Below, piece by piece: positions 1 to 64,000 of a DNA stretch of 64,000 nucleotides; positions within the stretch are counted from its first letter, which is position 1; the number at the start of each line of letters is the position of its first letter. Under the pieces are notes generated by a model. The model saw only the letters and a program-made list of their open reading frames with translations. It had not been told where the DNA came from and searched no databases. Position numbers and translations under genes: made by a program. The stretch comes from Minisyncoccia bacterium (GTDB lineage: Bacteria > Patescibacteriota > Minisyncoccia > Phycocordibacterales > Phycocordibacteraceae), in NCBI GenBank assembly GCA_038207395.1, contig JBBQZW010000003.1, forward strand, positions 18,131 to 82,130. Reading direction: 5' to 3'.

Positions 1-513
1 AGCATCATCTTTTAAGTAGTAATCACGGTCAGGCATGCCAAGCCCATCCTGACCAAAGTGAAATACATATTTCTCACTATTCTTAGAATCTTGATCTACC
101 CCAGAACCCCAGAACGCACCGACTCCCGTACGATGAAGCTCTGCAAGTAGTAATCCCAGATTTTCTTTTGAAGATAGTGCACTAATTTTAGTAAGTAAAG
201 GAGTGAGCGGAGCACCTGCAAGCGTATTACGACGCTTCATATCCATACCTGAGCGGTAAAAGTCACGTACCAGCTGTTCAGCACTGCCGGGGATCACCAC
301 TTTCATGTCTTCGAGTTCATCAAGAAGGGTATGTACTTTTTTATCAGTGTCGTACCTAAGAATGGTAAACGAACCCCATCGTGACTCATTTTTAGGAATG
401 GGATTCTTATCCATCCATTTCTTATTTACGTAGGCATAAAAATCATCCTGTGGACGAGTAGTCTGATCAAGTTCGCGTACATCAAATCCCCAATTCTTTT
501 TTGTAGGTGCCAT
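1..513 (-). CDS. M13 family metallopeptidase (PepO/neprilysin-like), N-terminal part; the ORF runs off the left edge of the window
   Basis: Own minus-strand translation from ATG at 513: MAPTKKNWGFDVRELDQTTRPQDDFYAYVNKKWMDKNPIPKNESRWGSF... This is the typical N-terminus of an M13 endopeptidase. The ORF is absent from the track because it is truncated by the window edge. Confidence 0.55.
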   Translation of the reverse strand, partial: MAPTKKNWGFDVRELDQTTRPQDDFYAYVNKKWMDKNPIPKNESRWGSFTILRYDTDKKVHTLLDELEDMKVVIPGSAEQLVRDFYRSGMDMKRRNTLAGAPLTPLLTKISALSSKENLGLLLAELHRTGVGAFWGSGVDQDSKNSEKYVFHFGQDGLGMPDRDYYLKDDA

Positions 514-862
514 ATACCTTCAGTATACCGAGACTATCGAATAATCCCCAGGAGGCATTGCCATTTTATGGTTAGGTGGTAGGGTGAGGGTGTTCATTGA
601 AGGAGAATTACCGTGAGTGTAATTTCAGGTCAAAGACTGACGCGAGACATGTTTCCGAGTCCGGGAATTTTGGATCACAAAGTCGGGAGCGGTATGAACC
701 GCACAACCAGACGAGAGAACTTTCGTACGGCAGAAGATTCGGTTCTGTATCTTGCGCTGCTGCGTAGCAGGCGCGAACTTGAAGCCGTTACCACGAGCCC
801 AGGATAATACACTCCTGGGCTCCACTTTTTTACCTACCACTAATCATGGTATCGTCATATCT

Positions 863-2818
863 ATGAAAGTATCTGAAGTACGCTCCCGTTATCTATCCTT
901 TTTCAAAGCACGCGGCCACGTCATAATTCCATCCGCTCCTATTGTTCCTGGTAACGACCCCACGACGCTTTTTACGTCCTCAGGGATGCAGCCGCTCGTG
1001 CCGTATCTGCTTGGGAAAGATCATCCCGAGGGTGCACGCCTTGTTGATTCTCAGATGAGCTTTCGTGCAGGGGACATTGAAGAAGTTGGCGACAACCGAC
1101 ACACCACATTCTTTGAGATGCTCGGGAACTGGTCACTCGGTGATTATTTTAAGAAAGAACAACTCGCCTGGGTAGGTGAATTTATCATGTCAAAGGACGA
1201 AGGTCTGGGACTTTCTCCTGAACATATATATGTAACGGTATTTGCAGGAGATGAAGATACTGGCATGGAAGAAGATACTGAAGCTGTCAGTATCTGGCAA
1301 AATCTATTTGAGGAGAAGGGGGTGAACGCAGAATTTGCCCGAATAGGAAGTGAAGCTGAAGGATATAAAAAGGGAATGAAGCCTGGAGAGCGTATCTTTG
1401 CGTATGACGCAAAGAAGAATTGGTGGAGTCGCGCAGGAGTGCCAGCAAACATGCCTGCAGGTGAACCTGGAGGGCCAGACTCTGAACTCTTCTATGACTT
1501 CAACCCGAACAGTGGATTCCCAGGAGGTCATGCCGAGGCAAACTCCGCAGAAGTCTGGGGTGCAGAGTGTCATCCAAACTGTGATTGTGGACGCTTTGTT
1601 GAGATAGGAAACTCAGTCTTTATGCAGTTCATAAAGAACGAAGACGGCTCATTCTCAAATCTTCCTAAGCAAAATGTGGACTTCGGAGGAGGTCTTGAGC
1701 GCCTTACCTTTGCAACGCTTGGCATCCCTGACGCGTTCTTGATTGACGTCTTTGATGAAGCGCGCGCAGTGCTTGAATCACGCACGGGAGAAAAATACGC
1801 AGAGAATGAAGCTTCAACCCGCGCCATGCGTATCATTCTCGACCATATGCGTGCGGCAAGTTTCATGATTGCTGAAGGGGTAACTCCATCAAACACTGAG
1901 GCTGGATACATTCTTCGCCGCCTTATTCGCCGCGCAATACGTGAGGCTGATCGTCTTTCTATCACTGACTCAGTACTTGCAGATGTTGCTCGCGGGTTCG
2001 GGAATGCCTATGCTGACCACTATCCGCATGTGCATGCGGCCGCAGAAAAGATTCAAGACGAATTAGGTAAAGAAGAAGAGCAGTTTCGAAAAACTCTAAC
2101 TCAAGGTCTTCGAGAACTTGAGAAGTTTGCCGCAAAAGAAAACGGTCTTCAGCCCGAAGATGTATTTACACTTTTCACCACGTACGGTTTTCCTATTGAA
2201 CTCACCCTCGAGATTGGAAATGAACGCGATATAGAAATAGATCTTCCTGCCGTTATGGAGCTGATGAAAAAACATCAGGACACCTCCCGCGCCGGCGGTG
2301 CGCAACGTTTTGCAGGAGGACTCGCCGACCATGCAGAGCAGACGGTGCGGTACCACACCACTCACCACATACTCTTAAAGGCACTCCAGATGGTACTCGG
2401 TCCCGAAGTACACCAGCGGGGAAGTAACATTACGAGCGAGCGTCTTCGTATTGATTTCTCAAGTCCCGCGAAACTAACTGACGAGCAAAAGGCTGAAGTG
2501 GAGAAGATTGTAAATGATTTGCTATATCAGGATATCCCCGTAACTCGTACTGTCATGCCACGAGAAGAAGCGGAAAAGCTTGGCGCTGAAATGGAGTTCG
2601 GGGTGAAATATCCAGATATGGTGACGGTATATTCTGTGGGCCCTGCTCATGCAACTGAAGAAATGCCTGATATTCCTAATGCGTTCTCACTCGAATTCTG
2701 TGGTGGACCGCATGTAACAAACACGAGCGAAATTCATGAGAGTGGAAAGCGTTTCAAGATTCAAAAAGAAGAAGCGGTTGCGTCAGGTGTTCGTCGTATC
2801 AAAGCAGTGCTCATATAA
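863..2818 (+). CDS. alaS: alanine--tRNA ligase (short form)
   Basis: MKVSEVRSRYLSFFKARGHVIIPSAPIVPGNDPTTLFTSSGMQP...WSLGDYFK are AlaRS class II signature motifs. ATG at 863 chosen inside ORF 752..2818. Confidence 0.9.
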   Translation: MKVSEVRSRYLSFFKARGHVIIPSAPIVPGNDPTTLFTSSGMQPLVPYLLGKDHPEGARLVDSQMSFRAGDIEEVGDNRHTTFFEMLGNWSLGDYFKKEQLAWVGEFIMSKDEGLGLSPEHIYVTVFAGDEDTGMEEDTEAVSIWQNLFEEKGVNAEFARIGSEAEGYKKGMKPGERIFAYDAKKNWWSRAGVPANMPAGEPGGPDSELFYDFNPNSGFPGGHAEANSAEVWGAECHPNCDCGRFVEIGNSVFMQFIKNEDGSFSNLPKQNVDFGGGLERLTFATLGIPDAFLIDVFDEARAVLESRTGEKYAENEASTRAMRIILDHMRAASFMIAEGVTPSNTEAGYILRRLIRRAIREADRLSITDSVLADVARGFGNAYADHYPHVHAAAEKIQDELGKEEEQFRKTLTQGLRELEKFAAKENGLQPEDVFTLFTTYGFPIELTLEIGNERDIEIDLPAVMELMKKHQDTSRAGGAQRFAGGLADHAEQTVRYHTTHHILLKALQMVLGPEVHQRGSNITSERLRIDFSSPAKLTDEQKAEVEKIVNDLLYQDIPVTRTVMPREEAEKLGAEMEFGVKYPDMVTVYSVGPAHATEEMPDIPNAFSLEFCGGPHVTNTSEIHESGKRFKIQKEEAVASGVRRIKAVLI

Positions 2819-2866
2819 CGTACTTTCTTACGCCACTTTCGCGAGTATCGTTTATACTCTTTATAC

Positions 2867-4027
2867 ATGTGGCCTTTTAAACGCAACACTAGTTCGTCGA
2901 TGGTGCTTATCACCATCGGTTCATCTGCAGTGTCCGGTGCGTATGTCTCATACGAAACAGGAAAGATACCCACGATGTACTACACATCGCGTCACTCAAT
3001 CGAGCTCCGTTCAAATGAGACCCTACAAAGCGCCATGCTTCGTGCACTCGATGCTGTAGGAACTGACTTAATTGAAATTGGTGCACCGATACTTAGGCGA
3101 GAGACAGGAAGTGGGCATGTTGATGGTGTACTTGTATCTGTGGCAGGACCATGGCAGGAAACCCGTGTCCGTACAGAGACTATTCAACCAGGAAAACCCT
3201 TTATCTTTACGCGTGCGATGCTGAGCGAAGTAGTGTCCGCAGGAGACAAAACTCCTAGTGACCGCGTGAGTTTCGGTGAACAGGTAATCGCAACTATCCT
3301 TAACGGCTATGACATACCACAGGCTATTGGGAAAAAAGCTAACCGCGCTGAAGTGGTTATCCTTTCCTCGACCCTTGATAAAGGGGTGACTGAGCAGGTA
3401 CGTGAGCGCGTGCGAAAGCTGTATCACACCCACACCATTACCTTCACCGCATTTGCTCCCGTAACCTACGCTGTACTTCGTGACTTATACCCTCATGAAC
3501 GAGACTTCCTTGCGCTTGATGTTGCCGCAGAAGACACTGATCTTGCCTTTGTAAAAGGGAATTTACTGGTAGACGTTGGCACGTTACCGTTTGGGCTTTC
3601 CGCGCTTTTAACGGCAACGAGGAGTGCAGAGCGCATGACGGTTGAGGAAGAATCTGGCATTGCGCACAAGATGGGGGATCAGCCTGGATATATTAACCCT
3701 GACCGTAACGCTCGTTTCTCTACACGCGTAGACGCAGCGCGCGATCAATGGCTTACCGGTCTTGCTGAATTACTTAAAAAGTTTGCACAGCTTCATGCGC
3801 TTCCTCGTACCCTTTTTGTACTTACTCCGCCAAATGCGCGTGATTATCTGAAACGTTCGCTAAACAGTACGATTCTTCACACTCTTTGGCTTTCTGATGA
3901 GCCGCTCTCGATAATTATGATTACCTCTGAACAATTCTCTTCAAAGCTTCGTTCAAAAGCTGATCAAGAAATTCCTATCTTTCTTGCAATTCTTTCCTTG
4001 TACCAGCAAAAGATGTTTTCTACCTAA
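2867..4027 (+). CDS. hypothetical protein (possible actin-like/ASKHA ATPase fold)
   Basis: 386-aa ORF. The N-terminal LITIGSSAVSGAYVSYETGK and LDVAAEDTDLAFV segments resemble sugar-kinase/actin-fold phosphate-binding loops. No firm family assignment. Confidence 0.45.
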   Translation: MWPFKRNTSSSMVLITIGSSAVSGAYVSYETGKIPTMYYTSRHSIELRSNETLQSAMLRALDAVGTDLIEIGAPILRRETGSGHVDGVLVSVAGPWQETRVRTETIQPGKPFIFTRAMLSEVVSAGDKTPSDRVSFGEQVIATILNGYDIPQAIGKKANRAEVVILSSTLDKGVTEQVRERVRKLYHTHTITFTAFAPVTYAVLRDLYPHERDFLALDVAAEDTDLAFVKGNLLVDVGTLPFGLSALLTATRSAERMTVEEESGIAHKMGDQPGYINPDRNARFSTRVDAARDQWLTGLAELLKKFAQLHALPRTLFVLTPPNARDYLKRSLNSTILHTLWLSDEPLSIIMITSEQFSSKLRSKADQEIPIFLAILSLYQQKMFST

Positions 4028-5376
4028 TTACCTTTCTCCTTTGCATTTAGGGCGTCTTGCGCTGCACTTTGCCCTGCCACGGTTCCGCTCGTCCAACATA
4101 GTTGAAGACTGTATCCTCCTGAGGGGCGGTCAATGTTGAGAAGATCTCCAATGACATACAGGTTGCTTAGTATCTTCGAACGCATAGTTCGTGTGTCTAT
4201 TTCCGTGAGATCCACACCCCCGCTTGCGATGATTGCTTTTTCAAAACCAAGACGTCCTTTCACGTGTATAGAAATGTTTTTAATACATCCACCAAGCGTA
4301 ATGCGTTGTTCACGTGTTATTGAGTGAGCGGGGGTATCTTCCAATACACGCGCATCCTTAACTACCACTGACACCAGCGCTGAGGGCATGAGGGACGAAA
4401 GAATATTGCGTATCTTGCGGTTAGGTTCAGCAGCAATAGCATCCTGAAGAATGATATTCATATCCTCAACACTATCCTTTGGTCGAAGATCAAGACTTAG
4501 GAGGACGGGGCCATAGGGAAGACGTTCACCTACGTCTTTACTAAGATTAAGGACTGCAGGGCCACTAATGCCTTGATGGGTAAATACCATACCTCCGCTT
4601 TGCTTTAGCACTTTTTTGCCTTCTTCAACGAGTGAAAGGGTAATGTCGGGAAGACTAAGACCTGAGAGCGGAGCCACCCATTCATCTTTTACCGTAAGGG
4701 GCACAAGAGACGGATCAGGTTTTGCAACAGTGTGGCCAAGTGACGTGAGCCAGGTAAAACCGTCTCCCGTTGAGCCAGTATCAGGACGTGAAAGGCCTCC
4801 GGTCGCTAAGATATAGGCGTGCGCGTTGATGCGCTGATCATTTACAAGGGTTACGTGAGTAATCAGACCGTCCTTACTGGCAATATTCTTTACATTCGTT
4901 CCCTTAATTACATGTACCGAACCATCGGCTAGGAAATCTTGAAATACTTCCCATACTGACTCAGCACTGTCTGTTACAGGAAAAACACGTTCACGCGCTT
5001 CAACTTTCGTGGCAAGTCCTCGAGTATTGAAAAAAGAAAGACTGTCGGAAACTCCGTGACGAGAGAAGGGAGAAAAGAGGAACTGATCTGCAGCCTTTCC
5101 TTTGGAATTAAACTTTGACAGAAAGACTCGAGGATTCTTTTCTGCATTTGTGACGTTACACCGCCCACCACCCGTAATGAGAAGTTTCTTTCCAAGGAGA
5201 GTGTTCTTTTCAATAAGTACCACCCGTGCTCCGGAAGCAGCGGCTTGGCCAGCAGCCATCATACCGGCGGCTCCGCCGCCGATTACGGCCACGTCCCAGA
5301 TATCACTCTTTTGCTTTTGTTCACCAGCTTTCATTCTCCCCACACTAGCGCGTATAGGCCATATTGTCTCTTTCAT
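4024..5376 (-). CDS. HI0933-family NAD(P)/FAD-dependent flavoprotein (aminoacetone-oxidase-like)
   Basis: VAVIGGGAAGMMAAG is a Rossmann FAD motif, and LLITGGGRCNVTN is the hallmark of the HI0933 family. Confidence 0.8.
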   Translation of the reverse strand: MKETIWPIRASVGRMKAGEQKQKSDIWDVAVIGGGAAGMMAAGQAAASGARVVLIEKNTLLGKKLLITGGGRCNVTNAEKNPRVFLSKFNSKGKAADQFLFSPFSRHGVSDSLSFFNTRGLATKVEARERVFPVTDSAESVWEVFQDFLADGSVHVIKGTNVKNIASKDGLITHVTLVNDQRINAHAYILATGGLSRPDTGSTGDGFTWLTSLGHTVAKPDPSLVPLTVKDEWVAPLSGLSLPDITLSLVEEGKKVLKQSGGMVFTHQGISGPAVLNLSKDVGERLPYGPVLLSLDLRPKDSVEDMNIILQDAIAAEPNRKIRNILSSLMPSALVSVVVKDARVLEDTPAHSITREQRITLGGCIKNISIHVKGRLGFEKAIIASGGVDLTEIDTRTMRSKILSNLYVIGDLLNIDRPSGGYSLQLCWTSGTVAGQSAAQDALNAKEKGN

Positions 5377-5623
5377 GTTATTTCGTCAGAAGACATACCA
5401 GATGTTGAGTGTTCCAATTACTGTGATATACCTTTACTCGGTGTTCCCAAATCAATAGGAGAAGATACGTGCACGATCCCGCATCAGCCATTCCTGCGTA
5501 CCTCATAATTTTGCTGCTCATTGGTGCGGCAGTATGCAGTCGCTGTTTCCCAAACTGGGACAAGTGACCAGAGAGTGAAAGCGTTCATGGTGCCTATTCA
5601 ATTTGTTGCAAAACTGCACTCGT

Positions 5624-5660
5624 GCACCGTCCTTACAAGTAAGGACGGTGCATTTATTTA
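5624..5660 (+). terminator. hairpin gcaccgtcctta-caag-taaggacggtgc followed by atttattt
   Basis: Perfect 12-bp stem plus a T-rich tail, in the intergenic region upstream of the 5791 ORF. Confidence 0.4.
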
Positions 5661-5790
5661 AGTGACACATGAATAGCGCTCCATAAATCGCTCATTTCTT
5701 TCACATCCCCATGTTTTGAGGACAAGCTTTTTATACGGGTTATACTGTATGAATACTGGCAGGGCGCTTTATTGGTAACTTTTATAAGGC

Positions 5791-7104
5791 ATGGCAAAAA
5801 CAATTACGGACATAATTCCTCCATCACGCCGACGACAGATGGAGCAAAACGGCGAAGCGCCCGGACCCTACACCCCAGAAGGTATTCCTGACTACACACC
5901 ACCTGTCCCTCCTCCATTCCAGCCCCCAACACCTCCACGCCCTCTTATGGATGACGAAGCACCACGCCGCCGCAGTAATTCGGGTTCACGTCAGTTCCCG
6001 TGGGGAATTGCACTTATCGCTCTCATTATCGTCGTTGGTTCGGTAGGAGTACTCTTTGCCTTTGCCTCGGCACAAGTAACCATTACCCCAACAGCAAAGA
6101 CCACGGTGGTGACCGGAGATTTTAGCGCCACGTTTAATTCAGGAGATCTTCCGTATCAGATTGTGTCCGTAGAGAAAACCGTCAGCGCAAACGTACCTGC
6201 AGAAAGTACTGAGACCGTAAACGATCCTGCCCACGGAACCATTACCATCTCAAACACTCAAGAAACGTCTCAGACACTTATTAAAAACACGCGCTTCCAG
6301 ACAGCTGCGGGACTCGTGTTCCGCATTCAAGATTCAGTGACCATCCCAGGAGGTTCAATTAGCTCACCTGGCACAGTCAAAGCAACTGTTTCTGCTGACA
6401 CCGGAGGAGAGCAGTACAATATTGCACCCGCTACGTTTAGCGTTCCAGGACTCAAAGGCTCTGCTTCGTTTGATAAAGTAACAGCAAAATCCACCGAGGC
6501 ATTTACGGGCGGATTCTCGGGAACACGTCCCAGCGTAAGTGAAGGCACACGCACAACCCAAAACCAAAAGAGTCAGGCCGCGCTTACCGAATCCCTCACC
6601 GAAGCCGTAACAGCCGAACTTCCTTCTGGATATATTGTCATTCCTGGAGCAACCACCTTCACCTATGCGCCAGAAACTGACACTGTTGGCAAAAGCAATT
6701 CAGTAAATGTAAACCTAAAAGGAACTGCAGTTGCTGTGGCAGTACCAAGTGCTGCGCTCGCTAAGGCAATCTCATTCCGTACTAATGGAAGCTACACCGG
6801 CCAACCAGTTACTATTAAAAATCCCGGCAGTCTGGCACTTGCACCAAACACGCAGGGAACACCAACCGCAGAGCAAGGTACGTATACCTTTACTCTTAGC
6901 GGAAACGCCACGATCATATACGACATAGACGCGACGAAAATAGCTGGCGCCGTAGCCGGAAAAAATCGCACCGCAGCCTACACAATAATCCAAGGATTCC
7001 CTGAAGTAGACCGTGCAGTTCTTAACGTACGACCGTTCTGGAAGACCTCATTCCCTGACGATCCTGCAAGTATCAAAGTCTCAACGACAAGCTCGAGTGA
7101 GTAA
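5791..7104 (+). CDS. hypothetical membrane-anchored protein (Pro-rich cytoplasmic N-terminus, one TM, large extracytoplasmic domain)
   Basis: PPVPPPFQPPTPPRP followed by the hydrophobic GIALIALIIVVGSVGVLFAF. A rho-independent terminator follows directly. Confidence 0.6.
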   Translation: MAKTITDIIPPSRRRQMEQNGEAPGPYTPEGIPDYTPPVPPPFQPPTPPRPLMDDEAPRRRSNSGSRQFPWGIALIALIIVVGSVGVLFAFASAQVTITPTAKTTVVTGDFSATFNSGDLPYQIVSVEKTVSANVPAESTETVNDPAHGTITISNTQETSQTLIKNTRFQTAAGLVFRIQDSVTIPGGSISSPGTVKATVSADTGGEQYNIAPATFSVPGLKGSASFDKVTAKSTEAFTGGFSGTRPSVSEGTRTTQNQKSQAALTESLTEAVTAELPSGYIVIPGATTFTYAPETDTVGKSNSVNVNLKGTAVAVAVPSAALAKAISFRTNGSYTGQPVTIKNPGSLALAPNTQGTPTAEQGTYTFTLSGNATIIYDIDATKIAGAVAGKNRTAAYTIIQGFPEVDRAVLNVRPFWKTSFPDDPASIKVSTTSSSE

Positions 7105-7126
7105 GTACAACTATCGTTAAGTACAT

Positions 7127-7156
7127 AAAAAGGCGCCTTAGCGGCGCCTTTTTATG
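7127..7156 (+). terminator. rho-independent terminator
   Basis: aaaaaggcgcc-ttag-cggcgcctttttat. Confidence 0.65.
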
Positions 7157-7237
7157 TACCTACCTTTCGCAAGAACAATAAATGTTGGAATTTTTATCCA
7201 ACGCGTGGTAGGTTTTGTCTAGACATTTTCAGTTCTG

Positions 7238-7747
7238 ATGGAGAGTTATATGTCACTGGCATTAACCAATGTAAGTGTTGTACAAATTGAACTTAGGAAG
7301 AGACAACACCGAGATATACCAAGTCGCTGGTTCCAGCGAAAACGAAATGGAGTTCCTATTAATCCTGGGGAGGAATCGCTGGAAATACTTGGTCCTACTA
7401 CGAACACATCGTTAAGTTCACTTACTCAAAATTTGTTAAACGAAGGATTTGTCTATTCCTTCGGCTTTGCGCGTAAATCTGAAGACAGAAATAAAGTTCC
7501 TTATTATAGGCTCGTTTTTTTCTTGGTACGTAGCAATTACCGAAGACTCCCTCACGACAAAGACTCGAATGACGAATTATTCTTCCAGCTCATGACGAAA
7601 GACGAGTCATGGAACGTCAGCGCTAAGGCGCATCCCATGATAGATATTCCGTCAAAATACTGCTTGACCATTACTGCACTACACGAGAAACCACCAAAAA
7701 CCAGGGGATCGCTTGTGGTAGGAGCACCTTTGCAAGTGATCGGCTAG
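7238..7747 (+). CDS. hypothetical protein (weak call; the region could instead be non-coding RNA)
   Basis: 169-aa ORF with no recognisable motifs. It lies between two terminators at 7127-7156 and 7752-7781. Confidence 0.3.
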   Translation: MESYMSLALTNVSVVQIELRKRQHRDIPSRWFQRKRNGVPINPGEESLEILGPTTNTSLSSLTQNLLNEGFVYSFGFARKSEDRNKVPYYRLVFFLVRSNYRRLPHDKDSNDELFFQLMTKDESWNVSAKAHPMIDIPSKYCLTITALHEKPPKTRGSLVVGAPLQVIG

Positions 7748-7751
7748 CATT

Positions 7752-7781
7752 CTGGACACCGTAACTGGTGTCCATTTTTTT
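7752..7781 (+). terminator. rho-independent terminator
   Basis: ggacaccgtaactggtgtcc followed by attttttt. Confidence 0.55.
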
Positions 7782-7883
7782 AATAGACAGTCTTCAGAGA
7801 TGATTGAATTCACTACGTAGAGGGAAATCCTTATCTACCCGTTGACGCGCCACAGCCTATTTGGTACATTAATAAAGCTACAC

Positions 7884-8099
7884 ATGGAGGAAACAAAGAC
7901 AGATGCACCAACCGGTACCGTAGAAGAGGTACTGCCTAATTCTTTGTTCCGTGTACGCATGCCTGACGGCGAGCTCGTATTAAGTTACCTCGCTGGAAAA
8001 ATGCGTTTACATCGCATCCGCGTATTGGTTGGAGACAAGGTAGAACTCGTCTTAGACCCCTACGGAGGACGCGCTCGTGTCGTTCGTCGCTTGTCGTAG
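7884..8099 (+). CDS. infA: translation initiation factor IF-1
   Basis: [50 protein letters not shown] matches the IF-1 S1-like fold sequence. ATG at 7884 within ORF 7842..8099. Confidence 0.85.
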
Positions 8100-8139
8100 C
8101 ATCGCAGCCCTCGATTACTTTGGGCACCAATTTTTACCT

Positions 8140-8256
8140 ATGAAAGTACGCGCATCAATCAAAGTACAGCAGCCCGGTGACATTATTGTTCGCCGCGGTG
8201 GAACGCTATACCGTATTAACAAGCGCAACCCACGTCGCAAGGCCCGCCAAGGCTAA
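8140..8256 (+). CDS. rpmJ: 50S ribosomal protein L36 (cysteine-free variant)
   Basis: Own translation: [38 protein letters not shown] (38 aa). It occupies the canonical infA-rpmJ-rpsM position. Too short to appear in the ORF track. Confidence 0.7.
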
Positions 8257-8290
8257 TTTCAGTAATATTATTTAACCTAACATCACTCTC

Positions 8291-8671
8291 ATGCGTATCG
8301 CCGGTGTAACCCTTCCAGATAATAAGCAGCTCGCGTATTCGCTGCCGCTTATTTATGGTATTGGCCCAACGCGTGCCCTTGATATCCTCAAGGAAGCAAA
8401 GATTGACCCTGTTCGTAAAGGAAGTGACCTCACTCCTGAAGAAGAGCAGACTGTTCGCTCACTCGCAGAAGCATTCACTATTGAAGGTGAACTTCGTCGT
8501 GAGATTGGCCAAAACATTAAGCGTTTGAAGGATATCCGCTCAACCCGTGGTGTCCGTCATGAGCGCCGTCTACCTGTTCGCGCTCAGCGCACAAAAACTA
8601 ACTCACGTACCGTTCGTGGAAACGTTCGTAAGACCATGGGTTCTGGTCGCCGTACGCTCGAGAAGACATAG
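8291..8671 (+). CDS. rpsM: 30S ribosomal protein S13
   Basis: MRIAGVTLPDNKQLAYSLPLIYGIGPTRA... Confidence 0.95.
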   Translation: MRIAGVTLPDNKQLAYSLPLIYGIGPTRALDILKEAKIDPVRKGSDLTPEEEQTVRSLAEAFTIEGELRREIGQNIKRLKDIRSTRGVRHERRLPVRAQRTKTNSRTVRGNVRKTMGSGRRTLEKT

Positions 8672-8707
8672 AGCATATATTCATTTATTCTCTACATTTA
8701 ATTTCCT

Positions 8708-9142
8708 ATGGGTAAGAAACGAATCATCAAGAAGAGTGGCAAAGGCCTTGATCAAGGACGCAAAGAGCGTGCTCTTTCGAAGATCGCTAAGAAGCGTATT
8801 GAGCGTGGTGTTCTTCATGTTGAAGCAACGTTCAACAACACTAAGGCTGTTTTCACTGATGAGAAGGGAAATGCCATCATGTCTTCTTCTGCTGGTGCTC
8901 TTGGGTTCTCAGGTGCACGCAAGTCAACACCGTACGCAGCAGCTAAGGTTGGCGAACTCCTTGGGGAAAAGGCTGCTATCATTGGCGTAAAAGAAGCTAC
9001 GGTCATCATTCGTGGAGTTGGTGCTGGACGTGAGTCAGCACTTCGCGGATTTGCCGGAAAGGGAATTGTTATCCGCGCTATCAAAGACGCAACGCCTGTT
9101 CCCCACAACGGACCTCGTGCTCCTAAGCCACGTCGCGTATAG
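8708..9142 (+). CDS. rpsK: 30S ribosomal protein S11
   Basis: VLHVEATFNNTKAVFTDEKGNAIMSSSAGALGFSGARKSTPYAAA. Confidence 0.95.
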   Translation: MGKKRIIKKSGKGLDQGRKERALSKIAKKRIERGVLHVEATFNNTKAVFTDEKGNAIMSSSAGALGFSGARKSTPYAAAKVGELLGEKAAIIGVKEATVIIRGVGAGRESALRGFAGKGIVIRAIKDATPVPHNGPRAPKPRRV

Positions 9143-9160
9143 CCTTTAATTTTATTTAGT

Positions 9161-9781
9161 ATGAAAGTAGGACCAAAGTACAAGATCGCAAAACGCCTCG
9201 GCGCTTCAGTATTCGAAAAGACGATGACGCAGAAGTTCGCTATTGCGGCTGAGCGCAATCCTCGTGCCTCAAAGGGACGTGGACGTGGCCCAACAGAATT
9301 CGGCCGTCAGCTTCTTGAAAAGCAGAAAGTACGTTTTACGTACGGTCTTTCAGAAAAGCAGTTTAGCTCATATGTAGCTTCAGCAATGAAGACACACGCT
9401 TCAGCAGACCTAACTCCTGCGGACGTGCTTCATCGTCATCTTGAGCTTCGTCTTGATAACATCGTCTCACGCCTTAATCTTGCTCCTACGCGCCGTGCAG
9501 CTCGTCAGATGGTGTCTCACGGTCACATCACGGTTAACGGACGTAAGACGAGCATTCCTTCTCGCCAGATCCGTATTGGTGACGTTATCGGCATCCGTGG
9601 CGGCAGTAAGGCACTTCCTCTCTTTGAGAACTACGAAGTCCGTTCCGCTGACATGACCCTTCCGTCATGGTTGAAGTGGGACGTAAAGAAAATGGAAGGA
9701 GGCGTTGAAAATATGCCAACCACTGAGTCTGCTTCTCCTGCAGGAGACCTCAGTACCGTGCTTTCGTTCTACTCACGTTAG
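9161..9781 (+). CDS. rpsD: 30S ribosomal protein S4
   Basis: LEKQKVRFTYGLSEKQF...RRAARQMVSHGHITVNGRK (S4 domain). Confidence 0.95.
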   Translation: MKVGPKYKIAKRLGASVFEKTMTQKFAIAAERNPRASKGRGRGPTEFGRQLLEKQKVRFTYGLSEKQFSSYVASAMKTHASADLTPADVLHRHLELRLDNIVSRLNLAPTRRAARQMVSHGHITVNGRKTSIPSRQIRIGDVIGIRGGSKALPLFENYEVRSADMTLPSWLKWDVKKMEGGVENMPTTESASPAGDLSTVLSFYSR

Positions 9782-9880
9782 GACTCATGACCAGCGGTCT
9801 GAGGTGGGAATTCCACTTCTCGGACCGCCCATCATGGCTCTTAGCCATCATTATTTACATCTGCTAATCACGATTGAGTT

Positions 9881-10837
9881 ATGGAATACCAGATCACCCT
9901 ACCATCAAAGCCACGTGTCGTAAGCGAAGAGGGAATGCAGGGAGTATACGAGATCGATTCTCTATACCCTGGCTACGGACACACCCTCGGAAACTCACTA
10001 CGCCGTATTATTCTTTCGTCACTTCCTGGTGCCGCGGTTACTTCAGTGAAAATTGAGGATGTTAACCACGAATTCGCTACCATCGAAGGAGTACGCGAAT
10101 CAGTCATGGAGATTCTTCTTAACCTGAAGCGCGTTCACTTCACGCTTCATGGTGATGAGCCTCAGACCATTCGTCTTTCAATCAAAGGTCCTAAGGAAGT
10201 AACGGCTTCCGATTTCAGCCTTCCAACGCAGGTTGAGGTTGCTAACCCTGATCAGCACATTTGTGACATCTCAGGAAAAATTTCATTTGAACTTGAAGCA
10301 ACCATCGAGCGCGGTCTTGGATACGTTCCGCGTGAAGTACTTACGAAGGAGAAAGTAGACATTGGCACTATCGCCCTTGATGCTACCTTCACTCCAATCC
10401 GCCGTGCTAACTACGAAGTAGAAAACATGCGTGTTGGTGATCGTACGGACTTTAATCGTCTCCGACTTCTTATCGAAACAAACGGTACTATCGCTCCTCG
10501 CGAAGCGCTTGAGCGCTCAATCGAGATCATGATCCACCAGCTCAAGTCAGTTGTTGGATTCCAGGAAGGTCAGGAAGAAAGCGGACGTGGGCATATCGGT
10601 TCAGCATCTGAAGCCGATATGGAATCAGCAAAGGACAGCTCAAAGGTAAAGGTTGAAGACATGGGTCTTCCAAGCCGCATCTCAAGCGCACTAGCTGATG
10701 CTGGTATTAAGTCAGCGGCAGGTCTTACCCGTAAGACGGCATCTGCGCTTAAGGAGCTTGATGGCGTAGGAGAGAAGGCAGTTACGGAGATCGAGGAAGC
10801 GCTTGCCACCCTCGGCCTATCGCTCAAGGGCGAGTAA
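9881..10837 (+). CDS. rpoA: DNA-directed RNA polymerase subunit alpha
   Basis: GYGHTLGNSLRRIILSSLPGAAVTSVKIEDVNHEF plus a C-terminal alpha-CTD helix-hairpin-helix. Confidence 0.95.
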   Translation: MEYQITLPSKPRVVSEEGMQGVYEIDSLYPGYGHTLGNSLRRIILSSLPGAAVTSVKIEDVNHEFATIEGVRESVMEILLNLKRVHFTLHGDEPQTIRLSIKGPKEVTASDFSLPTQVEVANPDQHICDISGKISFELEATIERGLGYVPREVLTKEKVDIGTIALDATFTPIRRANYEVENMRVGDRTDFNRLRLLIETNGTIAPREALERSIEIMIHQLKSVVGFQEGQEESGRGHIGSASEADMESAKDSSKVKVEDMGLPSRISSALADAGIKSAAGLTRKTASALKELDGVGEKAVTEIEEALATLGLSLKGE

Positions 10838-10875
10838 TTTGGACGGTTTATTAGAATTGTGGTAACGTAGGAATC

Positions 10876-11229
10876 ATGCGACACAGCGTTAAAGGACGGG
10901 CATTTAATCGGCCGAAAAACCAGCGAACAGCGCTTATGCGCTCGTTAATGCGCTCACTCATTATTCATGAGGGTATTTCGACGACTGAAGCAAAAGCAAA
11001 GGAACTTCGCCCTATGATCGAGAAGATTATCTCTACAGGACGTGTAGATTCAGTGGCTAATCGCCGCCTTGTTTCTGCTCGCCTTGGAAACGATGATGAG
11101 ATTGTAAAGAAAGTCTTTGCAACCCTTTCTCCTCGGTATGCCGAGCGCCCAGGAGGATACACCCGTATCGTGAAGCGCGCTCCTAATGCCGTAAACGCTC
11201 GCGATAACGCGTACATTGCCTTCGTATAG
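10876..11229 (+). CDS. rplQ: 50S ribosomal protein L17
   Basis: MRHSVKGRAFNRPKNQRTALMRSL... Confidence 0.95.
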   Translation: MRHSVKGRAFNRPKNQRTALMRSLMRSLIIHEGISTTEAKAKELRPMIEKIISTGRVDSVANRRLVSARLGNDDEIVKKVFATLSPRYAERPGGYTRIVKRAPNAVNARDNAYIAFV

Positions 11230-11249
11230 GCTCTGCGCTACACCATTCT

Positions 11250-11651
11250 ATGAAAACTATTGCACAAAAAGTAAGCGCACAGCGCACCCTACAAGGAGTT
11301 GAGAAAATCGAGTACACGATTGATGGAGCAGGCCGTACTCTCGGACGTGTGTGTAGCGATGCTGCACAGGCGCTTCTGGGAAAGAAGTCAGCACAGTACG
11401 TAAAGAACCTTGTTCTTCCCGTACACGTGACCATCATTAACGGTGCAAAGATTAAGATCAGCGAAAAGCGAGAAGCTACCACCACCTACATTCGATACAC
11501 CGGATACCCAGGAGGTCTTCGCTCACGCACCATGACTGAACTCAAAGATAAGAAAGGTCTTGAAGAAGTTATCCGTATGACGGTAGATGGTATGATTCCT
11601 CGAAACAAGCTCCGCAAGGATCGTATGAAGAGTCTTTCAATTACGCTGTAG
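11250..11651 (+). CDS. rplM: 50S ribosomal protein L13
   Basis: TLGRVCSDAAQALLGKK...YIRYTGYPGG. Confidence 0.95.
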   Translation: MKTIAQKVSAQRTLQGVEKIEYTIDGAGRTLGRVCSDAAQALLGKKSAQYVKNLVLPVHVTIINGAKIKISEKREATTTYIRYTGYPGGLRSRTMTELKDKKGLEEVIRMTVDGMIPRNKLRKDRMKSLSITL

Positions 11652-11674
11652 TAGTGTAGTATCTGTAAATCATT

Positions 11675-12076
11675 ATGTCTGAAACTACAAAATACACTCT
11701 CGCCATCGGCCGTCGTAAGACTGCGTCTGCTCGCGTAAAGCTCACTCCCGCTACTGAAACCAGCATCATCGTAAATGGCGTTCCTGGAAACGAATACTTT
11801 AGGACGGATAACCGTCGCGCTATTCCGCTCGACGCATTCGGACTTGATGAAATCACCGGTACCTTTGCTGTTGAAGCGAAAGTTCAGGGAGGGGGAGTAA
11901 CGGCTCAGGCAGAAGCTATCCGTATGGGAGTTGCACGCGCACTCACCCTTACCGAAGCAACGCTTCGCGGACCACTTAAAGCTGCTGGATTCCTTAAGCG
12001 TGATCCTCGCGCTGTTGAACGTAAGAAGCCAGGACTTCGCAAGGCTCGTAAGAGTCCACAGTGGAGTAAGCGTTAA
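11675..12076 (+). CDS. rpsI: 30S ribosomal protein S9
   Basis: AIGRRKTASARVKL...GGGVTAQAEAIRMGVARAL...KRDPRAVERKKPGLRKARKSPQWSKR. Confidence 0.95.
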   Translation: MSETTKYTLAIGRRKTASARVKLTPATETSIIVNGVPGNEYFRTDNRRAIPLDAFGLDEITGTFAVEAKVQGGGVTAQAEAIRMGVARALTLTEATLRGPLKAAGFLKRDPRAVERKKPGLRKARKSPQWSKR

Positions 12077-12079
12077 TGT

Positions 12080-12122
12080 TCTCAAAAGAAATACCGCCCA
12101 TTTGGCGGTATTTCTTTTGAGA
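12080..12122 (+). terminator. long perfect hairpin after rpsI (18-bp stem) with no downstream U-tract
   Basis: ctcaaaagaaataccgcc-cattt-ggcggtatttcttttgag. Confidence 0.45.
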
Positions 12123-12237
12123 GATCAACCCTGGAGTTATCTACATCACAGATGTAAACTCTACTTTACATTTACCGTAAAAGAAGATAGAGTTCATGAA
12201 GAGTTGGCATTAGGCCCTGCTCACATTAACTTATTTT

Positions 12238-12756
12238 ATGAAAACATATATTATCCCGATTGTTACGTTCTTTGCAGGTGCTATTGCCTGGTATGGTATT
12301 GCTCCACTTTTTAATCCTCTAGTGACTAACGAAGCGGCTCCAACTGATGTTATGAATAAAACAGATGGCGATGCCATGATGAAGCATGACGGGGAAGCCA
12401 TGACAGGCTCTTCTACAGACAAGAGTGGCGAGGCTATGATGAGCCACGAACGTAGCGGGGTAATTGTTGGAACTGCGGCACATCCTGCTTCTGGAACAGT
12501 AAAGATAGTATCATCAGGTGGTAAGAACTTTATTCGCTACGAAAATTTGAAGACGATCAATGGCCCTGATATCTATGTCTATCTTGCAAACGACCTTGGC
12601 GCAAAAGACTACGTAAAGATTGCAAAGGTAAAGTCAACTGAAGGATCAAGCAACTACGAGATCCCTTCTACGGTTGATGCTAATAAATACAAATACGTAC
12701 TTATTTGGTGTGAACAGTTTGGGGTTCTCTTTAACTCTGCAGAGCTTAAGGGATAG
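12238..12756 (+). CDS. DM13-domain protein (secreted or membrane-anchored)
   Basis: N-terminal TM. GTVKIVSSGGKNFIRYENLKTINGPDIYVYLAND...YVLIWCEQFGVLFNSAEL follows the DM13 domain pattern. Confidence 0.55.
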   Translation: MKTYIIPIVTFFAGAIAWYGIAPLFNPLVTNEAAPTDVMNKTDGDAMMKHDGEAMTGSSTDKSGEAMMSHERSGVIVGTAAHPASGTVKIVSSGGKNFIRYENLKTINGPDIYVYLANDLGAKDYVKIAKVKSTEGSSNYEIPSTVDANKYKYVLIWCEQFGVLFNSAELKG

Positions 12757-12785
12757 TCGATAGATTCTACAAAGAATCATCTGTG

Positions 12786-12822
12786 CAAATGAAGACGCTG
12801 CCCCAAAGGGGCAGCGTCTTCA
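12786..12822 (+). terminator. rho-independent terminator
   Basis: aatgaagacgctgcccc-aaa-ggggcagcgtcttcatt. Confidence 0.6.
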
Positions 12823-12877
12823 TTACCTACTCACTACTCATGACATACTATGCGCATACGAACATAATCACCATCTT

Positions 12878-13282
12878 ATGAAAGGATATATAGAAAACAT
12901 TGAAGAACGTACGCTACAGAATGATACGTTTCGAACCGTGCTCTACACGGGAAATTATCTACAACTCGTGATAATGAGTGTACCGACAGGAGAGGAAATT
13001 GGGATGGAGATGCACGGGCAGGATCAGTTCATTCGTGTTGAAGCCGGAACAGGTGTTGCCGTGCTTGATGGGGTTGAGCATACCCTGTCTGACGGCACTG
13101 CAGTTGTTGTTCCTGCAGGTACGCACCACAACATCATAAATATCGGCGCTGATGCATTGAAGCTCTATACTATATATGCCGCGCCACATCACACTGATGG
13201 CATTATCCATCAAACAAAAGCAGATGCTGAGCGCGATGAAAAAGAACATTCAGATGAGTTCTTGGGAGATACGACAGAGTAG
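12878..13282 (+). CDS. cupin-domain protein
   Basis: GEEIGMEMHGQDQFIRVEAGTG...VVVPAGTHHNIINIG is a two-motif cupin pattern. Confidence 0.6.
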   Translation: MKGYIENIEERTLQNDTFRTVLYTGNYLQLVIMSVPTGEEIGMEMHGQDQFIRVEAGTGVAVLDGVEHTLSDGTAVVVPAGTHHNIINIGADALKLYTIYAAPHHTDGIIHQTKADAERDEKEHSDEFLGDTTE

Positions 13283-13292
13283 CAAAAATCTA

Positions 13293-13305
13293 AAGTTTCA
13301 AACTT
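13293..13305 (+). promoter_or_regulatory. palindrome AAGTTTCAAACTT upstream of lexA (candidate LexA operator)
   Basis: 6-bp inverted arms around one central base, about 70 nt upstream of the lexA start. Inference only. Confidence 0.25.
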
Positions 13306-13375
13306 GTGTATATTGTGTGGAAAAGTAAAGAGGTTGTGTATTCCAGCTAGCGCAGTGTACTGATACGATAATCAT

Positions 13376-14083
13376 ATGAGTCGGCTTGTATCACTTACTT
13401 CAGCACAGAAAGAAACACTGAACGTGATTCAGACGCACACTGACACACATGGCCATTCTCCTACGGTTACCGAACTTGCTAGCATTCTTAATCTCAAATC
13501 ACTAAGAAGTGTCGGTCAGCGTATTGAAGCCCTAGAAAAGAAGGGACTAATTACTCGTGACCGATTTAAGCATCGAAGTATTAGTATTTTAAATGGGGTG
13601 AGATCACAACTCTCCTCTGACCTTATTCATATTCCGGTTATAGCGTCAGCAGGGTGTGATGCTATGGAAGTATTCGCTGAGCAAAGTTTTGGAGAATATA
13701 TTGTTATTGATAAGAGTTTGATTGGGGGAAAGAAAGATAGTTCAAACATTGCAGCGGTACGAGCTGTGGGGGATTCTATGCAAGATGCTGGCATCTTCAG
13801 TGGAGACTACGTAATTGTGGAAGTTACCGGCGAAGTTGAAAACGGAGATCGTGTTGTCGCGGTGCTCGGTAACATGGCAGTTATCAAGCGGTACTCTCGC
13901 ATAGATGAGGTTGTGTACTTAAATCCAGAAAACAAGTATGGAACGTATCACCCTATAGTAGTTCGCGAAGAAGACTCACGCATTTTCGGCAAGGTACTTT
14001 CAATCATTCCTGGAACGGAATGGGTGGACGACATCAAGGTTGAGTACTATACAGAAATTGATCAGCCAAACCAATACCGCTAA
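13376..14083 (+). CDS. lexA: LexA repressor (S24 peptidase)
   Basis: N-terminal wHTH (SPTVTELASILNLKS), then S24 autopeptidase with AVRAVGDSM (catalytic Ser) and a downstream Lys. Confidence 0.8.
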   Translation: MSRLVSLTSAQKETLNVIQTHTDTHGHSPTVTELASILNLKSLRSVGQRIEALEKKGLITRDRFKHRSISILNGVRSQLSSDLIHIPVIASAGCDAMEVFAEQSFGEYIVIDKSLIGGKKDSSNIAAVRAVGDSMQDAGIFSGDYVIVEVTGEVENGDRVVAVLGNMAVIKRYSRIDEVVYLNPENKYGTYHPIVVREEDSRIFGKVLSIIPGTEWVDDIKVEYYTEIDQPNQYR

Positions 14084-14151
14084 AACACTGGCACATACTC
14101 ACCAGTCCATCCTTTTGACTCCTAATATTCTTTAAGGCATAGTCTGTATAT

Positions 14152-14700
14152 ATGGAAGATGATGTAACTATAGAGCGCGACGGTCGCGAAGAAGACGGGC
14201 TTAGTGAGGAAGACCTTGAAGCCACGGAATCACGCGTGGATTCAAAGGTGCAGAAAGGTAAGAAAGAACTTGATGCCTGCAAGAAAGAAAAGCAGGAATA
14301 TCTTGATGGATGGCAGCGTGCAAAAGCTGACTATGTGAATGCGCTAAAGCGGTTTGAGGAAGACACGAAGAATGCACGTGAACAAGGCACCGTAAAGGCA
14401 GTAAAGGCACTTCTGCCCGCATACGACGCATTAGTGCGCGCAAAGACTGCTGGTGAGGTTCCTGAGGGCTTCGCAGGCATTGCTAAGCAGCTAGAGTCTG
14501 CATTCGGAAGCTTCGGCATTACCGTTATAGGTGAAGTTGGAGAAGCGTTTGATCCTGTACGCCATGAAGCACTTGGCTCCGATATTACCGACGACCTTAC
14601 GAAAGACGACACCGTAAGCGGCATTCTAGAGCAAGGGTACACCATCGGTGAAGCCGTTCTCCGTCCCGCCCGCGTACGTGTTTACTCCCTTGAGATATAG
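14152..14700 (+). CDS. grpE: nucleotide exchange factor GrpE
   Basis: Coiled-coil N-terminus and C-terminal GEAFDPVRHEALGS...GYTIGEAVLRPARV, typical of GrpE. Confidence 0.85.
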   Translation: MEDDVTIERDGREEDGLSEEDLEATESRVDSKVQKGKKELDACKKEKQEYLDGWQRAKADYVNALKRFEEDTKNAREQGTVKAVKALLPAYDALVRAKTAGEVPEGFAGIAKQLESAFGSFGITVIGEVGEAFDPVRHEALGSDITDDLTKDDTVSGILEQGYTIGEAVLRPARVRVYSLEI

Positions 14701-14787
14701 TCAGTACTTGAATACAAAAGCGTACAGGAGTAAAATAGAACTATTGGTGCGAAGGGCAAATTACTACATTTCTAATACGAAATCTCT

Positions 14788-16692
14788 ATGGCAAAAATTC
14801 TAGGTATTGACCTGGGTACAACAAACTCCGCCATGGCCATCATGGAAGGAGGCGAACCACGCGTTATTGAAAACGCTGAGGGAGCACGTACAACTCCTTC
14901 AATCGTAGCGATAGCAAAGAACGGTGAACGTCTTGTGGGAACACTCGCAAAGCGCCAGGCCGTAACAAACCCAAAAAATACTATCTACGGTATTAAGCGC
15001 TTTATGGGTCATCGTTTTGAGGATGATGTGGTTAAGAAGGATAAGGATGTTCTTCCGTATGAAGTTAAGGCAGGTCCTGATGGAGGGGTTGTCGCACATC
15101 TTGGTGATAAGGACTATCGTCCTGAAGAAATTTCAGCGATGATCCTCACAAAGCTTAAGACCGATGCTGAAGCAAAGCTTGGCGAGAAAATCACAGAAGC
15201 CGTTATTACGGTGCCTGCATACTTTGACGACGCACAGCGAAATGCAACAAAGGCTGCCGGGGAAGTTGCAGGTCTGAAAGTTCTACGCATCATCAATGAA
15301 CCAACGGCTGCTGCGCTCGCATATGGATTTAATAAGAAGAAGGAAGAAAAGATTGTGGTGTATGACTTCGGAGGAGGAACATTCGACGTTTCTGTTCTTG
15401 AGGTGGGTGACGATGTTATCGAAGTAAAGTCTACAGACGGTGACTCACATATGGGTGGCCGCGACATTGACCAGAAAATTGTCCGCTGGATCGCTGACGA
15501 ATATAAAAAGGAAAGCGGCATTGATGTAACGAAGGACGCACTCGCGCTTCAGCGTCTTGATGAAGCTGCAGAAAAGGCAAAGCACGAGCTTTCAAGTTCT
15601 GCGGAAACGGAGATCAATATTCCGTTCATCACTTCAACGTCAGAGGGACCTCAGCACCTCCTTATTAAGCTCTCTCGCTCAACGCTCGAGCAGCTGGCGT
15701 CTGAGTATGTCACGCGTTCTATAGACATTGTTAAGCGCGCACTTGAGGCGGCTAATATGAAGGCAGGAGACATCAACGAAATTATCATGGTGGGCGGTCA
15801 GACCCGTATGCCACTCATTCAGGAAGAGGTGAAGAAAATCTTTGGAAAGGATCTTCACATGGGTGTTAACCCTGACGAGGTGGTTGCCATTGGTGCGGCT
15901 ATTCAGGCAGGTATTCTCCAAGGAGATGTTAAGGATATTCTTCTCGTGGACGTTATCCCGCTCTCACTCTCTATTGAGACCATGGGCGGCGTTGCCACCA
16001 AACTCATCGAGCGCAACACGGCAGTCCCAACCTCACGCAGTCAGACATTCTCAACTGCCGCTGATAACCAGACCAGCGTTGAGATTCATGTGGTTCAGGG
16101 AGAGCGCGCAATGGCTAACGACAACAAAGACCTAGGCAAGTTTACGCTTGATGGTATTCCACCAGCTCCGCGCGGTATGCCGCAGGTTGAGGTTTCCTTT
16201 GACCTTGATACCAACGGAATCCTCACCGTGAAGGCAAAGGATAAGACAAGTGGAAAAGAGCAGTCCATCACTATCACCGGTTCAACAGGTCTCTCTCAAG
16301 CTGACATCGACAAGATGAAAGCTGACGCGGAAACGCATGCTGATGAGGACGCAAAGCGTAAGGAGATTATCGAAGCAAAGAACCTTGCCGAGCAGCTCAT
16401 CTACACGGCTGAGAAAGCACTAAAGGATGCAGGTGACAAAGCTCCAGCTGACGTGGTTACGGAAGTAAATGAGAAAATTACGGCGCTTCGTACTGCGCGC
16501 GAAGGAGATGACCTCGCCGCAATAACGACTGCCTCAGAAGCACTCGGAACCTCTCTCTCAAAGATTGGTGAAGCAATGCAAAAGGCTCAGGCTGAGCAGG
16601 GAACAGCTGAGAGTGCACCTGCTGAAGGAACAGCTCCTGATGCTGCTGCCACCGACGCAGAGTTCACGGAGAAACCTGAAGAGGCTGCGTAA
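14788..16692 (+). CDS. dnaK: molecular chaperone DnaK (Hsp70)
   Basis: [29 protein letters not shown] and [10 protein letters not shown]-type motifs. Confidence 0.97.
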
Positions 16693-16706
16693 GTAAGTAG
16701 TAAAAA

Positions 16707-16748
16707 TAGAACAAGCACGCAGGTTTACCTGCGTGCTTGTTCTATTAT
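16707..16748 (+). terminator. rho-independent terminator
   Basis: agaacaagcacgcagg-ttta-cctgcgtgcttgttct followed by attat. Confidence 0.6.
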
Positions 16749-16792
16749 ATCTTTATGGTATAGTTTAATCTGGTTTTGTGAAAGGGAAACGT

Positions 16793-17209
16793 ATGACTAA
16801 AGTTCTTTCGATTGCAGTAATTTCAATTATTGCAATCACGCTGTGGAGCGTCGGCGAAACTATAGCTGCTCTGATTTTTTGGGTGGCAGCGTTTGCGGGT
16901 TTCCAGATGGCTCTTTTTCTCGTAGAGCAACAAAAGCTTCAGGAGGATATACCACGTGCCCTTCGTCAAACCATTACTCCCACAGGGATGATGAGTGTCG
17001 GCGACATCGCTACACAAGTTCGACATCTTCGATGCGAGCAAAAATTTGGGGAGAAGTCCATTGATCTTCTTTCTACAATCCCGCAAGTTTCCATCTTCTC
17101 AGTATCAAAAGCTCTTGATCAACTGAGAAAGAAAGGAGTTATCGAAGTCCAGTACAGTGGGTATGAACCCAAACGCAGGACCGCATATCGCCTTAAGGAA
17201 GCTGCTTGA
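16793..17209 (+). CDS. hypothetical membrane protein with C-terminal winged-helix-like segment, sitting between dnaK and dnaJ
   Basis: Two N-terminal TM helices. C-terminal ...SIFSVSKALDQLRKKGVIEV resembles a MarR/PadR-like recognition helix. Confidence 0.4.
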   Translation: MTKVLSIAVISIIAITLWSVGETIAALIFWVAAFAGFQMALFLVEQQKLQEDIPRALRQTITPTGMMSVGDIATQVRHLRCEQKFGEKSIDLLSTIPQVSIFSVSKALDQLRKKGVIEVQYSGYEPKRRTAYRLKEAA

Positions 17210-17213
17210 AGCT

Positions 17214-17255
17214 TAAAAACTCTCCTCGCGCCCATCAAAGCGCGAGGAGTTTTTC
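17214..17255 (+). terminator. rho-independent terminator
   Basis: aaaaactcctcgcgc-ccatcaaa-gcgcgaggagttttt. Confidence 0.6.
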
Positions 17256-17313
17256 ATATATATTTTAGACTTTTGCATACAAAAACTGATAGGCGTATAG
17301 TTATAGTACTCAT

Positions 17314-18393
17314 ATGGCAAAAAACTATTACGACATCCTGGGCGTTGACACAAAGGCCACGTCGGACGATGTGAAGAAAGCCTTTCGCAAACTTGCACAA
17401 AAACACCACCCTGATAAAGGGGGAGATGAGTCAAAGTTCAAGGAGATAACCGAAGCCTACAGCATTCTTTCTGATGACAAGAAACGTCGTGAGTATGACA
17501 ACTACGGCCAGACGTTTAATGGTGCTGGGCCTCAGCAGGGTCAGGGTGGAGGAAATCCGTTTGGCGGATTTGACTTCAGTGGATTCGGACAGGGAGGTGT
17601 TGAGTTTGATTTCGGCGATATCTTTGGAGGAGGATTTGGTGACATCTTTGGAGGAGGAGCTCCGCGCGCGCGCCGTGGACGCGATATTTCTATAGACATC
17701 GAAGTGAGTTTTAAAGAAGCAGTCATGGGCGGAAAGCGTGAAGTTCTCATCACGAAGATTGGTACGTGCGAAACCTGTAAAGGAGATGGTGCAAAGCCCG
17801 GCACAGAGATGAAGACCTGTGAGACTTGTAACGGCGCAGGAAAGGTTCATGAGACTCGTAACTCAATGCTAGGTGCCTTCTCAAGCGTACGCGCCTGCCC
17901 AACATGCGAAGGCTCAGGAAAGATTCCTTCAGAGGCATGTGACAACTGTAAAGGTCGGGGTGTATTAAAGAAGCAAGAGGAAATAAAAATAACCATTCCT
18001 GCAGGCATTGATGGAGGTGAGATGATCCGCATGCCAGGGCTCGGAGAAGCCATAAAGAATGGTATGTCTGGGGACTTGTATGTAAAAGTTCACGTAAAAC
18101 CGCATCCGGTGTTTAAAAAAGACGGTTTGAATCTCGTTATGCAGGCACCACTTAAACTCACCGATGCACTTCTGGGAACAACCATCTCAGTCACGACCGT
18201 TGACGACAAAGTACTCGAAGTGAAGGTCCCCGCCATGAGCGCTCCAGAAGAGACACTTCGCATTCGTAGTAAAGGAGTACACACCGAACGCGGTACCGGT
18301 GATCTTCTTATTCGTCTATCCGCAACGCTCCCTAAGAAACTTTCAAACAAGGCGAAGAAAGCTATAGAAGAACTGAAGGCAGAAGGGTTCTAA
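17314..18393 (+). CDS. dnaJ: molecular chaperone DnaJ
   Basis: J-domain with HPD, a G/F-rich region, four CxxCxGxG zinc-finger repeats. Confidence 0.95.
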   Translation: MAKNYYDILGVDTKATSDDVKKAFRKLAQKHHPDKGGDESKFKEITEAYSILSDDKKRREYDNYGQTFNGAGPQQGQGGGNPFGGFDFSGFGQGGVEFDFGDIFGGGFGDIFGGGAPRARRGRDISIDIEVSFKEAVMGGKREVLITKIGTCETCKGDGAKPGTEMKTCETCNGAGKVHETRNSMLGAFSSVRACPTCEGSGKIPSEACDNCKGRGVLKKQEEIKITIPAGIDGGEMIRMPGLGEAIKNGMSGDLYVKVHVKPHPVFKKDGLNLVMQAPLKLTDALLGTTISVTTVDDKVLEVKVPAMSAPEETLRIRSKGVHTERGTGDLLIRLSATLPKKLSNKAKKAIEELKAEGF

Positions 18394-18429
18394 ATACTGA
18401 GCGTCTTGGATATCGTATACTACTAGTAT

Positions 18430-18960
18430 ATGGACGCACTTAGCGGCATCACCACTCAAGTAAATGCCTTTGCGAGCCATGGCGTGGCGAGCGCATGGGT
18501 TATTGCAGGGAACTTTCTCATACTATTCATCATGACGCTCGTCATGATTGGCTTTTCCTACAAAGCAGGGCGTGGCGGAATCATCTCGCTCCTAGTTGCG
18601 TTCTATGCGGGATACGCGTTGTATCTTGTCTTTCCCTATACGCAGAGCATTATTGGTGCCGCTACGTCCGTTCCGATAAAAGCAATAATCAGTATTGTGA
18701 TATACGGAATCTGCACATTCATTCCATTTCATTTCATTCAGCGGCTCGTCGGTTCAGGATTTGGAGTGCTTTCGTTCGTGCCGCGCTTCGCTCTTTCATT
18801 TCTTGCCGCTGCATTTCTTTTGGCTTTGGCATACCATGTCTTCCACGTAAGTAATATCTACACCTTCCCGGACCCTATTAACAGCCTTTTTGCCCCTAAT
18901 CAGTATTTCTTCTGGTGGTTCATTGCCCCGCTGCTAGGGCTTTTGTTTTTCATTCACTAA
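18430..18960 (+). CDS. hypothetical polytopic membrane protein
   Basis: About five predicted TM helices. No conserved motif recognised. Confidence 0.5.
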   Translation: MDALSGITTQVNAFASHGVASAWVIAGNFLILFIMTLVMIGFSYKAGRGGIISLLVAFYAGYALYLVFPYTQSIIGAATSVPIKAIISIVIYGICTFIPFHFIQRLVGSGFGVLSFVPRFALSFLAAAFLLALAYHVFHVSNIYTFPDPINSLFAPNQYFFWWFIAPLLGLLFFIH

Positions 18961-19011
18961 GGCCTCATTAGCCACAAGCTGTGCGGAAATAGCATATGGT
19001 ATAGTCGGCAT

Positions 19012-20244
19012 ATGAATCTTGTAGATGACCTCAAAGCGCGTGGACTCGTTGAGCACACGAGTGCTGAACTTACCGACATTCTTGGAAAACCGCGAACGGT
19101 ATATTTGGGAGTGGATCCAACAGCCGACTCGATGCAAGCAGGGAACTTAGTACTGGTACTACTTTTAAAGCGTCTTGCTGACGCGGGCCACAAAATCGTG
19201 CTTATCGTGGGTGGAGGCACGGGCATGATCGGAGATCCAAAAGAAAAAGGGGAGCGCCCCCTCGCTGATGAACGTACGGTTTCTAAAAACAAGAAAGCCT
19301 TAAAAGCTCAAATGCAGGCAATACTTGGGCGTAAGATTACGGTGATTGATAACGCTGACTGGCTCCTTAAGGTAAAACTAGTGGACTTCCTTCGTGATAT
19401 AGGAAAACATTTCACCGTCAACGAACTAGTGAAGCGCGACGTTATTCGTCGAAGACTTGAAACTGCAGAAGAAAGTATTTCATACACCGAATTTGCGTAC
19501 TCACTTCTGCAGGGGTACGACTACCTCGTGCTTAATCAAAAATACGGAGTTGATGTACAGATTGGAGGTTCTGACCAGTGGACTAATATTCTTTCAGGGG
19601 TTGAGCTTATTCGTCGAAAGACTGGACGTGAAGCATTCGCCCTTACCTGCCCGCTTGTTACTGATGCTTCCGGAAAGAAATTCGGGAAATCAGAAGGGAA
19701 CGCTGTATGGCTTTCTGCAGAAAAGACTTCACCCTATGCTTTTTATCAGTTTTGGCTTAACCAACCAGACGAGGTAGTGGGGAAATATCTTAAGTTTTAT
19801 ACCTTCATGTCTCCCTTTGAGATTGATGCGCTTATGGAACTTCATGGACGAACTCCCGGAAAGCGCGATGCACAGAAGATGCTTGCACGACACGTAACAG
19901 AAACCGTTCATGGGGCACGAGCGGCAGAAGAAAGTATTGCTGTGTCTGAAGCACTCTTTGGTGAACGAGCGCTATCATCACTCACCCGTGAAGAAATGAC
20001 GGTTATTCAGAAGAATGCGCCATTTGCGAAAGTATCTTCTGGAACATCGGTGATAGACGCACTGGTACAAAGTGGTCTTACTCCTTCAAAGAGTGAGGCT
20101 CGTCGCCTTATCGAAGGGAAAGGAATAAGTATTAATGGAGAAACCGTGACCGATACAAATGCCGTGCTGACAACTGAAGAGGTGCTTGGTGGACTTGCCT
20201 TAGTAAAGCGGGGTAAGCAGGCTGCAGTCGTCAGTATTTGGTAG
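19012..20244 (+). CDS. tyrS: tyrosine--tRNA ligase
   Basis: Class I KMSKS-type motif KFGKS plus a C-terminal S4-like domain. Confidence 0.9.
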   Translation: MNLVDDLKARGLVEHTSAELTDILGKPRTVYLGVDPTADSMQAGNLVLVLLLKRLADAGHKIVLIVGGGTGMIGDPKEKGERPLADERTVSKNKKALKAQMQAILGRKITVIDNADWLLKVKLVDFLRDIGKHFTVNELVKRDVIRRRLETAEESISYTEFAYSLLQGYDYLVLNQKYGVDVQIGGSDQWTNILSGVELIRRKTGREAFALTCPLVTDASGKKFGKSEGNAVWLSAEKTSPYAFYQFWLNQPDEVVGKYLKFYTFMSPFEIDALMELHGRTPGKRDAQKMLARHVTETVHGARAAEESIAVSEALFGERALSSLTREEMTVIQKNAPFAKVSSGTSVIDALVQSGLTPSKSEARRLIEGKGISINGETVTDTNAVLTTEEVLGGLALVKRGKQAAVVSIW

Positions 20245-20283
20245 TGGAATATATCGGGCCAAACTGCTATACTCGCCAGTATT

Positions 20284-20369
20284 GCGTCGGTGGCAGAGTG
20301 GTCAATTGCAAGGGACTGTAAATCCCTCGACTCCGGTCTACGAAGGTTCGAATCCTTCCCGGCGCACCA
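20284..20369 (+). tRNA. tRNA-Tyr (anticodon GTA), type II with long variable arm, CCA encoded
   Basis: Acceptor stem GCGTCGG/CCGGCGC with one G-U pair. Anticodon stem AGGGA/TCCCT with loop CTGTAAA. T-arm GAAGG-TTCGAAT-CCTTC. 3' end ACCA. Confidence 0.85.
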
Positions 20370-20370
20370 A

Positions 20371-20399
20371 TAAAACTACCCCTCTGGGGTAGTTTTACG
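20371..20399 (+). terminator. rho-independent terminator after the tRNA
   Basis: aaaactacccc-tct-ggggtagtttt. Confidence 0.6.
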
Positions 20400-20438
20400 T
20401 TTACCCCATCCTTCCTATATACTTACGTGAAGATCACT

Positions 20439-22403
20439 ATGAAGCGATACCTCTCACTTATTCTTGCACTCTCATTTCTGAGTACGCCGTTAAGCGCTTT
20501 TGCTGACGAAGCCACTTTATTCCCAGCCGAAACCACGACAGAAGTCATAGTCTCGCTTTCTACCACTTCAGACTCTGCGCTTGTAGCAGTAGAAGAAACA
20601 CCTGGCATTACCATCACCCAAATACTTTCGGATACCACGGTACTCGTCGAAGCTCATTCATCTACAAACGAAGCAATACGGACACTCGAAGACTTGCCCT
20701 TTGTTTCCTTTGCAGAGCCAAATCTTGAGCGTCCTGCGTTTGCCCTTGGTACTAACGACACCTACAGTGATCTGCTATGGAGCCTAGAAAATACAGGACA
20801 AGCAGTTCGAGGAGTAACCGGAACAGCCGGTGCTGATATTCACGCTCTTTCTGCATGGAATCTTTCACTTGGCACGTCTAGTGTTGTTGCTGTTATTGAT
20901 AGCGGTGTCTTATATACTCACCCAGATCTTGCAGCAAATATGTGGGATGGTACGAATTGTGTTTCAGATACTGGCGCCGCTCTTGGTAGCTGTATTCACG
21001 GATATGACTTTGCTGATTCAGATACGGATCCCGCGCCTATAGCGGCATCTTCAACCTACGAACACGGAACGCATGTTTCGGGTACTATTGCAGCGCTAAA
21101 GAATAACGGCATTGGAGGTATTGGTGCAGCCCCGTCGTCTGTAGTAATGGCACTTCGTTTTGATTTTGATACTGCATCAGAAATTAGAGCTATCGATTTT
21201 GCGCGACTGAACGGTGCAAAGATAATTAATGCGAGCTATGGTGGAACACAATTCTCTCAGGCTGAGTACGACGCGATAAAACGCTTCACTGATGCAGGTG
21301 GAATCTTCGTAGCAGCAGCTGGAAACGGGAGCTCAGATAATGACACCTCTCCTATATATCCTGCAGCGTATGATCTGCCAGGCATCATAAGCGTGGCGGC
21401 AACGGACCAGTATGATTCACTCGCATCCTTTTCAAACTATGGTTCGACGACGGTGGACATCAGTGCTCCTGGTACGAACATCGTGAGTACCTATGTAGTA
21501 GGGACCTCTACGTCCGCCTATGCATATGCAGATGGAACGTCCATGTCTGCACCTCATGTTGCTGCGGTTGTAGCTCTTATCAAAAGCGCATTTCCGCTTC
21601 TTTCAGCGACGAGCACTAAGGAGGCCATTCTTTCCGGAGGGGACACGGTTAGCGCACTTACCGGCAAAACCCTAACAGGGAAGAGACTCAACGCATATGG
21701 CTCATTGCTTGCCGCTTCATCTACGGACCTTACGCCTCCCCTAATTACCCTCACAGGATCAAGCACTCTTTCGCTTTTGATAGGAGACGTATATACCGAA
21801 CTCGGCGCAACCGCCTATGACACTCATGACGGCACGACAACCGTAGTTGTTGGAGGAGACACCGCAACAACTTCGACTGCAGCCACGTACCATATTACCT
21901 ATGACTCAGTTGATGCTGCGGGTAACAGAGCAAATCAGGTGATTCGTACTGTAATAGTATCGGCACCCATTATTCCACCTACTCCAGCACCAGCACCTTC
22001 AGGTGGAGGAAGCAGCGGAGGCTCGGGAGGTGGTGGAGGAGGTAGTTCATCCAATGCACCTGCGCCAAAGATCACTCCTACCATTCCTGCTCCCGTATCT
22101 CCAAATGTAGGCCGTCCGGCACTGAAACCAATCCCTGCCGCACCTCTTGGGTATAGTGTCGTATCAGCACCAGTGATTAATACGTACCGCTTTACTCATA
22201 CACTCGCACTCGGCTCAAAAGGAGCAGAAGTAACCGCACTCCAAAAAGCACTTACACATGCGGGTATCTACAAAGGACCGATTACGGCATATTTTGGACC
22301 GCTAACACGAGCGGCTGTTCGTGCATTTCAAACAAAAAATGGGCTTTCGCCTGTCGGATACACGGGTCCTAAAACGCGTGTTCTTCTATCAGCTATCCCC
22401 TAG
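20439..22403 (+). CDS. secreted subtilisin-like serine protease (S8) with Gly/Ser linker and C-terminal peptidoglycan-binding domain
   Basis: Signal peptide MKRYLSLILALSFLSTPLSAFA. Catalytic triad VIDSGV / HGTHVSGTIAA / GTSMSAPHVAA. C-terminal LQKALTHAGIYKGPITAYFGPLTRAAVRAFQ is PG_binding_1-like. Confidence 0.85.
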   Translation: MKRYLSLILALSFLSTPLSAFADEATLFPAETTTEVIVSLSTTSDSALVAVEETPGITITQILSDTTVLVEAHSSTNEAIRTLEDLPFVSFAEPNLERPAFALGTNDTYSDLLWSLENTGQAVRGVTGTAGADIHALSAWNLSLGTSSVVAVIDSGVLYTHPDLAANMWDGTNCVSDTGAALGSCIHGYDFADSDTDPAPIAASSTYEHGTHVSGTIAALKNNGIGGIGAAPSSVVMALRFDFDTASEIRAIDFARLNGAKIINASYGGTQFSQAEYDAIKRFTDAGGIFVAAAGNGSSDNDTSPIYPAAYDLPGIISVAATDQYDSLASFSNYGSTTVDISAPGTNIVSTYVVGTSTSAYAYADGTSMSAPHVAAVVALIKSAFPLLSATSTKEAILSGGDTVSALTGKTLTGKRLNAYGSLLAASSTDLTPPLITLTGSSTLSLLIGDVYTELGATAYDTHDGTTTVVVGGDTATTSTAATYHITYDSVDAAGNRANQVIRTVIVSAPIIPPTPAPAPSGGGSSGGSGGGGGGSSSNAPAPKITPTIPAPVSPNVGRPALKPIPAAPLGYSVVSAPVINTYRFTHTLALGSKGAEVTALQKALTHAGIYKGPITAYFGPLTRAAVRAFQTKNGLSPVGYTGPKTRVLLSAIP

Positions 22404-22456
22404 GTATAATTGCCGACTGACACTTTTAAGCGTATAGTCACACACGGTCTTGTTCA

Positions 22457-22777
22457 GTGGACCTAAGTACAAACCAGGGAGTAATGCTAGTGAAATGTGC
22501 TGAAAAAACATCGATTGTGCGTGGTGGTTCTATTGTCGCTTTCGTCCGTAAGGACAGAGGCGATGAAAAGAATACGGTTTGTATCTGCAACCCCCAGAAA
22601 CCCCCGCACAATTTAAGGAATGGATGTCTTCCAATTTCAGGCGCTACGCCGATTGGCAGAGCTATCATGGGGAAAATGCCCGGCGACACAGTTCGCGCCA
22701 AACTCCCTAACGGGAAGACGGCTGAAATCATGATCCTGAGCGTCGAAACTGACATCCCGGACGCTATCGCGTCCTAA
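22457..22777 (+). CDS. GreA/GreB-family C-terminal (FKBP-like) domain protein; no N-terminal coiled coil
   Basis: PISGATPIGRAIMGKMPGDTVRAKLPNGKTAEIMILSVE matches the GreA C-terminal domain. The true start may be an internal Met (about 22484). Confidence 0.5.
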   Translation: MDLSTNQGVMLVKCAEKTSIVRGGSIVAFVRKDRGDEKNTVCICNPQKPPHNLRNGCLPISGATPIGRAIMGKMPGDTVRAKLPNGKTAEIMILSVETDIPDAIAS

Positions 22778-22781
22778 TTTA

Positions 22782-22821
22782 ACGCCTGCCGGGTATTACA
22801 CTCGGCAGGCGTACTCATTTT
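22782..22821 (+). terminator. rho-independent terminator
   Basis: acgcctgccgg-gtattacact-ccggcaggcgt followed by actcattttt. Confidence 0.55.
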
Positions 22822-22843
22822 TATACTGTGATATCGTGTAGAT

Positions 22844-23797
22844 ATGAACTCTAAGCCCCGCCTCCTTTCTGGCATTAAACCAACTGGGGAACTACACCTT
22901 GGGAATTATTTTGGTGCAATGAAACAGCAGGTAGAGCTTTTCCAAAGTGGTGCCTATGACTGCTTTATTATGGTTGCGGACTACCATGCACTTAACTTCA
23001 TTCATGACTCTGCTGAAATGAAGCAGCGTATTTTAGAGCTTGCAGCAGGCTACATGGCAGTGGGTCTGGATCCTGAGAAACTCACCATCTTTAAGCAATC
23101 CTCGGTTTCAGCGCACACGGAGCTCGCATGGATCTTCGACACCATAACAACCATGCCGTACCTTGTGCGCGCCCATGCGTTTAAGGATGCTGAGGCTAAA
23201 GATACAGAGATTAGTGTTGGCACCTTTAATTATCCGATGCTTATGGCAGCAGATATTCTTTTGTACGACACAGCGGTAGTACCTGTTGGTCAGGATCAGA
23301 AACAGCATATTGAATATGCGCGAGATACTGCTGAAAAGTTTAATCGCACCTTTACGGAGACGTTTATACTGCCTGAGCACCATATTCTTGAAAGTGTGGC
23401 TATCGTACCTGGTACTGACGGACGAAAGATGAGTAAGAGCTATGGAAATACCATTCCACTTTTTGCTGACCGAGCAACCATAACCGAACGCGTAATGGGA
23501 ATTGTGACCGACTCTGGGGGTGACCGCCCAGAGAATGTATATGCTATTCACAAACTTCTAAAGAGTGACGCTGAACTTCTTCCCCTGTATGAAGAGCACG
23601 CAGGAAAATACAAGGCACTTAAGGAAGCGCTTATTGAAGACGTGGATACCTTCATCGCGCCGATGCGTGCACGCTATCAGGAACTAATTGCGGCACCTGA
23701 GATGATCGAGGAGGTGTTAGTACGCGGCGGCGAAGCCGCCGCTACGGTCGCAAACGAAAAGATGGAACAGATACGTCGCGCCATCGGTGTTCTTTAG
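22844..23797 (+). CDS. trpS: tryptophan--tRNA ligase
   Basis: KPTGELHLGNYFGAM (HIGH-like motif) and KMSKSYGN. Confidence 0.9.
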   Translation: MNSKPRLLSGIKPTGELHLGNYFGAMKQQVELFQSGAYDCFIMVADYHALNFIHDSAEMKQRILELAAGYMAVGLDPEKLTIFKQSSVSAHTELAWIFDTITTMPYLVRAHAFKDAEAKDTEISVGTFNYPMLMAADILLYDTAVVPVGQDQKQHIEYARDTAEKFNRTFTETFILPEHHILESVAIVPGTDGRKMSKSYGNTIPLFADRATITERVMGIVTDSGGDRPENVYAIHKLLKSDAELLPLYEEHAGKYKALKEALIEDVDTFIAPMRARYQELIAAPEMIEEVLVRGGEAAATVANEKMEQIRRAIGVL

Positions 23798-23840
23798 CAA
23801 GAATATTATTTAGGCGCTTCACGTGATACCGTAGAGACAT

Positions 23841-25208
23841 ATGCAAGAACGAGTACTTATAGGTGAGCTCAGCTCCCACATCGGCGAGACGGTATCAATA
23901 AGCGGTTGGGTCTCTGTACGCCGAGACCAGGGCAAGCTCGTCTTTTTCGATTTTCGTGACCGAACCGGAACCGTTCAGGGAGTAGTCCTTCCTGCAAAAG
24001 AACCAGAGGGAGAAGTGCTCATGGAAACAGCCAAAGACACACGCCAGGAATTCTCTGTGCGCGTAGAAGGGACGATTAATAAACGACCTGAAAAGAATGT
24101 ACAGGAAGGTAAACAAAATGGAGACATTGAGCTCGAGATAAAGGCAATTACAATACTTTCCCGTGCTGAAGAAATGCCCTTTGATAAAGAGGCTAATGAT
24201 CTCAGCCTAGAAGCTCGTTTTGATTACCGCCCATTTACTCTTCGTAGCCAGAGGGATCGTGACATCTTTACGGTACAAGCAACTATAGTTAATGCATTCC
24301 GCACGGCACTCAGTAGCCGTGGATTTATGGACTTCCAAGCTCCGGTTCTAGTAGGAGGAGATGCTGAAGGCGGTTCTGCTGTCTTTGAAATTCCTGACTA
24401 CTATGGAAAGAAAGCATATCTCGCGACATCAGGTCAGCTCTATAAGCAAATTATGGTCGGACCTTTTGAACGGGTCATGACTACAGCTAAGACGTTCCGC
24501 GCAGAAAAAAGCGCAACAACGCGTCATCTTTCTGAAATTACTCAACTTGAGTTCGAGATGGCATTTGTTGAGACCCATGAACCTGTTATGGATATGCTTG
24601 AAACAGTTACGCGTGCAATTTCAGAAACGGTAGCTGATATACACGCAGATATACTTTCGCGTATGGGGACTACACCCGCTCTTCTGCCAAAAGAAGCATA
24701 CCCTCGATTCAGACTTTCAGAAGCTCAGGAAATAATTGAGAAGGAGTTCGGTGGCAAAGCAGTAGGTGAACCAGACCTAGAGCCGGAGCATGAACGCCAG
24801 ATTTGCGAATATGCAAAACGAGTACATGGATCAGACTTTGTATTCATTACTCATTTCCCTAATAAGAAACGTGCGTTTTATACGTATGCTGACCCGGAGA
24901 ATCCTGAATCAACTTTGAGTTTCGACCTACTCTTCCGTGGACTTGAGATAAATAGTGGTTCAAAACGAATCCACAATTATCACGATCTTATTGAAAAGAT
25001 GCATGCACGAGGTATGGATCCTGATAAGTTTTCGTTTTATCTTCAGGCCTTCAAATATGGAATGGCACCTCACGGCGGCTGTTCGACCGGTCTCGAACGC
25101 ATTACAATGCGCATGCTTGAACTAGGAAATGTAAAAGAAGCATCGACGTTCCCTCGAGATATGAACCGCATTGACAATCTACTCTCAGAAAGCGCTCCGG
25201 AAGATTAA
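23841..25208 (+). CDS. class IIb aminoacyl-tRNA ligase (asparagine- or archaeal-type aspartate-tRNA ligase)
   Basis: N-terminal OB anticodon-binding fold, FRAEKSATTRHLSEITQLEFEMAF (motif 2), GGCSTGLERITM (motif 3). Asn versus Asp specificity cannot be decided by eye. Confidence 0.8.
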   Translation: MQERVLIGELSSHIGETVSISGWVSVRRDQGKLVFFDFRDRTGTVQGVVLPAKEPEGEVLMETAKDTRQEFSVRVEGTINKRPEKNVQEGKQNGDIELEIKAITILSRAEEMPFDKEANDLSLEARFDYRPFTLRSQRDRDIFTVQATIVNAFRTALSSRGFMDFQAPVLVGGDAEGGSAVFEIPDYYGKKAYLATSGQLYKQIMVGPFERVMTTAKTFRAEKSATTRHLSEITQLEFEMAFVETHEPVMDMLETVTRAISETVADIHADILSRMGTTPALLPKEAYPRFRLSEAQEIIEKEFGGKAVGEPDLEPEHERQICEYAKRVHGSDFVFITHFPNKKRAFYTYADPENPESTLSFDLLFRGLEINSGSKRIHNYHDLIEKMHARGMDPDKFSFYLQAFKYGMAPHGGCSTGLERITMRMLELGNVKEASTFPRDMNRIDNLLSESAPED

Positions 25209-25211
25209 ATT

Positions 25212-25964
25212 ATGGATGAGACCCTCTCCATTCAGGATCAACATACGAAAAAATTCACCATCCGCACGGACTCCTTTGAAGGGCCGCTCGAGCTCATCCT
25301 CGAGCTCATCGAAAAACGTAAACTCCTTGTTAATGAGCTTTCTCTTTCTCAAGTCACGGATGATTTCATATCCTATGTAAAGAATGGGGAAAACTTTCCA
25401 ATGGAAGATGCATCGAACTTCATAAACGTTGCAGCCACGCTCCTTCTTATTAAATCCCGTTCATTACTTCCTGATCTCGAGCTTACGCATGAAGAGGAAG
25501 AAGATGTTGAAGATCTAACGCGCCGTCTTGCCTTGTACGAACTAACGCGCACCGCAGCGCGTGATCTTTCAAAACTCTTTGGAAGAAGCGTAATGGTCTC
25601 TCGGGGTGAGCGTGAACCTGAAGTTGTATTTGCTCCATCACGTGACCTTTCACTTGAGAATCTTGAGATGGCACTTCGTACCGTGCTTTCAAGTAAGGAG
25701 AAAGAAGAGAAACTCCCTGAAGTGCGTATTCGTCCACTCGTGTCTATTGAAGAAATGATGGACACCCTCCGCGAACGCGTTGAGCGAGCAATGACCCTTT
25801 CGTTTAAAGAATTCACGGGTAGCAAAACAGAAAAAATAGAAGTTATCGTTTCGTTCCTGGCGCTCCTTGAACTCGTGAAAATGGGAGCAATGGAAGCGGA
25901 GCAATTTGACCGCTGGGGAGATATTAGAATCACCAACACGTCTACAACAGTACCCCGGTACTAG
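25212..25964 (+). CDS. scpA: segregation and condensation protein A
   Basis: FEGPLELILELIEKRKL is the ScpA kleisin hallmark. Confidence 0.85.
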   Translation: MDETLSIQDQHTKKFTIRTDSFEGPLELILELIEKRKLLVNELSLSQVTDDFISYVKNGENFPMEDASNFINVAATLLLIKSRSLLPDLELTHEEEEDVEDLTRRLALYELTRTAARDLSKLFGRSVMVSRGEREPEVVFAPSRDLSLENLEMALRTVLSSKEKEEKLPEVRIRPLVSIEEMMDTLRERVERAMTLSFKEFTGSKTEKIEVIVSFLALLELVKMGAMEAEQFDRWGDIRITNTSTTVPRY

Positions 25965-26006
25965 TGTGGTTTCGAGGGCCATTTTGAGGTATGGTAAAGG
26001 GAATAT

Positions 26007-26573
26007 ATGGCCCTTTCGCTCCCGCACACGCTTGAAGCCTTACTCTTTGCCGCAGGTGAGGCATTGCCTAAAAAACGTATTGCGGTACTCCTTTCCATTC
26101 CTCCAGAAATGCTAACCGCTGCAGTACTTGAGCTAAAGGATGAGCTCAAGTCACGAGGTATTTCACTTATAGAAACGGAGAACGAACTTGAGCTTCGAAC
26201 GAGTCCTGACGCTGCTGTCGTTATAGACGCATTCCGAAAAGGCGAGCTCGCGCGGGATCTAGGAAAAGCTGGTTTGGAAGCCCTGGCTATCATCTTGTAT
26301 CAAAAAGGTGCCACCCGAAGCGAAGTTGACTGGGTGCGCGGGGTAAATTCCACAGCCGCCATTCGCTCACTCCTTTTACGTGGACTTATTGAACGCGAAA
26401 CAGATAGTGATGATAAGCGACGTATAAGGTATACACCCAGCATTGAAGCATACGCACACCTCGGTATCAGTGGCTTTGAAGAGCTTCCTAACGTGCAAGC
26501 CCTTACCGGTATGCTTTCTCAGCATGCCCCGGAACCAGAAACGAGTGGTGCGGTACATCTAGAAAACGAATAA
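26007..26573 (+). CDS. scpB: segregation and condensation protein B
   Basis: LEALLFAAGEALP...ETENELELRTSPDAA; tandem wHTH ScpB. Confidence 0.85.
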   Translation: MALSLPHTLEALLFAAGEALPKKRIAVLLSIPPEMLTAAVLELKDELKSRGISLIETENELELRTSPDAAVVIDAFRKGELARDLGKAGLEALAIILYQKGATRSEVDWVRGVNSTAAIRSLLLRGLIERETDSDDKRRIRYTPSIEAYAHLGISGFEELPNVQALTGMLSQHAPEPETSGAVHLENE

Positions 26574-26586
26574 CAATGAAGCGTGT

Positions 26587-27609
26587 ATGGATGACTCTCG
26601 TTTCTTTTCTATGAATCAACTCTGGCAATCACTTGCGTTCTCTGTCGTCATTGGTGGCGTCTTGGTAACCATTACAGGATATGGTCTTTCATTGATCTCA
26701 AAAGATGAGGGTACGCAGGCACGCACCGCTACTACCACGCAGGAAGTACCCACGCTTCCGGCAGCTGCCGTAGAAGCGGTATCAGCGCTTCCGGCAGCTG
26801 CCGTAGAAGCGGTATCAGCGCTTCCGACAGACCCGTTTACTACTCTTTCTCTTTCTGCTCAATCAGCCATAGTCGTTGATCTTTCCAATGGACACACGCT
26901 CTACTCTCAAAACGCTGATGCGCAGCTCCCCCTAGCTTCGCTCACAAAACTACTCACCGTATATGGCGCGCAGCGCGTCCTTTCTGACGCCTCACTCATT
27001 ACAATTTCAAGCACGTCACTTGCGCAAGATGGAGAGTACGGACTCACTGAAGGAGAAACATTTTCATACAAGGATAGCGCACGCCTAGCACTTACCGCCT
27101 CATCTAATGATGTTGCTCAAGCTATCGCTGAAGCTGCTGCTGCAGTTACCGGTCAAACTCCCGCACAGTTCATGCAGGGCGCTATCCGATCCGCAGGACT
27201 CCTTCATACGAAGGCTGCGAACGGAACTGGCCTTGATATCGACATAACAGAGGCGGGAGCATACGGAAGTGCGCGTGACATGGCACAGCTTGCGAATGAA
27301 TTCTATACTTCTGCTCCTGATATTTCTAAGGCAACTACAAAGCGCACGGTGTCGGTCACTTCGAAAGAAGGCGTAGCTCACACGCTTCCAAATACGAATC
27401 CTATAGTGTCATCGCTGACAGGAATTCTTCTTTCAAAGACTGGGTATACTGATCTAGCCGGAGGAAACCTGGTGGTGATCTTTGATGCCGGGATTAATCA
27501 CCCTGTCGCCGTGGTGGTTCTCGGCTCAACACGCGATGCGCGCTTTACGGATGTTACAAAACTTGTCCGCGCAACACGCGCATCACTCAGCACCCAACCT
27601 GCTCCATAG
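26587..27609 (+). CDS. D-alanyl-D-alanine carboxypeptidase (S11-like serine PBP), membrane-anchored
   Basis: N-terminal TM. AIVVDLSNGHTLYSQNADAQLPLASLTKLLT is an SxxK active-site motif. SSND matches the SxN motif. Confidence 0.7.
   Translation: MDDSRFFSMNQLWQSLAFSVVIGGVLVTITGYGLSLISKDEGTQARTATTTQEVPTLPAAAVEAVSALPAAAVEAVSALPTDPFTTLSLSAQSAIVVDLSNGHTLYSQNADAQLPLASLTKLLTVYGAQRVLSDASLITISSTSLAQDGEYGLTEGETFSYKDSARLALTASSNDVAQAIAEAAAAVTGQTPAQFMQGAIRSAGLLHTKAANGTGLDIDITEAGAYGSARDMAQLANEFYTSAPDISKATTKRTVSVTSKEGVAHTLPNTNPIVSSLTGILLSKTGYTDLAGGNLVVIFDAGINHPVAVVVLGSTRDARFTDVTKLVRATRASLSTQPAP
26755..26830 (+). repeat. in-frame 33-bp tandem duplication (2.3 copies) inside the DD-carboxypeptidase gene
   Basis: cttccggcagctgccgtagaagcggtatcagcg occurs twice exactly (26755-26787 and 26788-26820) plus a partial third. 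It encodes LPAAAVEAVSA twice. Confidence 0.85.
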
Positions 27610-27621
27610 GTAACTAAACAT

Positions 27622-28686
27622 ATGCTCTACTTTGAAGCCGCGCGCGTATTAATTCCCTTCATTGTCTCATTTTCTGTAGGCATTGTACTTGCACCGGTAC
27701 TTGCACACTATTTGTACAAATATAAGGCGTGGAAAAAGAAGGGAGGGAAAGGAAAGGGAATTGGTGACGGAAACGGCACGCCTCTTTTTGATAGTCTGCA
27801 CAAGGAACGCGAAGTTTCGACGCCGCGGCTTGGCGGTATCCTAGTCTGGACCTCAGTATTTACGACAGCGCTACTCCTTGCACTTCTTAGCTTCTTTATA
27901 GGCGGACCGTATTCTTCCCTAAACCTTGTTGACCGCGGGCAAACCTGGCTTCCGCTCTTTGCGCTTATCGTAGGAGGACTTACCGGACTCGTCGATGATG
28001 TTCTGGAGATTCGCACCTCAGCCGGAGGACTTTCTATGCGGTGGCGTCTGCTTGTGGTGGCCGTCTTCGGTGCGTTTGCCGGATGGTGGTTCTACGCAAA
28101 ACTTGGTGTTTCAAGTATCGGTGTTCCATTCTTTGGTGCTATTCCTCTTGGTGGGTTCTTTATTCTCTTTTTCGTACTTGTAACCCTAACCCTGTATGCC
28201 AGTGGTGTTATTGATGGCATTGATGGTCTGGCGGGTGGCGTCTTCTCCATCATCTTTATGGCGTATGCGGGGATTGCCTTTGCTCAAAACCAAGTCTCGC
28301 TCGCCGCATTCGCTGCCACGGTCTCAGGTGCCACGTTTGCCTTCCTTTGGTTCAACATTCCTCCTGCACGCTTTTATCTTTCGGAAACAGGTTCAATGGC
28401 CTTAACCCTTGCACTTGCCGTTACAGCGTTTTCTGCAGACTCACTTGGAGACGGAGTTGGCGTCTTTGTCCTGCCAATTATTGCGCTCCCCCTCTTTGCC
28501 ACGGTAGTCGGGAATGTACTCCAGGTATTCTGGAAAAAAGTATTTAAACGCAAACTCTTCCGTATTGCTCCTATTCATCATCATTTTGAAGCAATTGGCT
28601 GGCCTGCATATAAAGTAGCGATGCGGTACTGGATTGTAACTATCCTTGCCGGTATCTTTGGCATTGCTATCGCGCTTTTGAAGTAA
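27622..28686 (+). CDS. mraY: phospho-N-acetylmuramoyl-pentapeptide transferase
   Basis: Polytopic membrane protein with DD motif (GLVDDVLEI) and APIHHHFE. Confidence 0.93.
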   Translation: MLYFEAARVLIPFIVSFSVGIVLAPVLAHYLYKYKAWKKKGGKGKGIGDGNGTPLFDSLHKEREVSTPRLGGILVWTSVFTTALLLALLSFFIGGPYSSLNLVDRGQTWLPLFALIVGGLTGLVDDVLEIRTSAGGLSMRWRLLVVAVFGAFAGWWFYAKLGVSSIGVPFFGAIPLGGFFILFFVLVTLTLYASGVIDGIDGLAGGVFSIIFMAYAGIAFAQNQVSLAAFAATVSGATFAFLWFNIPPARFYLSETGSMALTLALAVTAFSADSLGDGVGVFVLPIIALPLFATVVGNVLQVFWKKVFKRKLFRIAPIHHHFEAIGWPAYKVAMRYWIVTILAGIFGIAIALLK

Positions 28687-28708
28687 GTTCTAACCTCACT
28701 CTGCCAGC
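28685..28708 (+). repeat. copy 0 of the AAGTTCTAAC...CAGCCAG repeat family; overlaps the mraY stop codon and sits at the left junction of the insertion
   Basis: taAGTTCTAACctcactCTGCCAGC. It shares AAGTTCTAAC and the CAG..CCAGC tail with the six internal copies. Confidence 0.6.
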
Positions 28709-30186
28709 ATTTCTGAAAAGGTAGGGTTTTGAGGTGCTAAAGCGAATATGTTGTACGGTGATTTGTATTGTATTTCCTCGATATTTCTATTGAGCAACAT
28801 AGAGTTCGATAGTGCTTCTGAGAGTATTTCTCGCTTTCGGTCAGGAAGTGCTGTCTTGTATTCATCCGCCAAGGAATTACCTTGTTTAAACTTAGAATAG
28901 ATGAGTTCGATAGTTGCGAGAGGGTCATGAGCTTTCTTCTCTAGTTCCTGCATGCGCTTGGTGAGCCGTACACTTTCATTATCAATTTCCTTTAATTTGG
29001 CTCTGTAGAGCTCGGTGTCTATGTCTCCCTCGGTGTAGGTGTCTACAAGCCTAGACTTGCGTGTAGTGAGCAATTTGAGGGCTTTCTGAGTATCTTCCAA
29101 GGCATGGTCTTGAGTACCTTTTGAATGATGTAGTTCTTCGAGCTTCGCTTTATAAACGATATCAATCATGCGCTGGCTAATCTTGAGCTTATTGAGGTCG
29201 AGAGTTATTTGTTTGTGGAGTTCAATTTCATTGGCATTGAATGAACGTTGATCGCAAATGCCTTTACCATTAGTGCAGTGATAGTAGATATATTTCTCTT
29301 TCTTGAGTTCAGCAGTAATGGCACAACCGCATTGAGCGCAGGTCATGAAGCCGGAGAGCGTGAACGAAAGAGTCTTGCCTCGTGGTTTGCTTTTCTTAGC
29401 ACAAACTTCCTGGCACTTCTGAAATAGTTCGGATGAAATAAGTGGCTCATGATTGCCTAGATATTGAATGCCATTTGATTCCATGATGCCGCAGTAGAAG
29501 GAACTAGTGAGGATTTTCTGTATACCAGATTTATATACTTTCTTGCCGGAAGAAGTGCGCAGTCCTTGTTCAAAGAGTGTCGTAGAGATTGATTGATGGC
29601 CGTGGAGCCCTGTAGCGTACATTTCAAATATCTTTTGGACGTAGGGAGCACGTGCAGTGTCTAAGGCAATAGTCTTGTTTACTTTGTCGTTTACATATCC
29701 AAAAGGAGCACGGTTAATCCAGTCGCCTCGCTTTAGTTTTTCTCTATTTCCTCGCTTAACATTTAAACTTTTCTGATCGTTCTCTAGCTTTGCTTGGGAA
29801 CACAACATCATGAGCATGAACTTGCTGTTTGGGTCGTTCTTGAATTCTTGGGAGTACGTTTTGACTGAAAGTAGTTTTCCGCTGTCCATGAGGTCTACAA
29901 GCTTTCCTAAGTCTCCTGCATTACGCGAGAGTCTGTCAGGAGCCCAGGTGAGTATTGAGTTGTACAAGCCAGAATTGATACCAGCTATCATGCGATTGAA
30001 CTCAGGGCGCATGTCAGCTTTCTTTGCTGAGTGAGATTCTCTAATTATCTCTACAACATTCAGTTCATTACGTTCTGCAATACGCTTCATCTCATTTTCC
30101 TGAGCGTCCAAGGACATTATTTGTCGCTCCTCGCTTTCTGAGGACTTACGAATGTATAAGACATAGTTTTCCATAGATAGGCGCAT
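28696..30186 (-). CDS. large serine recombinase (phage-type serine integrase)
   Basis: N-terminal resolvase catalytic domain YVLYIRKSSESEERQIMSLDAQ, a recombinase domain, a zinc ribbon (CAQCGC...YYHCTNGKGIC) and a C-terminal coiled coil. Start overlaps Rep stop by 1 nt (TAATG). Confidence 0.88.
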   Translation of the reverse strand: MRLSMENYVLYIRKSSESEERQIMSLDAQENEMKRIAERNELNVVEIIRESHSAKKADMRPEFNRMIAGINSGLYNSILTWAPDRLSRNAGDLGKLVDLMDSGKLLSVKTYSQEFKNDPNSKFMLMMLCSQAKLENDQKSLNVKRGNREKLKRGDWINRAPFGYVNDKVNKTIALDTARAPYVQKIFEMYATGLHGHQSISTTLFEQGLRTSSGKKVYKSGIQKILTSSFYCGIMESNGIQYLGNHEPLISSELFQKCQEVCAKKSKPRGKTLSFTLSGFMTCAQCGCAITAELKKEKYIYYHCTNGKGICDQRSFNANEIELHKQITLDLNKLKISQRMIDIVYKAKLEELHHSKGTQDHALEDTQKALKLLTTRKSRLVDTYTEGDIDTELYRAKLKEIDNESVRLTKRMQELEKKAHDPLATIELIYSKFKQGNSLADEYKTALPDRKREILSEALSNSMLLNRNIEEIQYKSPYNIFALAPQNPTFSEMLAE

Positions 30187-31097
30187 TATGCTCTTTCTGG
30201 GTAATTCCTCAAATCGAGAGATTCAGCAGTTTCTACTGAGTCGATATAAATCTCAGTCATTCGTCGTTTAAGCTGTTGTAGGTTCTCGTTCTTTTTGTGA
30301 AAGTCAAAAGAATCTTCAATTGAGTTAGGTGCAGTGAAAACTATAAACGGTGAATTGAGAGCTACGAATCCGCCTTTCAACTGAAGATTAAAAGGGTAGC
30401 GATCAGCGATTTGCAGTAGTTGTGCAAAGGGAACGTTTCCTTCTCGGAAGTCGTCAAACAAAAGACATTCGTCTTGTTGATACCCTGTACCTGGCCAGTG
30501 ACCATCTGATACGGAACAGATTTCAGTAAAGTTTCTGTATACAAGTGAGGTTTTTCCGACGCCTGTATTTCCATATATCCAAAATACCTTGGGTGGTATG
30601 TTTTGGTCGCGATGTCTTAAATAAATTGGCTGAAGACACTGGGCATAGCGAAGTTGCTGTTGGTTGTTTGCAAACTCATCAATAATTTTATTGAGATCTT
30701 TAGGATTTGCTTTAATAGCTTCTTTGATTTCGCTCATGTCAGTACGAGAACCTTGTTTGCTGGGTTCCCCAAACACAAAGAAGTTTCCATCCTTTTGCGT
30801 ATACGTCTCATTTGTTTCAACACTGCCATTTGCTTTTTCTACATGGAACTTGAGTAGCTCTCCATTTCGAGTGAAGTTTAAATATTTTTGTAGATATGGA
30901 ATACGCTGAGCATTCTTAAGTTCAATATATCCCTGAATGTGAGGAGTTCCGTTTTCTTCACCAATCTCCAAACCGTAGCTAATGTAGTAATGATTTTCTA
31001 ATAAAGCGGCAAGAACGTGTAATCTCTCCAAGTCCTCCTGGGAGTAATTGTTGATAGTAAAACAGTATCTACGGCTTTTAATCTGTTTCTTCTCCAT
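30186..31097 (-). CDS. rep: rolling-circle replication initiator Rep, CRESS-DNA-virus type (HUH endonuclease + SF3 helicase)
   Basis: Motif I CFTINNY, motif II PHIQGYIEL, motif III YTQKDG, Walker A GNTGVGKTS, Walker B LLFDDF, motif C FTAPNS. ATG at 31097; an upstream TTG at 31112 gives the track ORF. Confidence 0.85.
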   Translation of the reverse strand: MEKKQIKSRRYCFTINNYSQEDLERLHVLAALLENHYYISYGLEIGEENGTPHIQGYIELKNAQRIPYLQKYLNFTRNGELLKFHVEKANGSVETNETYTQKDGNFFVFGEPSKQGSRTDMSEIKEAIKANPKDLNKIIDEFANNQQQLRYAQCLQPIYLRHRDQNIPPKVFWIYGNTGVGKTSLVYRNFTEICSVSDGHWPGTGYQQDECLLFDDFREGNVPFAQLLQIADRYPFNLQLKGGFVALNSPFIVFTAPNSIEDSFDFHKKNENLQQLKRRMTEIYIDSVETAESLDLRNYPERA

Positions 31098-31119
31098 ATT
31101 AATTTTGTCCAAATGTCCC

Positions 31120-31149
31120 GAAGTCGGGGGTAATACTATCCCCGACTTC
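31120..31149 (-). other. origin-like stem-loop: 10-bp GC-rich stem with nonanucleotide TAGTATTAC in the loop (minus strand), 23 nt upstream of Rep
   Basis: Plus strand: gaagtcgggg-gtaatactat-ccccgacttc. Minus strand reads GAAGTCGGGG-ATAGTATTAC-CCCCGACTTC. The loop contains the NAGTATTAC nick motif of circo- and nanovirus origins. CCCGAC-containing direct repeats flank it. Confidence 0.6.
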
Positions 31150-31357
31150 CGTGGCGCGGTGCCGGACTAAAGTCCCGACACTCGCCCCGTCCCCAAACAA
31201 GCATCGAATGAGCGAAGCAAGGTGCAGTTGAGCATCATCCGCAGAAACGGCCACGCCTTGGGTGGCGGCCATTTCTGCCTGATACTCCTGAATTAGTGCC
31301 GTACTAAAATGCATTAGCCCACCCTATAAAAAAGGAGAGTGAGTATGGGTGAGAGGT

Positions 31358-32224
31358 TTAGTGAGGATGCTCTAAGTACCGTTCGTGCACGGCGAGGTGG
31401 TCAGCATGAACGCTGAATATTTGAGAGAGTCGTGGGTGCTTTTTAACAAAGCGATTGAGAGCATCTTTATACGATATCTTCTCCGCTTTCATTTTGTTTT
31501 GCTCAAACTCCGGTATGTCGGTATAGTCTATTCTGTTTTCACTGAACTGGTTGAATAGAGCCTTGAGCGCAAAGTGTTCCTTGTTGGGTTTGTTTTGATA
31601 TCCAACTGATACAGTTTGATCATCAAAGTGGAATTCATACCTTTCAGGGTCATACCAAATACCGGCATCTTTAACATCTTCAAAAGAAATGCCGTTATTC
31701 ATTTTCTCTAGTAATCGCTCAATACTTCTAAAGGGCGAAAGGACAATGGTTGCTACAACCTCAGGAGGGTTTCCTTTTATCGCATCTCTCGCGGCATCAA
31801 GAACATCTTTTATATTCATGTCGTTCTCTAAGAAGACTTCTTTAGGAATGAATATGTTTGCGGGTATCGTTTTCTCAATCATGTCTGTACCAGCTAAGTT
31901 TAGTGCTTCAACAAAGTCAGTTGTATCTAGATTCGCAAGTTCATTGAGAACTTTTTCATAGTTTTCATCAGCTAGAAACTTCTGAATCTCAGGGTGAGCT
32001 TTCTGTTCGAATACATAGAAGCCAACGAGATATCCTTTGCTATCAAGTTGGGTAAGGGTGTTCAAAAATACAGGAACGGTTAGAGCGGACAAGTTGATAT
32101 GCTCGTACGTGATTCGGAGCGTATGCTGCTCTTCATCCTTAAGATGGGGTACTTGTTTCCGTGCATGGAAAAGAAGCCTTAAGACGTTGAGGACAGCTAG
32201 TATGTTCTGCTCACGAGGGGTCAT
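31358..32224 (-). CDS. hypothetical protein of the mobile element (288 aa)
   Basis: No recognisable motif and no Arg-rich capsid-like N-terminus. AT-rich like Rep. Confidence 0.5.
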   Translation of the reverse strand: MTPREQNILAVLNVLRLLFHARKQVPHLKDEEQHTLRITYEHINLSALTVPVFLNTLTQLDSKGYLVGFYVFEQKAHPEIQKFLADENYEKVLNELANLDTTDFVEALNLAGTDMIEKTIPANIFIPKEVFLENDMNIKDVLDAARDAIKGNPPEVVATIVLSPFRSIERLLEKMNNGISFEDVKDAGIWYDPERYEFHFDDQTVSVGYQNKPNKEHFALKALFNQFSENRIDYTDIPEFEQNKMKAEKISYKDALNRFVKKHPRLSQIFSVHADHLAVHERYLEHPH

Positions 32225-32248
32225 ATGGGGATATTGTATAGTTATTGC

Positions 32249-33028
32249 ATGAGTTTAGAAGGACCACCACGCAAAAAGAAAACTTTCTATGAAATTCTAG
32301 GAGTAGGCGCTGATGCTTCTGATAAAGAGATTAGTGAATCTTTTAGAGAGCTTTCAAAGAAGTTTCATCCTGATAATCAGGAAAGTGGAGATGAGGAAAA
32401 GTACAAGAAAATCTCTGAGGCGTATACCGCTTTAAAAAAACCAGAATCAAGAGACAAATACGATACTCAACGAGGTCATAGTTCTGCATCAGCTAGCCCG
32501 GGAGCTACACGCCCTACATATGAGGCACGAAAACCACGGGTTATTAATCTCACGATTGAGACTAATAATGGTAAAGCCTTTATAACCAAAGAGGGTAAGC
32601 GAATTTCTAAAGAGTATGACGCAATACAAAAAGCAAAAGAAGGTATTGCTGATTTTTATATCGGTATTCTACCGAACCAAGTAGATATTTTTAATCCAAA
32701 TGGAATGTTTGATATTGTTGAAGCAAGTTATAAATCCATTGAATACAAAAATGGAATTCTGGTTGGTAAAAGCCTTTATGGGAATAGTGAAAGCCTCTTG
32801 AGTTTAAAGAGTGGAAAAGAAGTCATTGGAGGTTACACAGAGTTCAATCTAATCGACGGCCATATTGTCGGAACTAATATGTACGGCACGGGAGTTGATG
32901 TAATTGATTCTAAGACCGGATTACCCATCTCGCATAATTTTAAGACGATTGAGATAGAGGACGGCAAGCTAGTTGCAACAAGTTGGGACGGGAAGAAAGG
33001 CAGGGTTTCCGTTGAGAAAAAGAAATAA
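32249..33028 (+). CDS. J-domain (DnaJ-like) protein with C-terminal glycine-rich repeat domain
   Basis: TFYEILGVGADASDKEISESFRELSKKFHPDN is a canonical J-domain with HPD. C-terminal repeats YKNGILVGKSLYGN / LIDGHIVGTNMYGTG. ATG at 32249 preferred over 32225. Confidence 0.7.
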   Translation: MSLEGPPRKKKTFYEILGVGADASDKEISESFRELSKKFHPDNQESGDEEKYKKISEAYTALKKPESRDKYDTQRGHSSASASPGATRPTYEARKPRVINLTIETNNGKAFITKEGKRISKEYDAIQKAKEGIADFYIGILPNQVDIFNPNGMFDIVEASYKSIEYKNGILVGKSLYGNSESLLSLKSGKEVIGGYTEFNLIDGHIVGTNMYGTGVDVIDSKTGLPISHNFKTIEIEDGKLVATSWDGKKGRVSVEKKK

Positions 33029-33045
33029 TCCCTTTTCAATATACC

Positions 33046-33074
33046 CTTGACATATTCATGTAAAGGGTATATAA
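33046..33074 (+). promoter_or_regulatory. consensus sigma-70 promoter (TTGACA-17-TATAAT) embedded in a 9-bp inverted repeat
   Basis: cccTTGACAtattcatgtaaagggtaTATAATc, with tataccctt...aagggtata arms. An RBS GGGAGA precedes the ATG at 33108. Confidence 0.5.
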
Positions 33075-33107
33075 TCTTTACAAGTTCATTCAATTGGGAG
33101 AATTACA

Positions 33108-33356
33108 ATGACTCAGGCAAGTTTTGTGCTGGAAGACATCGGTTCGGAAAATCGAACCTATGAATTCAGTCAGGACATCGATTTCGCGCCTTACAATGGT
33201 ATGAAGATCGATCTCGGCAATGCTCCGCCCTGCTACGTGCACTCAGCTGTGTACAGGCTGGACGAGCGGAGCTGGAACGTTCGCCTCAAGCCACGGCACA
33301 ATGAGCAAAAGCCCGAGCCTGGAGAGCTTGAGCGGCTCGGGTGGAAGACCTATTAG
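33108..33356 (+). CDS. hypothetical small protein (82 aa), GC-rich cassette-like gene
   Basis: ORF with RBS. GC content is clearly higher than the flanks. A hairpin terminator follows at 33362-33389. Confidence 0.45.
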   Translation: MTQASFVLEDIGSENRTYEFSQDIDFAPYNGMKIDLGNAPPCYVHSAVYRLDERSWNVRLKPRHNEQKPEPGELERLGWKTY

Positions 33357-33401
33357 CTCGAAGCCCCGCTGCAGAAATGTGGCGGGGCTAATTCATTAAT
33401 A

Positions 33402-33430
33402 GAGTTCTAACATCGACCCAGACAGCCAGC
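33402..33430 (+). repeat. copy A of the 28-bp repeat
   Basis: gAGTTCTAACaTCGACCCAGACAGCCAGC. Confidence 0.7.
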
Positions 33431-33529
33431 ACCAAACCACAAAGCCCCATATGTACGTGCTAAAAGAAAGAGGCGGCCCGAAGGTCGCCTCTTTGCGCAA
33501 ATTATCCGGTGCGCATTATTTCGGAATGG

Positions 33530-33865
33530 TCAGGCTTTGAAATATTTGCCTTGCGCACGGGCTTCTCCCCTGGTCTTCCACCCATCTTCACGAAATCCAT
33601 CGTAGTCGTGAGCATACACGTAGAAGTAAAGGGTGATGTTCGGGGTCCCGTCCTCATGGCGCCAGTGGAAAATCTGCGAGACCTCATCTGCCATATCGTC
33701 GCCGAGCTGGAACATTTCGGCTTCGCGAGGAAGAACTGGCCACTCAAACTCCTTGAAAATTGGCTCGAGATCGAGCTTTTCTTTGTCCTCGCAGAATTTT
33801 TCTCCAATACGAACACAAGCTACAAACTTGATCATGTAATCCTCCATCAAAAGAGCTGGGTACAT
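33530..33865 (-). CDS. hypothetical protein (111 aa; may start at the internal Met near 33835)
   Basis: GGAGG RBS upstream of ATG at 33865. A hairpin terminator lies downstream at 33466-33495. Confidence 0.45.
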   Translation of the reverse strand: MYPALLMEDYMIKFVACVRIGEKFCEDKEKLDLEPIFKEFEWPVLPREAEMFQLGDDMADEVSQIFHWRHEDGTPNITLYFYVYAHDYDGFREDGWKTRGEARAQGKYFKA

Positions 33866-33899
33866 ATTACGTCATTAAACATATATTGTCAAGTATAAA

Positions 33900-33927
33900 A
33901 AGTTCTAACGTCGACCCAGACAGCCAC
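33900..33927 (+). repeat. copy B of the 28-bp repeat
   Basis: tataaaAAGTTCTAACGTCGACCCAGACAGCCAcg. Flanked by TTGTCAAGTATA and CTTGACTTATAC. Confidence 0.7.
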
Positions 33928-34020
33928 GGATAAGAAACTTGACTTATACTATATTTCATGCCATCTTATATACAGCGAATTTAAGGAATAAGTTAACCCT
34001 TTCACCTTACGGAGGTCTTT

Positions 34021-34206
34021 ATGCCCGAAGTTCAGAACACTCGCATGTGCGCGACCCCTACTTGCCGCACTCCGGTTACCAACCCGCAGTCAGGTTACTG
34101 CGATTCATGTCTTGAGTTCGATCAGCTGACTTACGACCTTGAAACAGCTCGTTTCCAGCAAGAGCTGGCCGATGAGGATCTTCAACGTTTAATGCAAGGG
34201 GATTAG
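34021..34206 (+). CDS. small zinc-ribbon protein (61 aa)
   Basis: CATPTCRTP...CDSC (two CxxC pairs). A GGAGG RBS lies 7 nt upstream. Confidence 0.45.
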   Translation: MPEVQNTRMCATPTCRTPVTNPQSGYCDSCLEFDQLTYDLETARFQQELADEDLQRLMQGD

Positions 34207-34270
34207 CGGTGCGAATGGAACCCGATCACGCTTTTGGCGAGGTCGGGTTTTCTCTATTTAGAGGTATAAA

Positions 34271-34296
34271 AAGTTCTAACGTCGACCTAAACAGCC
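34271..34296 (+). repeat. copy C of the 28-bp repeat (diverged tail)
   Basis: tataaaAAGTTCTAACGTCGACCtAaACAGCC. Confidence 0.65.
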
Positions 34297-34344
34297 TTGA
34301 AGTAAGAAATTCAAAAGGGAGACCATTGCTGGTCTCCCTTGGGT

Positions 34345-34605
34345 TCAGGAACGAACCCGATTTGCTCCTTCTCCTTCCGCGCCGGTTCCAGCTAGAGCGA
34401 AGATCCATGCCATGACACACAGAACGGGATTTGTGTGCCAGTAGTAGGTTGTCCCGAGGAATGCGGCAAGTAGGCGTGGACAGAAGAGCCACGCCAACCA
34501 GCTCAAGATGCCGAACGGTGTCACCACCGCAAACAGCATCGTGAGACGCGGACAGAAGAGCAGAAAGAATAGAAAGAGCCAGCCGTGGTTTGCCCAGAAG
34601 TCCAT
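34345..34605 (-). CDS. small hydrophobic membrane protein (86 aa)
   Basis: Strongly hydrophobic. RBS GGAGG before the ATG at 34605. Bidirectional hairpin gggagaccattgctggtctccc at 34318-34339. Confidence 0.4.
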   Translation of the reverse strand: MDFWANHGWLFLFFLLFCPRLTMLFAVVTPFGILSWLAWLFCPRLLAAFLGTTYYWHTNPVLCVMAWIFALAGTGAEGEGANRVRS

Positions 34606-34676
34606 GTGAAATCCTCCCTGAATAGGCGATAGCTGAGACTATATTAGCATCATTCATAGTACTTGTCAAGTATAAA

Positions 34677-34705
34677 AAGTTCTAACGTCGACCCAGACAG
34701 CCAGC
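34677..34705 (+). repeat. copy D of the 28-bp repeat
   Basis: cttgtcaagtataaaAAGTTCTAACGTCGACCCAGACAGCCAGC. Confidence 0.7.
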
Positions 34706-34731
34706 GAAAAGTATTTATTCTTGTTAATATT

Positions 34732-35124
34732 ATGTTGATGACAGAAAGTAATGTGCAGGACCAAAAACAAATGACACTTTGGGCAGCCGAATGTGCTGAA
34801 CACGTACTTTCATACTTTGAACAGGAACGGCCTGGAGACATGAGGCCGCGATTAGCGATAGAAGCAGCGCGCGCGTGGGTAAAGGGTGAACTAAAAGTTA
34901 GCGAGGCTAGGACTGCTGCGTTTGATGCTCATGACGCAGCACGCGAGGTAAAAACAGACGCAGCTATCGCTGCGGCGCGTGCAGCAGGCCACGCTGCAGC
35001 TACGGTCCATGTCATAACTCATGCTCCGCACGCGGCAGAGTATGCCGTGAAGGCTGCCGAAGCCGCGAGTATTACAGGTGAACGTAAGTGGCAAAAGACG
35101 CGCGATCAGGTATCAAGAATGTAA
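34732..35124 (+). CDS. hypothetical Ala-rich protein (about 131 aa)
   Basis: Start chosen at the internal ATG (MLMTESNVQDQKQ...) of ORF 34663..35124, because the upstream part overlaps repeat copy D. Confidence 0.4.
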   Translation: MLMTESNVQDQKQMTLWAAECAEHVLSYFEQERPGDMRPRLAIEAARAWVKGELKVSEARTAAFDAHDAAREVKTDAAIAAARAAGHAAATVHVITHAPHAAEYAVKAAEAASITGERKWQKTRDQVSRM

Positions 35125-35125
35125 T

Positions 35126-35154
35126 AAGTTCTAACGTCGACCCAGACAGCCAGC
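35126..35154 (+). repeat. copy E of the 28-bp repeat
   Basis: gtaatAAGTTCTAACGTCGACCCAGACAGCCAGC, directly after the stop codon. Confidence 0.7.
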
Positions 35155-35704
35155 AATGTTTTAAAATAAAATTCAAACAGTGAAAAAGAACGCTACTTTA
35201 GAACCGATAATATAAAAAGGTCCGTGACTTTCGCCACGGACCCTAAAAAGTGCAGATACTTTACTCAATCGCCTGCGCTAAAGACTCGCTTTCGCTGCGC
35301 CTACACCTAACGGCTTAAGCTTGCAAAGATCTGCTGGGACAGCATTTAGGCTTGGAAGATTCCGAGTGACCAATTAGGCATGGTTTCAGATCTCCCTTGT
35401 TCGACTCTTACGAGCTCCTCGGCTCAAATGAATGGCTTTGGAATATGAGCTCTGCCGAGGCTCACACCTACTCTGTAGCTTTCGCCTCATCCACATGCGC
35501 AGTATCCTGCTCATGTTTGCGGGTACGGGACGGAGCCCTTATGGAGGACCCTCCTCTATGGATTTCCCCTGGATTATCGATATGCTAAAGGCCTGGACCG
35601 GTTTCAATATACGGCACTTACTCCCGGTATCTCGGTTGATGTCCACGCTGTCCAGTATTAAGAATACTTCGACTCTAACAGCTGTCAATGTGAGGATGTG
35701 AGGA

Positions 35705-35732
35705 AAGTTCCAACGTTGTCCCAGACAGCCAG
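35705..35732 (+). repeat. copy F of the 28-bp repeat (most diverged)
   Basis: AAGTTCcAACGTtGtCCCAGACAGCCAG. Confidence 0.6.
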
Positions 35733-35740
35733 TGCCACTC

Positions 35741-36115
35741 CTAAATCTTTCGTGCTCCTGTAGGAAAGGTTGTTATCCGTCGAGTAATTAATCCTGTAGC
35801 TCCAAAGTAAAAGTATTCTTGAAATTGAACATCCACCGACTCGCCGTTTTTAAGTGAGCCAGAAAATCTTCCCGTTGTTGATACTGCGTTTGGCAGCGTT
35901 GTTACAAGAATATCGGTATGCGTTCCATGCGCGATTATCCTTTCTTCACTATAGAATTTTTTAAACGCAGTCATTCCTTGGAGTGGAGTAGTGCCATCCC
36001 GCAAGTATTCGATCTCATTATCAAATAATGCATAGAGTGATTTGTAATCACCTTCGTCAATATACCGGTAGTAGTTCAGTACGGCTTCTTTCCACAAAGT
36101 GGCCTGCTCGCTCAT
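35741..36115 (-). CDS. NTF2-like / SnoaL-like superfamily protein
   Basis: MSEQATLWKEAVLNYYRYIDEGDYKSLYALFDNEIEYLRDGTTPLQGMTAFKKFY is a typical SnoaL-like N-terminus. Confidence 0.5.
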   Translation of the reverse strand: MSEQATLWKEAVLNYYRYIDEGDYKSLYALFDNEIEYLRDGTTPLQGMTAFKKFYSEERIIAHGTHTDILVTTLPNAVSTTGRFSGSLKNGESVDVQFQEYFYFGATGLITRRITTFPTGARKI

Positions 36116-36200
36116 AGATATAGTATATAACCTCTAGGGCAGAGCTTTTATGTGATATCCGTAGCCCTACTTTGTTAGTAATGCACTATACTTACTCACA

Positions 36201-36404
36201 ATGAGCACCGAGACCCATTTTATAAACGAGCTTGGCAACACTATTCATATTCAAGTTGAGGAACAAGAAATACAGGATCATCCAGGCATCCTGATTACTA
36301 TTACAGGGCCCGACTCTACCTCTACTAACCACATTACGTGCGAAGAAGCTGAGGTTTTGCAGGGACTGCTTTCTAAAACACTACATATCAGTAACTCAGA
36401 CTAG
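36201..36404 (+). CDS. hypothetical small protein (67 aa)
   Basis: ORF only. Confidence 0.3.
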   Translation: MSTETHFINELGNTIHIQVEEQEIQDHPGILITITGPDSTSTNHITCEEAEVLQGLLSKTLHISNSD

Positions 36405-36446
36405 TTAGAGTAGTTTGGTTTCGCATTCGTTTGCTAGAATAGGGGA

Positions 36447-37559
36447 ATGAAAGTTACAGGAGACAAGATCTTTGCGAGTATTGTACTCATCTTAGTGATT
36501 GGAGGTATTGCGCTCTTTTCCTCAGCGGCGCTTGGGCTTCTTGCACGTGTTGATGGCTCTCCCTGGAGGCTTGTTATTTCTCAAATCGGTCTTGGGCTTA
36601 TCCCCGGCTTTATACTCCTCACCGCTTTTCGTTTTCTACCTCAGAAACGACTCGCTCAATTCATTACACCTTTTTACGTAGTGACTATTATCCTTACGCT
36701 CATTGTCTTTATTCCGCATATCGGCCTTACCTTAAACGGTGCACGGCGATGGATTAATCTCGGGTTTACTACCTTTCAGCCAAGCGAGTTCCTAAAGCTC
36801 AGTGTTGTGCTCATGCTTGCAGCGTACCTCGCTCATGCAAAAGGAAAGATCAAAGAAATTCGCACAGGACTTGTACCATTTGGGGTCATTGTTGGGATTC
36901 CGTGTGCGCTACTTCTTTTTCAGCCAAATACTTCAACGGTATTAATTATTGGCTTAACCTCGGCAACCATGTACTTCCTTGCAGGAGCACCGTGGCGGGA
37001 CTTTGCCATCATGGCAGTTGCGAGTGTTGCGTTACTTGTTGTGCTCGTTATCGCGCGCCCGTATCTTATGGAGCGCGTTACCACGTTCATAAATCCTAAA
37101 AACAATGCGCAAACAAGCGGGTACCACATTCAGCAGTCACTTATCGCTATTGGATCTGGAAAAATAACGGGCCGGGGGTTTGGACAAAGTGTACAGAAGT
37201 TTAATTACCTTCCGGAAGCTGAAAGCGACTCAGTATTCGCCGTATACGGAGAAGAGTTTGGATTCTTAGGTACCGTTCTGCTGGTTATGCTTTTCATTGC
37301 CTTTGCGTTGCGAGGACTTATTATTGCCGGTGAGTCGTCTTCACTATTTGGTTCATACGCAGTTACCGGTCTGACCCTTTTGATTACGTTCTCGGCATTT
37401 ATGAATATTGGGGCATTGCTTGGCATTCTCCCCTTAACCGGACTTCCGCTCCCATTCATTAGTCACGGAGGAACGGCACTTATGGCCGCTCTTATGGCTG
37501 TGGGAATAATTCTCAACATCGCTGCACATCGAACAAAGCGAAAAACTCAGCTGGCATAA
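36447..37559 (+). CDS. ftsW: SEDS-family peptidoglycan glycosyltransferase FtsW/RodA
   Basis: Ten-TM profile, GFGQSVQKFNYLPEAESDSVFAVYGEEFGFLG and PFISHGGTALMA motifs. Confidence 0.9.
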   Translation: MKVTGDKIFASIVLILVIGGIALFSSAALGLLARVDGSPWRLVISQIGLGLIPGFILLTAFRFLPQKRLAQFITPFYVVTIILTLIVFIPHIGLTLNGARRWINLGFTTFQPSEFLKLSVVLMLAAYLAHAKGKIKEIRTGLVPFGVIVGIPCALLLFQPNTSTVLIIGLTSATMYFLAGAPWRDFAIMAVASVALLVVLVIARPYLMERVTTFINPKNNAQTSGYHIQQSLIAIGSGKITGRGFGQSVQKFNYLPEAESDSVFAVYGEEFGFLGTVLLVMLFIAFALRGLIIAGESSSLFGSYAVTGLTLLITFSAFMNIGALLGILPLTGLPLPFISHGGTALMAALMAVGIILNIAAHRTKRKTQLA

Positions 37560-37561
37560 CC

Positions 37562-38329
37562 ATGAACATTATTTGTCTAAACATCTGGGGAGGCAGAGCA
37601 GGTAAGGAGAAATTACTCGCATTCTTTGAAACACATAAAGAAACTACTGATATTTTTTGCCTCCAGGAAGTTTGGTCAGACCGCTATGAGTTCCTTGAAG
37701 GAGCACTTGCCGGAGGCGTACCTATTAGCCACGACACTATTATGTCGTATGCACTCCAAGACATATGCGCCGTACTCCCTGATCATGTACCGTATTTCAA
37801 GCCAAGCTTCTTACATAGTTATGGACTGTGTATGTTCGTCCATAAAAAGCTAAACGTGATTGAAGAAGGTGATATATTCGTGCACTTTGCACGTGGGTAC
37901 ATACCTGAAGGTGATGTAGGGAATCACGCGCGCAACATGCAGTATGTGACCATAGAGACCGAGCTCGGACCTAAGACCGTTCTTAACCTGCACGGACTAT
38001 GGAATGGAGCAGGGAAGTCAGACTCAGATCAGCGCATCGTGCAGACTGACCGCATACTTAGCTTTATTTCTTCACTTTCAAACCCCTTTGTACTGTGCGG
38101 AGATTTTAATCTCTCCCCAGACACTGAGAGTTTGCAAAGAATTGAACGAGAAGGGCATCGAAACCTTATTTCCGAATATGGCATTACCTCTACCCGTACG
38201 AGTTTTTACACGAAGCCTGAGCGATATGCTGACTACGCATTTGTTAGTGAAGGAGTTGAAGTTCTTGGATTCGAAATACTTCCAGACGAAGTCTCTGACC
38301 ATGCACCGCTTCGCATCGAGATTGCGTGA
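37562..38329 (+). CDS. endonuclease/exonuclease/phosphatase (EEP) family protein
   Basis: IICLNIWGG...DIFCLQEV (N-terminal Mg-binding motif) and SDHAPLRIEI (C-terminal catalytic His) are EEP hallmarks. Confidence 0.75.
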   Translation: MNIICLNIWGGRAGKEKLLAFFETHKETTDIFCLQEVWSDRYEFLEGALAGGVPISHDTIMSYALQDICAVLPDHVPYFKPSFLHSYGLCMFVHKKLNVIEEGDIFVHFARGYIPEGDVGNHARNMQYVTIETELGPKTVLNLHGLWNGAGKSDSDQRIVQTDRILSFISSLSNPFVLCGDFNLSPDTESLQRIEREGHRNLISEYGITSTRTSFYTKPERYADYAFVSEGVEVLGFEILPDEVSDHAPLRIEIA

Positions 38330-38347
38330 TATACTGGCCTAAACCCT

Positions 38348-39502
38348 ATGAAAATCGTTTTTGCCGGCGGTGGAACCGGCGGCCATTTCTATCCCATAAT
38401 CGCAGTCGCTGAAGCGATCCGCGACATAGTGCGCGAACAAAGACTCATCCCCCCTAGTCTGGTGTACATGGCCCCAACACCCTTTGATCAGGAGGCGCTT
38501 TTCCAAAACGATATTTCATACCGCCCCATGCCCGCGGGGAAGGTTCGTCGTTACTTCGCAATTTCAAATATTACTGACTTCTTTCGTACGATATACGGTT
38601 CAGTATTTTCATTCTTTGTACTTCTTGCTGATATTCCCGATGTTGTTTTTTCTAAAGGAGGATTTGCAAGTGTGCCGGTTGTCCTAGCAGCACACTGGCT
38701 TGGTGTGCCTATCGTTATTCATGAATCTGACTCAAAGCCCGGACGCGCTAATTTGTTTGCAGCAAAATATGCAGAGCGTATTGCCGTAACGTACGAAAGC
38801 TCTATAGAGTATTTTCCTGTGGCAGTACGTAGTAAAATAGCGCGCGTTGGAATTCCGATACGTGCCGCACTAGCGCATCCTCTACCTGAAGGCGCAGCTC
38901 AGGAACTAAAACTTGACCCCAGTGTTCCAACCGTACTTATCATTGGGGGCTCGCTCGGATCAAAGCGCATTAACGACACGGTTATTCAAGGTCTCCCTCA
39001 GATACTAGAGTTTGCAAACGTTATTCACCAAACCGGAAAAAATAACTTTGCCGAAGTACAATCCACTGCAGGAGTGCTCTTAGAGAACTCTATGCACAAG
39101 GAACGCTACCACGTATTCCCGTATCTCTCTCAGGACTCAATGCGCGAAGCAGCGGGAGCAGCAGCACTCGTCGTATCGCGAGCGGGCAGTACTTCTATTA
39201 CCGAAATTTCACTTTGGGGAAAGCCAGCAATTCTTATTCCCATCCCCGAGACAGTAAGTCATGATCAGCGAACAAATGCGTATGCGTATGCGCACACGGG
39301 AGCCGCTATCGTGCTTGAGGAAGATAACCTCACGCCTAACATTGTTGCATCAGAGATTCGCCGTATTACAGCAGACCATGCTCTTAGTGCACGCATGAGC
39401 GAACACAGTAAGGGTTTTGCAAATCCACAGGCAGCTCGAGTTATTGCTGAGGAACTTTTGCGAATTGCTCGTTCTCACACTCCGAAAGAGCCTGCAGTAT
39501 AA
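38348..39502 (+). CDS. murG: undecaprenyldiphospho-muramoylpentapeptide beta-N-acetylglucosaminyltransferase
   Basis: MKIVFAGGGTGGHFYPIIAVAEAI is the MurG N-terminal G-loop. GT28 C-terminal domain. Confidence 0.9.
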   Translation: MKIVFAGGGTGGHFYPIIAVAEAIRDIVREQRLIPPSLVYMAPTPFDQEALFQNDISYRPMPAGKVRRYFAISNITDFFRTIYGSVFSFFVLLADIPDVVFSKGGFASVPVVLAAHWLGVPIVIHESDSKPGRANLFAAKYAERIAVTYESSIEYFPVAVRSKIARVGIPIRAALAHPLPEGAAQELKLDPSVPTVLIIGGSLGSKRINDTVIQGLPQILEFANVIHQTGKNNFAEVQSTAGVLLENSMHKERYHVFPYLSQDSMREAAGAAALVVSRAGSTSITEISLWGKPAILIPIPETVSHDQRTNAYAYAHTGAAIVLEEDNLTPNIVASEIRRITADHALSARMSEHSKGFANPQAARVIAEELLRIARSHTPKEPAV

Positions 39503-39512
39503 TTTCAATCAT

Positions 39513-41012
39513 ATGGATCTATTCTCCGTAAACCTCACCGTGAGCAGTACTGGCGCCGCTGAAGTTCGTACCCGTTTCGCACCAAGTCCGACTGGCTTCT
39601 TGCACGTTGGGAGCGCACGAACAGCTCTTTACGCCTGGCTCTATGCACTTCAGCATGGAGGATCGTTCATTCTGCGCATCGAAGACACAGATAAGGAACG
39701 TGAAGTGGAAGGATCTATTGGTCACTTAATGGAATCCTTGAAGTGGCTAGGTATTCAATGGAATGAAGGTATTGATATCGACGGACCCTATGGACCGTAC
39801 ATTCAGTCCCAGCGTCTCGATATCTACCGCTCATATGCCCACAAACTTCTAACGCTTGGCTTTGCCTATCCTGACCCATATACCGAAGTGGAGCTTCAGG
39901 GATTTCGTGATGCTGCAGAAGCGGAAAAGCGCCCCTTTTTGTTCCGTGACCACCGCCCGTCTGGAGAAATAGAGTGGGACGGGAAATCACCACTTCGCTT
40001 CCGTGTACCTGAGATTAAACGCTATACGTGGAATGACGTCATCATGGGAGACCTGTCCGCAGGGGAAGAAGCCCTCGACGACTTTATTCTTATGAAAGGT
40101 GACGGGTATCCCACCTATAACTTCGCACATGTTGTTGATGACATTGAGATGCGTATCACGCATGTAATGCGAGGCCAGGAGTTTATTTCAAGCACTCCAA
40201 AATTCCTTTCGCTCTATGACGCGCTTGGCGTAACGCCTCCGGTCTTCGCAACACTTCCTCCTATTCTTGGAGAAACAGGAATGAAGAAACTTTCAAAGCG
40301 CGACGGGGCTAAAGATATTTTGGACTACCGTGAAGAAGGGTACACCTCTGAAGCAATGCGAAACTTCCTGGCACTTCTAGGCTGGCACCCAACAGGGGAT
40401 AAGGAGGTATTTAGTACGGAAGAGCTTCTCCGTGAATTCACCATTGAGCGCGTACAAAAGAGTGGTGCGCAATTTGATGAAAAGAAACTTCTTCATTTAA
40501 ATCGTGAGTGGCTTCGATCATTTTCTCCCGTGGAGTACATTGAGCGCGCAGGCTTAAAGAATGCTCCCGGAGGAGTAGCGGCATCAGAGTCAATGCTTTT
40601 AAAGGTAGTGCCCCTTCTGCAGGAACGCGCGCATACCTTCCGCGAAGCGTGGGAAATGCTCGAGGGAGAGCTTTCGTGTCTTTTTGTTGTACCTACACTC
40701 GAAAAAGAGAGTCTTCTTGCAAAAGAGCCAGTATCGGCAGCAGGTACTACCAAGACCCATTTGAAGGCCTTGGTTGAGCTTGTGGGGGCACTTAGCGACC
40801 AAGAGAGTGCAGACCACGTAAAAAGCGTGCTTATGCCCTACGCCGATAGTATTTCGAAAGAAGAGGGTGGGCGAGGTGCCGTACTTTGGCCTCTTCGATA
40901 CGCACTTTCAGGTGCAGAGCGCTCTCCTGACCCGTTTATCCTTATTTCACTCATTGGGAAGTCAGAAAGTCTTTCGCGCATTCAAACAGCTCTTGGTATA
41001 CTAGAGGGATGA
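39513..41012 (+). CDS. gltX: glutamate--tRNA ligase
   Basis: RFAPSPTGFLHVGSARTALYAWLYA (HIGH region) and KLSKR (KMSKS). Confidence 0.9.
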   Translation: MDLFSVNLTVSSTGAAEVRTRFAPSPTGFLHVGSARTALYAWLYALQHGGSFILRIEDTDKEREVEGSIGHLMESLKWLGIQWNEGIDIDGPYGPYIQSQRLDIYRSYAHKLLTLGFAYPDPYTEVELQGFRDAAEAEKRPFLFRDHRPSGEIEWDGKSPLRFRVPEIKRYTWNDVIMGDLSAGEEALDDFILMKGDGYPTYNFAHVVDDIEMRITHVMRGQEFISSTPKFLSLYDALGVTPPVFATLPPILGETGMKKLSKRDGAKDILDYREEGYTSEAMRNFLALLGWHPTGDKEVFSTEELLREFTIERVQKSGAQFDEKKLLHLNREWLRSFSPVEYIERAGLKNAPGGVAASESMLLKVVPLLQERAHTFREAWEMLEGELSCLFVVPTLEKESLLAKEPVSAAGTTKTHLKALVELVGALSDQESADHVKSVLMPYADSISKEEGGRGAVLWPLRYALSGAERSPDPFILISLIGKSESLSRIQTALGILEG

Positions 41013-42289
41013 CCGTGCGTTCATTTCAGATCCGTGCCCTTTCGCTACTTATCCTCCTCGGAGTCGGAGGTACTTCGCTGATACCCCCATTTTTAGCAGA
41101 AGCACAAACAACCGACACGTCAGGAATTCAAAACGAAATAAATCAACACAATCAACAAATAGCGAATCTTGAAAAAGAGATTGCGCAGTATCAACAACAG
41201 CTCACCACACTTGGTACTGCCCACAAGACACTCCAAAGCGCTATAAGTACGATCGATATTTCTCGTCAGCAAACAAATACTCAAATTAAGGTTACTCGAA
41301 ACAAGATGGATGCGAGTGCACTTCGTCTTCAGCAACTCTCAGGGGAGATTAGTGAGAAACAGTATCAGATTGCCGTTAACCGTAAGTCGGTGGAGCAGTC
41401 ACTGCGTGATCTTTCTATGGCAGAGGAAAATAGCATCATTGAACATATCTTCGGAGCGTCGAGTCTTGCAGATGCGTGGACTGCTGCTGACGCTTCACTT
41501 TCCGTAAGCGAGGCGCTGCGTGCAAATACGGCGACACTTTCCGGCATTACTCAGCAGTTAGGGGCACAGAAAGCCGACGAAAGCTCAACGCGCGCAAAGC
41601 TGGCAGAGCTTGGTTCGGAACTTTCTTCACAGCAGAAAGAGTTAGATGTAAAAAAAGCAGAAAAAGCAACGCTTCTTTCTCAAACAAAAAATCAGGAATC
41701 TAGCTACCAGTCACTCATTTCAAAGAAACGTGCTGAGCAGGCGTCCTTCCAGGCTGCCCTGTATCAACTCTCTCTTAAGTTAAAAGCTGCTGACACGAGC
41801 AGTATTCCAAACGCAGGTACGGGGATTCTTAAGTGGCCATTAGACTCCGTCCATATCACGCAGCTGTTCGGTAAGACGACTGATTCGGGACGGTTGTACG
41901 CATCTGGTACGCATGACGGAATTGATCTTGGGGTGCCGTCAGGTGCTGCCGTGCATGCAGCGCTCACGGGAACCGTATTCGCAACAAACGAAGGTGCCGT
42001 TCAGAACTGTCAGTATGGCAAATGGGTTTTGATAAAACATGCTAACGGACTCGCAACGCTCTATGCGCACCTCTCAAAAATTAGCGTCACTAATGGCCAA
42101 GTCGTCACTACCGGAGACACTATCGGGTACTCAGGCATGACAGGCTATGCAACTGGTCCTCATCTTCACTTCACGGTATATGTTGCGAGTGCTGTTACGC
42201 TTAAGCAATACACGTGTAAGAGCGGCCCAACGGTAACTATTCCTATTGCGCCTCCAAACGGATACCTTAACCCGTCTGCATATCTATAG
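41009..42289 (+). CDS. M23-family peptidoglycan DD-metalloendopeptidase with N-terminal coiled coil (EnvC-like)
   Basis: Signal/TM, a Q-rich coiled coil, then HDGIDLG...ATGPHLHF (M23 Zn ligands). Confidence 0.8.
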   Translation: MTVRSFQIRALSLLILLGVGGTSLIPPFLAEAQTTDTSGIQNEINQHNQQIANLEKEIAQYQQQLTTLGTAHKTLQSAISTIDISRQQTNTQIKVTRNKMDASALRLQQLSGEISEKQYQIAVNRKSVEQSLRDLSMAEENSIIEHIFGASSLADAWTAADASLSVSEALRANTATLSGITQQLGAQKADESSTRAKLAELGSELSSQQKELDVKKAEKATLLSQTKNQESSYQSLISKKRAEQASFQAALYQLSLKLKAADTSSIPNAGTGILKWPLDSVHITQLFGKTTDSGRLYASGTHDGIDLGVPSGAAVHAALTGTVFATNEGAVQNCQYGKWVLIKHANGLATLYAHLSKISVTNGQVVTTGDTIGYSGMTGYATGPHLHFTVYVASAVTLKQYTCKSGPTVTIPIAPPNGYLNPSAYL

Positions 42290-42946
42290 TGGATTCTCCT
42301 TCTTAGCATCGAGCGCTGCGTGATGAAGTTTCCAAAATAAGAGAGAGACATATGACCGGTGCGGTGACCATCGTTCAGCGATACGGGCAAGTTCTTTTTT
42401 AGAGACAGATGCGGGAAGCGCAAGCGCTTCCCGCATCTGTCTCTCTAGTATGAGATCTCCCGGAGAAAACACATCAGGCGCACCAAGCGCAAAGAGTAAA
42501 AACATTTCCGCAGTCCAAGGTCCGATGCCATATATTCCCGTGAGTTGTTTCGTTGCTTCTTCGGAAGAAAGGGCAGCCAGCGAGAGCAGAACAAGTTGTT
42601 TTGTTTCTATGGCCTGCGCAAGCTCTTTTAGACTTCGTACTTTTGCCGCAGAAAGCCCTGCAGTCCGAAGAAGCTCAGGAGTAGCTTCATGGACGCGCTG
42701 TGATGTTATTTTTCCGTCTAGGATAGATTTCACGCGCGTAAATATACTGTCAGCAGCTTTCGTAGAAAGCTGCTGACTTACAATAGATGAGACGAGTGAC
42801 TCAAAAAGCGCTGCTGCCGTATGCTTTGGACTAACCCGTGAGGTTACCGTTCCGCGATAGGGGAGTGCTGCCGCATACAGTTTCGGATCTGTACGTTTTA
42901 AGTGTGCAAGTGCTCGGCGTTCTTCTTCATGGAGCGGTGTCTTCAT
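42284..42946 (-). CDS. HhH-GPD DNA glycosylase (AlkA / 3-methyladenine glycosylase II-like)
   Basis: GIYGIGPWTAEMFLLFALGAPDVFSPGDL is the helix-hairpin-helix Gly/Pro-Asp motif. Start taken at internal Met 42946; the track ORF extends to 43075. Confidence 0.7.
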   Translation of the reverse strand: MKTPLHEEERRALAHLKRTDPKLYAAALPYRGTVTSRVSPKHTAAALFESLVSSIVSQQLSTKAADSIFTRVKSILDGKITSQRVHEATPELLRTAGLSAAKVRSLKELAQAIETKQLVLLSLAALSSEEATKQLTGIYGIGPWTAEMFLLFALGAPDVFSPGDLILERQMREALALPASVSKKELARIAERWSPHRSYVSLLFWKLHHAALDAKKENPL

Positions 42947-43177
42947 ACCTGTTCTGTATGTTATATACTGTACGCATGATAAAGCTGATTGTATATGTGG
43001 TGGTCGGACTACTGGTCCTATCTTTTTTTGGTATTTCACTCCAGCACCTTGTAGACTCACCAACCACTCAAGCAAACTTTCATTACATTGGAGATCTCCT
43101 CAGCAAGGGATGGGATGATATTGTGAAGCAGGTAAACGAAATCTGGCACAGTATTGTGTAAAAATAATCTACTCTTT

Positions 43178-43426
43178 ATGCCTCCTGAACTCTCTCCAGA
43201 ACGAAATATAAAAATAGACATACCATCTTCGTCACGGCCTACATTTTCAAATGCAACACAGGTAACCGTGTCAGATGACTCAGTTGTACTGCAGTTTGCC
43301 TATGTACGTCCAAATACTGCAGAAGGGCAATTAATCGGAGAAATTGTTCTCTCCCCAAAACATGCCATTGATTTTAGTAGAGCGCTCGATACGACGATAA
43401 AAGAGCACTTTACGCGGCATCTATAA
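43178..43426 (+). CDS. hypothetical protein (DUF3467-like)
   Basis: MPPELSPERNIKIDIPSSSRPTFSNATQVTVSDDSVVLQFAYV... Confidence 0.4.
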   Translation: MPPELSPERNIKIDIPSSSRPTFSNATQVTVSDDSVVLQFAYVRPNTAEGQLIGEIVLSPKHAIDFSRALDTTIKEHFTRHL

Positions 43427-43495
43427 AAGTTGTGGAGCGCGGCCGAAACGGCCGCGCTCCTTGCTAAATATCATTTTTATAGCATTATCAAACCC

Positions 43496-44458
43496 ATGAC
43501 TGAGACCGCCCGTACCTGGCATATTCTCCGAATTGCACTCGCTATTACGGGTCTCGTAGTTCTATTCTTTAGCGGCATTTTCCCTATAGAAAACTATCTC
43601 GCCCTAGTGCCTTCGAACGCTCTTACCGCTTCGGTCGTTCCTTCAGATGTTGCTACGCTCACTAATACGAACCGTATCGAAAAAGGGTTGCCAGCACTTA
43701 CTATCAACCCGCTTCTTTCCCAAGCAGCTCAGCGTAAGGCCGAAGACATGGCACAACATTCTTACTATGCTCACATAAGTCCTGACGGAAAATCTCCTCT
43801 CTACTGGCTTCAGCAGGTCGGGTATAAATACCTAAACGCAGGAGAGAATCTCGTTATTGATCGCACCACGTCTGAAGATGCAGTGAGCGCTTGGATGAAT
43901 TCGCCTGATCACCGTGAGAATATCCTCCGCCCACAATTTACGGAATTTGGTATTGGTGTCGCGGAAGGGGTATACGACGGACAGCCCACTATATTCATAG
44001 TTCAAGAATTCGGCACTCCGTACCCACTAAGTGCGCCGGCGCTTCGCACTCCTCCAAAGCCTATAGTTGCAGTCGAACCACTCAAAAAAACTCAACTTAT
44101 AACAAATATAGAAGCACTCGCCGCTCCTGTAGCGAAGACAATAGCACCAGCCTCTGTAGAAAAGACAGTCAAGATTCCACCTAAAGAAAGAGTAAGACTT
44201 GCTATCGTACCAGGCACGATAGGTACATCCACAGTACCCTTGTCTAGTACAACAACTGCCACTTCTAGTCTTACTACGTTTAGTTATGCACTCGCTGCTG
44301 AGTTCTACGCACCTGTTCAGGTCGCGCGCAGTAACGAACGAATTGGACCCGTCGAGAAGGGAACCGTTCCACAAATCCAAAATCCTACACCAACGTGGCT
44401 TATATCGGTGCGTCACTATCTTCAATCTGTTACAAACTTTGTCCCTCGTATTTGGTAG
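43496..44458 (+). CDS. CAP-domain (SCP/PR-1-like, YkwD-type) secreted protein
   Basis: N-terminal TM. HSYYAHISPDG...AWMNSPDHRENIL are CAP signature motifs. Confidence 0.6.
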   Translation: MTETARTWHILRIALAITGLVVLFFSGIFPIENYLALVPSNALTASVVPSDVATLTNTNRIEKGLPALTINPLLSQAAQRKAEDMAQHSYYAHISPDGKSPLYWLQQVGYKYLNAGENLVIDRTTSEDAVSAWMNSPDHRENILRPQFTEFGIGVAEGVYDGQPTIFIVQEFGTPYPLSAPALRTPPKPIVAVEPLKKTQLITNIEALAAPVAKTIAPASVEKTVKIPPKERVRLAIVPGTIGTSTVPLSSTTTATSSLTTFSYALAAEFYAPVQVARSNERIGPVEKGTVPQIQNPTPTWLISVRHYLQSVTNFVPRIW

Positions 44459-44563
44459 TACTGGGTAGTAATGATGCGATTCATCCATCCTTCATTCATG
44501 AAGGAGTATACCTATGGGTATGGATAGCCGTTGGCATCCTCGCTATCACTAATCGAACGACAC

Positions 44564-44788
44564 ATGAAAAAAATACTCGGAACTATGGCTCTTGGAGCAT
44601 TGATCGCGGTACCAGCGGTCGGATTTGCACAGACATTCGCTTACGTAAATACGTCAGGGGAAGTAACTACTGTCGAAGCAGTTGATGCAAATACCGCACT
44701 TCGCACTGCACCAAATATGGATATCCATAGCGGTGTAATTCGTATCTCAAGCCCAAGCGACGGAATTGTTGGAGACAAAGTCTTCTAA
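44564..44788 (+). CDS. small secreted protein
   Basis: Signal peptide MKKILGTMALGALIAVPAVGFA. A terminator follows at 44818-44849. Confidence 0.35.
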   Translation: MKKILGTMALGALIAVPAVGFAQTFAYVNTSGEVTTVEAVDANTALRTAPNMDIHSGVIRISSPSDGIVGDKVF

Positions 44789-44817
44789 CAGTACTTCTGC
44801 TTACGCAGTATGAAGTA

Positions 44818-44849
44818 AGGGCAGTGGGTCGCACGCGACCCACTGCCCT
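44818..44849 (+). terminator. hairpin gggcagtgggtcgc-acgc-gacccactgccc
   Basis: Perfect 14-bp stem. Confidence 0.5.
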
Positions 44850-44911
44850 TACTTCATGAAGATTTTGCAATATATTTTTACATAGTCAAAACTTAGCCGT
44901 ATACTTACTCT

Positions 44912-45715
44912 ATGAATATCTCATCCTCGTTACGTACCTGGATTCTTTTAGGAATTCTTCTCCTTGCTGGCGCTGGCGCACTAGCGGCGGCTCTAATTCA
45001 AGCACCTAACAGACCCACCCCCACAGGCACAGCTTCAAGTAGCGCTAGTGTTTCAGTGCCCGCTACGAATACCATTCCAGAAGCATCGAGTACTGAGAGT
45101 ACGACCACTACAATAATCAGTAAAGAAGTGAAAGCTGATATACCTCCCGCACCCATAAAAAAACCAGTGCCAGTAGCACCCATACCAACACCCGTACAAA
45201 CAACAACCACAGTTACAACAACGATAACGCCTCCTGCACCTAGCGCACCGCCAGCTTCTTCATTTCCTGTAACAAATACTCTCAAAGTATCTCCAATCGC
45301 CCTCCTTGGAGGCGGTACGGCCCGCCTAGGAGCAACGATCCCCGTATCGTATCTTCAAGTGATCAATCAAAGTACGTCAACTGTTTCAATTAAAGGCTTT
45401 ACCGTACGCCAGCAAGGCACCACTCCTGACACAGGAGTTATCGGGTTTAGTTCTGTTGATGACAAAAGTGGTTCGCGCGGAGCGGTAGGGGGGACAGAAG
45501 GATCAAACGTACTTCAGGGAAATGTGGGCTATATCCCAAGCACTGCCGTGATTGCGCCTGGTCAAATGAAACTCTTTACCCTTAAGGCGCAACTATCTTC
45601 TTTGAGTCAGTACGCAGGAACATCACTTACGCTTGTCGTAACCGGCGTTGATTCTCCGCTCCAACTCACGGCACAACTTCCTATTCCGGGAACAACCTGG
45701 AACCTTGCTCCGTAA
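44912..45715 (+). CDS. secreted Thr/Pro-rich hypothetical protein
   Basis: Signal/TM, then a T/P-rich linker (PIPTPVQTTTTVTTTITPPAPSAPP). Confidence 0.5.
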   Translation: MNISSSLRTWILLGILLLAGAGALAAALIQAPNRPTPTGTASSSASVSVPATNTIPEASSTESTTTTIISKEVKADIPPAPIKKPVPVAPIPTPVQTTTTVTTTITPPAPSAPPASSFPVTNTLKVSPIALLGGGTARLGATIPVSYLQVINQSTSTVSIKGFTVRQQGTTPDTGVIGFSSVDDKSGSRGAVGGTEGSNVLQGNVGYIPSTAVIAPGQMKLFTLKAQLSSLSQYAGTSLTLVVTGVDSPLQLTAQLPIPGTTWNLAP

Positions 45716-45805
45716 ATAGAGCAATACTTCCACTCTTCATGAACACCTCACGATTTGCTGTTTATACTAAGTAAGTTATTAATTACACTTATTTATATTT
45801 ACTCT

Positions 45806-46054
45806 ATGAGTCTATTGCTTTGGATTGTGTTTGGAGCTATCGCAGGATGGATTGCGTCTATGATTACTAATACTAATCACGGACTTTTACTCGACATTGT
45901 TATTGGCATCGTTGGTGCTGTACTTGGAGGGTGGATTATGAACGCACTAGGCAGTACTGGAACTACGGGGTTTAACCTGTACAGTCTCCTGGTCGCAATT
46001 CTTGGTGCGCTTGTTCTGCTCGTAATCGTTAAAGCAATACGTCGCGGTGCATAG
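45806..46054 (+). CDS. GlsB/YeaQ/YmgE-family (transglycosylase-associated) small membrane protein
   Basis: LLLWIVFGAIAGWIASMIT...GIVGAVLGGWIMNALG is a typical YeaQ motif. Confidence 0.6.
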   Translation: MSLLLWIVFGAIAGWIASMITNTNHGLLLDIVIGIVGAVLGGWIMNALGSTGTTGFNLYSLLVAILGALVLLVIVKAIRRGA

Positions 46055-46132
46055 CATCAGTTGCGATACCCCAGACTGGTGTATACTTAACTGGGTTAAG
46101 CATTAATTAATTCACTAACGCACATTTATAGT

Positions 46133-46717
46133 ATGGGAAAAGGAGGAATTATCGCACTCGTTGCAGTACTCGTTATTGCAGGAGGTGCATACGCTTATTC
46201 ACGTTCAACTAATACAGAAACTTCTATGCACGAAAATACAGACGCTATGGCCCATGACGGTCAGGAGGGAGTTATGGTCGGTGGCGCTCTTATGACGCCA
46301 AATCGCGACATTGTTGCAAACGCGCTTGATGCAAGCAACGTAACTACGCTTGTAGCTGCCGTAACTGCAGCAGGACTTGTTGAAACACTTCAGAGTGCAG
46401 GACCATTCACCGTCTTCGCACCTACGAATGATGCTTTCGCAAAACTTCCTGCAGGAACGGTGGAAACACTCGTAAAGCCTGAGAACAAGGCACAGCTTGT
46501 AGATATTCTTACCTACCACGTTGTTGCAGGGCGTTACACCTCAGCTGACCTTATGGACGGACAGGTTCTCACCACCGTTGAAGGAAAGACCCTTACTATC
46601 AACAAGACCGCAGAAGGAAAGCTCTCAGTAAATGGTACAGCCATGGTTGAGACGCCTGATGTTATCTCAAGCAACGGCGTAACGTTTGTCATCGACAGCG
46701 TTCTCATGCCTAAGTAG
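46133..46717 (+). CDS. fasciclin (FAS1)-domain protein, membrane-anchored
   Basis: GPFTVFAPTNDAFAKLPAGTVETL...LTYHVVAG...VTFVIDSVLMP are FAS1 H1/H2 motifs. Confidence 0.7.
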   Translation: MGKGGIIALVAVLVIAGGAYAYSRSTNTETSMHENTDAMAHDGQEGVMVGGALMTPNRDIVANALDASNVTTLVAAVTAAGLVETLQSAGPFTVFAPTNDAFAKLPAGTVETLVKPENKAQLVDILTYHVVAGRYTSADLMDGQVLTTVEGKTLTINKTAEGKLSVNGTAMVETPDVISSNGVTFVIDSVLMPK

Positions 46718-46828
46718 TGATACTGCTTCGCTTAACACTCTTCTAAACTCGTTCGGGAATTTTCCGAACACAGAAGAGTTCGTTGCCCTATGCGCATCGA
46801 ACTCTTCTGGTATACATATCGCACCACC

Positions 46829-47284
46829 ATGCTCAAAAACCTTTCTATTCTCCACCGTAACCGCACAACTTACCGCATAGGGCTTCTTCAAGCTAAGGCA
46901 TATCGCGAGTTAAAGCATGTAACGGCCGAGCATCTTAAACCATTTGATCTTTCAACTACTCACTGGGCATTTTTGGGCCTACTCCTAGATAGTGGAGCGC
47001 TATCCCCAAGCAGCGCTGCTGAAGAGCTTGGCGTTGAAGCGCCTTTTATAAGCGTTATGGCACATACGCTAAAAGAACGAGGACTCGTTGCTGAAGAGAA
47101 AGATGCTGAAGACAGCAGACGCAAAGTACTTTGTCTCACCCCAAAAGGCGAGTCATTTGTTGCTGAGGCAGAATCCTACATGCGTACAAAAATGCGCCCT
47201 CTTATTGCAGGTATATCACCAGCGTCATTAGGTGCCTATATGCACGTTCTTGAGCACGTTCTTCTGAATACTAAAAAGAAGTAG
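46829..47284 (+). CDS. MarR-family transcriptional regulator
   Basis: wHTH LSPSSAAEELGVEAPFISVMAHTLKERGLVAEEKDAEDSRRKVLCLTPKG. Confidence 0.65.
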   Translation: MLKNLSILHRNRTTYRIGLLQAKAYRELKHVTAEHLKPFDLSTTHWAFLGLLLDSGALSPSSAAEELGVEAPFISVMAHTLKERGLVAEEKDAEDSRRKVLCLTPKGESFVAEAESYMRTKMRPLIAGISPASLGAYMHVLEHVLLNTKKK

Positions 47285-47342
47285 GTGCAATGCACGTGTA
47301 AAGGAAACTTGACATTTTATACAAAATGCCTATACTTACTAG

Positions 47343-47549
47343 GTGAAAATTCATATTCGTAACACCGTACAGGAGCTCCGGGTAAAACGCGGAATAACTC
47401 AAGAAGCACTGGCTCAGGAACTGGGCGTATCTCGCCAAACAATCATAGCGATTGAACGAGGTAATTATGCACCTTCGATACTTCTTGCCCTTCGTATTGG
47501 AGTATTCTTTAAAGAGCCGGTGGAACAAATATTTATACTCCATGACTAA
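47343..47549 (+). CDS. XRE-family HTH transcriptional regulator
   Basis: IRNTVQELRVKRGITQEALAQELGVSRQTIIAIERGNYAPS is a Cro/C1 HTH. Confidence 0.75.
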   Translation: MKIHIRNTVQELRVKRGITQEALAQELGVSRQTIIAIERGNYAPSILLALRIGVFFKEPVEQIFILHD

Positions 47550-47904
47550 AATTACTTCACAAATTTTTTCCGCAGTGGTTATTATCCTGCTTTCTGTTTT
47601 ACTCCTTAATCCCTTGGGGCTTTGGATGCCTTCAATGATGCACACGGTGGCGCTCACGCTATTCCTTGTCGCATTCGCCGGATTTGTTGCCTTTGTTATG
47701 CAGGAGCGTGGAGGAGACGAGCGTGAAAGCGAACACCGAATGTTCTCCGGAAGAATTGCATTTCTTTCAGCTGCAGCAGTCGCAGTATGTGGCATTGCTT
47801 ACCAAGGAATTACGGGACACATCGACCCATGGCTCGTTGCTGCGCTTTGTGTGATGCTTATTGCAAAGATTGGAAGCCATCTGTACAGCGCTCGGTATCG
47901 ATAG
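47542..47904 (+). CDS. small membrane protein overlapping the XRE regulator stop codon (likely co-transcribed)
   Basis: ATGACTAA overlap with the XRE stop. Three to four predicted TM helices. Confidence 0.5.
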   Translation: MTKITSQIFSAVVIILLSVLLLNPLGLWMPSMMHTVALTLFLVAFAGFVAFVMQERGGDERESEHRMFSGRIAFLSAAAVAVCGIAYQGITGHIDPWLVAALCVMLIAKIGSHLYSARYR

Positions 47905-47994
47905 TCCTATAGTGTGGGGATAAGTGTGTAAAGTTTACTTTACATTTTTTGATACTCAGATAGCATAGAGGTATTACTTTATTTTGGTACTTCT

Positions 47995-49746
47995 ATGGCT
48001 CTTTTACTCATTTCATTTGCTGCAGGACTTCTTACCGTACTCGCTCCCTGTGTTCTTCCACTCCTTCCGGTAATTATCGGAGAATCAGTAAGTGGGGTTC
48101 CGAGTAAAAAACGAGCACTCGTAACGATAGCTTCGCTTGGTGCGTCACTTTTTGTATTTACCTTTCTCCTTAAAGTTTCAACGGTGCTTATTCATGTGCC
48201 GCTCGAGGCTCTTTCCATCTTTTCAGGAGTATTACTTATCGCATTTGGAGTATTCTCACTCTTTCCACAAATCTGGGAGCATATTGGCTTTCTCAATAAA
48301 ATAAATATCAACTCAAATAAAGTGATGGGGAAGGGTTTTATGAAGCAAACCTTGCTTGGTGATATTGTCGTTGGTGCTGCGCTCGGTCCCGTATTTTCAA
48401 GCTGTAGTCCAACGTACTTCCTTATCCTAGCAACCGTTCTCCCGGTGAGCCTTCTCACCGGCACGGTATACCTTCTCGTATATATTTTTGGGTTATGCCT
48501 CGCACTCTTCGCTATTGCACTGCTTGGACAGCGCTTGGTAGGGAAACTCGATGGTGCTTCAGATTCGCATGGATACTTTAAGCGCGCCCTTGGCGCGCTC
48601 TTCATCATTGTCGGTCTTCTTGTCATTACGGGCTACGACAAAAAAGTTGAAGCGTCTATCCTCGCACACATCGGTATATTTGATGTCACTCGCATTGAGC
48701 AGACACTACTCCAGTCGCAAGGCGGTACCACAAAATCAATTAACGGAACGACAATAAACATGCTTACTCCCGAACAAAAGGCCGCTACGTTCAAACGTGT
48801 TCCTGAACTCGTAACTCCCGATGGCTACCTAAATACTGAAGGAAAACCTATAACTATTGGTGAGTTGAAAGGTAAAAAAGTAGTGCTTGTTGATTTCTGG
48901 ACCTACAGCTGTATTAACTGTCAGCGAACAATTCCATATCTTAATGAGTGGTATGCAAAGTATAAAGATCAGGGTCTTGAAATCATTAGTATTCACACAC
49001 CTGAATTTGCCTTCGAGCATGATCCTAAGAATGTAGCAGATGCACTTGCACGTTTCGGTATCAAATATCCTGTTGCTCTTGATAACGAATATCAAACCTG
49101 GAATGCATTCGGGAATCAGTTCTGGCCGCACGAATACTTGGTTGATATTGATGGATACATAGTCTATGATCACATTGGAGAAGGGAAGTATGATGTCACA
49201 GAAAAAGCCATTCAAGCAGCACTTGCTGAGCGCGCTGAGCGCCTCGGGGAACGTGAGCAGACAATCGCTTCATCAACCGTGAGTATTGCTAATCCGAAAC
49301 TGAATGAAGTAGCAAGTCCCGAAACGTATTTTGGTTCAAGCAGGAATCAGAACATAGGTAACGGAACGCCCGGACAGGAAGGTACCCACACATACACTTT
49401 CCCGATGACCATAAAGCCAAATATGCTGTACTTGAAAGGAGAATGGACTATTGATCCTGAATTTGCGTCTTCAAATACAGTCAGTGCAGGAATAAAATTC
49501 TTATACTCAGCGCATGACGTGTACTTCGTCGCAAGTGCAGCTGCGCCCGTAACGCTTACCGTGCTTCGTGATGGAGTACCAGTGGGCTCATTTGCGGGAG
49601 CTGACGTAAACAAAACAACTTCAACCGTTACCGTTAAAGGCGAACGGTTATATCACCTAGTCCATGATGCATCGGCGAGTGCCCATACCATTGAAATCAA
49701 AGTACAGGGAGCGGGACTAAAAGCATATACTTTTACGTTTGGATAA
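47995..49746 (+). CDS. DsbD/CcdA-like transmembrane thiol-disulfide transporter fused to a thioredoxin-like (redoxin) domain and an extra C-terminal domain
   Basis: APCVLPLLP (CcdA motif). Redoxin WTYSCINCQRTIPYL (CxxC). Confidence 0.7.
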   Translation: MALLLISFAAGLLTVLAPCVLPLLPVIIGESVSGVPSKKRALVTIASLGASLFVFTFLLKVSTVLIHVPLEALSIFSGVLLIAFGVFSLFPQIWEHIGFLNKININSNKVMGKGFMKQTLLGDIVVGAALGPVFSSCSPTYFLILATVLPVSLLTGTVYLLVYIFGLCLALFAIALLGQRLVGKLDGASDSHGYFKRALGALFIIVGLLVITGYDKKVEASILAHIGIFDVTRIEQTLLQSQGGTTKSINGTTINMLTPEQKAATFKRVPELVTPDGYLNTEGKPITIGELKGKKVVLVDFWTYSCINCQRTIPYLNEWYAKYKDQGLEIISIHTPEFAFEHDPKNVADALARFGIKYPVALDNEYQTWNAFGNQFWPHEYLVDIDGYIVYDHIGEGKYDVTEKAIQAALAERAERLGEREQTIASSTVSIANPKLNEVASPETYFGSSRNQNIGNGTPGQEGTHTYTFPMTIKPNMLYLKGEWTIDPEFASSNTVSAGIKFLYSAHDVYFVASAAAPVTLTVLRDGVPVGSFAGADVNKTTSTVTVKGERLYHLVHDASASAHTIEIKVQGAGLKAYTFTFG

Positions 49747-49875
49747 CTCCTTACCGTATATATCTGCACTCCATTTATTTATGAAATGAATACGTAGTGT
49801 AACTTGCGCTTTAACGATTGGCAGTGATATAGTCGTATACCGTCTATTGGGACGGGAGTTCAAAAGGGGGCAACG

Positions 49876-50067
49876 ATGCCGAAACGAAAGTCATTCAAAG
49901 ATACACCCGCCTCATCTCGCAACGGTGAGCAGGGCGCAAGCACTATCGAATATGGCATCATCTTGTTTCTTCTCGTCATCGCAATTGCTGCCACAATTCA
50001 CGGGGTACGTTCTCAGAATTCGAAATTCCACAACGATACGCTGAACTCAATGACTGCAGCGCAATAG
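49876..50067 (+). CDS. Flp/Fap-type pilin-like small protein
   Basis: EQGASTIEYGIILFLLVIAIAATI resembles the Flp pilin processing and hydrophobic core. Confidence 0.45.
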   Translation: MPKRKSFKDTPASSRNGEQGASTIEYGIILFLLVIAIAATIHGVRSQNSKFHNDTLNSMTAAQ

Positions 50068-50139
50068 TGTGGCCTCTAACGACCTCGGATAGATATCAGG
50101 AAGCAGCACTGCTATCTGAATCGTCGAGGTCGTTTTTTA

Positions 50140-50176
50140 TACAAAACAAAAGCCCCGCACTATGTGCGGGGCTTTT
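50140..50176. terminator. bidirectional terminator
   Basis: aaaagccccgcac-tatg-tgcggggcttttgtttt. Confidence 0.6.
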
Positions 50177-50316
50177 GTTTTGTAAGCGCTCAACTAACCC
50201 TTCTTCGCGTACTGCGCCGCTTTGCGTGCCATTTTCACAGCAACACGAGCTTTCGTCTTACGCGTTTTGTTTGGATTATTCTTTGAACTCACACCATGGC
50301 TATTCTTAACCATAGT

Positions 50317-50517
50317 TTAGATACGGCTAACCTTGATGGCGTTTGGTCCTTTTGGACTCTCACCTACTTCGAACTCGACTTTATCTCCTTCACGAAGATC
50401 ATCGAAGGCAACGCCTACGAGCTCGTTAGAGTGGAAGAAAAGATCCTTAGCGGCTCCTTCTACCTTGATAAAGCCAAAGCCCTTGTCGGTTAGGCTCTGA
50501 ATTGTTCCTTGCTGCAT
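50317..50517 (-). CDS. cold-shock protein (CspA family)
   Basis: MQQGTIQSLTDKGFGFIKVEG...DLFFHSNEL; RNP1 motif KGFGFI. Confidence 0.88.
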   Translation of the reverse strand: MQQGTIQSLTDKGFGFIKVEGAAKDLFFHSNELVGVAFDDLREGDKVEFEVGESPKGPNAIKVSRI

Positions 50518-50685
50518 ATACGATGTATGTTTGTGTACTTGATAACTATCAAGTACAGGCTCTAAACTAGCTTTTCAGCTTTTTTAGAACGCTGTGAATT
50601 GATACACCTATTATGCCATACTTAATAAAAAACCGCCATACTTTCGCAGGCGGTAAAAGTTAGTATCCGGATAGGGAAGCGTGAA

Positions 50686-51207
50686 CTAGAAATCATCCAT
50701 GATAAGCATGATTACTGACTCTATACCTAGTTCCTTGCGCAGACGCTCGCGTCCAATCATGACGCGACGTTGAATCGTACCCATAGGAGTGCCGGTATTC
50801 CTAGAAATCTCCTTGCAGGTGAACCCTTCAATGCAAAATTGGTATAGCGCATCGGAAAAAATGTCCGGGAGCTCAGTTAGCGCTTTGACTACCTGCTGAA
50901 CAACTATCACTTGTTCTTGAGAAGCGTGCGTTGACGGAATGCTATCCAGATCTTCGCATTCATTGTTTATATGCATGCGTACGCTTTGCTTTTTACCAAC
51001 CCCAATATAAATATTGCGGAGAATCACCCGCACCCATAGGGGCAGGTTGGTGCCTTCGGTAAAGTTAGCTCGATACCGCACTGCGTTTTCCATGGTTTGT
51101 TGTACAAGATCACAGGAAATATCGACGTTACCTCGAGTAAGTCTGAGTCCATATCGCATAAGCGATGGATACAGACGGATTAGTTCTTGTTCATACGTAT
51201 CCATACG
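50686..51207 (-). CDS. ECF-type RNA polymerase sigma factor
   Basis: Region 2 (LVQQTMENAVRY...LWVRVILRNIYI) and region 4 HTH (CKEISRNTGTPMGTIQRRVMIGRERL). Confidence 0.75.
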   Translation of the reverse strand, partial: RMDTYEQELIRLYPSLMRYGLRLTRGNVDISCDLVQQTMENAVRYRANFTEGTNLPLWVRVILRNIYIGVGKKQSVRMHINNECEDLDSIPSTHASQEQVIVVQQVVKALTELPDIFSDALYQFCIEGFTCKEISRNTGTPMGTIQRRVMIGRERLRKELGIESVIMLIMDDF

Positions 51208-51317
51208 CATTTCCTTTCTAAGTAAACTATACCACAATAAAAGAAATTATACAAATACTCGCACACTGTGCGTTTACTTTCATGGTATCAACAGATTCCG
51301 TACTATACTGTTGCTAT

Positions 51318-51656
51318 ATGATACTCACCCTTCTTCTTGGTTTTTTGCTCGGTGCTGCTGCAATTCTTTTTATTCTTCAGAACACGACCGTGGTAGCACT
51401 TACCTTTCTTAGTTACCAGTTCGAAACGTCTATAGCAGTTCTCGTCATCCTTGCGATACTTGTAGGAATTCTTCTCACCCTTCTTCTGACCCTTCCCGGA
51501 GCCATAGGGAACACCTTCGCAATGCGAAAACTTCGTAAGAATAATGAGACACTTGCCCGTGAAGCAGAAATACATAAGCAGCTAGCTGATGCAGCAAAAG
51601 AACGTCTTATCAATGCACAAACGCCTCGCCCTGACGTAATAGATCTGACTACCTAA
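51318..51656 (+). CDS. LapA-like (DUF1049) small membrane protein
   Basis: Two TM helices followed by a basic coiled-coil tail. Terminator at 51664-51697. Confidence 0.45.
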   Translation: MILTLLLGFLLGAAAILFILQNTTVVALTFLSYQFETSIAVLVILAILVGILLTLLLTLPGAIGNTFAMRKLRKNNETLAREAEIHKQLADAAKERLINAQTPRPDVIDLTT

Positions 51657-51663
51657 AATAAAA

Positions 51664-51697
51664 ACCACGTAGTGGATTGGGGTCCACTACGTGGCAA
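51664..51697. terminator. hairpin ccacgtagtgga-ttgggg-tccactacgtgg
   Basis: Perfect 12-bp stem between convergent genes. Confidence 0.5.
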
Positions 51698-51722
51698 AGG
51701 GATAGAACTTTGTGACATACTA

Positions 51723-51938
51723 CTAATGCCCAACATGCCATTTATGGCAGTAAGGGCACCTATACTCATGAACACCGTTATTCATACGCCGGGCTTCGCG
51801 TGCCGCATTTGACTTGGTCATATGCTTCACTTTACGCCAGCAGGTGCGGTGTCGACGCCAGAAAAAACGATATATAGAACGTACTAAATTCATGTCGTTT
51901 CCTTGTGCTGATAGAACGTATCGTTCGTACCTATGCAA
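51723..51938 (-). CDS. small basic zinc-ribbon protein
   Basis: ...YRCPYCHKWHVGH C-terminus. Function unknown. Confidence 0.35.
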   Translation of the reverse strand: MHRYERYVLSAQGNDMNLVRSIYRFFWRRHRTCWRKVKHMTKSNAAREARRMNNGVHEYRCPYCHKWHVGH

Positions 51939-52009
51939 AATTATAAACTAATGATATGATAAGTCAATACTCTTTCGGCCGTACGGCTGTAGTGTAACCT
52001 ACCTTATCT

Positions 52010-53479
52010 ATGAAAAAAATACTTATTTCTGGTACTTTCGTGGCACTCGGATTTCTACTTACCAGCCCGCTCTCTGCGGCAGCTCAGACACGCGACTACC
52101 AATATTCATATACAAACTCAAATACGGGGACTTGTGTGGTCTTTACTCAGTTTCTTGCCTTTGGTTCCCGAGATACTTTTAGTAGCGGGGAAGTCACCTC
52201 GCTTCAACAGTTCTTGAATCGTACCAACTACCTTAAGGGTATTACTGGCTACTACGATCAAGGTACCGTGGGCGCCGTAACAAACTACCAGCGTGAACGC
52301 GGTATTACCCCCACAGGAACTCTGGGGCCCGTAACTCGTTCAAGTATTACTCAGGAGACTTGTAATGGTGCGTATTCCGGAACGAACCCTACCACCTACG
52401 GGAACCCTACTTTTGGAAATAACTCGGGAAATTCTCGAGCCTATATCTCCTCACTTTCAAACACGTCAGGGACTCCTGGTTCAGCTATAACGATATACGG
52501 AAACGACCTCTCAAACGGGAATCCAACACTGTACTTCGATGGTTCGACAATACCTTTGTCCTATTCATCAAATAACGGAGTTACCTTTACCGTTCCCTAT
52601 CTTTCCTCAGGAACGTATCAGCTCTACCTGCGCACCTCAAATGGTTCAAGCAACTCAGTAAGCTTCACCATACTAAGACAATCATCAGATAGTTCTAATT
52701 GTTACTATTCCAGCAACAATCAGTGTGGCTGTAACAGCACGAATTACTCCAGTGGTACCAACAATACGTACTACTACAATTATTCCAATTCGAATTCTAA
52801 TTCATATTCAAACTGCACCACCAGCTACAACAACACAAATAGTTACCCCTATTACAACAACTCAGGCACGATATACGGCACCAATGACCAGCCACGCATC
52901 TCAAGCATATCTGGCGGTACCTCAGCTTCAACAGGCTCGCTTAGTTCGTGGTCTGTTACTGCATACAGTCAAACTAATCAGTCAGTGATTGTGAGTGTTG
53001 ATTGGGGCGATGGTAGTTCGCAAGACAACAACAATCAATACAATGGGACGTACTCAAATACTGGCCAGCAGACATACTCATTCTCACATCGTTACCTAAA
53101 TCCGGGAACATACACTATGCGATTCACCGCCACGGACAACCAAGGAAGATATGCATATTCAACGCAGCAAGTGTCCGTCTATGGTAACTACAGTACTAAT
53201 TACAACTACACTACCTATTACGGTTCAAATGGTACACCGAACATCTCATACGTCTCACCATCAACTGCTACGCGTGGTTCAACTATTGTAATTTACGGAT
53301 CAAACTTTAGTTCGAATAATACCGTACAGTTTGGAAATTCCACCTACAACGTAGGCTCATTTAATAACGGAACAGCAATCAGTTTCGTTCTTCCATATAT
53401 TGGAACAGGTACCTATGACATCTCTGTACGAAATGGAAATGGTCAGATAAGTAATTCGTTTACGGTCTACGTGCAGTAA
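52010..53479 (+). CDS. secreted protein with PG-binding-like domain, N/S/Y-rich low-complexity region and PKD domain
   Basis: Signal peptide. LQQFLNRTNYLKGITGYYDQGTVGAVTNYQRERGITPTGTLGP is PG_binding_1-like. VSVDWGDGSS...YTMRFTATDNQG is a PKD domain. Confidence 0.65.
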   Translation: MKKILISGTFVALGFLLTSPLSAAAQTRDYQYSYTNSNTGTCVVFTQFLAFGSRDTFSSGEVTSLQQFLNRTNYLKGITGYYDQGTVGAVTNYQRERGITPTGTLGPVTRSSITQETCNGAYSGTNPTTYGNPTFGNNSGNSRAYISSLSNTSGTPGSAITIYGNDLSNGNPTLYFDGSTIPLSYSSNNGVTFTVPYLSSGTYQLYLRTSNGSSNSVSFTILRQSSDSSNCYYSSNNQCGCNSTNYSSGTNNTYYYNYSNSNSNSYSNCTTSYNNTNSYPYYNNSGTIYGTNDQPRISSISGGTSASTGSLSSWSVTAYSQTNQSVIVSVDWGDGSSQDNNNQYNGTYSNTGQQTYSFSHRYLNPGTYTMRFTATDNQGRYAYSTQQVSVYGNYSTNYNYTTYYGSNGTPNISYVSPSTATRGSTIVIYGSNFSSNNTVQFGNSTYNVGSFNNGTAISFVLPYIGTGTYDISVRNGNGQISNSFTVYVQ

Positions 53480-54022
53480 TCAGGCTACAGAAAGAGTAGG
53501 GGAGTAGTACCTCCCTGACTAACGTGTGAAAACAAATAGATGCGCAGGGAAGTAGAACTTCCATAAAATTAGTGTCCTCAGGAAAGAGGTATATTCGGAC
53601 AAAACTTACTACGTCCGACTCTACGACCACATAGTAGAGCTTAGCTAGAGGTACTAAAAGGAAATAATGCGAAGTAAGTACCGAGATGAAAAACAGCCCA
53701 CTCTTTGGCTTTTACGTAGACTATATTCGTAAAAGATACATTGTGCGAAGTATAACTCGTCTCACCCAGAGGCCTAAATTCACTAAAATTAGTCGTTTTA
53801 TGTAGGGCTATGTGTACTCCTCTTCCCTGTCTGTAGACGTGCAAATACATATCGCTGACCTGGGTGTGGTTCGACGTAATTGATGCCAAAATTATTTATA
53901 CGAAAAAATGAGAAAGCCAAGCCCTTCCCCGATATGCAAAAAAGCACCCGGGGGAGTGCTTTTTTGCATACTCGAGAAGGGCTCACTTCCCTGTCCTGAA
54001 CACTACACACCCTCCAGTATTC

Positions 54023-54859
54023 TTATGTATTTGTGGCTTTCATAATGTATTCGTACGCCTCATCCACTGAATCAACGACACGGTATAGGTCAAGATCAGC
54101 TTTTTGAATGGCACCATACTCATTCAATAGTTTGTTTTCAAAGATAGCAGTATAGGGCTCCCAGTACTCGCGACCATACAGTACGATCGGAATGCGACGA
54201 ATCTTTTTTGTCTGTACGAGCGTAAGAATTTCAGAAAACTCGTCGAGTGTACCGAATCCTCCAGGAAAATAAATATAAACTTCAGATGCAAACGTAAGCA
54301 TTACTTTACGTACGAAGAAATGCTCGAAGGTCATTGAGTCAGTAAGATATTTATTTAGTCCCTGCGAATCGTCCAGACGGATATTGAGGCCTATAGATGC
54401 ACCTCCCGCTTCAAAGGCTCCTTTATTAGCAGCTTCCATAATGCCGGCAGATCCGCCCGTAATGACTGCAAAGCCAGCCTTTGCAAGTTTCCCCGCTAAT
54501 GCCGTTGCATCTTCGTAATAATGAGTCGCGAATGACTGGCGGGCAGAACCAAAGAAACTTGCGGCAAGTCCGTACTTCCGCAGAATCTCAAACCCTTCAA
54601 CAAACTCAGACATGATCTTGAATACGCGCCAACTCTCAAGCTCGCTTGGCTTACGTACCATGGCGTCAGGTGCGTGCGGTACTTCCTGCTTTCCTTTCTG
54701 AATAGCCTGCGTAAGAACCTGCCCCATTGCTTCATGATGTTCAGGCGCTGCAGAGTTAGCTGAAGCTGGTGTAGCAGAGGGTGCTGTCACTTCTATGCCG
54801 CACATCCCTTCCCCGTTCGTTGATCCTCCTAATTCATCTGCTACATTTCGCTCGTCCAT
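54023..54859 (-). CDS. LOG-family protein (TIGR00730 Rossmann-fold nucleotide-binding / cytokinin riboside 5'-monophosphate phosphoribohydrolase-like)
   Basis: AVITGGSAGIMEAANKGA and YFPGGFGTLDEFSEILTLVQTKK (PGGxGTxxE motif). Confidence 0.75.
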   Translation of the reverse strand: MDERNVADELGGSTNGEGMCGIEVTAPSATPASANSAAPEHHEAMGQVLTQAIQKGKQEVPHAPDAMVRKPSELESWRVFKIMSEFVEGFEILRKYGLAASFFGSARQSFATHYYEDATALAGKLAKAGFAVITGGSAGIMEAANKGAFEAGGASIGLNIRLDDSQGLNKYLTDSMTFEHFFVRKVMLTFASEVYIYFPGGFGTLDEFSEILTLVQTKKIRRIPIVLYGREYWEPYTAIFENKLLNEYGAIQKADLDLYRVVDSVDEAYEYIMKATNT

Positions 54860-55443
54860 GGAATTTCAAAAGTACTAAAGTCCGGTAATAATTTCTTAGT
54901 ATACGCTATGCGCGAGAAGCATTCGGCGTGGCAGAGTGCTCCCGTGAGCGCATTATGTGGTTTTGGCTCTCCGGGAAGCCCACAGTACTCCAGAATGAAG
55001 TCTAAGTTTATGGCAGTGCGGTGATTTGCTACCGGAGGCGTGAGACCACGTTTCATCATATGAAGCCAGCACAAAGGATGGGTATCAATAGTTCGGTGAG
55101 CGAATGGAGATTCTATCCCCGCTCTCATGCACGCGGCTTGAACAAATCCTAAATCAAAGGCTACATTTTGCGCCACCAAGGTTCGATTCTCTGGGCGGTC
55201 AGTGGCCCACGCAACAAAGTCACGAATGAGTTCAGCTTCGCTTTTCTTGCCGCCTGCGGCGGCAGTCTCTTCCCTACTGAACCCATTTATGGCAAGCGCA
55301 GCATCATTTATTTCAGCACCCTCCCACACACGACACTCATCATAAAACTGATTTCCAATGTCATCGGTATCCACGGCCCCAATAGAAAGAATTGAGCATC
55401 TGTTAGCATCAAGACCGCTTGTTTCAACATCGAGAGAAATCAT
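54841..55443 (-). CDS. DEDD-family 3'-5' exonuclease (DnaQ / RNase T-like)
   Basis: ISLDVETSGLD (Exo I), a H-x4-D C-terminal motif (HNALTGALCHAE). Overlaps the LOG gene by 19 nt. Confidence 0.7.
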   Translation of the reverse strand: MISLDVETSGLDANRCSILSIGAVDTDDIGNQFYDECRVWEGAEINDAALAINGFSREETAAAGGKKSEAELIRDFVAWATDRPENRTLVAQNVAFDLGFVQAACMRAGIESPFAHRTIDTHPLCWLHMMKRGLTPPVANHRTAINLDFILEYCGLPGEPKPHNALTGALCHAECFSRIAYTKKLLPDFSTFEIPWTSEM

Positions 55444-55516
55444 ACCTTCAGTATACCAGCCATCATATATATGATAGGTTTTGTTTAGTTTAAATTGATC
55501 TTATAGGGGATATGGC

Positions 55517-56074
55517 ATGGAATCCATTAAGCGATTCGCAAATGTTTTGAGCGGCATTATAGGACTCGTCGCACCATCACTTTTCGCGGTCATGGTATAC
55601 CTCGACCGCATTCCGCAAAACATCGCCACTTGGGGAATGATCTGCATCAATAACGTGATCGGTATCTATTTGGTTACCAAAGAAGGTAACGCCACACCGT
55701 ACATGCAGTGGGGTTGGCTTATTTCTTCAACCGGTGTATTTGTGGCCATCGTATGTGGTGCTAACCCGGTTCATTGGGGAGCAATAGAAACGTATTCACT
55801 GGCTGCCTGTGTACTTGCTATAGGCTTTCGCGTAGCACTTGGTGCTACAGCAGCACTTCTAGCGTACGTTTCGGCAGTGCTGATCTCGAGTCTTCCCCTC
55901 ATCATCGACTATTGGTATTTGCCGCAAGTGAATACCTGGTGGTTATGGGCAAGCACCGTTGTTTCATGCTCGCTCGCCATATTCGGTGCCAAAGAGCGTA
56001 CGGTTTCGTATGTACTCGTTCCAGGATTCATAGGAGTACTGAATGCGTTCATACTCTATTTGACCATTCGCTGA
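55517..56074 (+). CDS. hypothetical polytopic membrane protein
   Basis: Five to six predicted TM helices. Confidence 0.45.
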   Translation: MESIKRFANVLSGIIGLVAPSLFAVMVYLDRIPQNIATWGMICINNVIGIYLVTKEGNATPYMQWGWLISSTGVFVAIVCGANPVHWGAIETYSLAACVLAIGFRVALGATAALLAYVSAVLISSLPLIIDYWYLPQVNTWWLWASTVVSCSLAIFGAKERTVSYVLVPGFIGVLNAFILYLTIR

Positions 56075-56113
56075 CTCGCCTACGGAAAACTTTCCGCACG
56101 GTGAGTTTTCTGT

Positions 56114-56653
56114 TTACAATCCTTTGCAGTTTGCTGCAGGCTGATATCCCGCTGCTTCTGCTTCGGTTTTCGTCATGAACCAAACCTTGTTTGAATCTTT
56201 AATACGCTTAGCAGTGCCGCAGCTCGGAAGATAATATTTAGTTCCTGTCTTTGAGGCCACATACGTGCCATTCGGACTCAGCGCGGCCGCAGCGGCCGCG
56301 CTCTGGCTTGAGTGTATGGACGAAGGTTTTGCTGCTACTGTTTCAGGATCATCTTCCTGAGGCTTTGAGGGCAAAGACGCATCAGTTGACTGACTTCCCC
56401 ACGTACTCGTTCCCGCGCTCCCTGAAAGGACTGACGCTGGTAGTTGTTCAATCCAAAGACCGTCTTTTGGCGCGGTGTTCTGTTTTTGGACGAGAAGCCC
56501 CAGCCCCAGGCACAAAGTACCCGTAAGGAGAATAATGGCTAAAAATACGGGGGTTTGTGAGATGTCGAAAATAGGCCGTCGGGAGGTCCTGTCACTCTTC
56601 CCTGCCCCCGGATCTGCTCCCTTGTCCCACTCACGGCTCTCTGGTATAGTCAT
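56114..56653 (-). CDS. membrane-anchored protein with C-terminal Ada-type Zn-binding domain
   Basis: KYYLPSCGTAKRIKDSNKVWFMTKTEAEAAGYQPAANC matches the Ada metal-binding motif pattern. Start at internal Met (MTIPES). Confidence 0.45.
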   Translation of the reverse strand: MTIPESREWDKGADPGAGKSDRTSRRPIFDISQTPVFLAIILLTGTLCLGLGLLVQKQNTAPKDGLWIEQLPASVLSGSAGTSTWGSQSTDASLPSKPQEDDPETVAAKPSSIHSSQSAAAAAALSPNGTYVASKTGTKYYLPSCGTAKRIKDSNKVWFMTKTEAEAAGYQPAANCKGL

Positions 56654-56674
56654 GGTACGTAAAGAATAACAGAT

Positions 56675-56956
56675 ATGGCACATACAAAAGCCGGTGGCTC
56701 GACACGAAATGGACGCGACTCTAACCCGAAGTACCTCGGAGTTAAGCTTTCTGACGGCTCAGCAGCACGTCCAGGAATGGTTATCGTCCGTCAGCGTGGT
56801 ACGAAGATCATGGCAGGAAAAAACGTAAAAGTTGGCAAGGATCATACGCTTTATGCGATGGTTACCGGCCTGGTTAGCTTCCGCGACAAGCGTAAGACTA
56901 ACTTCGATGGACGAGTTGTCCGCCGTAAGATGGTAGACGTAACTGCAGCAGCATAA
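56675..56956 (+). CDS. rpmA: 50S ribosomal protein L27
   Basis: [24 protein letters not shown]... Confidence 0.92.
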
Positions 56957-56981
56957 CTTCTTTCTAAGATTTTACTGAAGA

Positions 56982-57018
56982 AAAACCCGAGGTCATATGA
57001 CCTCGGGTTTTTCTTTTG
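56982..57018 (+). terminator. rho-independent terminator
   Basis: aaaaacccgaggtcatatgacctcgggtttttctttt. Confidence 0.7.
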
Positions 57019-57042
57019 CACATACCGTAAGTATCCAGTACT

Positions 57043-57303
57043 ATGCCAAAAGAAAGTATCTGGAGAAATGCAATGTTTGCAGCAAAGATGTCCTGTTCAT
57101 TTTGCAACAAGGACAGGAGTCAAGTGCGCAGTATTATCCAAGGAGGAGTGAACGGTAATAAGGTGTTCATTTGCGATAAATGTGTGTTTGTATGCACAAC
57201 GCAAATTGCAGACGAAGCCCAGGTGCTGAATATGACACCTGCAGAAAGAATAAGGTGGGAAGAACGTGTGGAGGCTTTGCAAGAACTTTATGCAAGATCC
57301 TAA
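57043..57303 (+). CDS. ClpX-type C4 zinc-finger small protein
   Basis: CSFCNK...(18)...CDKCV spacing resembles the ClpX N-terminal zinc-binding domain. Confidence 0.4.
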   Translation: MPKESIWRNAMFAAKMSCSFCNKDRSQVRSIIQGGVNGNKVFICDKCVFVCTTQIADEAQVLNMTPAERIRWEERVEALQELYARS

Positions 57304-57311
57304 TAAATAAA

Positions 57312-57342
57312 AAGGGTCGTCACGAAGACGACCCTTTTACCT
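57312..57342. terminator. bidirectional terminator
   Basis: aaaagggtcgtc-acgaa-gacgacccttttacc. Confidence 0.65.
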
Positions 57343-57360
57343 ACCCAGACAGAAAAATAA

Positions 57361-57786
57361 TTACTCTGCTACGATAGAAATCTTTACTGAACCAAAATCA
57401 GCACCGTATGCTACCGGCACGTCAAACGTTCCAATCTCTTTGATTGGCTTCTCGAGGTGAATTGCATTTACCGGAAGCTCTGTAGCAGCTGCAATATCTT
57501 TTGCGTCTACGGCGTCATACAAATGACCCTGCTCGTTTGCTTTCTTGGTGATAGTTACTATTCCCTCAGAAAGGGCGGTAAGACGCTCGGAGATAAGTTT
57601 TGCGTGAATCTCACGCTCTACCTGTTCCTGATTGCTCATACCTTCTGCACGCTTCATTGCTGAAGGAGTGGCAAGCACGGCGAGTTTACGAGGAATAAGC
57701 AGGTTAACGGCGTGCCCGTCTGACACGTCAATAACGCTTCCTGCACGGCCCATATTTTTCACATCTTTAAGTAGTACAACTTTCAT
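57361..57786 (-). CDS. rplI: 50S ribosomal protein L9
   Basis: MKVVLLKDVKNMGRAGSVIDVSDGHAVNLLIPRKLAVLAT. ATG at 57786. Confidence 0.88.
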   Translation of the reverse strand: MKVVLLKDVKNMGRAGSVIDVSDGHAVNLLIPRKLAVLATPSAMKRAEGMSNQEQVEREIHAKLISERLTALSEGIVTITKKANEQGHLYDAVDAKDIAAATELPVNAIHLEKPIKEIGTFDVPVAYGADFGSVKISIVAE

Positions 57787-57842
57787 ATAGCTACATCCTA
57801 CCTTTTTGGAGCATGGTGCGCAAATTACGCTATACTCCACGT

Positions 57843-58379
57843 ATGAAAGCGCGTTCTTCCCCTAGAGATTTAGACGAACTTATCTTCCAAGCAGCTATGT
57901 ATTGGCGTATCGCCTATGGAACCGTTCGGGTATACATTGGTTACAAATTTCTCTCCCTAATAGGAGTACCAGCCATAGACGTATACCGTCGGGTGTTCCG
58001 GAATGAACTTACTGACGATCCACAAGACCATATTTTTAGTTTCCTAGCACACTCACTTACACAGCAGGGATTCTCTATAACGTATTTCTTAGCTGCTCAC
58101 TTTCTATTCTGGGGTGTGATCGATATCGTTCTTTCCTACACCATGATTCGTCATCATCTTTGGGCTTTTACGACGAGCATCGCACTTATTATTCTCTTTA
58201 TGTTCTATGAGATATATCGGTTCACTCACACTCACTCACTCATACTTCTTGCCTTTATCGTTACAGACGTATTTTTCGTATATCTCATCAGACACGAATA
58301 CGAGAAACTTAAAGTGAGAAAAGCACGCGCTCTAGCCAAGAAGGGAGAGAATGACGGCAATGCCAGCGACCGTCATTAG
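57843..58379 (+). CDS. DUF2127-like membrane protein
   Basis: Four TM helices. YWRIAYGTVRVYIGYKF. Confidence 0.45.
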   Translation: MKARSSPRDLDELIFQAAMYWRIAYGTVRVYIGYKFLSLIGVPAIDVYRRVFRNELTDDPQDHIFSFLAHSLTQQGFSITYFLAAHFLFWGVIDIVLSYTMIRHHLWAFTTSIALIILFMFYEIYRFTHTHSLILLAFIVTDVFFVYLIRHEYEKLKVRKARALAKKGENDGNASDRH

Positions 58380-59708
58380 TGCAATAGTGACCCACCCAAT
58401 TCCAGTTAGGAAAGGTTTGTTTGTATGCTCTCTCATAACCTCTTTATTACTGCTTAACCGTACGATAAAGAATAGAACGACTGGAGATACGATACCGTTT
58501 CCTATCGCGGCATAAATAAGAGCGTGAATAGGATCAAGACCAATAAAATTAAAGAGTATTCCAAGAACCATTGAAACAATAATCACGCCATAGAACGCGT
58601 AGGCCTCATTTAGTTTTCGATAGAGCCCGTGCTTCCATCCAAAACATTCTGAAAGCGCGTATGAGGTAGATCCGGCAAGCACGGGGATGGCGAGCATTCC
58701 TGTACCGATAATACCTATGGCAAACAGGAAGTACGCTGCGTCACCTGCCAACGGCCGTAGTGCAAGAGCCGCATCTGCAGCGCTCGTAATGTTTGTTATT
58801 CCATGCGTATAGAGCGTACCGGCGCAGGCCGCGATAATAAAGAACATAACCAAGTTAGAGAAAAACATACCGGTCCACACGTCTGAACGCATGTTCTTAA
58901 GCGTCTGTACTGATGGTTTTTGATGCCATCCTGTTTCTTCTTTGTGGGTACGCAAGGTTCGCTCTTCAACCTCCTGTGAGGTTTGCCAAAAGAAAAGGTA
59001 GGGGGAGATAGTAGTACCGAGGATGGCACATACCAGGAATATCTGATCTTTACTAAAAACGAAGGTGGGGCGCGTTGCGTGAAGCACAATAGCTTGCCAA
59101 TCTAAATTACTAAGAAGCGCTGAAAAGACATACGCAAGTAAAATGAAGGCGAGGTATTTAAGATAGCGCGCGTAGCGCGCATACGTAGTAAATATCTGGA
59201 GCAGTAAACTCACGACGGCAAAGCCGACAACAATAAACGCAAAATGAGAATTCGGAAAGATGAGCTGAACGCCCTGTGCCATAGCTCCAAGGTCGGCACC
59301 TATATTAAATGCGTTCGCGGCAAAGAGTAGTGCCGTGACCAGATACAGTGCGTTCTTTGAGTAGTGATGGCGGATATTAGCTGCCAATCCTCTTCCCGTT
59401 ACGATACCAATACGGGCACACATCTCCTGCACTACAGCCATCAGCGGAAACGTAAACCACGAAAGCCATAAAAGCTGGAATCCGTATTTCGCGCCGGCCT
59501 GTGAATAGGTGGCGATTCCTGAAGGATCATCGTCAGAGGCGCCCGTGACCAATCCCGGACCAAGCGTACTCCAGTACTTCCCTGCTACCTTAAAGGGGCG
59601 TTTGCTAATAAGTTTTTCCTCAAATACCTGCGCTTCTTCAATTCCCTTTTCGAGTAATTCGGCGGGCTCAGAAAAAATGCGTTCAACAAGGGGTTCTTTT
59701 TTAGCCAT
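58332..59708 (-). CDS. mntH: Nramp-family divalent metal (Mn2+/Fe2+) transporter
   Basis: GPGLVTGASDDDPSGIATYSQAG and MAVVQEM are Nramp consensus segments. Confidence 0.85.
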   Translation of the reverse strand: MAKKEPLVERIFSEPAELLEKGIEEAQVFEEKLISKRPFKVAGKYWSTLGPGLVTGASDDDPSGIATYSQAGAKYGFQLLWLSWFTFPLMAVVQEMCARIGIVTGRGLAANIRHHYSKNALYLVTALLFAANAFNIGADLGAMAQGVQLIFPNSHFAFIVVGFAVVSLLLQIFTTYARYARYLKYLAFILLAYVFSALLSNLDWQAIVLHATRPTFVFSKDQIFLVCAILGTTISPYLFFWQTSQEVEERTLRTHKEETGWHQKPSVQTLKNMRSDVWTGMFFSNLVMFFIIAACAGTLYTHGITNITSAADAALALRPLAGDAAYFLFAIGIIGTGMLAIPVLAGSTSYALSECFGWKHGLYRKLNEAYAFYGVIIVSMVLGILFNFIGLDPIHALIYAAIGNGIVSPVVLFFIVRLSSNKEVMREHTNKPFLTGIGWVTIALMTVAGIAVILSLLG

Positions 59709-59740
59709 ACAGACTTACTAAGTATAGCGAAGAAAAGTAA

Positions 59741-61057
59741 CTACTTTCCAGTTGTTAAAAATTCAACAGCTCGTGCAGCCTGAGGATCTTTTCCTGCGAC
59801 AACATCGTCATGGGTACGTTCAACCTTAATGTCTGGAGTAAGACCTCCATCAGAGATAGACCGTCCTGAAGGAGTTAACCAGCGAGCAACCGTGACCTTA
59901 AGTGATGCCTTACCAATACTTACCAATTCTTGAACTGACCCTTTACCAAATGAACGTGTTCCGATAAGCGTTGCCATATGAGTATCCTGAAGGGCTCCGG
60001 CAAATATTTCAGATGCTGAGGCTGAACCCTGGTCAATAAGTACTACTACCTTGGTGCCGGATGGAAGCCCGCCAGTACCAATACTTTTGTGTACCTGATT
60101 TTCTTGAGTACCTTTATAGTCTTCGGTTACGACTGCAGTTCCAGAGGGAAGGAAGTGACTTGCCATGCGTACTGCCGCTTCAAGGTATCCGCCAGGATTT
60201 CCACGAAGATCAATAACCAGTTTCCTACTGCCTGACTTCTGGAATTCAGCGAATGCACCATCGAAGAGATCAGAAGAATTGGCACTAAACTCATAGAGCG
60301 CGATAGTGTAAACACCCGTCTTAGGATCAAATGAAGGATTAATAGTGGGAACCTGAATAGTGTCTCGAACAACTTTAATATCCTTCGCCGTTCCTGCACG
60401 CAGTACGGTAAACGTTACCGTTGAGCCCTTAGGTCCACGAATAAGCTTTACCGCTTCATCAGTTGATATGCCGTCAGTTGATTTCTTATCAATGGCGAGA
60501 ACGAGATCTCCTGCTAAGATACCGGCCTTCTCTGCAGGCGTTCCTTTAAGTGGAGCAATGACGGTAAGTATGCCCTGCGCATTAACGCCAATTTCCATTC
60601 CCACTCCACTAAAGTTTCCGGCAATAGTGTCACTAAAGAGTTTTGCTTGTTCAGGAGGAAAGAAAACGGTATACGGATCACCATATGCCGCAACAAGGCC
60701 TTGTATGGCTCCATATATTTCACTTTGCGATGTTGCAGGTGTAGCTGACGCATGCGTTTGTACAAAGCGTGACTGTAGAACGTTATATACCTTCCAGAAG
60801 TCACTAAAATTAAGTTCTGAACTTGGTGTTGCATCCAAACCATCACCAATGAGTGGAACATTGGCAAGTACCTTCGCGCCGCCTCCGGCGGCGCCGACCG
60901 TAAGTCCTCCTAAGAACCCAAGACTAAGTACAAGGGCAAAGAGTACTCCAACTTTAAGCGTCTTGCCGAAGCGACGAGACGACGCCGTAGGGGGTACTAC
61001 TGAATCTTCATTAAAGAGGTGTTGTTCTTCGAGCTGATCTTCCATGTATGGAGGCAT
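59741..61057 (-). CDS. ctpA: carboxyl-terminal processing protease (S41) with PDZ domain
   Basis: PDZ (GILAGDLVLAIDKKS), LVIDLRGNPGGYL, and catalytic FGKGSVQ. Confidence 0.85.
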   Translation of the reverse strand: MPPYMEDQLEEQHLFNEDSVVPPTASSRRFGKTLKVGVLFALVLSLGFLGGLTVGAAGGGAKVLANVPLIGDGLDATPSSELNFSDFWKVYNVLQSRFVQTHASATPATSQSEIYGAIQGLVAAYGDPYTVFFPPEQAKLFSDTIAGNFSGVGMEIGVNAQGILTVIAPLKGTPAEKAGILAGDLVLAIDKKSTDGISTDEAVKLIRGPKGSTVTFTVLRAGTAKDIKVVRDTIQVPTINPSFDPKTGVYTIALYEFSANSSDLFDGAFAEFQKSGSRKLVIDLRGNPGGYLEAAVRMASHFLPSGTAVVTEDYKGTQENQVHKSIGTGGLPSGTKVVVLIDQGSASASEIFAGALQDTHMATLIGTRSFGKGSVQELVSIGKASLKVTVARWLTPSGRSISDGGLTPDIKVERTHDDVVAGKDPQAARAVEFLTTGK

Positions 61058-61073
61058 GATACCATACGCACAT

Positions 61074-61991
61074 ATGATTACGCGCTACGAGATGAGTGGT
61101 ACTACGTGGGTAGATCTTGAATCTCCAACGCGCTCTGAACTTCAGGAAATAATCACTGAATTTGCTATTGATTCACGTGTTGAGGAGGAAATTGTCTCGC
61201 CTACTCCCTACCCACTCGTCGTGGATACGGAAAATTACGTGTATCTCGTGCTCCACTTCCCTACTACTGATCCCAATGGTGGTGCAAAAAGCCAGGAAAT
61301 TGATTTTATTGCAGGAAAGAACTTTCTCATAACCTGCCGCTATGAAGTGATAACCACTATCCACAGCATGCATAAGGTGTTTGAGTCAGAGGAACTGCTC
61401 GGCATGATGAAAAAGAAACCAAGTACTGCAGATATAATCGAACGAATTCTTCGCCAACTCTATTCATCAATCAGTGAGGAAGCTGAACAGTTCTCCCGCA
61501 TGCTTGAACGCATTGAAGAAGACATCTTTAGTGGGCGTGAGCGTGCTACGGTTCGAAATATCTCTCTGGTAGGACGAGTGCTACTACGCTTCGACACAAC
61601 ACTAGCCCGCCACACTGAGCCATTGAAAGAATTCTTAAAACAGCTTTCAACACCAGCGTTCTTTGGTAAAAAGTTTGAAGAGCACGCAGCGCATATTGAA
61701 GCTGAACACATTCATGCAATAAACGTAGTGTCTTCGTATAGAGAGGTTTCTGCAGAGCTTCGTGACACAAATGACTCAATGCTCTCAACTGCTCAGAATG
61801 AGATCATTCAGCGCCTAACCATCATTACGTTTGCCGCAGTCCCCCTTACGGTTATAACGGGTCTGTTTGGAATGAGTATTGGTGGAATACCTCTTGCCCA
61901 ATCACAGAATGCATTTTGGATCGTCGTGGCTAGCATGGCCGTAGTAGTCCTTGGTCTCCTCGTATATTTCAAGGTTAAAAAGTGGATTTAA
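61074..61991 (+). CDS. corA: CorA-family magnesium transporter
   Basis: Cytoplasmic domain plus two C-terminal TM helices with FGMSIGG (GMN-like) motif. Start uncertain; the track ORF 61044 overlaps the divergent ctpA start. Confidence 0.6.
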   Translation: MITRYEMSGTTWVDLESPTRSELQEIITEFAIDSRVEEEIVSPTPYPLVVDTENYVYLVLHFPTTDPNGGAKSQEIDFIAGKNFLITCRYEVITTIHSMHKVFESEELLGMMKKKPSTADIIERILRQLYSSISEEAEQFSRMLERIEEDIFSGRERATVRNISLVGRVLLRFDTTLARHTEPLKEFLKQLSTPAFFGKKFEEHAAHIEAEHIHAINVVSSYREVSAELRDTNDSMLSTAQNEIIQRLTIITFAAVPLTVITGLFGMSIGGIPLAQSQNAFWIVVASMAVVVLGLLVYFKVKKWI

Positions 61992-62003
61992 CGATCCGTA
62001 CCT

Positions 62004-63515
62004 GTGGTACGGTATACCTATATGTGGCCGTTTTCTCGTGCAGCAAAAGAATTACGTGGTGGTCAGGTATTTTTGACTAATACCCTCGGAGGGACGAAGC
62101 AAAGCTTCGTCCCTCAAAAACCAGGACACGTAACCCTATATTCATGTGGGCCAACCGTATACAGTCAGGCTCATATCGGTAACCTTCGCCCGTACGTTAT
62201 GGCAGACACGCTTGCGCGTGTACTAGCTCAAAACGGTCTTCACGTACGCCGCGTTATTAACATTACGGACGTTGGGCACCTCACGGGTGATAACGAAGGT
62301 GATGCAAACAGCGGTGAAGATCGTATGGAAAAGAGTGCACGAGAAAGTGGTCGCGCACCGGGTGATATCGCTGCGCATATTACAAAACTTTTCCTCGAAG
62401 ATATTAGTGCACTCAACATCCCCACAAAGGACATACTCTTCCCTCACGCCACGCAGTATATTCCTGAACAGATTGCACTCGTTACTGCACTTGAAAGCAA
62501 AGGTCACACCTACCGCACGCATGATGGTATTTATTTTGACGTAAGTACCTTTCCTGAATACGGCAAACTCGGAAATATTCCTCAAGACATAGTTAAGTCA
62601 GGTACTGCAGGAAATGTTGCAGACCGCGTAGCTCTCGCAGGTCGTGCTCGTATTAAGGAGAATGCGGAGAAACGAAATCCTGCGGATTTCGCTTTGTGGA
62701 AATTCTCACCACCAGGCGTCGTACGCCAGCAGGAATGGCCTTCACCGTGGGGTCGCGGCTTCCCCGGATGGCACATTGAGTGTTCGGCTATGAGTAAGTC
62801 ATTACTCGGTACAGAGATTGATATTCATACGGGAGGTATGGATCATATTCCCGTACACCACAATAATGAAATTGCACAGTCGGAAAGCGTAAGCGGACGA
62901 GTCTTTGCAAAGTATTGGCTCCATTCTGCGTTCTTGACCGTAGAGGACGAACGCATTGGGAAATCTGTCGGGAACGCACTCTATCTTTCTGACCTTACGG
63001 CACGCGGGTTTCATCCACTCACCCTTCGATACTTATTTCTTCAAGCAAACTACCGCACCCCTCTTTCATTTTCATGGGAAGCGCTAACCGCATCCTCGGA
63101 AGCACTCCATCGACTCTGGAACATAGCGCAAAGTTTTAAGAAAGAATCAAAAGGTGTAGCCGTATATAGTGAGGAAAGCGAACGTATTCGGGCACTCGCC
63201 GCCGACGACCTAAGTACCCCAAGAGTCATCGCCTCATTATGGGAAGTTGTTCGTAGCGATGAACTCTCCCCAAAGAAAATATGGGGTGCTATTGAAACAG
63301 CAGAAGCAGTACTTGGTCTTTCGCTTACTAATCCACCTCACGCTTCTTCAATACAGACTCCGATCCCTGCTGATGTCGTACAGATGGCACATGAGCGTGA
63401 AGCTGCACGTCAGGCTCAGGACTACGCTCGCGCAGATGAGCTCCGTATCCACATCGAAAACAGGGGATATGCTGTGGAAGACTCTGCGACCGGACCCAAA
63501 ATACATACTAAATAG
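62004..63515 (+). CDS. cysS: cysteine--tRNA ligase
   Basis: LYSCGPTVYSQAHIGNLRPYV (HIGH-like), WHIECSAM, and RIGKSVGN (KMSKS). Confidence 0.9.
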   Translation: MVRYTYMWPFSRAAKELRGGQVFLTNTLGGTKQSFVPQKPGHVTLYSCGPTVYSQAHIGNLRPYVMADTLARVLAQNGLHVRRVINITDVGHLTGDNEGDANSGEDRMEKSARESGRAPGDIAAHITKLFLEDISALNIPTKDILFPHATQYIPEQIALVTALESKGHTYRTHDGIYFDVSTFPEYGKLGNIPQDIVKSGTAGNVADRVALAGRARIKENAEKRNPADFALWKFSPPGVVRQQEWPSPWGRGFPGWHIECSAMSKSLLGTEIDIHTGGMDHIPVHHNNEIAQSESVSGRVFAKYWLHSAFLTVEDERIGKSVGNALYLSDLTARGFHPLTLRYLFLQANYRTPLSFSWEALTASSEALHRLWNIAQSFKKESKGVAVYSEESERIRALAADDLSTPRVIASLWEVVRSDELSPKKIWGAIETAEAVLGLSLTNPPHASSIQTPIPADVVQMAHEREAARQAQDYARADELRIHIENRGYAVEDSATGPKIHTK

Positions 63516-63568
63516 ACCAAACACCCTTCACGCGTAGAGCGTGCTATCCAAACAGGTAGGACTTGGTA

Positions 63569-64000
63569 AAATAGAAGGATGGCTGACTACGCACTGCGCA
63601 TCCCTCCTCAAAGTCTCGAATCTGAGCGCGGTCTATTAGGTTCCCTTCTACTAAAGCCGGAGGCAATACATGACGTCTCTGATACCGTTCACGCTGATTC
63701 TTTTTATGCAGAGAAACACCGCACCATTTTCGAAGGTATGCGTGAACTCTCAGACCGTGGTGAACCGATAGATATTCTTAGTCTTTCCGAGAGGCTTCAA
63801 GGAAAAGGAATGCTTGAGCGCTGTGGTGGACGCGCGTACATTGCAGAGCTTGCAAGTTCAGCACCTGCAGCAGGAAACTTTGCACACTATGCCGAACTCG
63901 TGACGCGTAAGTCCACCATGCGTTCACTGATTGAGGCTTCCCATAACATTGCAGAAGCCGCATATGAGGAAAGTCGTGACACCGCAGAAGTGCTTGATGA
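63569..64000 (+). CDS. dnaB: replicative DNA helicase DnaB, N-terminal part (runs off the right edge)
   Basis: ERGLLGSLLLKPEAIHDVSDTVHADSFYAEKHRTIFEGMREL is the DnaB N-terminal domain. Confidence 0.8.

Follow-up and report, generated by a model that had tools for sequence, protein, structure and literature searches.

The mraY-ftsW interval and its genes

Between mraY and ftsW, the window (the whole stretch of 64,000 nucleotides that was analysed) carries lineage-specific DNA at 28687-36430. Pfam searches and open reading frames bore out the genes and positions given in the original prediction, namely mraY, a recombinase, Rep, a hypothetical ORF, a J-domain protein, small ORFs and ftsW. The features are as follows:

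27622-28686, plus strand: mraY, host flank (Pfam PF00953), stop codon TAA at 28684-28686
28687-28705 (28687-28706 with the central dinucleotide), minus strand: attB-type short arm, 19 nt, directly abutting the mraY stop
28696-30186, minus strand: large serine recombinase (LSR), 496 aa (Pfam Resolvase, Recombinase and Zn_ribbon_recom)
30186-31112, likely ATG at 31097, minus strand: Rep, HUH endonuclease and SF3 helicase fusion of circovirus type (Pfam Viral_Rep and RNA_helicase)
31099-31314, minus strand: putative small ORF of 71 aa that overlaps the origin hairpins; related modules have a gene call of 52-80 aa there
31120-31149, minus strand: predicted rolling-circle origin, stem-loop GAAGTCGGGG-ATAGTATTAC-CCCCGACTTC, nonanucleotide TAGTATTAC at 31130-31138
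31358-32224, minus strand: conserved 288-aa module protein, winged-helix DNA-binding fold, no family match
32225-33028, plus strand: J-domain protein, 267 aa, replicon cargo (Pfam DnaJ, residues 21-80)
33108-33356, plus strand: 82-aa ORF, final gene of the 4.7-kb unit, GC3 0.65
33404-33428, minus strand: long arm P1 (attP-type) with centre, closing the replicon unit
33428-33925, minus strand: cassette U1, 498 bp, ORF of ~101-111 aa (33530-33865), promoter 33892-33864
33902-33926, minus strand: long arm P2 (attP-type) with centre, from the repeat search
33926-34296, unstranded: cassette U2, 371 bp, 61-aa ORF 34021-34206 (plus strand)
34273-34297, minus strand: long arm P3 (attP-type), degenerate, two mismatches
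34297-34702, minus strand: cassette U3, 406 bp, 86-aa membrane-like ORF 34345-34605, promoter 34669-34641, terminator 34340-34315
34679-34703, minus strand: long arm P4 (attP-type) with centre, from the repeat search
34703-35151, plus strand: cassette U4, 449 bp, Imm5-like immunity protein, ORF 34663/34733-35124
35128-35152, minus strand: long arm P5 (attP-type) with centre, from the repeat search
35152-35730, minus strand: cassette U5, 579 bp, promoter 35688-35661, terminator 35244-35217
35707-35731, minus strand: long arm P6 (attP-type) with centre, the outermost and most divergent copy
35741-36115, minus strand: SnoaL-like gene (Pfam SnoaL_2, E 3e-5, under the curated cutoff)
36201-36404, plus strand: 67-aa ORF, lineage-specific, no arm beyond
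36447-37559, plus strand: ftsW, host flank (Pfam PF01098, E 3e-95)

CPR bacteria are tiny, and we regard the DNA between these two genes as a recombination hot spot, in which a circovirus-like replicon with its own serine integrase is followed by five mini gene cassettes. The replicon unit (4,722 bp, 28706-33427) adjoins the short arm, is closed by P1 and holds the LSR, a circovirus-like Rep, a canonical origin hairpin (TAGTATTAC), the winged-helix protein and the J-domain protein. The LSR has 73 homologues at 56-92% identity, in which the catalytic R-K-S residues are invariant, and is 24-29% identical to phage serine integrases along its full length. Residues 9-259 of Rep match the PCV2 Rep (7lar, E 4e-20), its translation shows the motifs CFTINN, HIQGY, YTQKDG and GNTGVGKT, and it is weakly similar to Bifidobacterium p4M RepA. 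As had been noticed earlier, the Rep stop overlaps the LSR start (TAATG, one base shared by the genes); since this gene order is also kept in every homologous locus, co-expression of the two appears plausible. The origin stem-loop folds as DNA at -13.6 kcal/mol (z -2.7) and occupies the equivalent place, just upstream of rep, in all seven modules scanned. The putative 71-aa ORF had no match in family searches, and the 288-aa protein is a candidate regulator, origin factor or directionality factor. The J domain is N-terminal, the C-terminal part of that protein (GC3 of the gene 0.31) has no match, and the protein is not present in the other modules. Upstream of the 82-aa ORF lies a perfect TTGACA-17-TATAAT promoter.

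The five units that follow, of 371-579 bp, each start with a 24-nt attP-type arm, and several arms precede promoter-like TTGACA boxes. Gene orientation is mixed among them. The U1 ORF has no family match, that of U3 gives a weak KwaA-like match (E 6e-4), and the U4 product matches Pfam PF21805 (E 1e-39; GC3 0.67). U5 has no ORF of at least 50 aa on the minus strand and no Rfam match; its RNA fold has a z of -3.6, and it may encode a structured RNA. Beyond the outermost repeat, the SnoaL-like gene and the 67-aa ORF (35741-36404) have a low GC (0.41) and are missing from relatives (blastn); they represent old cargo or else the flank that the acceptor site had originally. The mosaic composition previously judged by eye is visible in the GC3 profile, with 0.37-0.46 for host genes, 0.31-0.45 for the block of LSR, Rep, 288-aa and J-domain genes, and 0.53-0.67 for cassette ORFs.

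Recombination arms in the window and in related loci

One protein (P0121) is 100% identical to the MraY of the window, and MraY of relatives is 85-91% identical, all of these proteins ending in ...ALLK-stop. Synteny in these relatives is equal, yet the DNA of the interval differs: MazG and HD in one (L167), YbaK, a racemase, MazG and HD in another (L182), TerC and others in a third (L171). This shows the interval to be variable and supports the view, already put forward in the original prediction, that it is foreign and was joined site-specifically at the mraY stop codon; an ancestral arrangement was checked in the same relatives, where other genes occupy the position. As to the right boundary, expected between 35733 and 36446, the last repeat finishes at 35731 and the relatives' homology picks up again at ~36430 (blastn), just before ftsW. 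On the other hand, the idea that mraY and ftsW are normally adjacent does not hold in this clade, where relatives carry other genes between them, and murD, correctly reported as missing between them in the window, is missing from this position in four relatives too, so its absence is ancestral.

Seven copies of a single asymmetric half-site, one short and six long, lie on one strand. The long repeat GTTCTAACGTCGACCCAGACAGCC has six matches with at most three mismatches (33404, 33902, 34273, 34679, 35128 and 35707), where none is expected by chance; in P3 the central dinucleotide is CT rather than CA (plus strand). The copy at the mraY stop (28687-28709), proposed earlier to overlap that stop, is indeed present but abuts it at 28687, and is a variant 5 nt shorter than the long copies rather than a truncated one. 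The final codons and stop of the LSR (28696-28698) do fall within it, as had been claimed. On the LSR strand the short arm reads TG-GCAGAGTGAGGTTAGAAC, i.e. nucleotides 53-72 of tRNA-Gln (53-71 for the 19 nt without the centre, in identical layout), and we read it as the acceptor site. Neither this mimicry of a tRNA-Gln 3' end, nor tRNA-Gln as usual target, nor a separate origin for Rep featured in the original prediction.

Across 13 loci, 40 distinct long sites agree solely in (T)GC-TG-GCnGTnTGGGwCGAyGTTnGAAC, a block whose edges are sharp, and short sites lack exactly 5 nt of it. Both forms share two motifs, of which the distal one, GTTrGAAC (the T-loop sequence), lies 5 bp further out in the long form. 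With the count starting at the TG within the palindromic core TGC-TG-GCA, the last position is 24 in the long arm and 19 in the short one, and beyond the centre cassette sites keep only two to three conserved bases. The zinc-ribbon-domain (ZD) motif occupies 16-24 in attP and 11-19 in attB half-sites (Rutherford 2013, PMC3783163), so that the arm ends and the 5-bp offset match published LSR geometry; the RD and ZD domains needed for such sites are present in the LSR (Pfam).

The module and its arms recur in all close homologues, which come from Paceibacteria, and are the sole DNA common to different loci, whereas cargo turns over and is different every time (TIR+SLATT, PycTM+cyclase, PIN and GNAT genes among others). 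Arms are present in every close-family locus having upstream sequence, compared with just one among the 154 other LSR loci (2.1 Mb of sequence altogether). In homologous loci the LSR usually ends within an intact tRNA-Gln gene (L004, L008, L009, L011, L087 and L183; tRNA-Ser in L010), and its C-terminal tails diverge after ...EML, the position of the predicted junction; judging from these sequences, tRNA-Gln would be the element's usual target. Bare 19-nt tRNA fragments also abut stop codons, those of mraY (window and L181), lexA (L175) and a beta-lactamase-fold gene (L002).

Array units measure 0.3-1.6 kb and hold one intact gene each, many with their own promoter and terminator tight against the arms. 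In the window, the second array of L002, L063 and L181 the order is a long site with cargo, repeated, then the short site, then host DNA, and the last three arrays have no recombinase. In L181, whose MraY is 88% identical, after a short arm at the equivalent mraY-stop position come five long arms as well as small genes of other kinds, and its blastn alignment with the window runs from mraY through the short arm to 28709. Thus, rather than the single ~7.5-kb insertion originally envisaged, there is a 4.7-kb Rep-LSR replicon and five units of 0.37-0.58 kb, all with their own half-sites in a pre-existing acceptor site that is also found in the recombinase-less relative.

Origin of the array

We favour an LSR-driven cassette platform, comparable to an integron or to SCC, that was entered by a pCRESS-like replicon, and we give a probability of roughly 0.6 to the interval being a chromosomal gene-cassette array run by the LSR. 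Recombination at the arms is inferred from sequence: the LSR would join a long (P-type) site on a circle to the short (B-type) chromosomal site at the TG. If specificity resides only in the arm to one side of TG, recombination would yield a P-type and a B-type site once more instead of inert attL/attR. The B site would then stay by mraY (or tRNA-Gln), ready for the next circle, each insertion would regain the tRNA-Gln discriminator G73 from the conserved GC immediately left of the centre, and the array would grow at the B site with the newest unit nearest to it, making the Rep-LSR replicon the latest arrival in the window. Recombination between P and B sites within the array could free circles again, the excised replicon replicating as a rolling circle, and the cassettes would be self-expressed foreign cargo, such as the immunity protein and the small membrane protein. 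In L173 the module lies mid-array, and there a long arm is fused to the end of the LSR, which is the junction that the circular form is predicted to have.

This reversible "half-site swap" is a proposal of this analysis and not established LSR behaviour. Two half-sites are recognisable in the targets of characterised LSRs, and what these enzymes produce stays inert unless a directionality factor is present. Besides the one-sided sites, we counted against the platform reading the bare tRNA fragments at stop codons, the mixed gene orientation, the fact that no cassette common to two different arrays was seen, and the lack of any recombination product (neither a circular contig nor an empty/occupied pair for one cassette was found). 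The arm layouts of L001, with two short arms inside the array, and of L173, which ends in a long arm, were also counted, and they imply that the simple growth rule is not the whole story.

One may also consider tandem accretion, as in SCC or tycheposons, whereby whole Rep-LSR elements stacked up and older ones lost their modules, so that long repeats are attL scars and "cassettes" are cargo remnants. LSR elements do stack at one site, SCC islands include members without recombinase genes (psiSCC elements, PMC12648241), module units of other loci hold 1-5 kb of cargo, and P3 and P6 are degenerate. Still, we consider this unlikely, as no LSR, Rep or 288-aa-gene remnants were found in any array, the units are small and single-gene, many with tightly placed promoters and terminators, all 40 sites retain the 27-nt block between flanks that are unrelated on both sides, and orphan arrays persist at the orthologous site despite complete cargo turnover; moreover, canonical attL/attR have one P-type and one B-type half each, whereas pure long forms and one short form are seen. 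Even less probable is a single insertion of one composite plasmid-like element (28687-35731), the repeats being iterons, partition sites or winged-helix operators. A circular multi-cassette episome integrating via one site would produce an equal picture with a single event, the 288-aa protein, conserved among modules, is a predicted DNA binder, and the TTGACA boxes after several arms would suit operators, but some arrays have no module in cis, a relative possesses the short arm at the equivalent chromosomal position, and at six loci this short form actually is the 3' end of a tRNA-Gln. Arm ends at 19 and 24, together with the 5-bp offset, agree with LSR sites, and we know of no other site class that they fit.

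The constant adjacency of a circovirus-type Rep to the LSR, and the faint resemblance of AAGTTCTAAC to TAGTATTAC, could suggest that the repeats are Rep (HUH) nick or termination sites freeing the intervening DNA as ssDNA circles, as from tandem geminivirus or nanovirus genomes. We hold this to be very improbable: Rep has its own separate origin in every module scanned, so the arms are not Rep sites, the repeats form no stem-loop (DNA folds with z of -1.3 to +1.1 on either strand) and do not contain the nonanucleotide, and arrays occur without Rep. A classical integron has short single-gene units split by a conserved site and similar cargo (immunity proteins, GNATs, defence genes), yet we give this identity hardly any credence and rejected it, as membership tests found no tyrosine recombinase among window ORFs of at least 150 aa, the asymmetric sites of 27 nt form no hairpins, unlike attC, and the sole recombinase present is a serine enzyme.

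Comparison with known systems

Tycheposons and pipolins are self-replicating integrative elements at tRNA genes that carry defence cargo. They resemble the present element in combining a replication module, an integrase and variable cargo at such genes, pipolins having been described as defence-gene reservoirs (PMC11551731), but they have other replication proteins and mostly tyrosine integrases, and lack arrays of half-site-delimited single-gene cassettes. Phage serine integrases (A118/LI, Bxb1, phiC31) share the domain architecture, the non-palindromic central dinucleotide and the 5-bp shift of the ZD motif that distinguishes attP-type from attB-type half-sites (PMC3783163). Their sites, however, have two recognisable arms where ours have one conserved arm, and their attL/attR are inert without a directionality factor, whereas here a P-type and a B-type product would form anew. 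The integrated pCRESS plasmids of Kazlauskas et al. 2019 (PMC6668415), whose main text does not mention Patescibacteria or Paceibacteria, likewise have a CRESS-virus-like Rep (HUH and SF3 helicase), no capsid gene and a site-specific location in the chromosome; in contrast to them, the Rep gene here overlaps an LSR gene by one base and the element sits within an att half-site array.

Shared with SCC/Ccr is the insertion by an LSR at a conserved gene's 3' end, with a target that remains usable, so that several elements stack as composite islands. The systems differ in size (kilobases to tens of kilobases for SCC units, 0.37-0.58 kb and a single gene for the present cassettes), in target (rlmH, as opposed to the 3' end of tRNA-Gln or a bare copy thereof) and in enzyme (a ccrAB pair, as opposed to one LSR gene plus Rep and an origin).

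By analogy, the array resembles an integron that relies on another enzyme. Like sedentary chromosomal integrons, it has a fixed acceptor site by a conserved chromosomal position, short and mostly single-gene cassettes with one recombination site apiece, and complete cassette turnover between relatives, and its orphan counterparts parallel CALINs, i.e. attC clusters without an integrase. Cargo in both is enriched in immunity, defence and acetyltransferase-type genes, and chromosomal integrons have been described as stores of defence genes (bioRxiv 10.1101/2024.07.02.601686). In contrast, integrons use the tyrosine recombinase IntI and folded attC hairpins, whereas the present arrays have a serine recombinase and double-strand-type asymmetric arms of 19 or 24 nt, a cassette often has a promoter and a terminator of its own, and one of the cassettes is the self-replicating unit on which the recombinase travels.

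The mraY-ftsW interval and its surroundings

Gene calls and domain assignments agree with the gene list of the original prediction for the region from mraY to ftsW, which in the window reads as follows.

27622-28686, mraY
28696-30186, minus strand, large serine recombinase (LSR)
30186-31097, minus strand, Rep
31358-32224, minus strand, 288-aa protein
32225-33028, plus strand, J-domain protein
thereafter, small ORFs
from 36447, plus strand, ftsW

In relatives whose MraY is 85-91% identical, the synteny trpS-aspS-scpA-scpB-dacA-mraY-X-ftsW-murG-gltX is preserved, and the content of X is different in each: MazG and HD genes in contig L167, YbaK, racemase, MazG and HD genes in L182, and three small genes plus TerC in L171. 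Homology between the window and these relatives ends at the mraY stop and restarts about 17 nt ahead of the ftsW ATG. Thus, mraY-ftsW is a variable locus and the content of the window is lineage-specific. A single foreign insertion of about 7.5 kb had been proposed here; its foreign character is in keeping with these observations, but it is not one piece, since it consists of units (U0-U5) with their own sites. Likewise, murD is indeed missing between mraY and ftsW in the window, but it was not found there in L167, L182 or L171 either, so that its absence is ancestral. The mosaic composition noticed by eye is reflected in GC3 values of 0.37-0.46 for host genes, 0.31-0.45 for the LSR/Rep/J-domain block and 0.53-0.67 for the small cassette ORFs. 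By the names that near-identical proteins bear, the host belongs to the Paceibacteria (CPR).

A second variable spot of the division cluster lies between ftsW and murG, where the window (37562-38329) and the related contig L181 (14351-15473) carry an endonuclease/exonuclease/phosphatase-family gene, and where murG directly follows ftsW in L167, L171 and L182. Adjacent in the window (25964-26007) and in L181, scpA and scpB are separated by an FAD-dependent oxidoreductase gene (416-442 aa) in L167 (6600-8381), L171 (7029-8357) and L182 (7132-8382), with an additional 144-aa ORF in L167.

The Rep-LSR replicon and the cassette arrays

The 496-aa LSR, encoded on the minus strand, matches PF00239 (Resolvase), PF07508 (Recombinase) and PF13408 (Zn_ribbon_recom), all above Pfam cutoffs, and its R13-K14-S15 motif and Cys ligands are invariant among 35 homologues. 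The family comprises 73 homologue clusters (56-92% identity), every one from CPR assemblies or metagenomes; five close LSR loci came from the genome scan and at least one from the metagenome scan, among matches listed that were mostly distant LSRs. Wherever upstream sequence is present, the LSR gene is preceded by a 288-aa gene, a small ORF and Rep, in this order (here called the module), while the flanking host genes vary. As predicted, the Rep stop and the LSR start overlap, with one base common to both (TAATG).

Rep, also on the minus strand, combines PF02407 (Viral_Rep) with PF00910 (SF3 helicase), i.e. an HUH nuclease fused to an SF3 helicase, and its residues 9-259 align with the Rep of porcine circovirus 2 (7lar, E 4e-20). 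Just upstream of rep (31120-31149) there is an origin stem-loop with a 10-bp stem, whose loop contains ATAGTATTAC; the hairpin with this sequence occurs in 7/7 modules scanned, and its DNA fold in the window has a z of -2.7. ATAGTATTAC is the nonanucleotide of circoviruses and nanoviruses. The 288-aa protein, on the same strand, has no family match and a winged-helix fold. No capsid gene was found among the module ORFs, where Pfam/PHROG matches are limited to Rep, LSR and the J domain, and neither Rep nor the repeat pattern had a match in viral contigs. As a conserved, probably mobile replicon, the LSR-Rep block gives integrated plasmids of the pCRESS type (PMC6668415) a new host group. Among small contigs no circular episome was seen, L179, L180 and L183 being without terminal overlap. 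The host has a full dnaK and dnaJ at 14788-18393, 14 kb upstream of the J-domain gene of the replicon; through its own J domain the element could draw the DnaK of the host into replication or recombination.

Downstream of the replicon the window contains five short cassettes.

Units of the mraY-ftsW interval in the window
U0, 28706-33427, 4,722 bp, Rep-LSR replicon
U1, 33428-33925, 498 bp, ORF of about 101-111 aa
U2, 33926-34296, 371 bp, 61-aa ORF
U3, 34297-34702, 406 bp, KwaA-like 86-aa ORF (weak match)
U4, 34703-35151, 449 bp, Imm5-like protein (E 1e-39)
U5, 35152-35730, 579 bp, no ORF of at least 50 aa on the promoter strand

Annotation of the cassettes with Pfam, PHROGs and PADLOC gave nothing beyond the Imm5-like protein, a SnoaL-like match below cutoff and the weak KwaA-like match. 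Promoter-like boxes (TTGACA-17-TAATAT) lie 9 nt past the second and fourth long repeats (P2 and P4), and terminators lie ahead of P3 and P5. On its minus strand U5 has a promoter-like site (35688-35661), a strong terminator (35244-35217) and no ORF of at least 50 aa; the 446-nt transcript region folds better than 100/100 shuffles, with a z of -3.6, and Rfam gave no match for it. The cargo of U5 may therefore be a non-coding RNA with a structured fold.

The same layout, repeated units of long arm plus cargo followed by a short arm and host DNA, is found in the window, in the second array of locus L002, in L063 and in L181. In L173 the module sits mid-array with its LSR end fused to a long arm, which is the junction expected of a circular form. 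Only the module and the arms are common to different loci: no cassette common to two arrays was found at the DNA level, and cargo at other loci includes TIR+SLATT, PycTM+cyclase, PIN and GNAT genes.

Several loci depart from this layout or extend it. In L002 (7516-7538 and 15454-16694) the second array, with three long arms and one short arm, is about 8 kb downstream of the LSR, in opposite orientation and without a recombinase. A host segment there, from tpiA to a beta-lactamase-fold gene, lies between two inverted short arms whose distal ends face it, which suggests LSR-mediated inversion. In L001, the nearest relative of the window element, two short arms are found inside the long-arm array (1591-1613 and 3097-3117), each with a 23-nt sequence common to both about 70 nt further on. 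L063 (4982-8576 and 9923-11260), a Campbellbacteria contig without Rep, has a different LSR of about 445 aa, 44% identical over its N-terminal part, near an array of three long arms and one short arm; a close copy of this LSR lies 9 kb from a Rep-LSR module in L177 (20776-21485). The same sites may serve a second recombinase family.

Arm geometry and the putative tRNA-derived acceptor

The repeat noted in the original prediction was confirmed: GTTCTAACGTCGACCCAGACAGCC occurs six times on one strand (33404-35730; zero expected by chance), and the copy noted at the mraY stop proved to be a seventh, shorter one, which begins directly past the stop and contains the LSR stop codon. In a consensus of 40 distinct long copies from 13 loci only (T)GC-TG-GCnGTnTGGGwCGAyGTTnGAAC is common, with sharp edges. 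The alignment of these 40 sites has no dyad symmetry and the repeats form no hairpin (ten 65-nt folds, both strands, z -1.33 to +1.13). On the far side of the centre only (T)GC is conserved, so that two recognisable inverted half-sites are not seen. The LSR gene end holds a possible weak inverted copy, GCAnTCTG ... GTTTAGA.

Compared with the long arm, the short arm lacks exactly 5 nt, wCGAy, and with TG as the centre the two forms extend to position 19 (short) and position 24 (long). Rutherford et al. 2013 (PMC3783163) located the 9-bp motif recognised by the zinc-ribbon domain of serine integrases at positions 16-24 of attP and 11-19 of attB half-sites. The arm ends fit these positions exactly, with the distal motif 5 bp nearer the centre in the short form, and the centre had been placed by the boundary of the conserved sequence and by the TGC-TG-GCA palindrome, independently of the published numbers. 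From this fit, the long copies are read, on sequence geometry, as putative attP-type arms (P1-P6) and the short copy as a putative attB-type arm (B) of this LSR. The central dinucleotide is TG (CA on the plus strand) in the B site and in five of the six P sites, P3 having CT, and variation of the LSR C-terminal tails begins right after ...EML, the predicted junction position. The arm model matches every close-family locus with upstream sequence and 1/154 other LSR loci (2.1 Mb in total). In addition to CT for CA at the predicted crossover dinucleotide, P3 (34273-34297) differs at two further bases; should the model hold, it would no longer recombine with the other sites, leaving its junction frozen and U2 and U3 locked together.

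Six loci (L004, L008, L009, L011, L087 and L183) have an intact tRNA-Gln on the opposite strand whose true 3' end is the short form, and in L010 it is found at a tRNA-Ser instead; in all seven the LSR ORF extends into the tRNA gene. In the ARAGORN cloverleaf, tRNA positions 71-72 are complementary to the TG of TGC-TG-GCA, discriminator G73 and one further base are complementary to the conserved GC on its left, and GTTCGAAyC is the T-loop. The tRNA fragment is also found bare, as 19 nt abutting the stop codons of mraY, lexA (L175) and the beta-lactamase-fold gene of L002. In L175 (11474-11485) the short arm at the LSR end is the one next to the lexA stop codon, and in L179 (3507-3612) 12 nt separate it from the 3' end of a tRNA-Pro gene, neither arm being within tRNA-Gln.

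L181, whose MraY is 88% identical to that of the window and whose synteny is alike, has a short arm immediately adjoining the stop of mraY (TTGAAATAG followed by GTTCAATCCCTAGTCTCCCAGCAA) and then five long arms, the final one 32 nt ahead of the ftsW ATG. Its small genes are flanked by promoter-like and terminator sequences, and its mraY-ftsW interval contains neither LSR nor Rep. Since the alignment of the two sequences is continuous from mraY through the short arm, this arm is a resident acceptor older than the split between the window and L181, and the cargo has been fully turned over. Directly past the mraY stop of L182 (11066-11090) we observed AGTTCTAGAATTAGCAA, in which the first six and last four short-arm bases are kept and which may be a remnant with an internal deletion; a decayed short arm may thus be present in L182 (GTTCTAGAATTAGCAA).

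A possible capture-and-release mechanism and its relation to known systems

The sequences establish the site types, their geometry, the architecture of the arrays, the resident acceptor and a Rep origin separate from the repeats, and the mechanism proposed here builds on them. The LSR would recombine a P-type site on a circle with a B-type site, with the crossover at TG, and as only one specific arm is involved the products would again be P-type and B-type. Arrays would then grow at the B arm, which would make U0 the newest arrival, and P x B recombination inside an array would set circles free. The predicted circle junction joins the LSR end to P1 (...TTTTCAGAAATGC-TG-GCTGTCTGGGTCGATGTTAGAACTCTATTAATG), and the matching deletion would join the end of U1 to the B arm (...GTGGTTTGGTGC-TG-GCAGAGTGAGGTTAGAACTTACTTCAAAAGC). 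No product of recombination was observed. L183, a contig of 4,830 bp (1-29, 4781-4830), is exactly one replicon unit: its first base is the one that follows the TG predicted as the centre of a long arm, and its end lies inside tRNA-Gln. Because assembly graphs break at diverging contexts, the contig ends, the only sign of this kind, hint at alternative junctions in that sample.

Other explanations may also be considered. One is accretion of whole elements with subsequent decay, and another a single composite element in which the repeats are binding sites of the winged-helix protein. Mini-circles of the nanovirus kind, sharing a common origin, do not agree with the TAGTATTAC hairpin that precedes rep in all modules scanned, nor with repeats that have no hairpin, and release driven by Rep fails on the same two points. 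A classical integron fails because there is no folding attC and none of the window ORFs of at least 150 aa has a tyrosine recombinase domain of the IntI kind; the recombinase by the array is a serine enzyme. If strands were exchanged at the GAAC of the T-loop or past it, and the element brought a replacement tRNA 3' end, short arms should precede long ones in the arrays, the opposite of what is seen; moreover, no displaced tRNA fragment was found upstream, and L181 shows the short arm to be resident. A crossover between the two motif blocks would put the distal motif at 1-8 or 6-13, as opposed to the published 11-19 or 16-24 (PMC3783163).

The most far-reaching reading, to which we would give a probability of roughly 0.4, is that the integron principle was invented a second time, independently, on an LSR. 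The tRNA-Gln-derived attB-type arm would be a permanent chromosomal acceptor; single-gene cassettes with only one attP-type arm would regenerate P and B, so that both capture and release could be reversed with no need for a directionality factor; and the recombinase would travel on one of the cassettes, a circovirus-like rolling-circle replicon. The whole would supply Paceibacteria (CPR), whose genomes are small, with genes for immunity and defence. We know of no citable precedent for one-armed LSR sites or factor-free reversibility.

CPR bacteria have very small genomes and their gene acquisition is little understood; such a platform is a possible route of gene capture. Located in the cell-division cluster and with full cargo turnover between relatives, it would rank among the main routes by which CPR acquire accessory and defence genes. 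One-armed attP/attB-type sites would give re-usable products, i.e. a natural, factor-free reversible mode of serine integrases, which bears on directionality control in enzymes much used for genome engineering. The compact natural site pair, in which a tRNA T-loop would act as the zinc-ribbon-domain motif, would be of practical interest as well. A Rep with a textbook circovirus origin in a bacterial integrative element extends the link between plasmids and CRESS viruses to Patescibacteria.

None of the ingredients is new in itself, be it LSR integration, pCRESS replicons or the cassette arrays of integrons and SCC islands. In the literature searched, whose coverage is incomplete, we found no description of LSR cassette arrays or of CPR Rep-integrase elements, nor of single-gene cassettes bounded by LSR half-sites together with a tRNA-derived acceptor arm and a recombinase on a rolling-circle cassette. 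The domain set, the 5-bp motif shift and the common non-palindromic central dinucleotide of LSR att systems are present here, whereas two-armed sites are not. With pCRESS and CRESS-DNA replicons the element shares the HUH+SF3 Rep and the nonanucleotide stem-loop, but without a capsid gene it does not qualify as a virus. SCC elements use a Ccr-type LSR at the 3' end of rlmH and have units of several kb, whereas the system described here targets tRNA-Gln or the stop of mraY, with cassettes below 0.6 kb; the likeness is a functional one only. Integron attC sites fold into imperfect hairpins (R''-L''...L'-R'), in contrast to the repeats described here, yet short cassettes with one site each at a fixed primary site (371-579 bp in the window, five units in L181) are integron-like. 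There is a fair chance that the integron has here a true counterpart built on a serine recombinase.

Follow-up and report, generated by a model that had tools for sequence, protein, structure and literature searches.

Between mraY and ftsW, within a 64,000-nt stretch of DNA from a Minisyncoccia bacterium (GCA_038207395.1 JBBQZW010000003.1:18131-82130, here called the window), lies a 7.8-kb insertion in which copies of a short direct repeat bound small genes. What are these repeats, and how did the genes come to lie between them? The initial annotation compared the layout with integron cassette arrays and suggested that the repeats are either recombination sites, used by a neighboring serine integrase or HUH Rep protein, or conserved regulatory elements. 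Our best reading is that the locus holds an integrative episome with a Rep gene, and that the integrase it encodes both builds cassette arrays and reshuffles them.

Repeats and genes of the insertion

The repeat is real. The 28-mer AAGTTCTAACGTCGACCCAGACAGCCAG was found, with up to 3 mismatches allowed and 0 matches expected by chance, at 33402, 33900, 34677, 35126, and 35705, always on the + strand, and a repeat-finding program added a more diverged copy at 34271. This makes six same-strand copies of a motif of ~30 bp, and a seventh site, related to them, lies at the stop codon of mraY; no copy of the motif was found in the window outside 33.4 to 35.7 kb. The spacings (498, 371, 406, 449, and 579 bp) were as first described, GTATAAAAAG lies upstream of three copies and TTGTCAAGTATAAAAAG upstream of two, and open reading frame (ORF) orientation alternates (the intervals read −, +, −, +, none). 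The array is GC rich only in relative terms, at 0.47 to 0.50 compared with 0.40 to 0.43 in the integrase module. That the DNA between mraY and ftsW is an insertion is indicated by a relative (L105; MraY 85% identical in amino acids) in which the two genes are adjacent. The features are as follows (sites of B type and P type are defined in the next section).

27622..28686, +, mraY, left chromosomal flank (Pfam Glycos_transf_4); ftsW comes directly next in L105
28687..28708, +, B-type (attB-type) half-site GTTCTAACCTCACTCTGCCAGC, GTTC-N14-CAGC geometry, resembling the tRNA-Gln 3′ end; read as the left junction (attL) of the integrated episome, with the crossover interval GCCAGC at 28703-28708
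28696..30186, −, large serine integrase, 496 aa (Pfam Resolvase, Recombinase, and Zn_ribbon_recom); stop codon inside the B-type site
30186..31112, −, Rep protein (HUH Viral_Rep PF02407 and superfamily-3 helicase PF00910)
31099..31314, −, orf71, small conserved module gene with homologues in related elements
31358..32224, −, orf288, conserved module gene with homologues beside Rep/integrase in related elements
32225..33028, +, DnaJ-domain protein (Pfam DnaJ), episome cargo, not conserved in related elements
33108..33356, +, small ORF c82, cargo, from the ORF list; no family hit
33404..33430, +, P-type site A, GTTCTAACATCGACCCAGACAGCCAGC
33530..33865, −, cassette gene c111; its own −35/−10 promoter abuts site B
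33902..33928, +, P-type site B; central CA retained, then CGG
34021..34206, +, cassette gene c61, an ORF with the SD sequence GGAGG
34273..34299, +, P-type site C, decayed, CCTAAACAGCC; CT replaces CA at the center
34345..34605, −, cassette gene c86, from the ORF list
34679..34705, +, P-type site D, right end (attR) of the 5,997-bp segment missing from L178 (see below)
34732..35124, +, cassette gene for an Imm5-like immunity protein (Pfam Imm5_like, E = 6.8e-40)
35128..35154, +, P-type site E
35155..35704, no strand, noncoding cassette with a 44-nt antisense 23S rRNA fragment at 35281-35324
35707..35733, +, P-type site F, last and most diverged, GTTCCAACGTTGTCCCAGACAGCCAGT
35741..36115, −, SnoaL-like gene between site F and ftsW (Pfam SnoaL_2, below cutoff); missing in L105
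36447..37559, +, ftsW, right chromosomal flank (Pfam FTSW_RODA_SPOVE)

Two kinds of site, differing by 5 bp, and a natural recombinant

The supposed diverged repeat copy at 28685 exists but is a site of another kind, GTTCTAACCTCACTCTGCCAGC (28687-28708), 5 bp shorter than the others; we regard it as their attB-type partner rather than as a decayed repeat. Over 272 sites, the P type has the consensus GGTTCcAACATCGTCCCAGACaGCCAGCaa, and over 82 sites, the B type has GGTTCGA.tCCtaGtC.GcCAGCaa; B sites have the geometry GTTC-N14-CAGC and P sites the geometry GTTC-N19-CAGC. When aligned, the two consensus sequences agree at 21 of 25 positions, with one 5-nt gap immediately behind GGTTCnAA, a score reached by none of 20,000 shuffles; put differently, the P-type motif is what the tRNA-Gln 3′ end becomes when 5 bp are added behind its GGTTCnAA block. 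In serine integrases, the DNA motif of the zinc-ribbon domain (ZD) occupies half-site positions 16 to 24 in attP and 11 to 19 in attB, a 5-bp shift (PMC3783163). The B/P offset is this published relation between attP and attB half-sites, and we read the repeats as serine-integrase attachment sites. We put the probability at about three in four that they are P-type (attP-type) half-sites of the adjacent integrase and that the shorter site at the end of mraY is their B-type (attB-type) counterpart. The latter is best explained as a copy of the tRNA-Gln 3′ end.

In textbook cases, the att sites of serine integrases show approximate two-fold symmetry. At this locus and its relatives, conservation ends ~5 nt past the site center and covers only the left half plus CAGCAA, and the integrase-side arm has no inverted GGTTCnAA, so that two-fold symmetry is not seen. 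Neither did we find the attC-like folded structure that the integron comparison had suggested: the motif, folded with and without flanks and on both strands, gave z-scores of −0.8 to +1.3, that is, about 0, and no hairpin.

A contig from a public-run assembly of the same strain (L178), with an identical MraY, joins the two kinds of site. It matches the window at 100% over 27224-28708 and then, in its bases 1480-1509, at 100% over 34700-34729. The join connects the B-type site of mraY to the flank after copy D, within the shared GCCAGC, and 5,997 bp are missing; the window itself holds the hybrid junctions, B with the integrase end and P (site D) with Imm5. The contig is a precise natural B × P recombinant. 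It ends exactly 30 nt beyond the final position at which the two paths differ, as would follow if the assembly graph had k = 31 (an assumed value) and merged the B and D paths there. This was the only recombinant junction found, and no circular junctions were seen. The earlier suggestion that the repeats are recombination sites tied to the neighboring serine integrase is supported.

Related elements and arrays in Patescibacteria

The integrase matches a PHROG integrase (E = 4.6e-84) and has more than 70 homologue clusters at ≥60% identity, the few source-named ones being from Paceibacterota/Patescibacteria. Relatives at 65 to 92% identity have the same layout: the orf288-orf71-Rep-integrase module is conserved, and its end abuts tRNA-Gln, a tRNA-Gln fragment, or the motif. 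Rep adjoins the integrase in all relatives and is presumed to be the replication initiator of the excised circle; nothing implicates it in acting on the repeats, as had been proposed, and it belongs instead to the conserved replication module of the episome. Homologues of orf288 (30 to 67% identity) occur beside Rep/integrase in L167, L170, L172, L174, and L176, with no Pfam or PHROG match. Those of orf71 occur in L164, L167, L170, L172, and L174; a family search gave no hit, and one possibility is that orf71 encodes a recombination directionality factor (RDF), which switches a serine integrase to excision. That no RDF was identified counts against the integrase reading.

In five related elements the integrase ends at ..CAGC|A.., in targets of three kinds: a complete tRNA-Gln (L167-169), a tRNA-Gln fragment (L164-166, L172-175, L089, and the window), or a P-type site (L170-171). 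The junction between B site and integrase end in the window is that of L164, L167 (where the tRNA-Gln is complete), L172, and L174, and the P-type copies of the related elements are found on the distal side of the element, oriented alike. The position of the L170 integrase beside a P-type rather than a B-type site is not predicted by canonical attP × attB rules. The related elements also carry TIR/SLATT and Pycsar-like defense genes.

We surveyed 161 Patescibacteria loci. The layout is one B-type site, often a complete tRNA-Gln (31 of 161 loci), followed by one to eight P-type motifs, and in every array examined all motifs lie on one strand. A B-type site precedes the first P on the same strand at 79 of the 161 loci, compared with 7 to 9 loci in three control positions. 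Where those 31 loci and L167 have a tRNA-Gln gene, the window has a 22-nt tRNA-like fragment after mraY. No second copy of the tRNA end was found in L167, and the repeats, which exceed that end by 5 bp, are not partial tRNA copies.

The repeats do delimit gene cassettes. Genes are packed tightly between them, starting ~22 nt after one site and stopping ~4 nt before the next. In-array ORFs are nearly all unique, while flanking genes are common between loci; 75 ORFs match 44 Pfam families, none more than twice, and the cargo includes immunity proteins, acetyltransferases, nucleotidyltransferases, NUDIX hydrolases, HAD hydrolases, and methyltransferases. Their content varies between related genomes at homologous loci: the arrays between M23 peptidase and AlkA-like genes differ among L003, L004, L005, and L029, and L012 and L043 likewise differ at the same locus. 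A homologous cassette is found in the different arrays of L003 and L033, and distant homologues of c111 sit within other arrays with their relative orientation unchanged (L036, L138, and L142). The rRNA fragment at 35281-35324 in the noncoding cassette is 100% identical to 23S rRNA genes on alphaproteobacterial plasmids, and an Rfam search of that cassette gave no hit. A search of a limited paper collection found no description of this layout.

Proposed mechanism, rivals, and known systems

We propose that the orf288-orf71-Rep-integrase module is an integrative, self-replicating episome. In its circular form, attP would consist of a P-type motif that runs, at ..GCCAGC, into the integrase gene's 3′ end. 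The episome's partner in recombination would be a B-type site in the chromosome, which may be a genuine tRNA-Gln or a fragment of one as long as a half-site, and the product would be B|integrase...cargo...P|host. Every event would add DNA beside B and leave a P-type site on the far side, so that arrays would come to read B-c1-P-c2-P-.... For excision, any P on the right-hand side of the episome could serve, so that cassettes would be taken along or left behind, and this free choice would produce integrase-less arrays and fast turnover of single-gene cassettes. We infer that this integrase catalyzes all of these events and tolerates any right-hand half-site; alternative P choice would then explain the shuffling. 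Since most arrays are without an integrase (~155 of 161 loci in the sequence examined around the array), action in trans or past excision must be assumed. Half-site-long B-type fragments also occur at non-tRNA places, such as the mraY stop codon, which the mechanism leaves unexplained.

Another recombinase might build the arrays, with the serine-integrase episome only landing in the motif, like the PLE satellites of Vibrio cholerae. The many integrase-less arrays, the L170 integrase beside a P-type site within an array, and the one-armed appearance of the sites are in its favor, but no recombinase recurs among the flank families of the arrays (54 loci), and the 5-bp relation is specific to serine integrases. 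Moreover, the element carries the P-type site and the chromosome the B-type site (L167 and L178), which means that the array motifs are attP arms of the integrase itself rather than foreign targets; we consider this alternative unlikely. Slightly less probable again is that the array holds no true cassettes: whole episomes would have integrated repeatedly at one site, by tandem accretion followed by deletion, and the small genes would be what is left of their cargo. Tandem integration leaving att repeats is known for tRNA-anchored islands (bioRxiv 10.1101/2020.12.28.424599), and one P-type site of L164 precedes an integrase 3′-end remnant. Yet the pattern of such a remnant (a P or B end followed by the integrase 3′ end) was matched at 0 of 161 loci, integrase or Rep homologues occur at only ~6 of 161, genes trimmed so closely to the sites are unlike the products of random deletion, and the cassette shared by L003 and L033 also speaks against debris.

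We give still less weight to the idea, raised at the outset, that the motif serves the transcriptional control of the accessory genes that share it, as an operator or upstream promoter element, rather than recombination. In many arrays a −10-like box does lie 8 to 12 nt past the motif, with a leaderless ATG 6 to 7 nt further, and the motif's left end offers a possible TTGGAA −35 box for genes on the opposite strand. However, about one-third of the copies, including A, C, and E of the window, precede a terminator and a convergent gene, the promoter distance varies by lineage (L008 versus L036), and the B-type partner, the tRNA-Gln anchor, the integrase junction, and L178 would all go unexplained. 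Least credible is that the locus is an integron, classical or degenerate, in which an IntI tyrosine recombinase works on attC sites, or else that the repeat is of the generic REP/MITE kind. An array of small genes poor in promoters, with a repeat between them, would fit, but the island has no Phage_integrase match and the recurrent flank families (54 loci) have none, in agreement with the initial annotation that no IntI is involved; the motif and its flanks fold no better than shuffles. Copies do occur at several loci per genome, but as oriented single-strand arrays with a B-type site at their head and not scattered in both orientations.

Serine-integrase action at P-type half-sites remains our preferred reading, and its parts resemble known systems. 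Integrons share the tightly packed, mostly single-gene cassettes, hypervariable cargo, one site polarity, and apparent addition of new units at one end. Unlike integrons, the arrays described here involve a serine rather than a tyrosine recombinase and short unstructured duplex sites rather than attC hairpins; the integrase rides a Rep-bearing episome placed cassette-like in the array, and many cassettes bring their own promoter. In Vibrio cholerae, PLE satellites also place a serine-integrase element inside a repeat-delimited cassette array by inserting into integron repeats, but it is IntIA that makes that array, and for the satellite the repeat is a foreign target, whereas here it is the integrase's own attP arm. 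Streptococcal ICE accretion with cis-mobilizable elements (CIMEs) likewise stacks att-flanked nonautonomous units with an autonomous element, with which they can leave; it involves a tyrosine integrase and large elements, without single-gene cassette arrays. Tycheposons (Hackl et al., bioRxiv 10.1101/2020.12.28.424599) share an integrase-plus-replication module with cargo, tRNA-adjacent integration, older DNA pushed outward, and att repeats remaining in the island. They differ in that our repeats are attP-type arms and not partial tRNA copies, the hosts are Patescibacteria, the units are single genes of 0.2 to 2.9 kb without an integrase, and tRNA-Gln, whole or as a fragment, is the anchor in all cases. 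The reference for the att-site rule, the LI integrase model of the Listeria phage A118 (Rutherford et al. 2013, PMC3783163), has the same three-domain integrase build, the distal 8- to 9-bp block displaced by exactly 5 bp with a common crossover region, the integrase gene beside attP, and the hybrid junctions (B|integrase end and P|host). What differs here is the one conserved half-site per site, the B-type site being a tRNA 3′ end or bare fragment, the P-type arrays of up to eight, and the integrase stop codon within the site.

Whether all of this amounts to a Patescibacteria serine-integrase counterpart of the integron, in which a one-half-site integrase on a Rep episome shuffles single-gene cassettes through P choice, we regard as tentative, at a little less than even odds; in that case the integrase would require just a single specific half-site, of B type on the chromosome and of P type on the mobile DNA. 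If true, hypervariable arrays arise at tRNA-Gln and at seeded half-site copies in many CPR lineages. The CPR/Patescibacteria have tiny genomes and few recognized mobile elements, and their accessory gene exchange is poorly understood. The natural serine integrase family considered here has a well-defined, apparently one-armed site pair (the tRNA-Gln end, and the same plus 5 bp), which could serve as a genome-engineering tool, and a GTTC-N14-CAGC site followed by GTTC-N19-CAGC repeats is a simple signature for flexible-genome islands in CPR metagenomes. Such a cassette system would give these bacteria an integron-like route to rapid gene turnover.

Setting of the repeat between mraY and ftsW

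The 28-mer reported in the initial annotation is a real repeat: five matches with at most three mismatches were found, all on the plus strand, where the chance expectation is 0. A further, diverged copy at 34271 was recovered by repeat finding, giving six copies (33402-35732) spaced 371 to 579 bp apart. The upstream strings common to copies, the single small ORF per interval, the alternating orientation of these ORFs and the one non-coding interval described in that annotation were all confirmed. The sequence counted there as a seventh copy, at the mraY stop codon, is also genuine, but it represents a different type of site. We refer to this site, which resembles the 3′ end of tRNA-Gln (GTTC-N14-CAGC), as B-type and to the six copies (sites A to F; GTTC-N19-CAGC) as P-type. 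Since 28687-28708 is B-type, the order in the window is B site, episome (the element carrying the orf288-orf71-Rep-serine integrase module), and six P sites.

Features of the mraY-ftsW interval
28687-36446: repeat-bearing segment, 7.76 kb, between mraY and ftsW
28687-28708: B-type site, at the mraY stop
Segment genes, left to right: large serine integrase (28696-30186, minus strand, 496 aa), Rep, orf71, orf288, DnaJ-domain gene, small ORF
Right of the episome genes: repeat-bounded small genes, one encoding an Imm5-like immunity protein, with a SnoaL-like gene last

In the closest relative found (locus L105; MraY 85% and FtsW 65% identical), mraY and ftsW are adjacent, only a few bases apart, and the whole 7.76-kb segment of the window is therefore an insertion. 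The integrase has Resolvase, Recombinase, and Zn_ribbon_recom domains, and Rep combines an HUH domain of viral type with an S3 helicase. Between the DnaJ cargo gene and the small ORF c82, a strong hairpin (33039-33072) with a 4-nt loop and arms of 15 nt that are 93% complementary overlaps a TTGACA/TATAAT-like promoter. The surrounding dcw (cell-division/cell-wall) cluster (26587-39502) is itself unusual: no murD gene separates mraY from ftsW, mraY is preceded by a D-Ala-D-Ala carboxypeptidase gene, and an exo/endonuclease/phosphatase gene sits between ftsW and murG.

The motif family and its relation to attachment sites

A degenerate 24-mer pattern of the motif matched 54 places among 185,579 species genomes and 107 places in metagenomes; there were 0 matches in viral contigs, and when phage and plasmid collections were searched, a 23S fragment was the sole match. 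Nearly all of the species-genome matches were in MAGs explicitly named as Patescibacteria/CPR (Saccharibacteria, Paceibacterota, Kaiserbacteria, and others), the remainder carrying generic labels or, once, the label "Pseudomonadales" on an isolate named HK-STAS-PATE-16. Across the family, hardly any variation is seen in the core GTTCCAACATCGTCCCAGACAGCC and the AGCAA after it, and the flanks are unrelated. In a profile search, arrays reached 8 copies, always on a single strand, the copies lying a median of 543 bp apart (range, 211 to 2877 bp).

A tRNA-Gln-3′-end-like GTTC-N14-CAGC sequence lies upstream on the same strand in 79 of 161 loci, compared with 7 to 9 loci at three control positions, and 31 loci have a complete tRNA-Gln on the same strand, situated a few hundred bases before the first motif. 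When the B-type and P-type consensus sequences are aligned, 21 of 25 positions agree and one 5-nt gap is needed, immediately 3′ of GGTTCnAA; none of 20,000 shuffles attained this score. In large serine integrases, the zinc-ribbon motif occupies positions 11 to 19 in attB and 16 to 24 in attP (PMC3783163). Judged from sequence, the 5-nt relation between B and P is this published half-site relation, and attB/attP geometry would place the crossover dinucleotide inside the common GCCAGC. A crossover in the GTTCnAAC block was rejected, as a full P-type motif forms the distal site in one integrase relative (L167) and the natural recombinant L178, described below, puts the crossover in GCCAGC. Copies of the tRNA-Gln 3′ end that are one half-site long also head arrays at non-tRNA places (window 28687-28708, L164 at ~11488, L172 at ~11480, and many further loci), and nothing tRNA-like lies upstream of these copies.

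Several other identities for the repeat were considered. The attC-like folding expected of an integron was not seen: neither the consensus motif nor 81-nt windows centred on the region of three copies folded better than shuffles on either strand, and the island contains no tyrosine recombinase. Inspection by eye for a dif/Xer site, an alternative-sigma promoter, a CRISPR-like repeat, or an HUH nick site revealed no dyad symmetry, sigma-type spacing, or hairpin. The motif is not a true tRNA 3′ half either, being one register off in tRNA geometry and exceeding the tRNA-Gln end by 5 nt. An origin in 23S rRNA was suggested by the window variant at 33902-33927, which resembles E. coli 23S at 2193-2208 (15/16) and 1043-1055 (13/13); the resemblance fades in the family consensus (left half, 12/16 in a hand comparison), and both segments are missing from Ruegeria 23S, so that the likeness is probably due to chance. 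Rfam gave no match on the island at the gathering threshold and only chance matches at E ≤ 10. A Hammerhead_HH9 match inside the integrase gene (29256-29326; 19 bits, E = 0.57) fell well under the gathering score and was taken as chance.

The serine integrase and a natural recombinant

Relatives of the integrase are many; in the few for which a source is named, the label reads Paceibacterota or Patescibacteria. In five relatives with 65 to 92% identity, the orf71-Rep-integrase core is conserved, in most with an orf288 homologue ahead. In these five and in the window, the integrase gene ends at the ..CAGC/A.. of a tRNA-Gln, a B-type fragment, or a P-type site, and P-type copies lie distal to the element, oriented like the tRNA. 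A more distant relative (48% identity) has no such site at the integrase end.

Sites at the integrase end, by locus
Complete tRNA-Gln, opposite strand: L167-169
Bare B-type fragment: L164-166, L172-175, L089, window
P-type site: L170-171

The four-gene module orf288-orf71-Rep-serine integrase is common in Patescibacteria (window 28696-32224; L164, L167, L170, L172, L174, L176). Its Rep (viral-type HUH plus S3 helicase) is CRESS-plasmid-like, and orf288 and orf71 gave no family match. Related episomes (L167 5465-7858, L174 3359-4666, L172 7040-7690) carry defence-type cargo: a ThsB-like TIR gene alongside SLATT/DUF4231, a Pycsar-like combination of PycTM gene and cyclase, and a PIN-domain gene. 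In the window, the integrase stop codon falls inside the B-type site (28696-28708); beside a P-type site (L170 11473-11512), the ORF is 13 codons longer (503 versus 490 aa by called gene lengths). The recombination state therefore appears to determine the C-terminal tail of the integrase.

When the window MraY was looked up by exact match, a single contig of 1.5 kb was retrieved, from public run SRR19962014 (L178), and exact-protein look-ups of the integrase, Imm5, and the small ORFs c86 and c111 found nothing. L178 is 100% identical to 27224-28708 and then to 34700-34729, with the 6 bases GCCAGC common at the join. The B-type site is joined directly onto the sequence 3′ of site D, and 5,997 bp with the episome plus three cassettes are missing. 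L178 is therefore the attB-like allele, with B joined to Imm5, and the window is the integrated form, in which B adjoins the integrase and P(D) adjoins Imm5. From a repeat of 6 bp, graph assembly could not have generated such a join; the contig ends at the exact merge point of the B and D paths at an assumed k of 31.

Cassettes and a proposed mechanism

The 75 in-array ORFs matched 44 Pfam families, each at most twice, and nearly all lack a homologue in other loci; flanking genes are common to several loci, with no recurrent recombinase family among them. At one chromosomal place, the M23 peptidase/AlkA-like interval, arrays are wholly different in content and number (L003, L004, L005, L029), and L012 and L043 provide a second such case. 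No further clean cassette indels were found between near-identical loci. Genes on the motif strand are packed on the sites, starting ~22 nt past one and stopping ~4 nt short of the next; opposite-strand genes have their own promoter and terminator. In Paceibacterota-type arrays (L012, L036, L038, L042-L044, L047, L049, L053), cassette genes look leaderless, with a TANNNT -10-like box (often TGn-extended) 8 to 12 nt past the site, an ATG 6 to 7 nt further on, and no Shine-Dalgarno sequence. The non-coding cassette of the window (35155-35704) contains 44 nt (35281-35324) identical, in antisense, to alphaproteobacterial 23S rRNA (~nt 625-668), which looks like a captured rRNA gene fragment.

In its workings the system resembles a serine-integrase attP/attB pair, and in appearance it is similar to tRNA-anchored islands such as tycheposons. 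It also looks similar to an integron but fails the defining integron membership tests. From known serine-integrase elements it is set apart by its arrays, in which attP arms delimit cassettes of one gene each, and no prior description of such arrays was found in the available literature, of which coverage was incomplete.

We propose that the episome attP would be formed where a P-type arm meets the end of the integrase gene, with a predicted circle junction between P(D) and the integrase end of ..GACAGCCAGC joined to ATTTCTGAAAAGG. The episome would integrate at B-type sites and leave its own P arm behind as attR. Several points weaken this scheme: the sites look one-armed, in L170 the integrase adjoins a P site, the scheme does not account for the seeding of B-type fragments away from tRNA genes, and just one recombinant junction was found. 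All sites lack conservation rightward of the crossover, from which we infer that B joined to any sequence may be reused as a target and P joined to any sequence may serve as an excision partner. Rep would presumably replicate the excised circle. Excision with a nearer or a farther P would leave cassettes behind or remove them, and this choice would explain both the integrase-less arrays and their turnover.

Follow-up and report, generated by a model that had tools for sequence, protein, structure and literature searches.

Introduction

Bacterial elements with a nuclease-helicase Rep protein of the CRESS type have been classified as pCRESS1-9, which comprise both integrative and extrachromosomal plasmids (Kazlauskas, Varsani, Koonin, Krupovic 2019; PMC6668415). 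Most of the pCRESS Reps are found within site-specifically integrated elements, often located in tRNA genes or at the 3' ends of protein genes, and it is to the Reps of bacterial plasmids that eukaryotic CRESS-DNA viruses have been traced back (PMC6668415). Serine recombinases are mentioned neither in that study nor in its supplements. Composite islands of the SCC type consist of tandem units with direct att repeats between them, and some of these units have no recombinase (10.1101/336396, PMC5964201).

Mobile elements of the CPR bacteria are barely known. Here we describe one such element, found in a 64-kb stretch of a bacterial chromosome (hereafter, the window). A preliminary description of the same DNA had recognized in it a circovirus-type Rep with a hairpin origin and considered its chromosomal location unusual. 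Integrated plasmids with CRESS-type Reps are not rare (PMC6668415), so that the location is less exceptional than was claimed; the lineage of the Rep, the host and the recombinase do set the locus apart. Judging from sequence comparisons, we consider it about 80% probable that a Paceibacteria (CPR) bacterium carries, at 28710-33431, an integrative rolling-circle plasmid operating by the mechanism proposed below.

Results

Genomic setting and family of related loci

The element adjoins mraY, as the preliminary description had it, and starts just past the mraY stop codon. The assignment to a bacterial chromosome is likewise borne out: the dcw cluster context and DnaK, which is 88-95% identical to proteins from MAGs of Patescibacteria, Parcubacteria and Paceibacterota, identify the host as a member of the ultra-small Paceibacteria (CPR). 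A look-up of FtsW returned as its sole match a colinear contig starting at 36192. The GC content of the element is 0.42 vs 0.47 in the rest of the window. Its genes are arranged in the order ORF288 (a predicted winged-helix protein), small ORF, origin, rep and int, the last encoding a large serine recombinase (LSR; Table 1). All four genes lie on one strand, with ORF288 and the small ORF upstream, and the rep stop codon shares one nucleotide with the int ATG (TAATG). The int gene, with its start overlapping the rep stop codon, and the element boundaries had previously been missed.

Table 1. Coordinates of the element, its genes and sites, and the adjacent repeat array in the window
Feature	Position	Strand	Description
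attL	28686-28709	+	Host B arm, AGTTCTAAC-8 nt-GCCAGCA; overlaps mraY stop codon
int	28696-30186	-	Large serine recombinase, 496 aa
Whole integrative element	28710-33431	-	4,722 bp
rep	30186-31097	-	HUH endonuclease and SF3 helicase, 303 aa counted from ATG
Small ORF	31099-31314	-	71 aa as listed
TCGGGAC	31115-31121	-	Candidate Rep-binding (iteron-like) element immediately 3' of hairpin; second copy 31172-31178
Plus-strand origin hairpin	31120-31149	-	10-bp stem, GAAGTCGGGG / ATAGTATTAC / CCCCGACTTC
Second GC-rich hairpin	31150-31189	-	Upstream of origin; within minimum-free-energy fold
ORF288	31358-32224	-	Family-specific core gene, predicted winged-helix DNA-binding protein
Cargo J-domain (DnaJ) protein	32225-33028	+	HPD motif; Pfam DnaJ 7.7e-19
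Cargo ORF82	33108-33356	+	82 aa; also on the circular contig
R1	33403-33431	+	Right junction; P arm of the element's own attP, AGTTCTAAC-13 nt-GCCAGCA
Array U1-U5	33432-35734	+	Five units of 371-579 nt, mostly one plausible ORF each
R2	33901-33929	+	P-arm copy, unit end
R3	34272-34300	+	P-arm copy, unit end
R4	34678-34706	+	P-arm copy, unit end
R5	35127-35155	+	P-arm copy, unit end
R6	35706-35734	+	P-arm copy, unit end

About 30 related loci share the rep-int order and the hairpin with an essentially fixed nonanucleotide, and rep is followed by int in every locus with enough downstream sequence. A scan of genome contigs yielded one relative (L006). Chimeras occur among MAG contigs, and contamination with CRESS viruses is common, which might suggest that a bacterial contig was erroneously joined to a eukaryotic CRESS virus. 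However, the Rep-Int architecture recurs in independent JGI, ENA, NCBI and Logan assemblies on contigs of up to 1 Mb, the att junctions are precise, and the rep stop codon overlaps a gene for a bacterial-type serine recombinase; for practical purposes such a chimera is refuted.

The Rep protein

The motifs CFTINN, HIQGY, YTQK, GNTGVGKTS, LLFDDF and FTAPN are present in the rep ORF in the order reported in the preliminary description. The protein matches Pfam Viral_Rep (1.5e-11; 44.8 bits vs a cut-off of 26) and RNA_helicase (6.3e-7; 30.3 bits vs 21.5), each above the gathering score, and its motifs I-III and Walker A and B are in register when both domains are aligned with the PCV2 Rep structure (7lar, E = 4.4e-20). 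H53, Q55, Y99, G181-K182 and D215-D216 are invariant among 27 Rep homologues; the motif C Asn, present in the window copy (TAPN), is not conserved among the family Reps (TSP/TAP). An AF2 model (pLDDT 82.8), compared by Foldseek, is best matched by redondovirus and circovirus Reps, including the vientovirus Rep 9pqq (3.8e-16), the PCV2 ATPase 8xms (TM 0.76 at 1.8 A) and circovirus nuclease domains (TM about 0.8).

In phmmer comparisons against single representatives of the pCRESS1-3 cluster and of pCRESS4 and 6-9, the window Rep scored 181 bits against the Rep of a capsid-encoding CRESS virus (L064) vs 42 bits against p4M RepA of the pCRESS1-3 cluster; the scores were 19.5 for pCRESS7, 18.5 for pCRESS8, 9.6 for pCRESS9, 5.3 for pCRESS6 and 2.4 for pCRESS4. 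By these representative scores it appears to lie outside the pCRESS groups compared. Its identity to any Rep outside its own family is at most about 41%, and in a rough NJ tree the Rep-Int members form one group, with the virus L064 outside it. Apparently, the Rep-Int family is undescribed; its Rep has more in common with the Reps of eukaryotic ssDNA viruses than with those of the tested bacterial plasmid groups.

The replication origin

Of the perfect 10-bp hairpin reported 23 nt upstream of the rep ATG, the hairpin itself is present and the distance is 22 nt. Its loop, ATAGTATTAC, contains the nonanucleotide TAGTATTAC at 31130-31138 of the minus strand, as had been claimed, and this sequence is kept throughout the family with covarying stems. 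The fold of the origin region beats every one of 200 shuffles (z = -4.45), and the sharp rise in GC noticed by eye amounts to 0.60 in 31115-31260 vs 0.39 in rep. By chance 0.43 copies of TAGTATTAC are expected in 64 kb, and at least one copy occurred in 35 of 100 shuffles; its significance lies in the hairpin-loop position beside rep and in conservation, not in the bare occurrence.

A perfect stem of 8-11 bp is formed in 20 of the 21 distinct family origins, whereas shuffled flanks gave at least 7 bp in 0.26% of trials. The perfect stems fall into 12 distinct sequences, with two or more types of Watson-Crick pairs at each of 8 stem positions (per-sequence registered pair count over the 21 distinct origins). 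RNAalifold on a MAFFT alignment of these origins returned a spurious 3-bp helix only, since unequal loop lengths put the stem arms out of register. The loop core AGTATTA is nearly invariant, and about 30 loci have the hairpin upstream of rep at a distance of 14-50 nt. A NAGTATTAC loop in a hairpin beside rep, conserved with covarying stems, marks this site as a putative rolling-circle origin of the circovirus/nanovirus type. By analogy, we infer that the nick in the TAGTATTAC loop is placed as in circoviruses.

The flanking CCCGAC direct repeats of the preliminary description were not found: on the Rep strand CCCGAC is single and lies within the 3' arm. The real direct repeats are the two copies of TCGGGAC (Table 1), plus GTCGGGG within the 5' arm. 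The motif (T/C)GGGA(C/A) follows the hairpin in 19 of the 21 distinct family origins, and in six of the seven whose stems depart from the common GTCGGGG type. In most relatives, the place of the second hairpin is taken by GC-rich palindromes whose sequence varies; our guess is that this hairpin serves as a single-strand origin or a Rep-loading site. Overall, the Rep/ori interpretation is upheld: neither an unrelated protein family, nor misaligned catalytic residues, nor a loop lacking conservation emerged from these comparisons.

Recombinase, attachment sites and the circular form

Int contains the three LSR domains (Pfam Resolvase 2e-22, Recombinase 9e-16, Zn_ribbon_recom 1e-8). It aligns with the resolvase catalytic domain 3guv, with the YIRKS serine motif on YTRVS, and over residues 202-405 with the A118 integrase (4kis). 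The best NCBIfam matches are CcrB (104.9 bits, cut-off 900) and CcrA (93.8 bits, cut-off 700). The two ends of the element share an identical 7-bp core at 28703-28709 and 33425-33431, which is separated from AGTTCTAAC by 8 nt in the B arm vs 13 nt in the P arms. This is in agreement with the 5-bp shift by which LSR attB and attP half-sites reportedly differ. The last int codons cross the core, so that the C-terminus reads ...SEMLAE* in the integrated form vs ...SEMLAVWVDVRTLLMN* in the circular one; the int ORF is complete in the integrated copy.

A Logan contig of 4,752 nt (L001), with a 30-nt terminal overlap and 100% identity to the element, joins 33431 to 28710, forming attP. The element is known in two states, one inserted at the mraY 3' end and the other a circle of 4,722 bp; circularity is read from this one contig, and a tandem duplicate would give the same junction. 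In a second contig from the same sample (L144), mraY is joined to U4, a unit of the adjacent array, without the element. This contig passes through the attL core into a different right-hand partner, as expected of recombination at the R4 core; U1-U3 are missing too, and the partner of the B arm is U4 instead of the sequence that follows R1 on the right. The mobile unit may actually measure about 6 kb, the element plus U1-U3. Since the circle and the insertion-free contig both come from another sample, the element is probably still mobile. Three further contigs checked for circularity (L003-L005) were not circular, and L003 is an integrated copy with a tRNA flank. The three Int domains, the shared core, attP on one contig and the element-free junction on the other characterize an LSR integrative element.

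The position within an essential gene cluster, together with decay of the degenerate repeats R2, R3 and R6, could be taken as signs of an inactive relic, once mobile and now fixed in the chromosome, with Rep decaying or co-opted. However, all core ORFs are intact, the complete int included, the catalytic residues are preserved, and an identical circle coexists with the insertion-free contig in one sample, which makes such a relic very unlikely.

The B arms of the relatives resemble tRNA 3' ends, and it is at tRNA 3' ends that the relatives are inserted. A tRNA gene at the insertion site in the window was sought with ARAGORN and Rfam, which gave only tRNA-Tyr at 20284-20369. HUH Reps have repeatedly become transposases (PMC10288648), and the element is chromosomal; Rep might then act in the manner of IS91, Helitrons or Replitrons, with the hairpin as a transposon end. 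But both the circle and the integrated junctions lie at the serine-recombinase core by int, about 2.3 kb from the nonanucleotide, each element has a single, internal origin, and tRNA 3' ends are typical targets of site-specific integration. A rolling-circle transposase is highly improbable, being largely excluded by the mapped junctions.

Accessory genes and the apparent lack of a capsid gene

The variable cargo is located between ORF288 and the P arm. The J-domain protein is specific to the window copy and absent from all other family loci; its C-terminal domain has no family match and is beta-rich by eye. ORF82 has no family match in profile searches, and PADLOC detected no defence match in the cargo of the window element. 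The relatives carry a type II R-M pair or a ThsB-like TIR protein. The small ORF is conserved as a protein only over its N-terminal ~45 aa, with tblastn matches in 12 loci and a codon-level pattern of synonymous-type changes, and its tail crosses the origin in no conserved frame. No element ORF matches PHROGs structural families or a Pfam viral structural family. Given its predicted winged-helix fold, ORF288 is not a capsid protein. No capsid or virion component of the Cressdnaviricota kind was found, three small or copy-specific ORFs having no fold assignment.

Since no capsid was found, we read the element as an integrative rolling-circle plasmid, like pCRESS. It might instead be the provirus of a temperate, CRESS-like ssDNA virus hosted by a CPR bacterium, or a helper-packaged satellite, whose structural protein is too divergent to be recognized. 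Such a virus would account for the proximity of Rep to the Reps of capsid-encoding CRESS viruses and for the canonical viral nonanucleotide, and ORF82, the small ORF and the J-domain protein C-terminal domain have no assigned function or fold. However, the only conserved accessory genes encode the winged-helix protein and the short conserved peptide, while ORF82 and the J-domain C-terminal domain are copy-specific and thus cannot be the family capsid. The Rep-Int family is absent from IMG/VR, the R-M and TIR cargo of the relatives is typical of plasmids and genomic islands, and structural proteins were likewise not found in pCRESS elements (PMC6668415). On this evidence a provirus or satellite is unlikely.

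The P-arm repeat array

The P arm occurs in six direct copies, all on the plus strand and nowhere else in 64 kb, where none is expected by chance. The array units have a host-like GC content (0.46-0.51) and ORFs in both orientations; U4 encodes an Imm5-like protein (Imm5_like 1.2e-39). A similar array pattern is seen at one further locus (L009). The unit and cargo ORFs gave no tblastn matches among 148 loci, exact-protein look-ups of ORF111, the Imm5-like protein (two start variants), ORF86 and ORF124 returned no record, and the P-arm pattern has no match in IMG/VR.

The simplest reading is that the array arose by successive Int-mediated insertions at the mraY-proximal site, as in SCC composite islands beside rlmH, and that the small units without a recombinase of their own were inserted in the same way. 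This is the least secure part of the explanation. Canonical LSRs normally do not target attL-type sites, and the model of sequential insertion therefore assumes Ccr-like promiscuity of Int, whereas the Ccr models matched only weakly. The host-like GC content of the units and the lack of their ORFs at other loci also speak against it.

A bolder proposal is that the P-arm repeats are working sites and that the Rep-Int element drives a cassette system of CPR bacteria based on a serine recombinase. Cassettes of less than 1 kb, most of them with one ORF (for immunity, membrane or defence functions), would be captured, stacked and released at a tRNA-like site, and the excised circles would be amplified by the circovirus-type Rep. 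We regard this as doubtful. If true, it would represent a functional analogue of the integron assembled from entirely different parts, and an active array of this kind would offer very small genomes a new route of single-gene exchange.

Discussion

The integrative plasmid that we favor may operate as follows. Int would recombine attP of the double-stranded circle (the R1 P arm, the core and the int 3' end) with a chromosomal site resembling a tRNA 3' end. Excision probably requires a directionality factor, for which the small ORF and ORF288 are candidates. After excision, Rep would bind at the TCGGGAC elements by the hairpin and nick the TAGTATTAC loop via Tyr99 of YTQK; its SF3 helicase would then drive rolling-circle replication. 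The displaced single strand would be returned to duplex, the substrate of Int.

The family appears to represent a prokaryotic lineage in which both Rep and the TAGTATTAC hairpin origin resemble the viral ones much more closely than do those of the tested pCRESS representatives. It could thus serve to test in which direction transfer took place, from a plasmid to viruses or, by capture of a viral gene, into a bacterial element. With four core genes, the element would combine viral-type rolling-circle replication and serine-integrase integration in a minimal lifestyle, to which the relatives add anti-phage cargo. Rep with its 30-nt origin and the integrase with its short att sites are compact, separable parts; HUH-tags and serine integrases already serve as tools.

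Like pCRESS, the element is bacterial, has a nuclease-helicase Rep of the CRESS type, lacks a capsid gene, carries variable cargo, and is site-specifically integrated between att repeats at the 3' end of a gene (of a tRNA in the relatives). In contrast, the pCRESS elements use tyrosine recombinases and come from four conventional phyla (PMC6668415), whereas here we find a large serine recombinase and a CPR host; motif II is HIQGY in the window vs the HxHxhh type in pCRESS4-8 sequences. With Circoviridae, Redondoviridae and other Cressdnaviricota the element shares a two-domain Rep with motifs in register and, shortly before rep on the strand that encodes it, a hairpin with NAGTATTAC in the loop and short repeats by the stem. 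Unlike them, it has no detected capsid gene, is about twice their genome size and integrates into a bacterial chromosome by its own recombinase.

ICEs such as ICEBs1 (relaxase NicK) also integrate as dsDNA via a recombinase and undergo HUH-initiated rolling-circle replication after excision. They use a relaxase, oriT and a host helicase, whereas the window element has a viral-type HUH-SF3 Rep and no transfer genes in 4.7 kb. The array resembles integron arrays in its short, mostly one-ORF units, each closed by a conserved recombination site, and in the recombinase gene nearby. Integrons, however, depend on the tyrosine recombinase IntI and on attC sites that fold as single strands; at this locus the sole recombinase is a serine enzyme encoded by a mobile replicon, ORFs occur in both orientations, and the repeats are direct P-arm copies, not imperfect palindromes of the attC type. 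As in SCCmec and SCC, an LSR-borne element resides at the 3' end of a conserved housekeeping gene next to tandem units with direct att repeats. Int nevertheless falls outside the Ccr family (CcrAB, CcrC), at 105 bits against a cut-off of 900, and the units in the window are 0.4-0.6 kb long with one ORF each, whereas SCC are multi-kb islands that have no CRESS-type Rep or origin.

Rep protein and replication origin

The circovirus-type Rep proposed in the preliminary description is confirmed. The 303-aa ORF carries CFTINN, HIQGY, YTQK, GNTGVGKTS, LLFDDF and FTAPN in this order, and a profile search assigns it to the Pfam families Viral_Rep (1.5e-11) and RNA_helicase (6.3e-7), both above the gathering scores. 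In an alignment to the solved PCV2 Rep (7lar, E = 4.4e-20), its motifs I-III and Walker A and B are in register; among 27 homologues H53, Q55, Y99, G181-K182 and D215-D216 are invariant. The predicted structure (AF2, pLDDT 82.8) has viral Reps as its top matches, namely vientovirus Rep (3.8e-16) and the PCV2 ATPase domain (TM 0.76, 1.8 A), and also matches the nuclease domains of circoviruses, nanoviruses and geminiviruses.

The stem-loop origin was likewise recovered upstream of rep as GAAGTCGGGG-ATAGTATTAC-CCCCGACTTC, although its distance to the ATG is 22 nt and not 23 nt as first described. No shuffle out of 200 folds as well as this region (z = -4.45), and the GC contrast seen by eye is real (0.60 in 31115-31260, 0.39 in rep). 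The CCCGAC direct repeats taken for iterons do not hold, as this motif is present in a single copy on the Rep strand; the actual short repeats near the origin are two copies of TCGGGAC. The loop nonanucleotide, contained in the 10-mer TAGTATTAC presumed to be cleaved by Rep (Tyr99), is by itself not improbable, its chance expectation being 0.43 copies. The origin is conserved in homologous elements: it lies 14-50 nt upstream of rep nearly throughout the family, and a perfect stem of 8-11 bp is present in 20 of the 21 distinct origins. These stems have 12 different sequences, eight of their positions each show two or more types of Watson-Crick pair, and shuffled flanks gave a stem of at least 7 bp in 0.26% of trials. 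Moreover, the motif (T/C)GGGA(C/A) follows the hairpin in 19/21 distinct origins, and is present in six of the seven whose stems deviate from the common type. None of the results on protein family, catalytic alignment or origin conservation contradicts the Rep/ori reading. The finding is real, its first interpretation is right at the core, and there is more to it than first noted.

A second GC-rich palindrome just upstream of the origin hairpin has an equivalent in most family members, among them L003, L010, L015, L016 and L033, where its sequence is variable and its length often far exceeds that in the window; it may serve as a single-strand origin. In the small ORF that precedes the origin, about 45 aa at the N-terminus are conserved (EYxxEMxxxYGVxVxxxxAQxQLxxLVRxMF) and match no known family; its product may act as a directionality factor or a regulator.

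Features of the element and its surroundings (window positions)
Feature	Position	Strand	Remarks
dnaK	14788-16692		host gene
mraY	27622-28686		adjoins element
B arm	28679-28709		overlaps mraY stop codon
int	28696-30186		496 aa; ATG overlapped by rep stop codon
rep	30186-31097	-	motifs, Pfam, PCV2 alignment, AF2 model
TCGGGAC repeats	31115-31121, 31172-31178		near origin
origin hairpin	31120-31149	-	upstream of rep
second palindrome	31150-31189		GC-rich
small ORF	31180-31314 (conserved part)		upstream of origin
J-domain gene	32225-33028		cargo
six P-arm cores	33403-35730	+	at most 3 mismatches
P-arm array	33403-35734		five units between the P-arm copies
U4 immunity gene	34732-35124		Imm5-like (PF21805, 1.2e-39)
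ftsW-murG	from 36447		other flank

Integrase, circular form and cargo

The gene following rep encodes a large serine recombinase with Resolvase, Recombinase and Zn_ribbon_recom domains, alignable to a resolvase catalytic domain and to the A118 integrase. In the direction of transcription the order is ORF288 (a predicted winged-helix protein gene), the small ORF, the origin, rep and int, while the J-domain gene and ORF82 are on the opposite strand; the whole lies in a low-GC island at about 28.7-33.1 kb.

A 4,752-nt Logan contig (L001, run SRR19962014) encodes an identical Rep and is 100% identical to window positions 28703-33431, with 33431 running directly into 28710 and a 30-nt terminal overlap. 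In the Logan pipeline an assembler with k = 31 prints a cycle with a k-1 overlap. Because this overlap marks a printed cycle, and because a 7-bp repeat cannot create a false junction, the contig represents a circle of 4,722 bp, with the core GCCAGCA common to both junctions.

Since the att core sits in the last int codons, the Int C-terminus differs by state: it reads ...SEMLAE* in the integrated form and ...SEMLAVWVDVRTLLMN* on the circle. Integration thereby leaves a single Glu in place of the last 11 residues that the protein has on the circle (28696-28712, 33385-33431), which could couple Int properties to the state of the element. The J-domain cargo protein has an intact HPD and a C-terminal domain without family match, beta-rich by eye, and it might recruit the host DnaK. 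A loose parallel is offered by polyomavirus T antigens, in which a J domain and an SF3 helicase occur together.

The Rep family comprises about 90 clusters at 43-75% identity, on contigs of 1 kb to 1 Mb. A serine recombinase 36-76% identical to the window Int directly follows rep in every locus with enough sequence; ORF288 (39 clusters) often accompanies them, as does the small ORF with its conserved N-terminal part. The cargo of relatives includes anti-phage genes.

Element sizes, inferred from P arm to int end, and cargo (positions are those of the respective contigs)
Element	Size	Cargo
L003	~4.4 kb	
window	~4.7 kb	J-domain protein, ORF82
L009	~4.7 kb	
L145	~6.1 kb	ThsB-like TIR protein adjoining SLATT/DUF4231 protein (6935-7995)
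L148	~8.4 kb	complete type II restriction-modification pair (5189-7475)

Host and insertion site

The proximity to mraY noted in the preliminary description is correct, and with ftsW-murG on the other flank the element sits in the dcw cluster. The window DnaK is 88-95% identical to proteins from MAGs named Patescibacteria, Parcubacteria or Paceibacterota, groups to which the named Rep homologues also belong. In most relatives int extends into a tRNA 3' end in reverse-complement orientation, with which the window B arm (the mraY-side att half) aligns when the sequences are read by eye. This arm resembles a tRNA T-arm plus acceptor 3' end. No tRNA gene was called there; related elements use real ones. 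The ftsW-bearing Logan contig of the circle-containing sample begins at 36192, between ORF124 and ftsW, which may point to a further variable limit of the inserted region.

Array of P-arm repeats

Beyond the element, the 25-nt core of its P arm (the attP half), AGTTCTAACGTCGACCCAGACAGCC, recurs in direct orientation; it is found nowhere else in the 64 kb, and no copy is expected by chance. The five units between the repeats are 371-579 nt long, with GC of 0.46-0.51 and mostly one plausible ORF; no toxin gene was seen near the immunity gene of U4. Between the motif AGTTCTAAC and the core there are 8 nt in the B arm, as against 13 nt in the P arms. A 5-bp displacement is known between the attB and attP half-sites of large serine recombinases, and the spacing here shows this same shift.

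The sample that gave the circle, which is not that of the window, also gave L144, a contig without the element in which mraY and the B arm are joined directly to U4, exactly at the core of the fourth repeat (R4). Hence no fewer than two repeats (R1 and R4) have undergone natural recombination with the mraY-side site. L144 stops exactly 30 nt beyond its junction, and the R1 core is exactly the point at which L001 is opened; these ends would be branch points of the de Bruijn graph in a mixture of integrated, excised and uninserted forms. A similar arrangement was found in L009, a locus on a contig of 368 kb in an unrelated metagenome, where four P-arm sites and three single-ORF units (67, 206 and 174 aa) at 3911-5659 adjoin the Rep-Int element. 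Extra P-arm sites are also present in L010, L012, L016 and L145.

The array is cassette-like and lies beside the element. Sequential Int-mediated insertion and decay of earlier elements have roughly even odds. Against the former, Int is distantly related to Ccr, attL-type sites would have to serve as its targets, and none of the units recurs in any other locus compared. An integron-like active cassette system is a less likely and more novel reading. In its pattern the array recalls both integron arrays and SCC composite islands. The latter are the nearest known case, in which tandem elements, some without a recombinase, occupy the 3' end of rlmH (10.1101/336396; PMC5964201); in contrast to SCC, the Int described here is only a distant Ccr relative.

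Relation to known CRESS-type elements

A search of IMG/VR found no family member; the best match, at 40%, was L064, which has a capsid-like ORF of 359 aa and is an ordinary CRESS virus. We conclude that the element is a plasmid of the integrative kind, with a cryptic virus or satellite as a minor rival. With viral proteins the window Rep scores 181 bits (Rep of L064), 113 bits (a 'Circoviridae sp.' Rep) and 76 bits (PCV2 Rep). An exhaustive search returned 15,147 relatives, among which the family reduces to a few representatives at 50% identity; beyond these lies a continuum of CRESS-type Reps that share no more than 41% identity. In a rough neighbor-joining tree, whose rooting we do not trust, all Rep-Int members fall together with L064 outside. 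The literature, of which our coverage is incomplete, gave no link of such Reps to CPR bacteria or serine recombinases, so novelty is unproven.

Kazlauskas et al. 2019 (PMC6668415) described CRESS-like Reps of bacteria from four phyla in nine groups, pCRESS1-9, most of them on elements that are integrated site-specifically, lack a capsid gene and use a tyrosine recombinase. The Rep-Int family shares this integrative capsid-less life-style; however, its recombinase is a serine enzyme, and the window Rep scores 42 bits with p4M RepA and at most 20 bits with representatives of pCRESS4, 6, 7, 8 and 9 (transcribed from Dataset 3 of PMC6668415). The element is a variant of the integrative CRESS-like plasmids that stands out by its unexpected host, its different recombinase and the unusual closeness of its Rep to viral ones.
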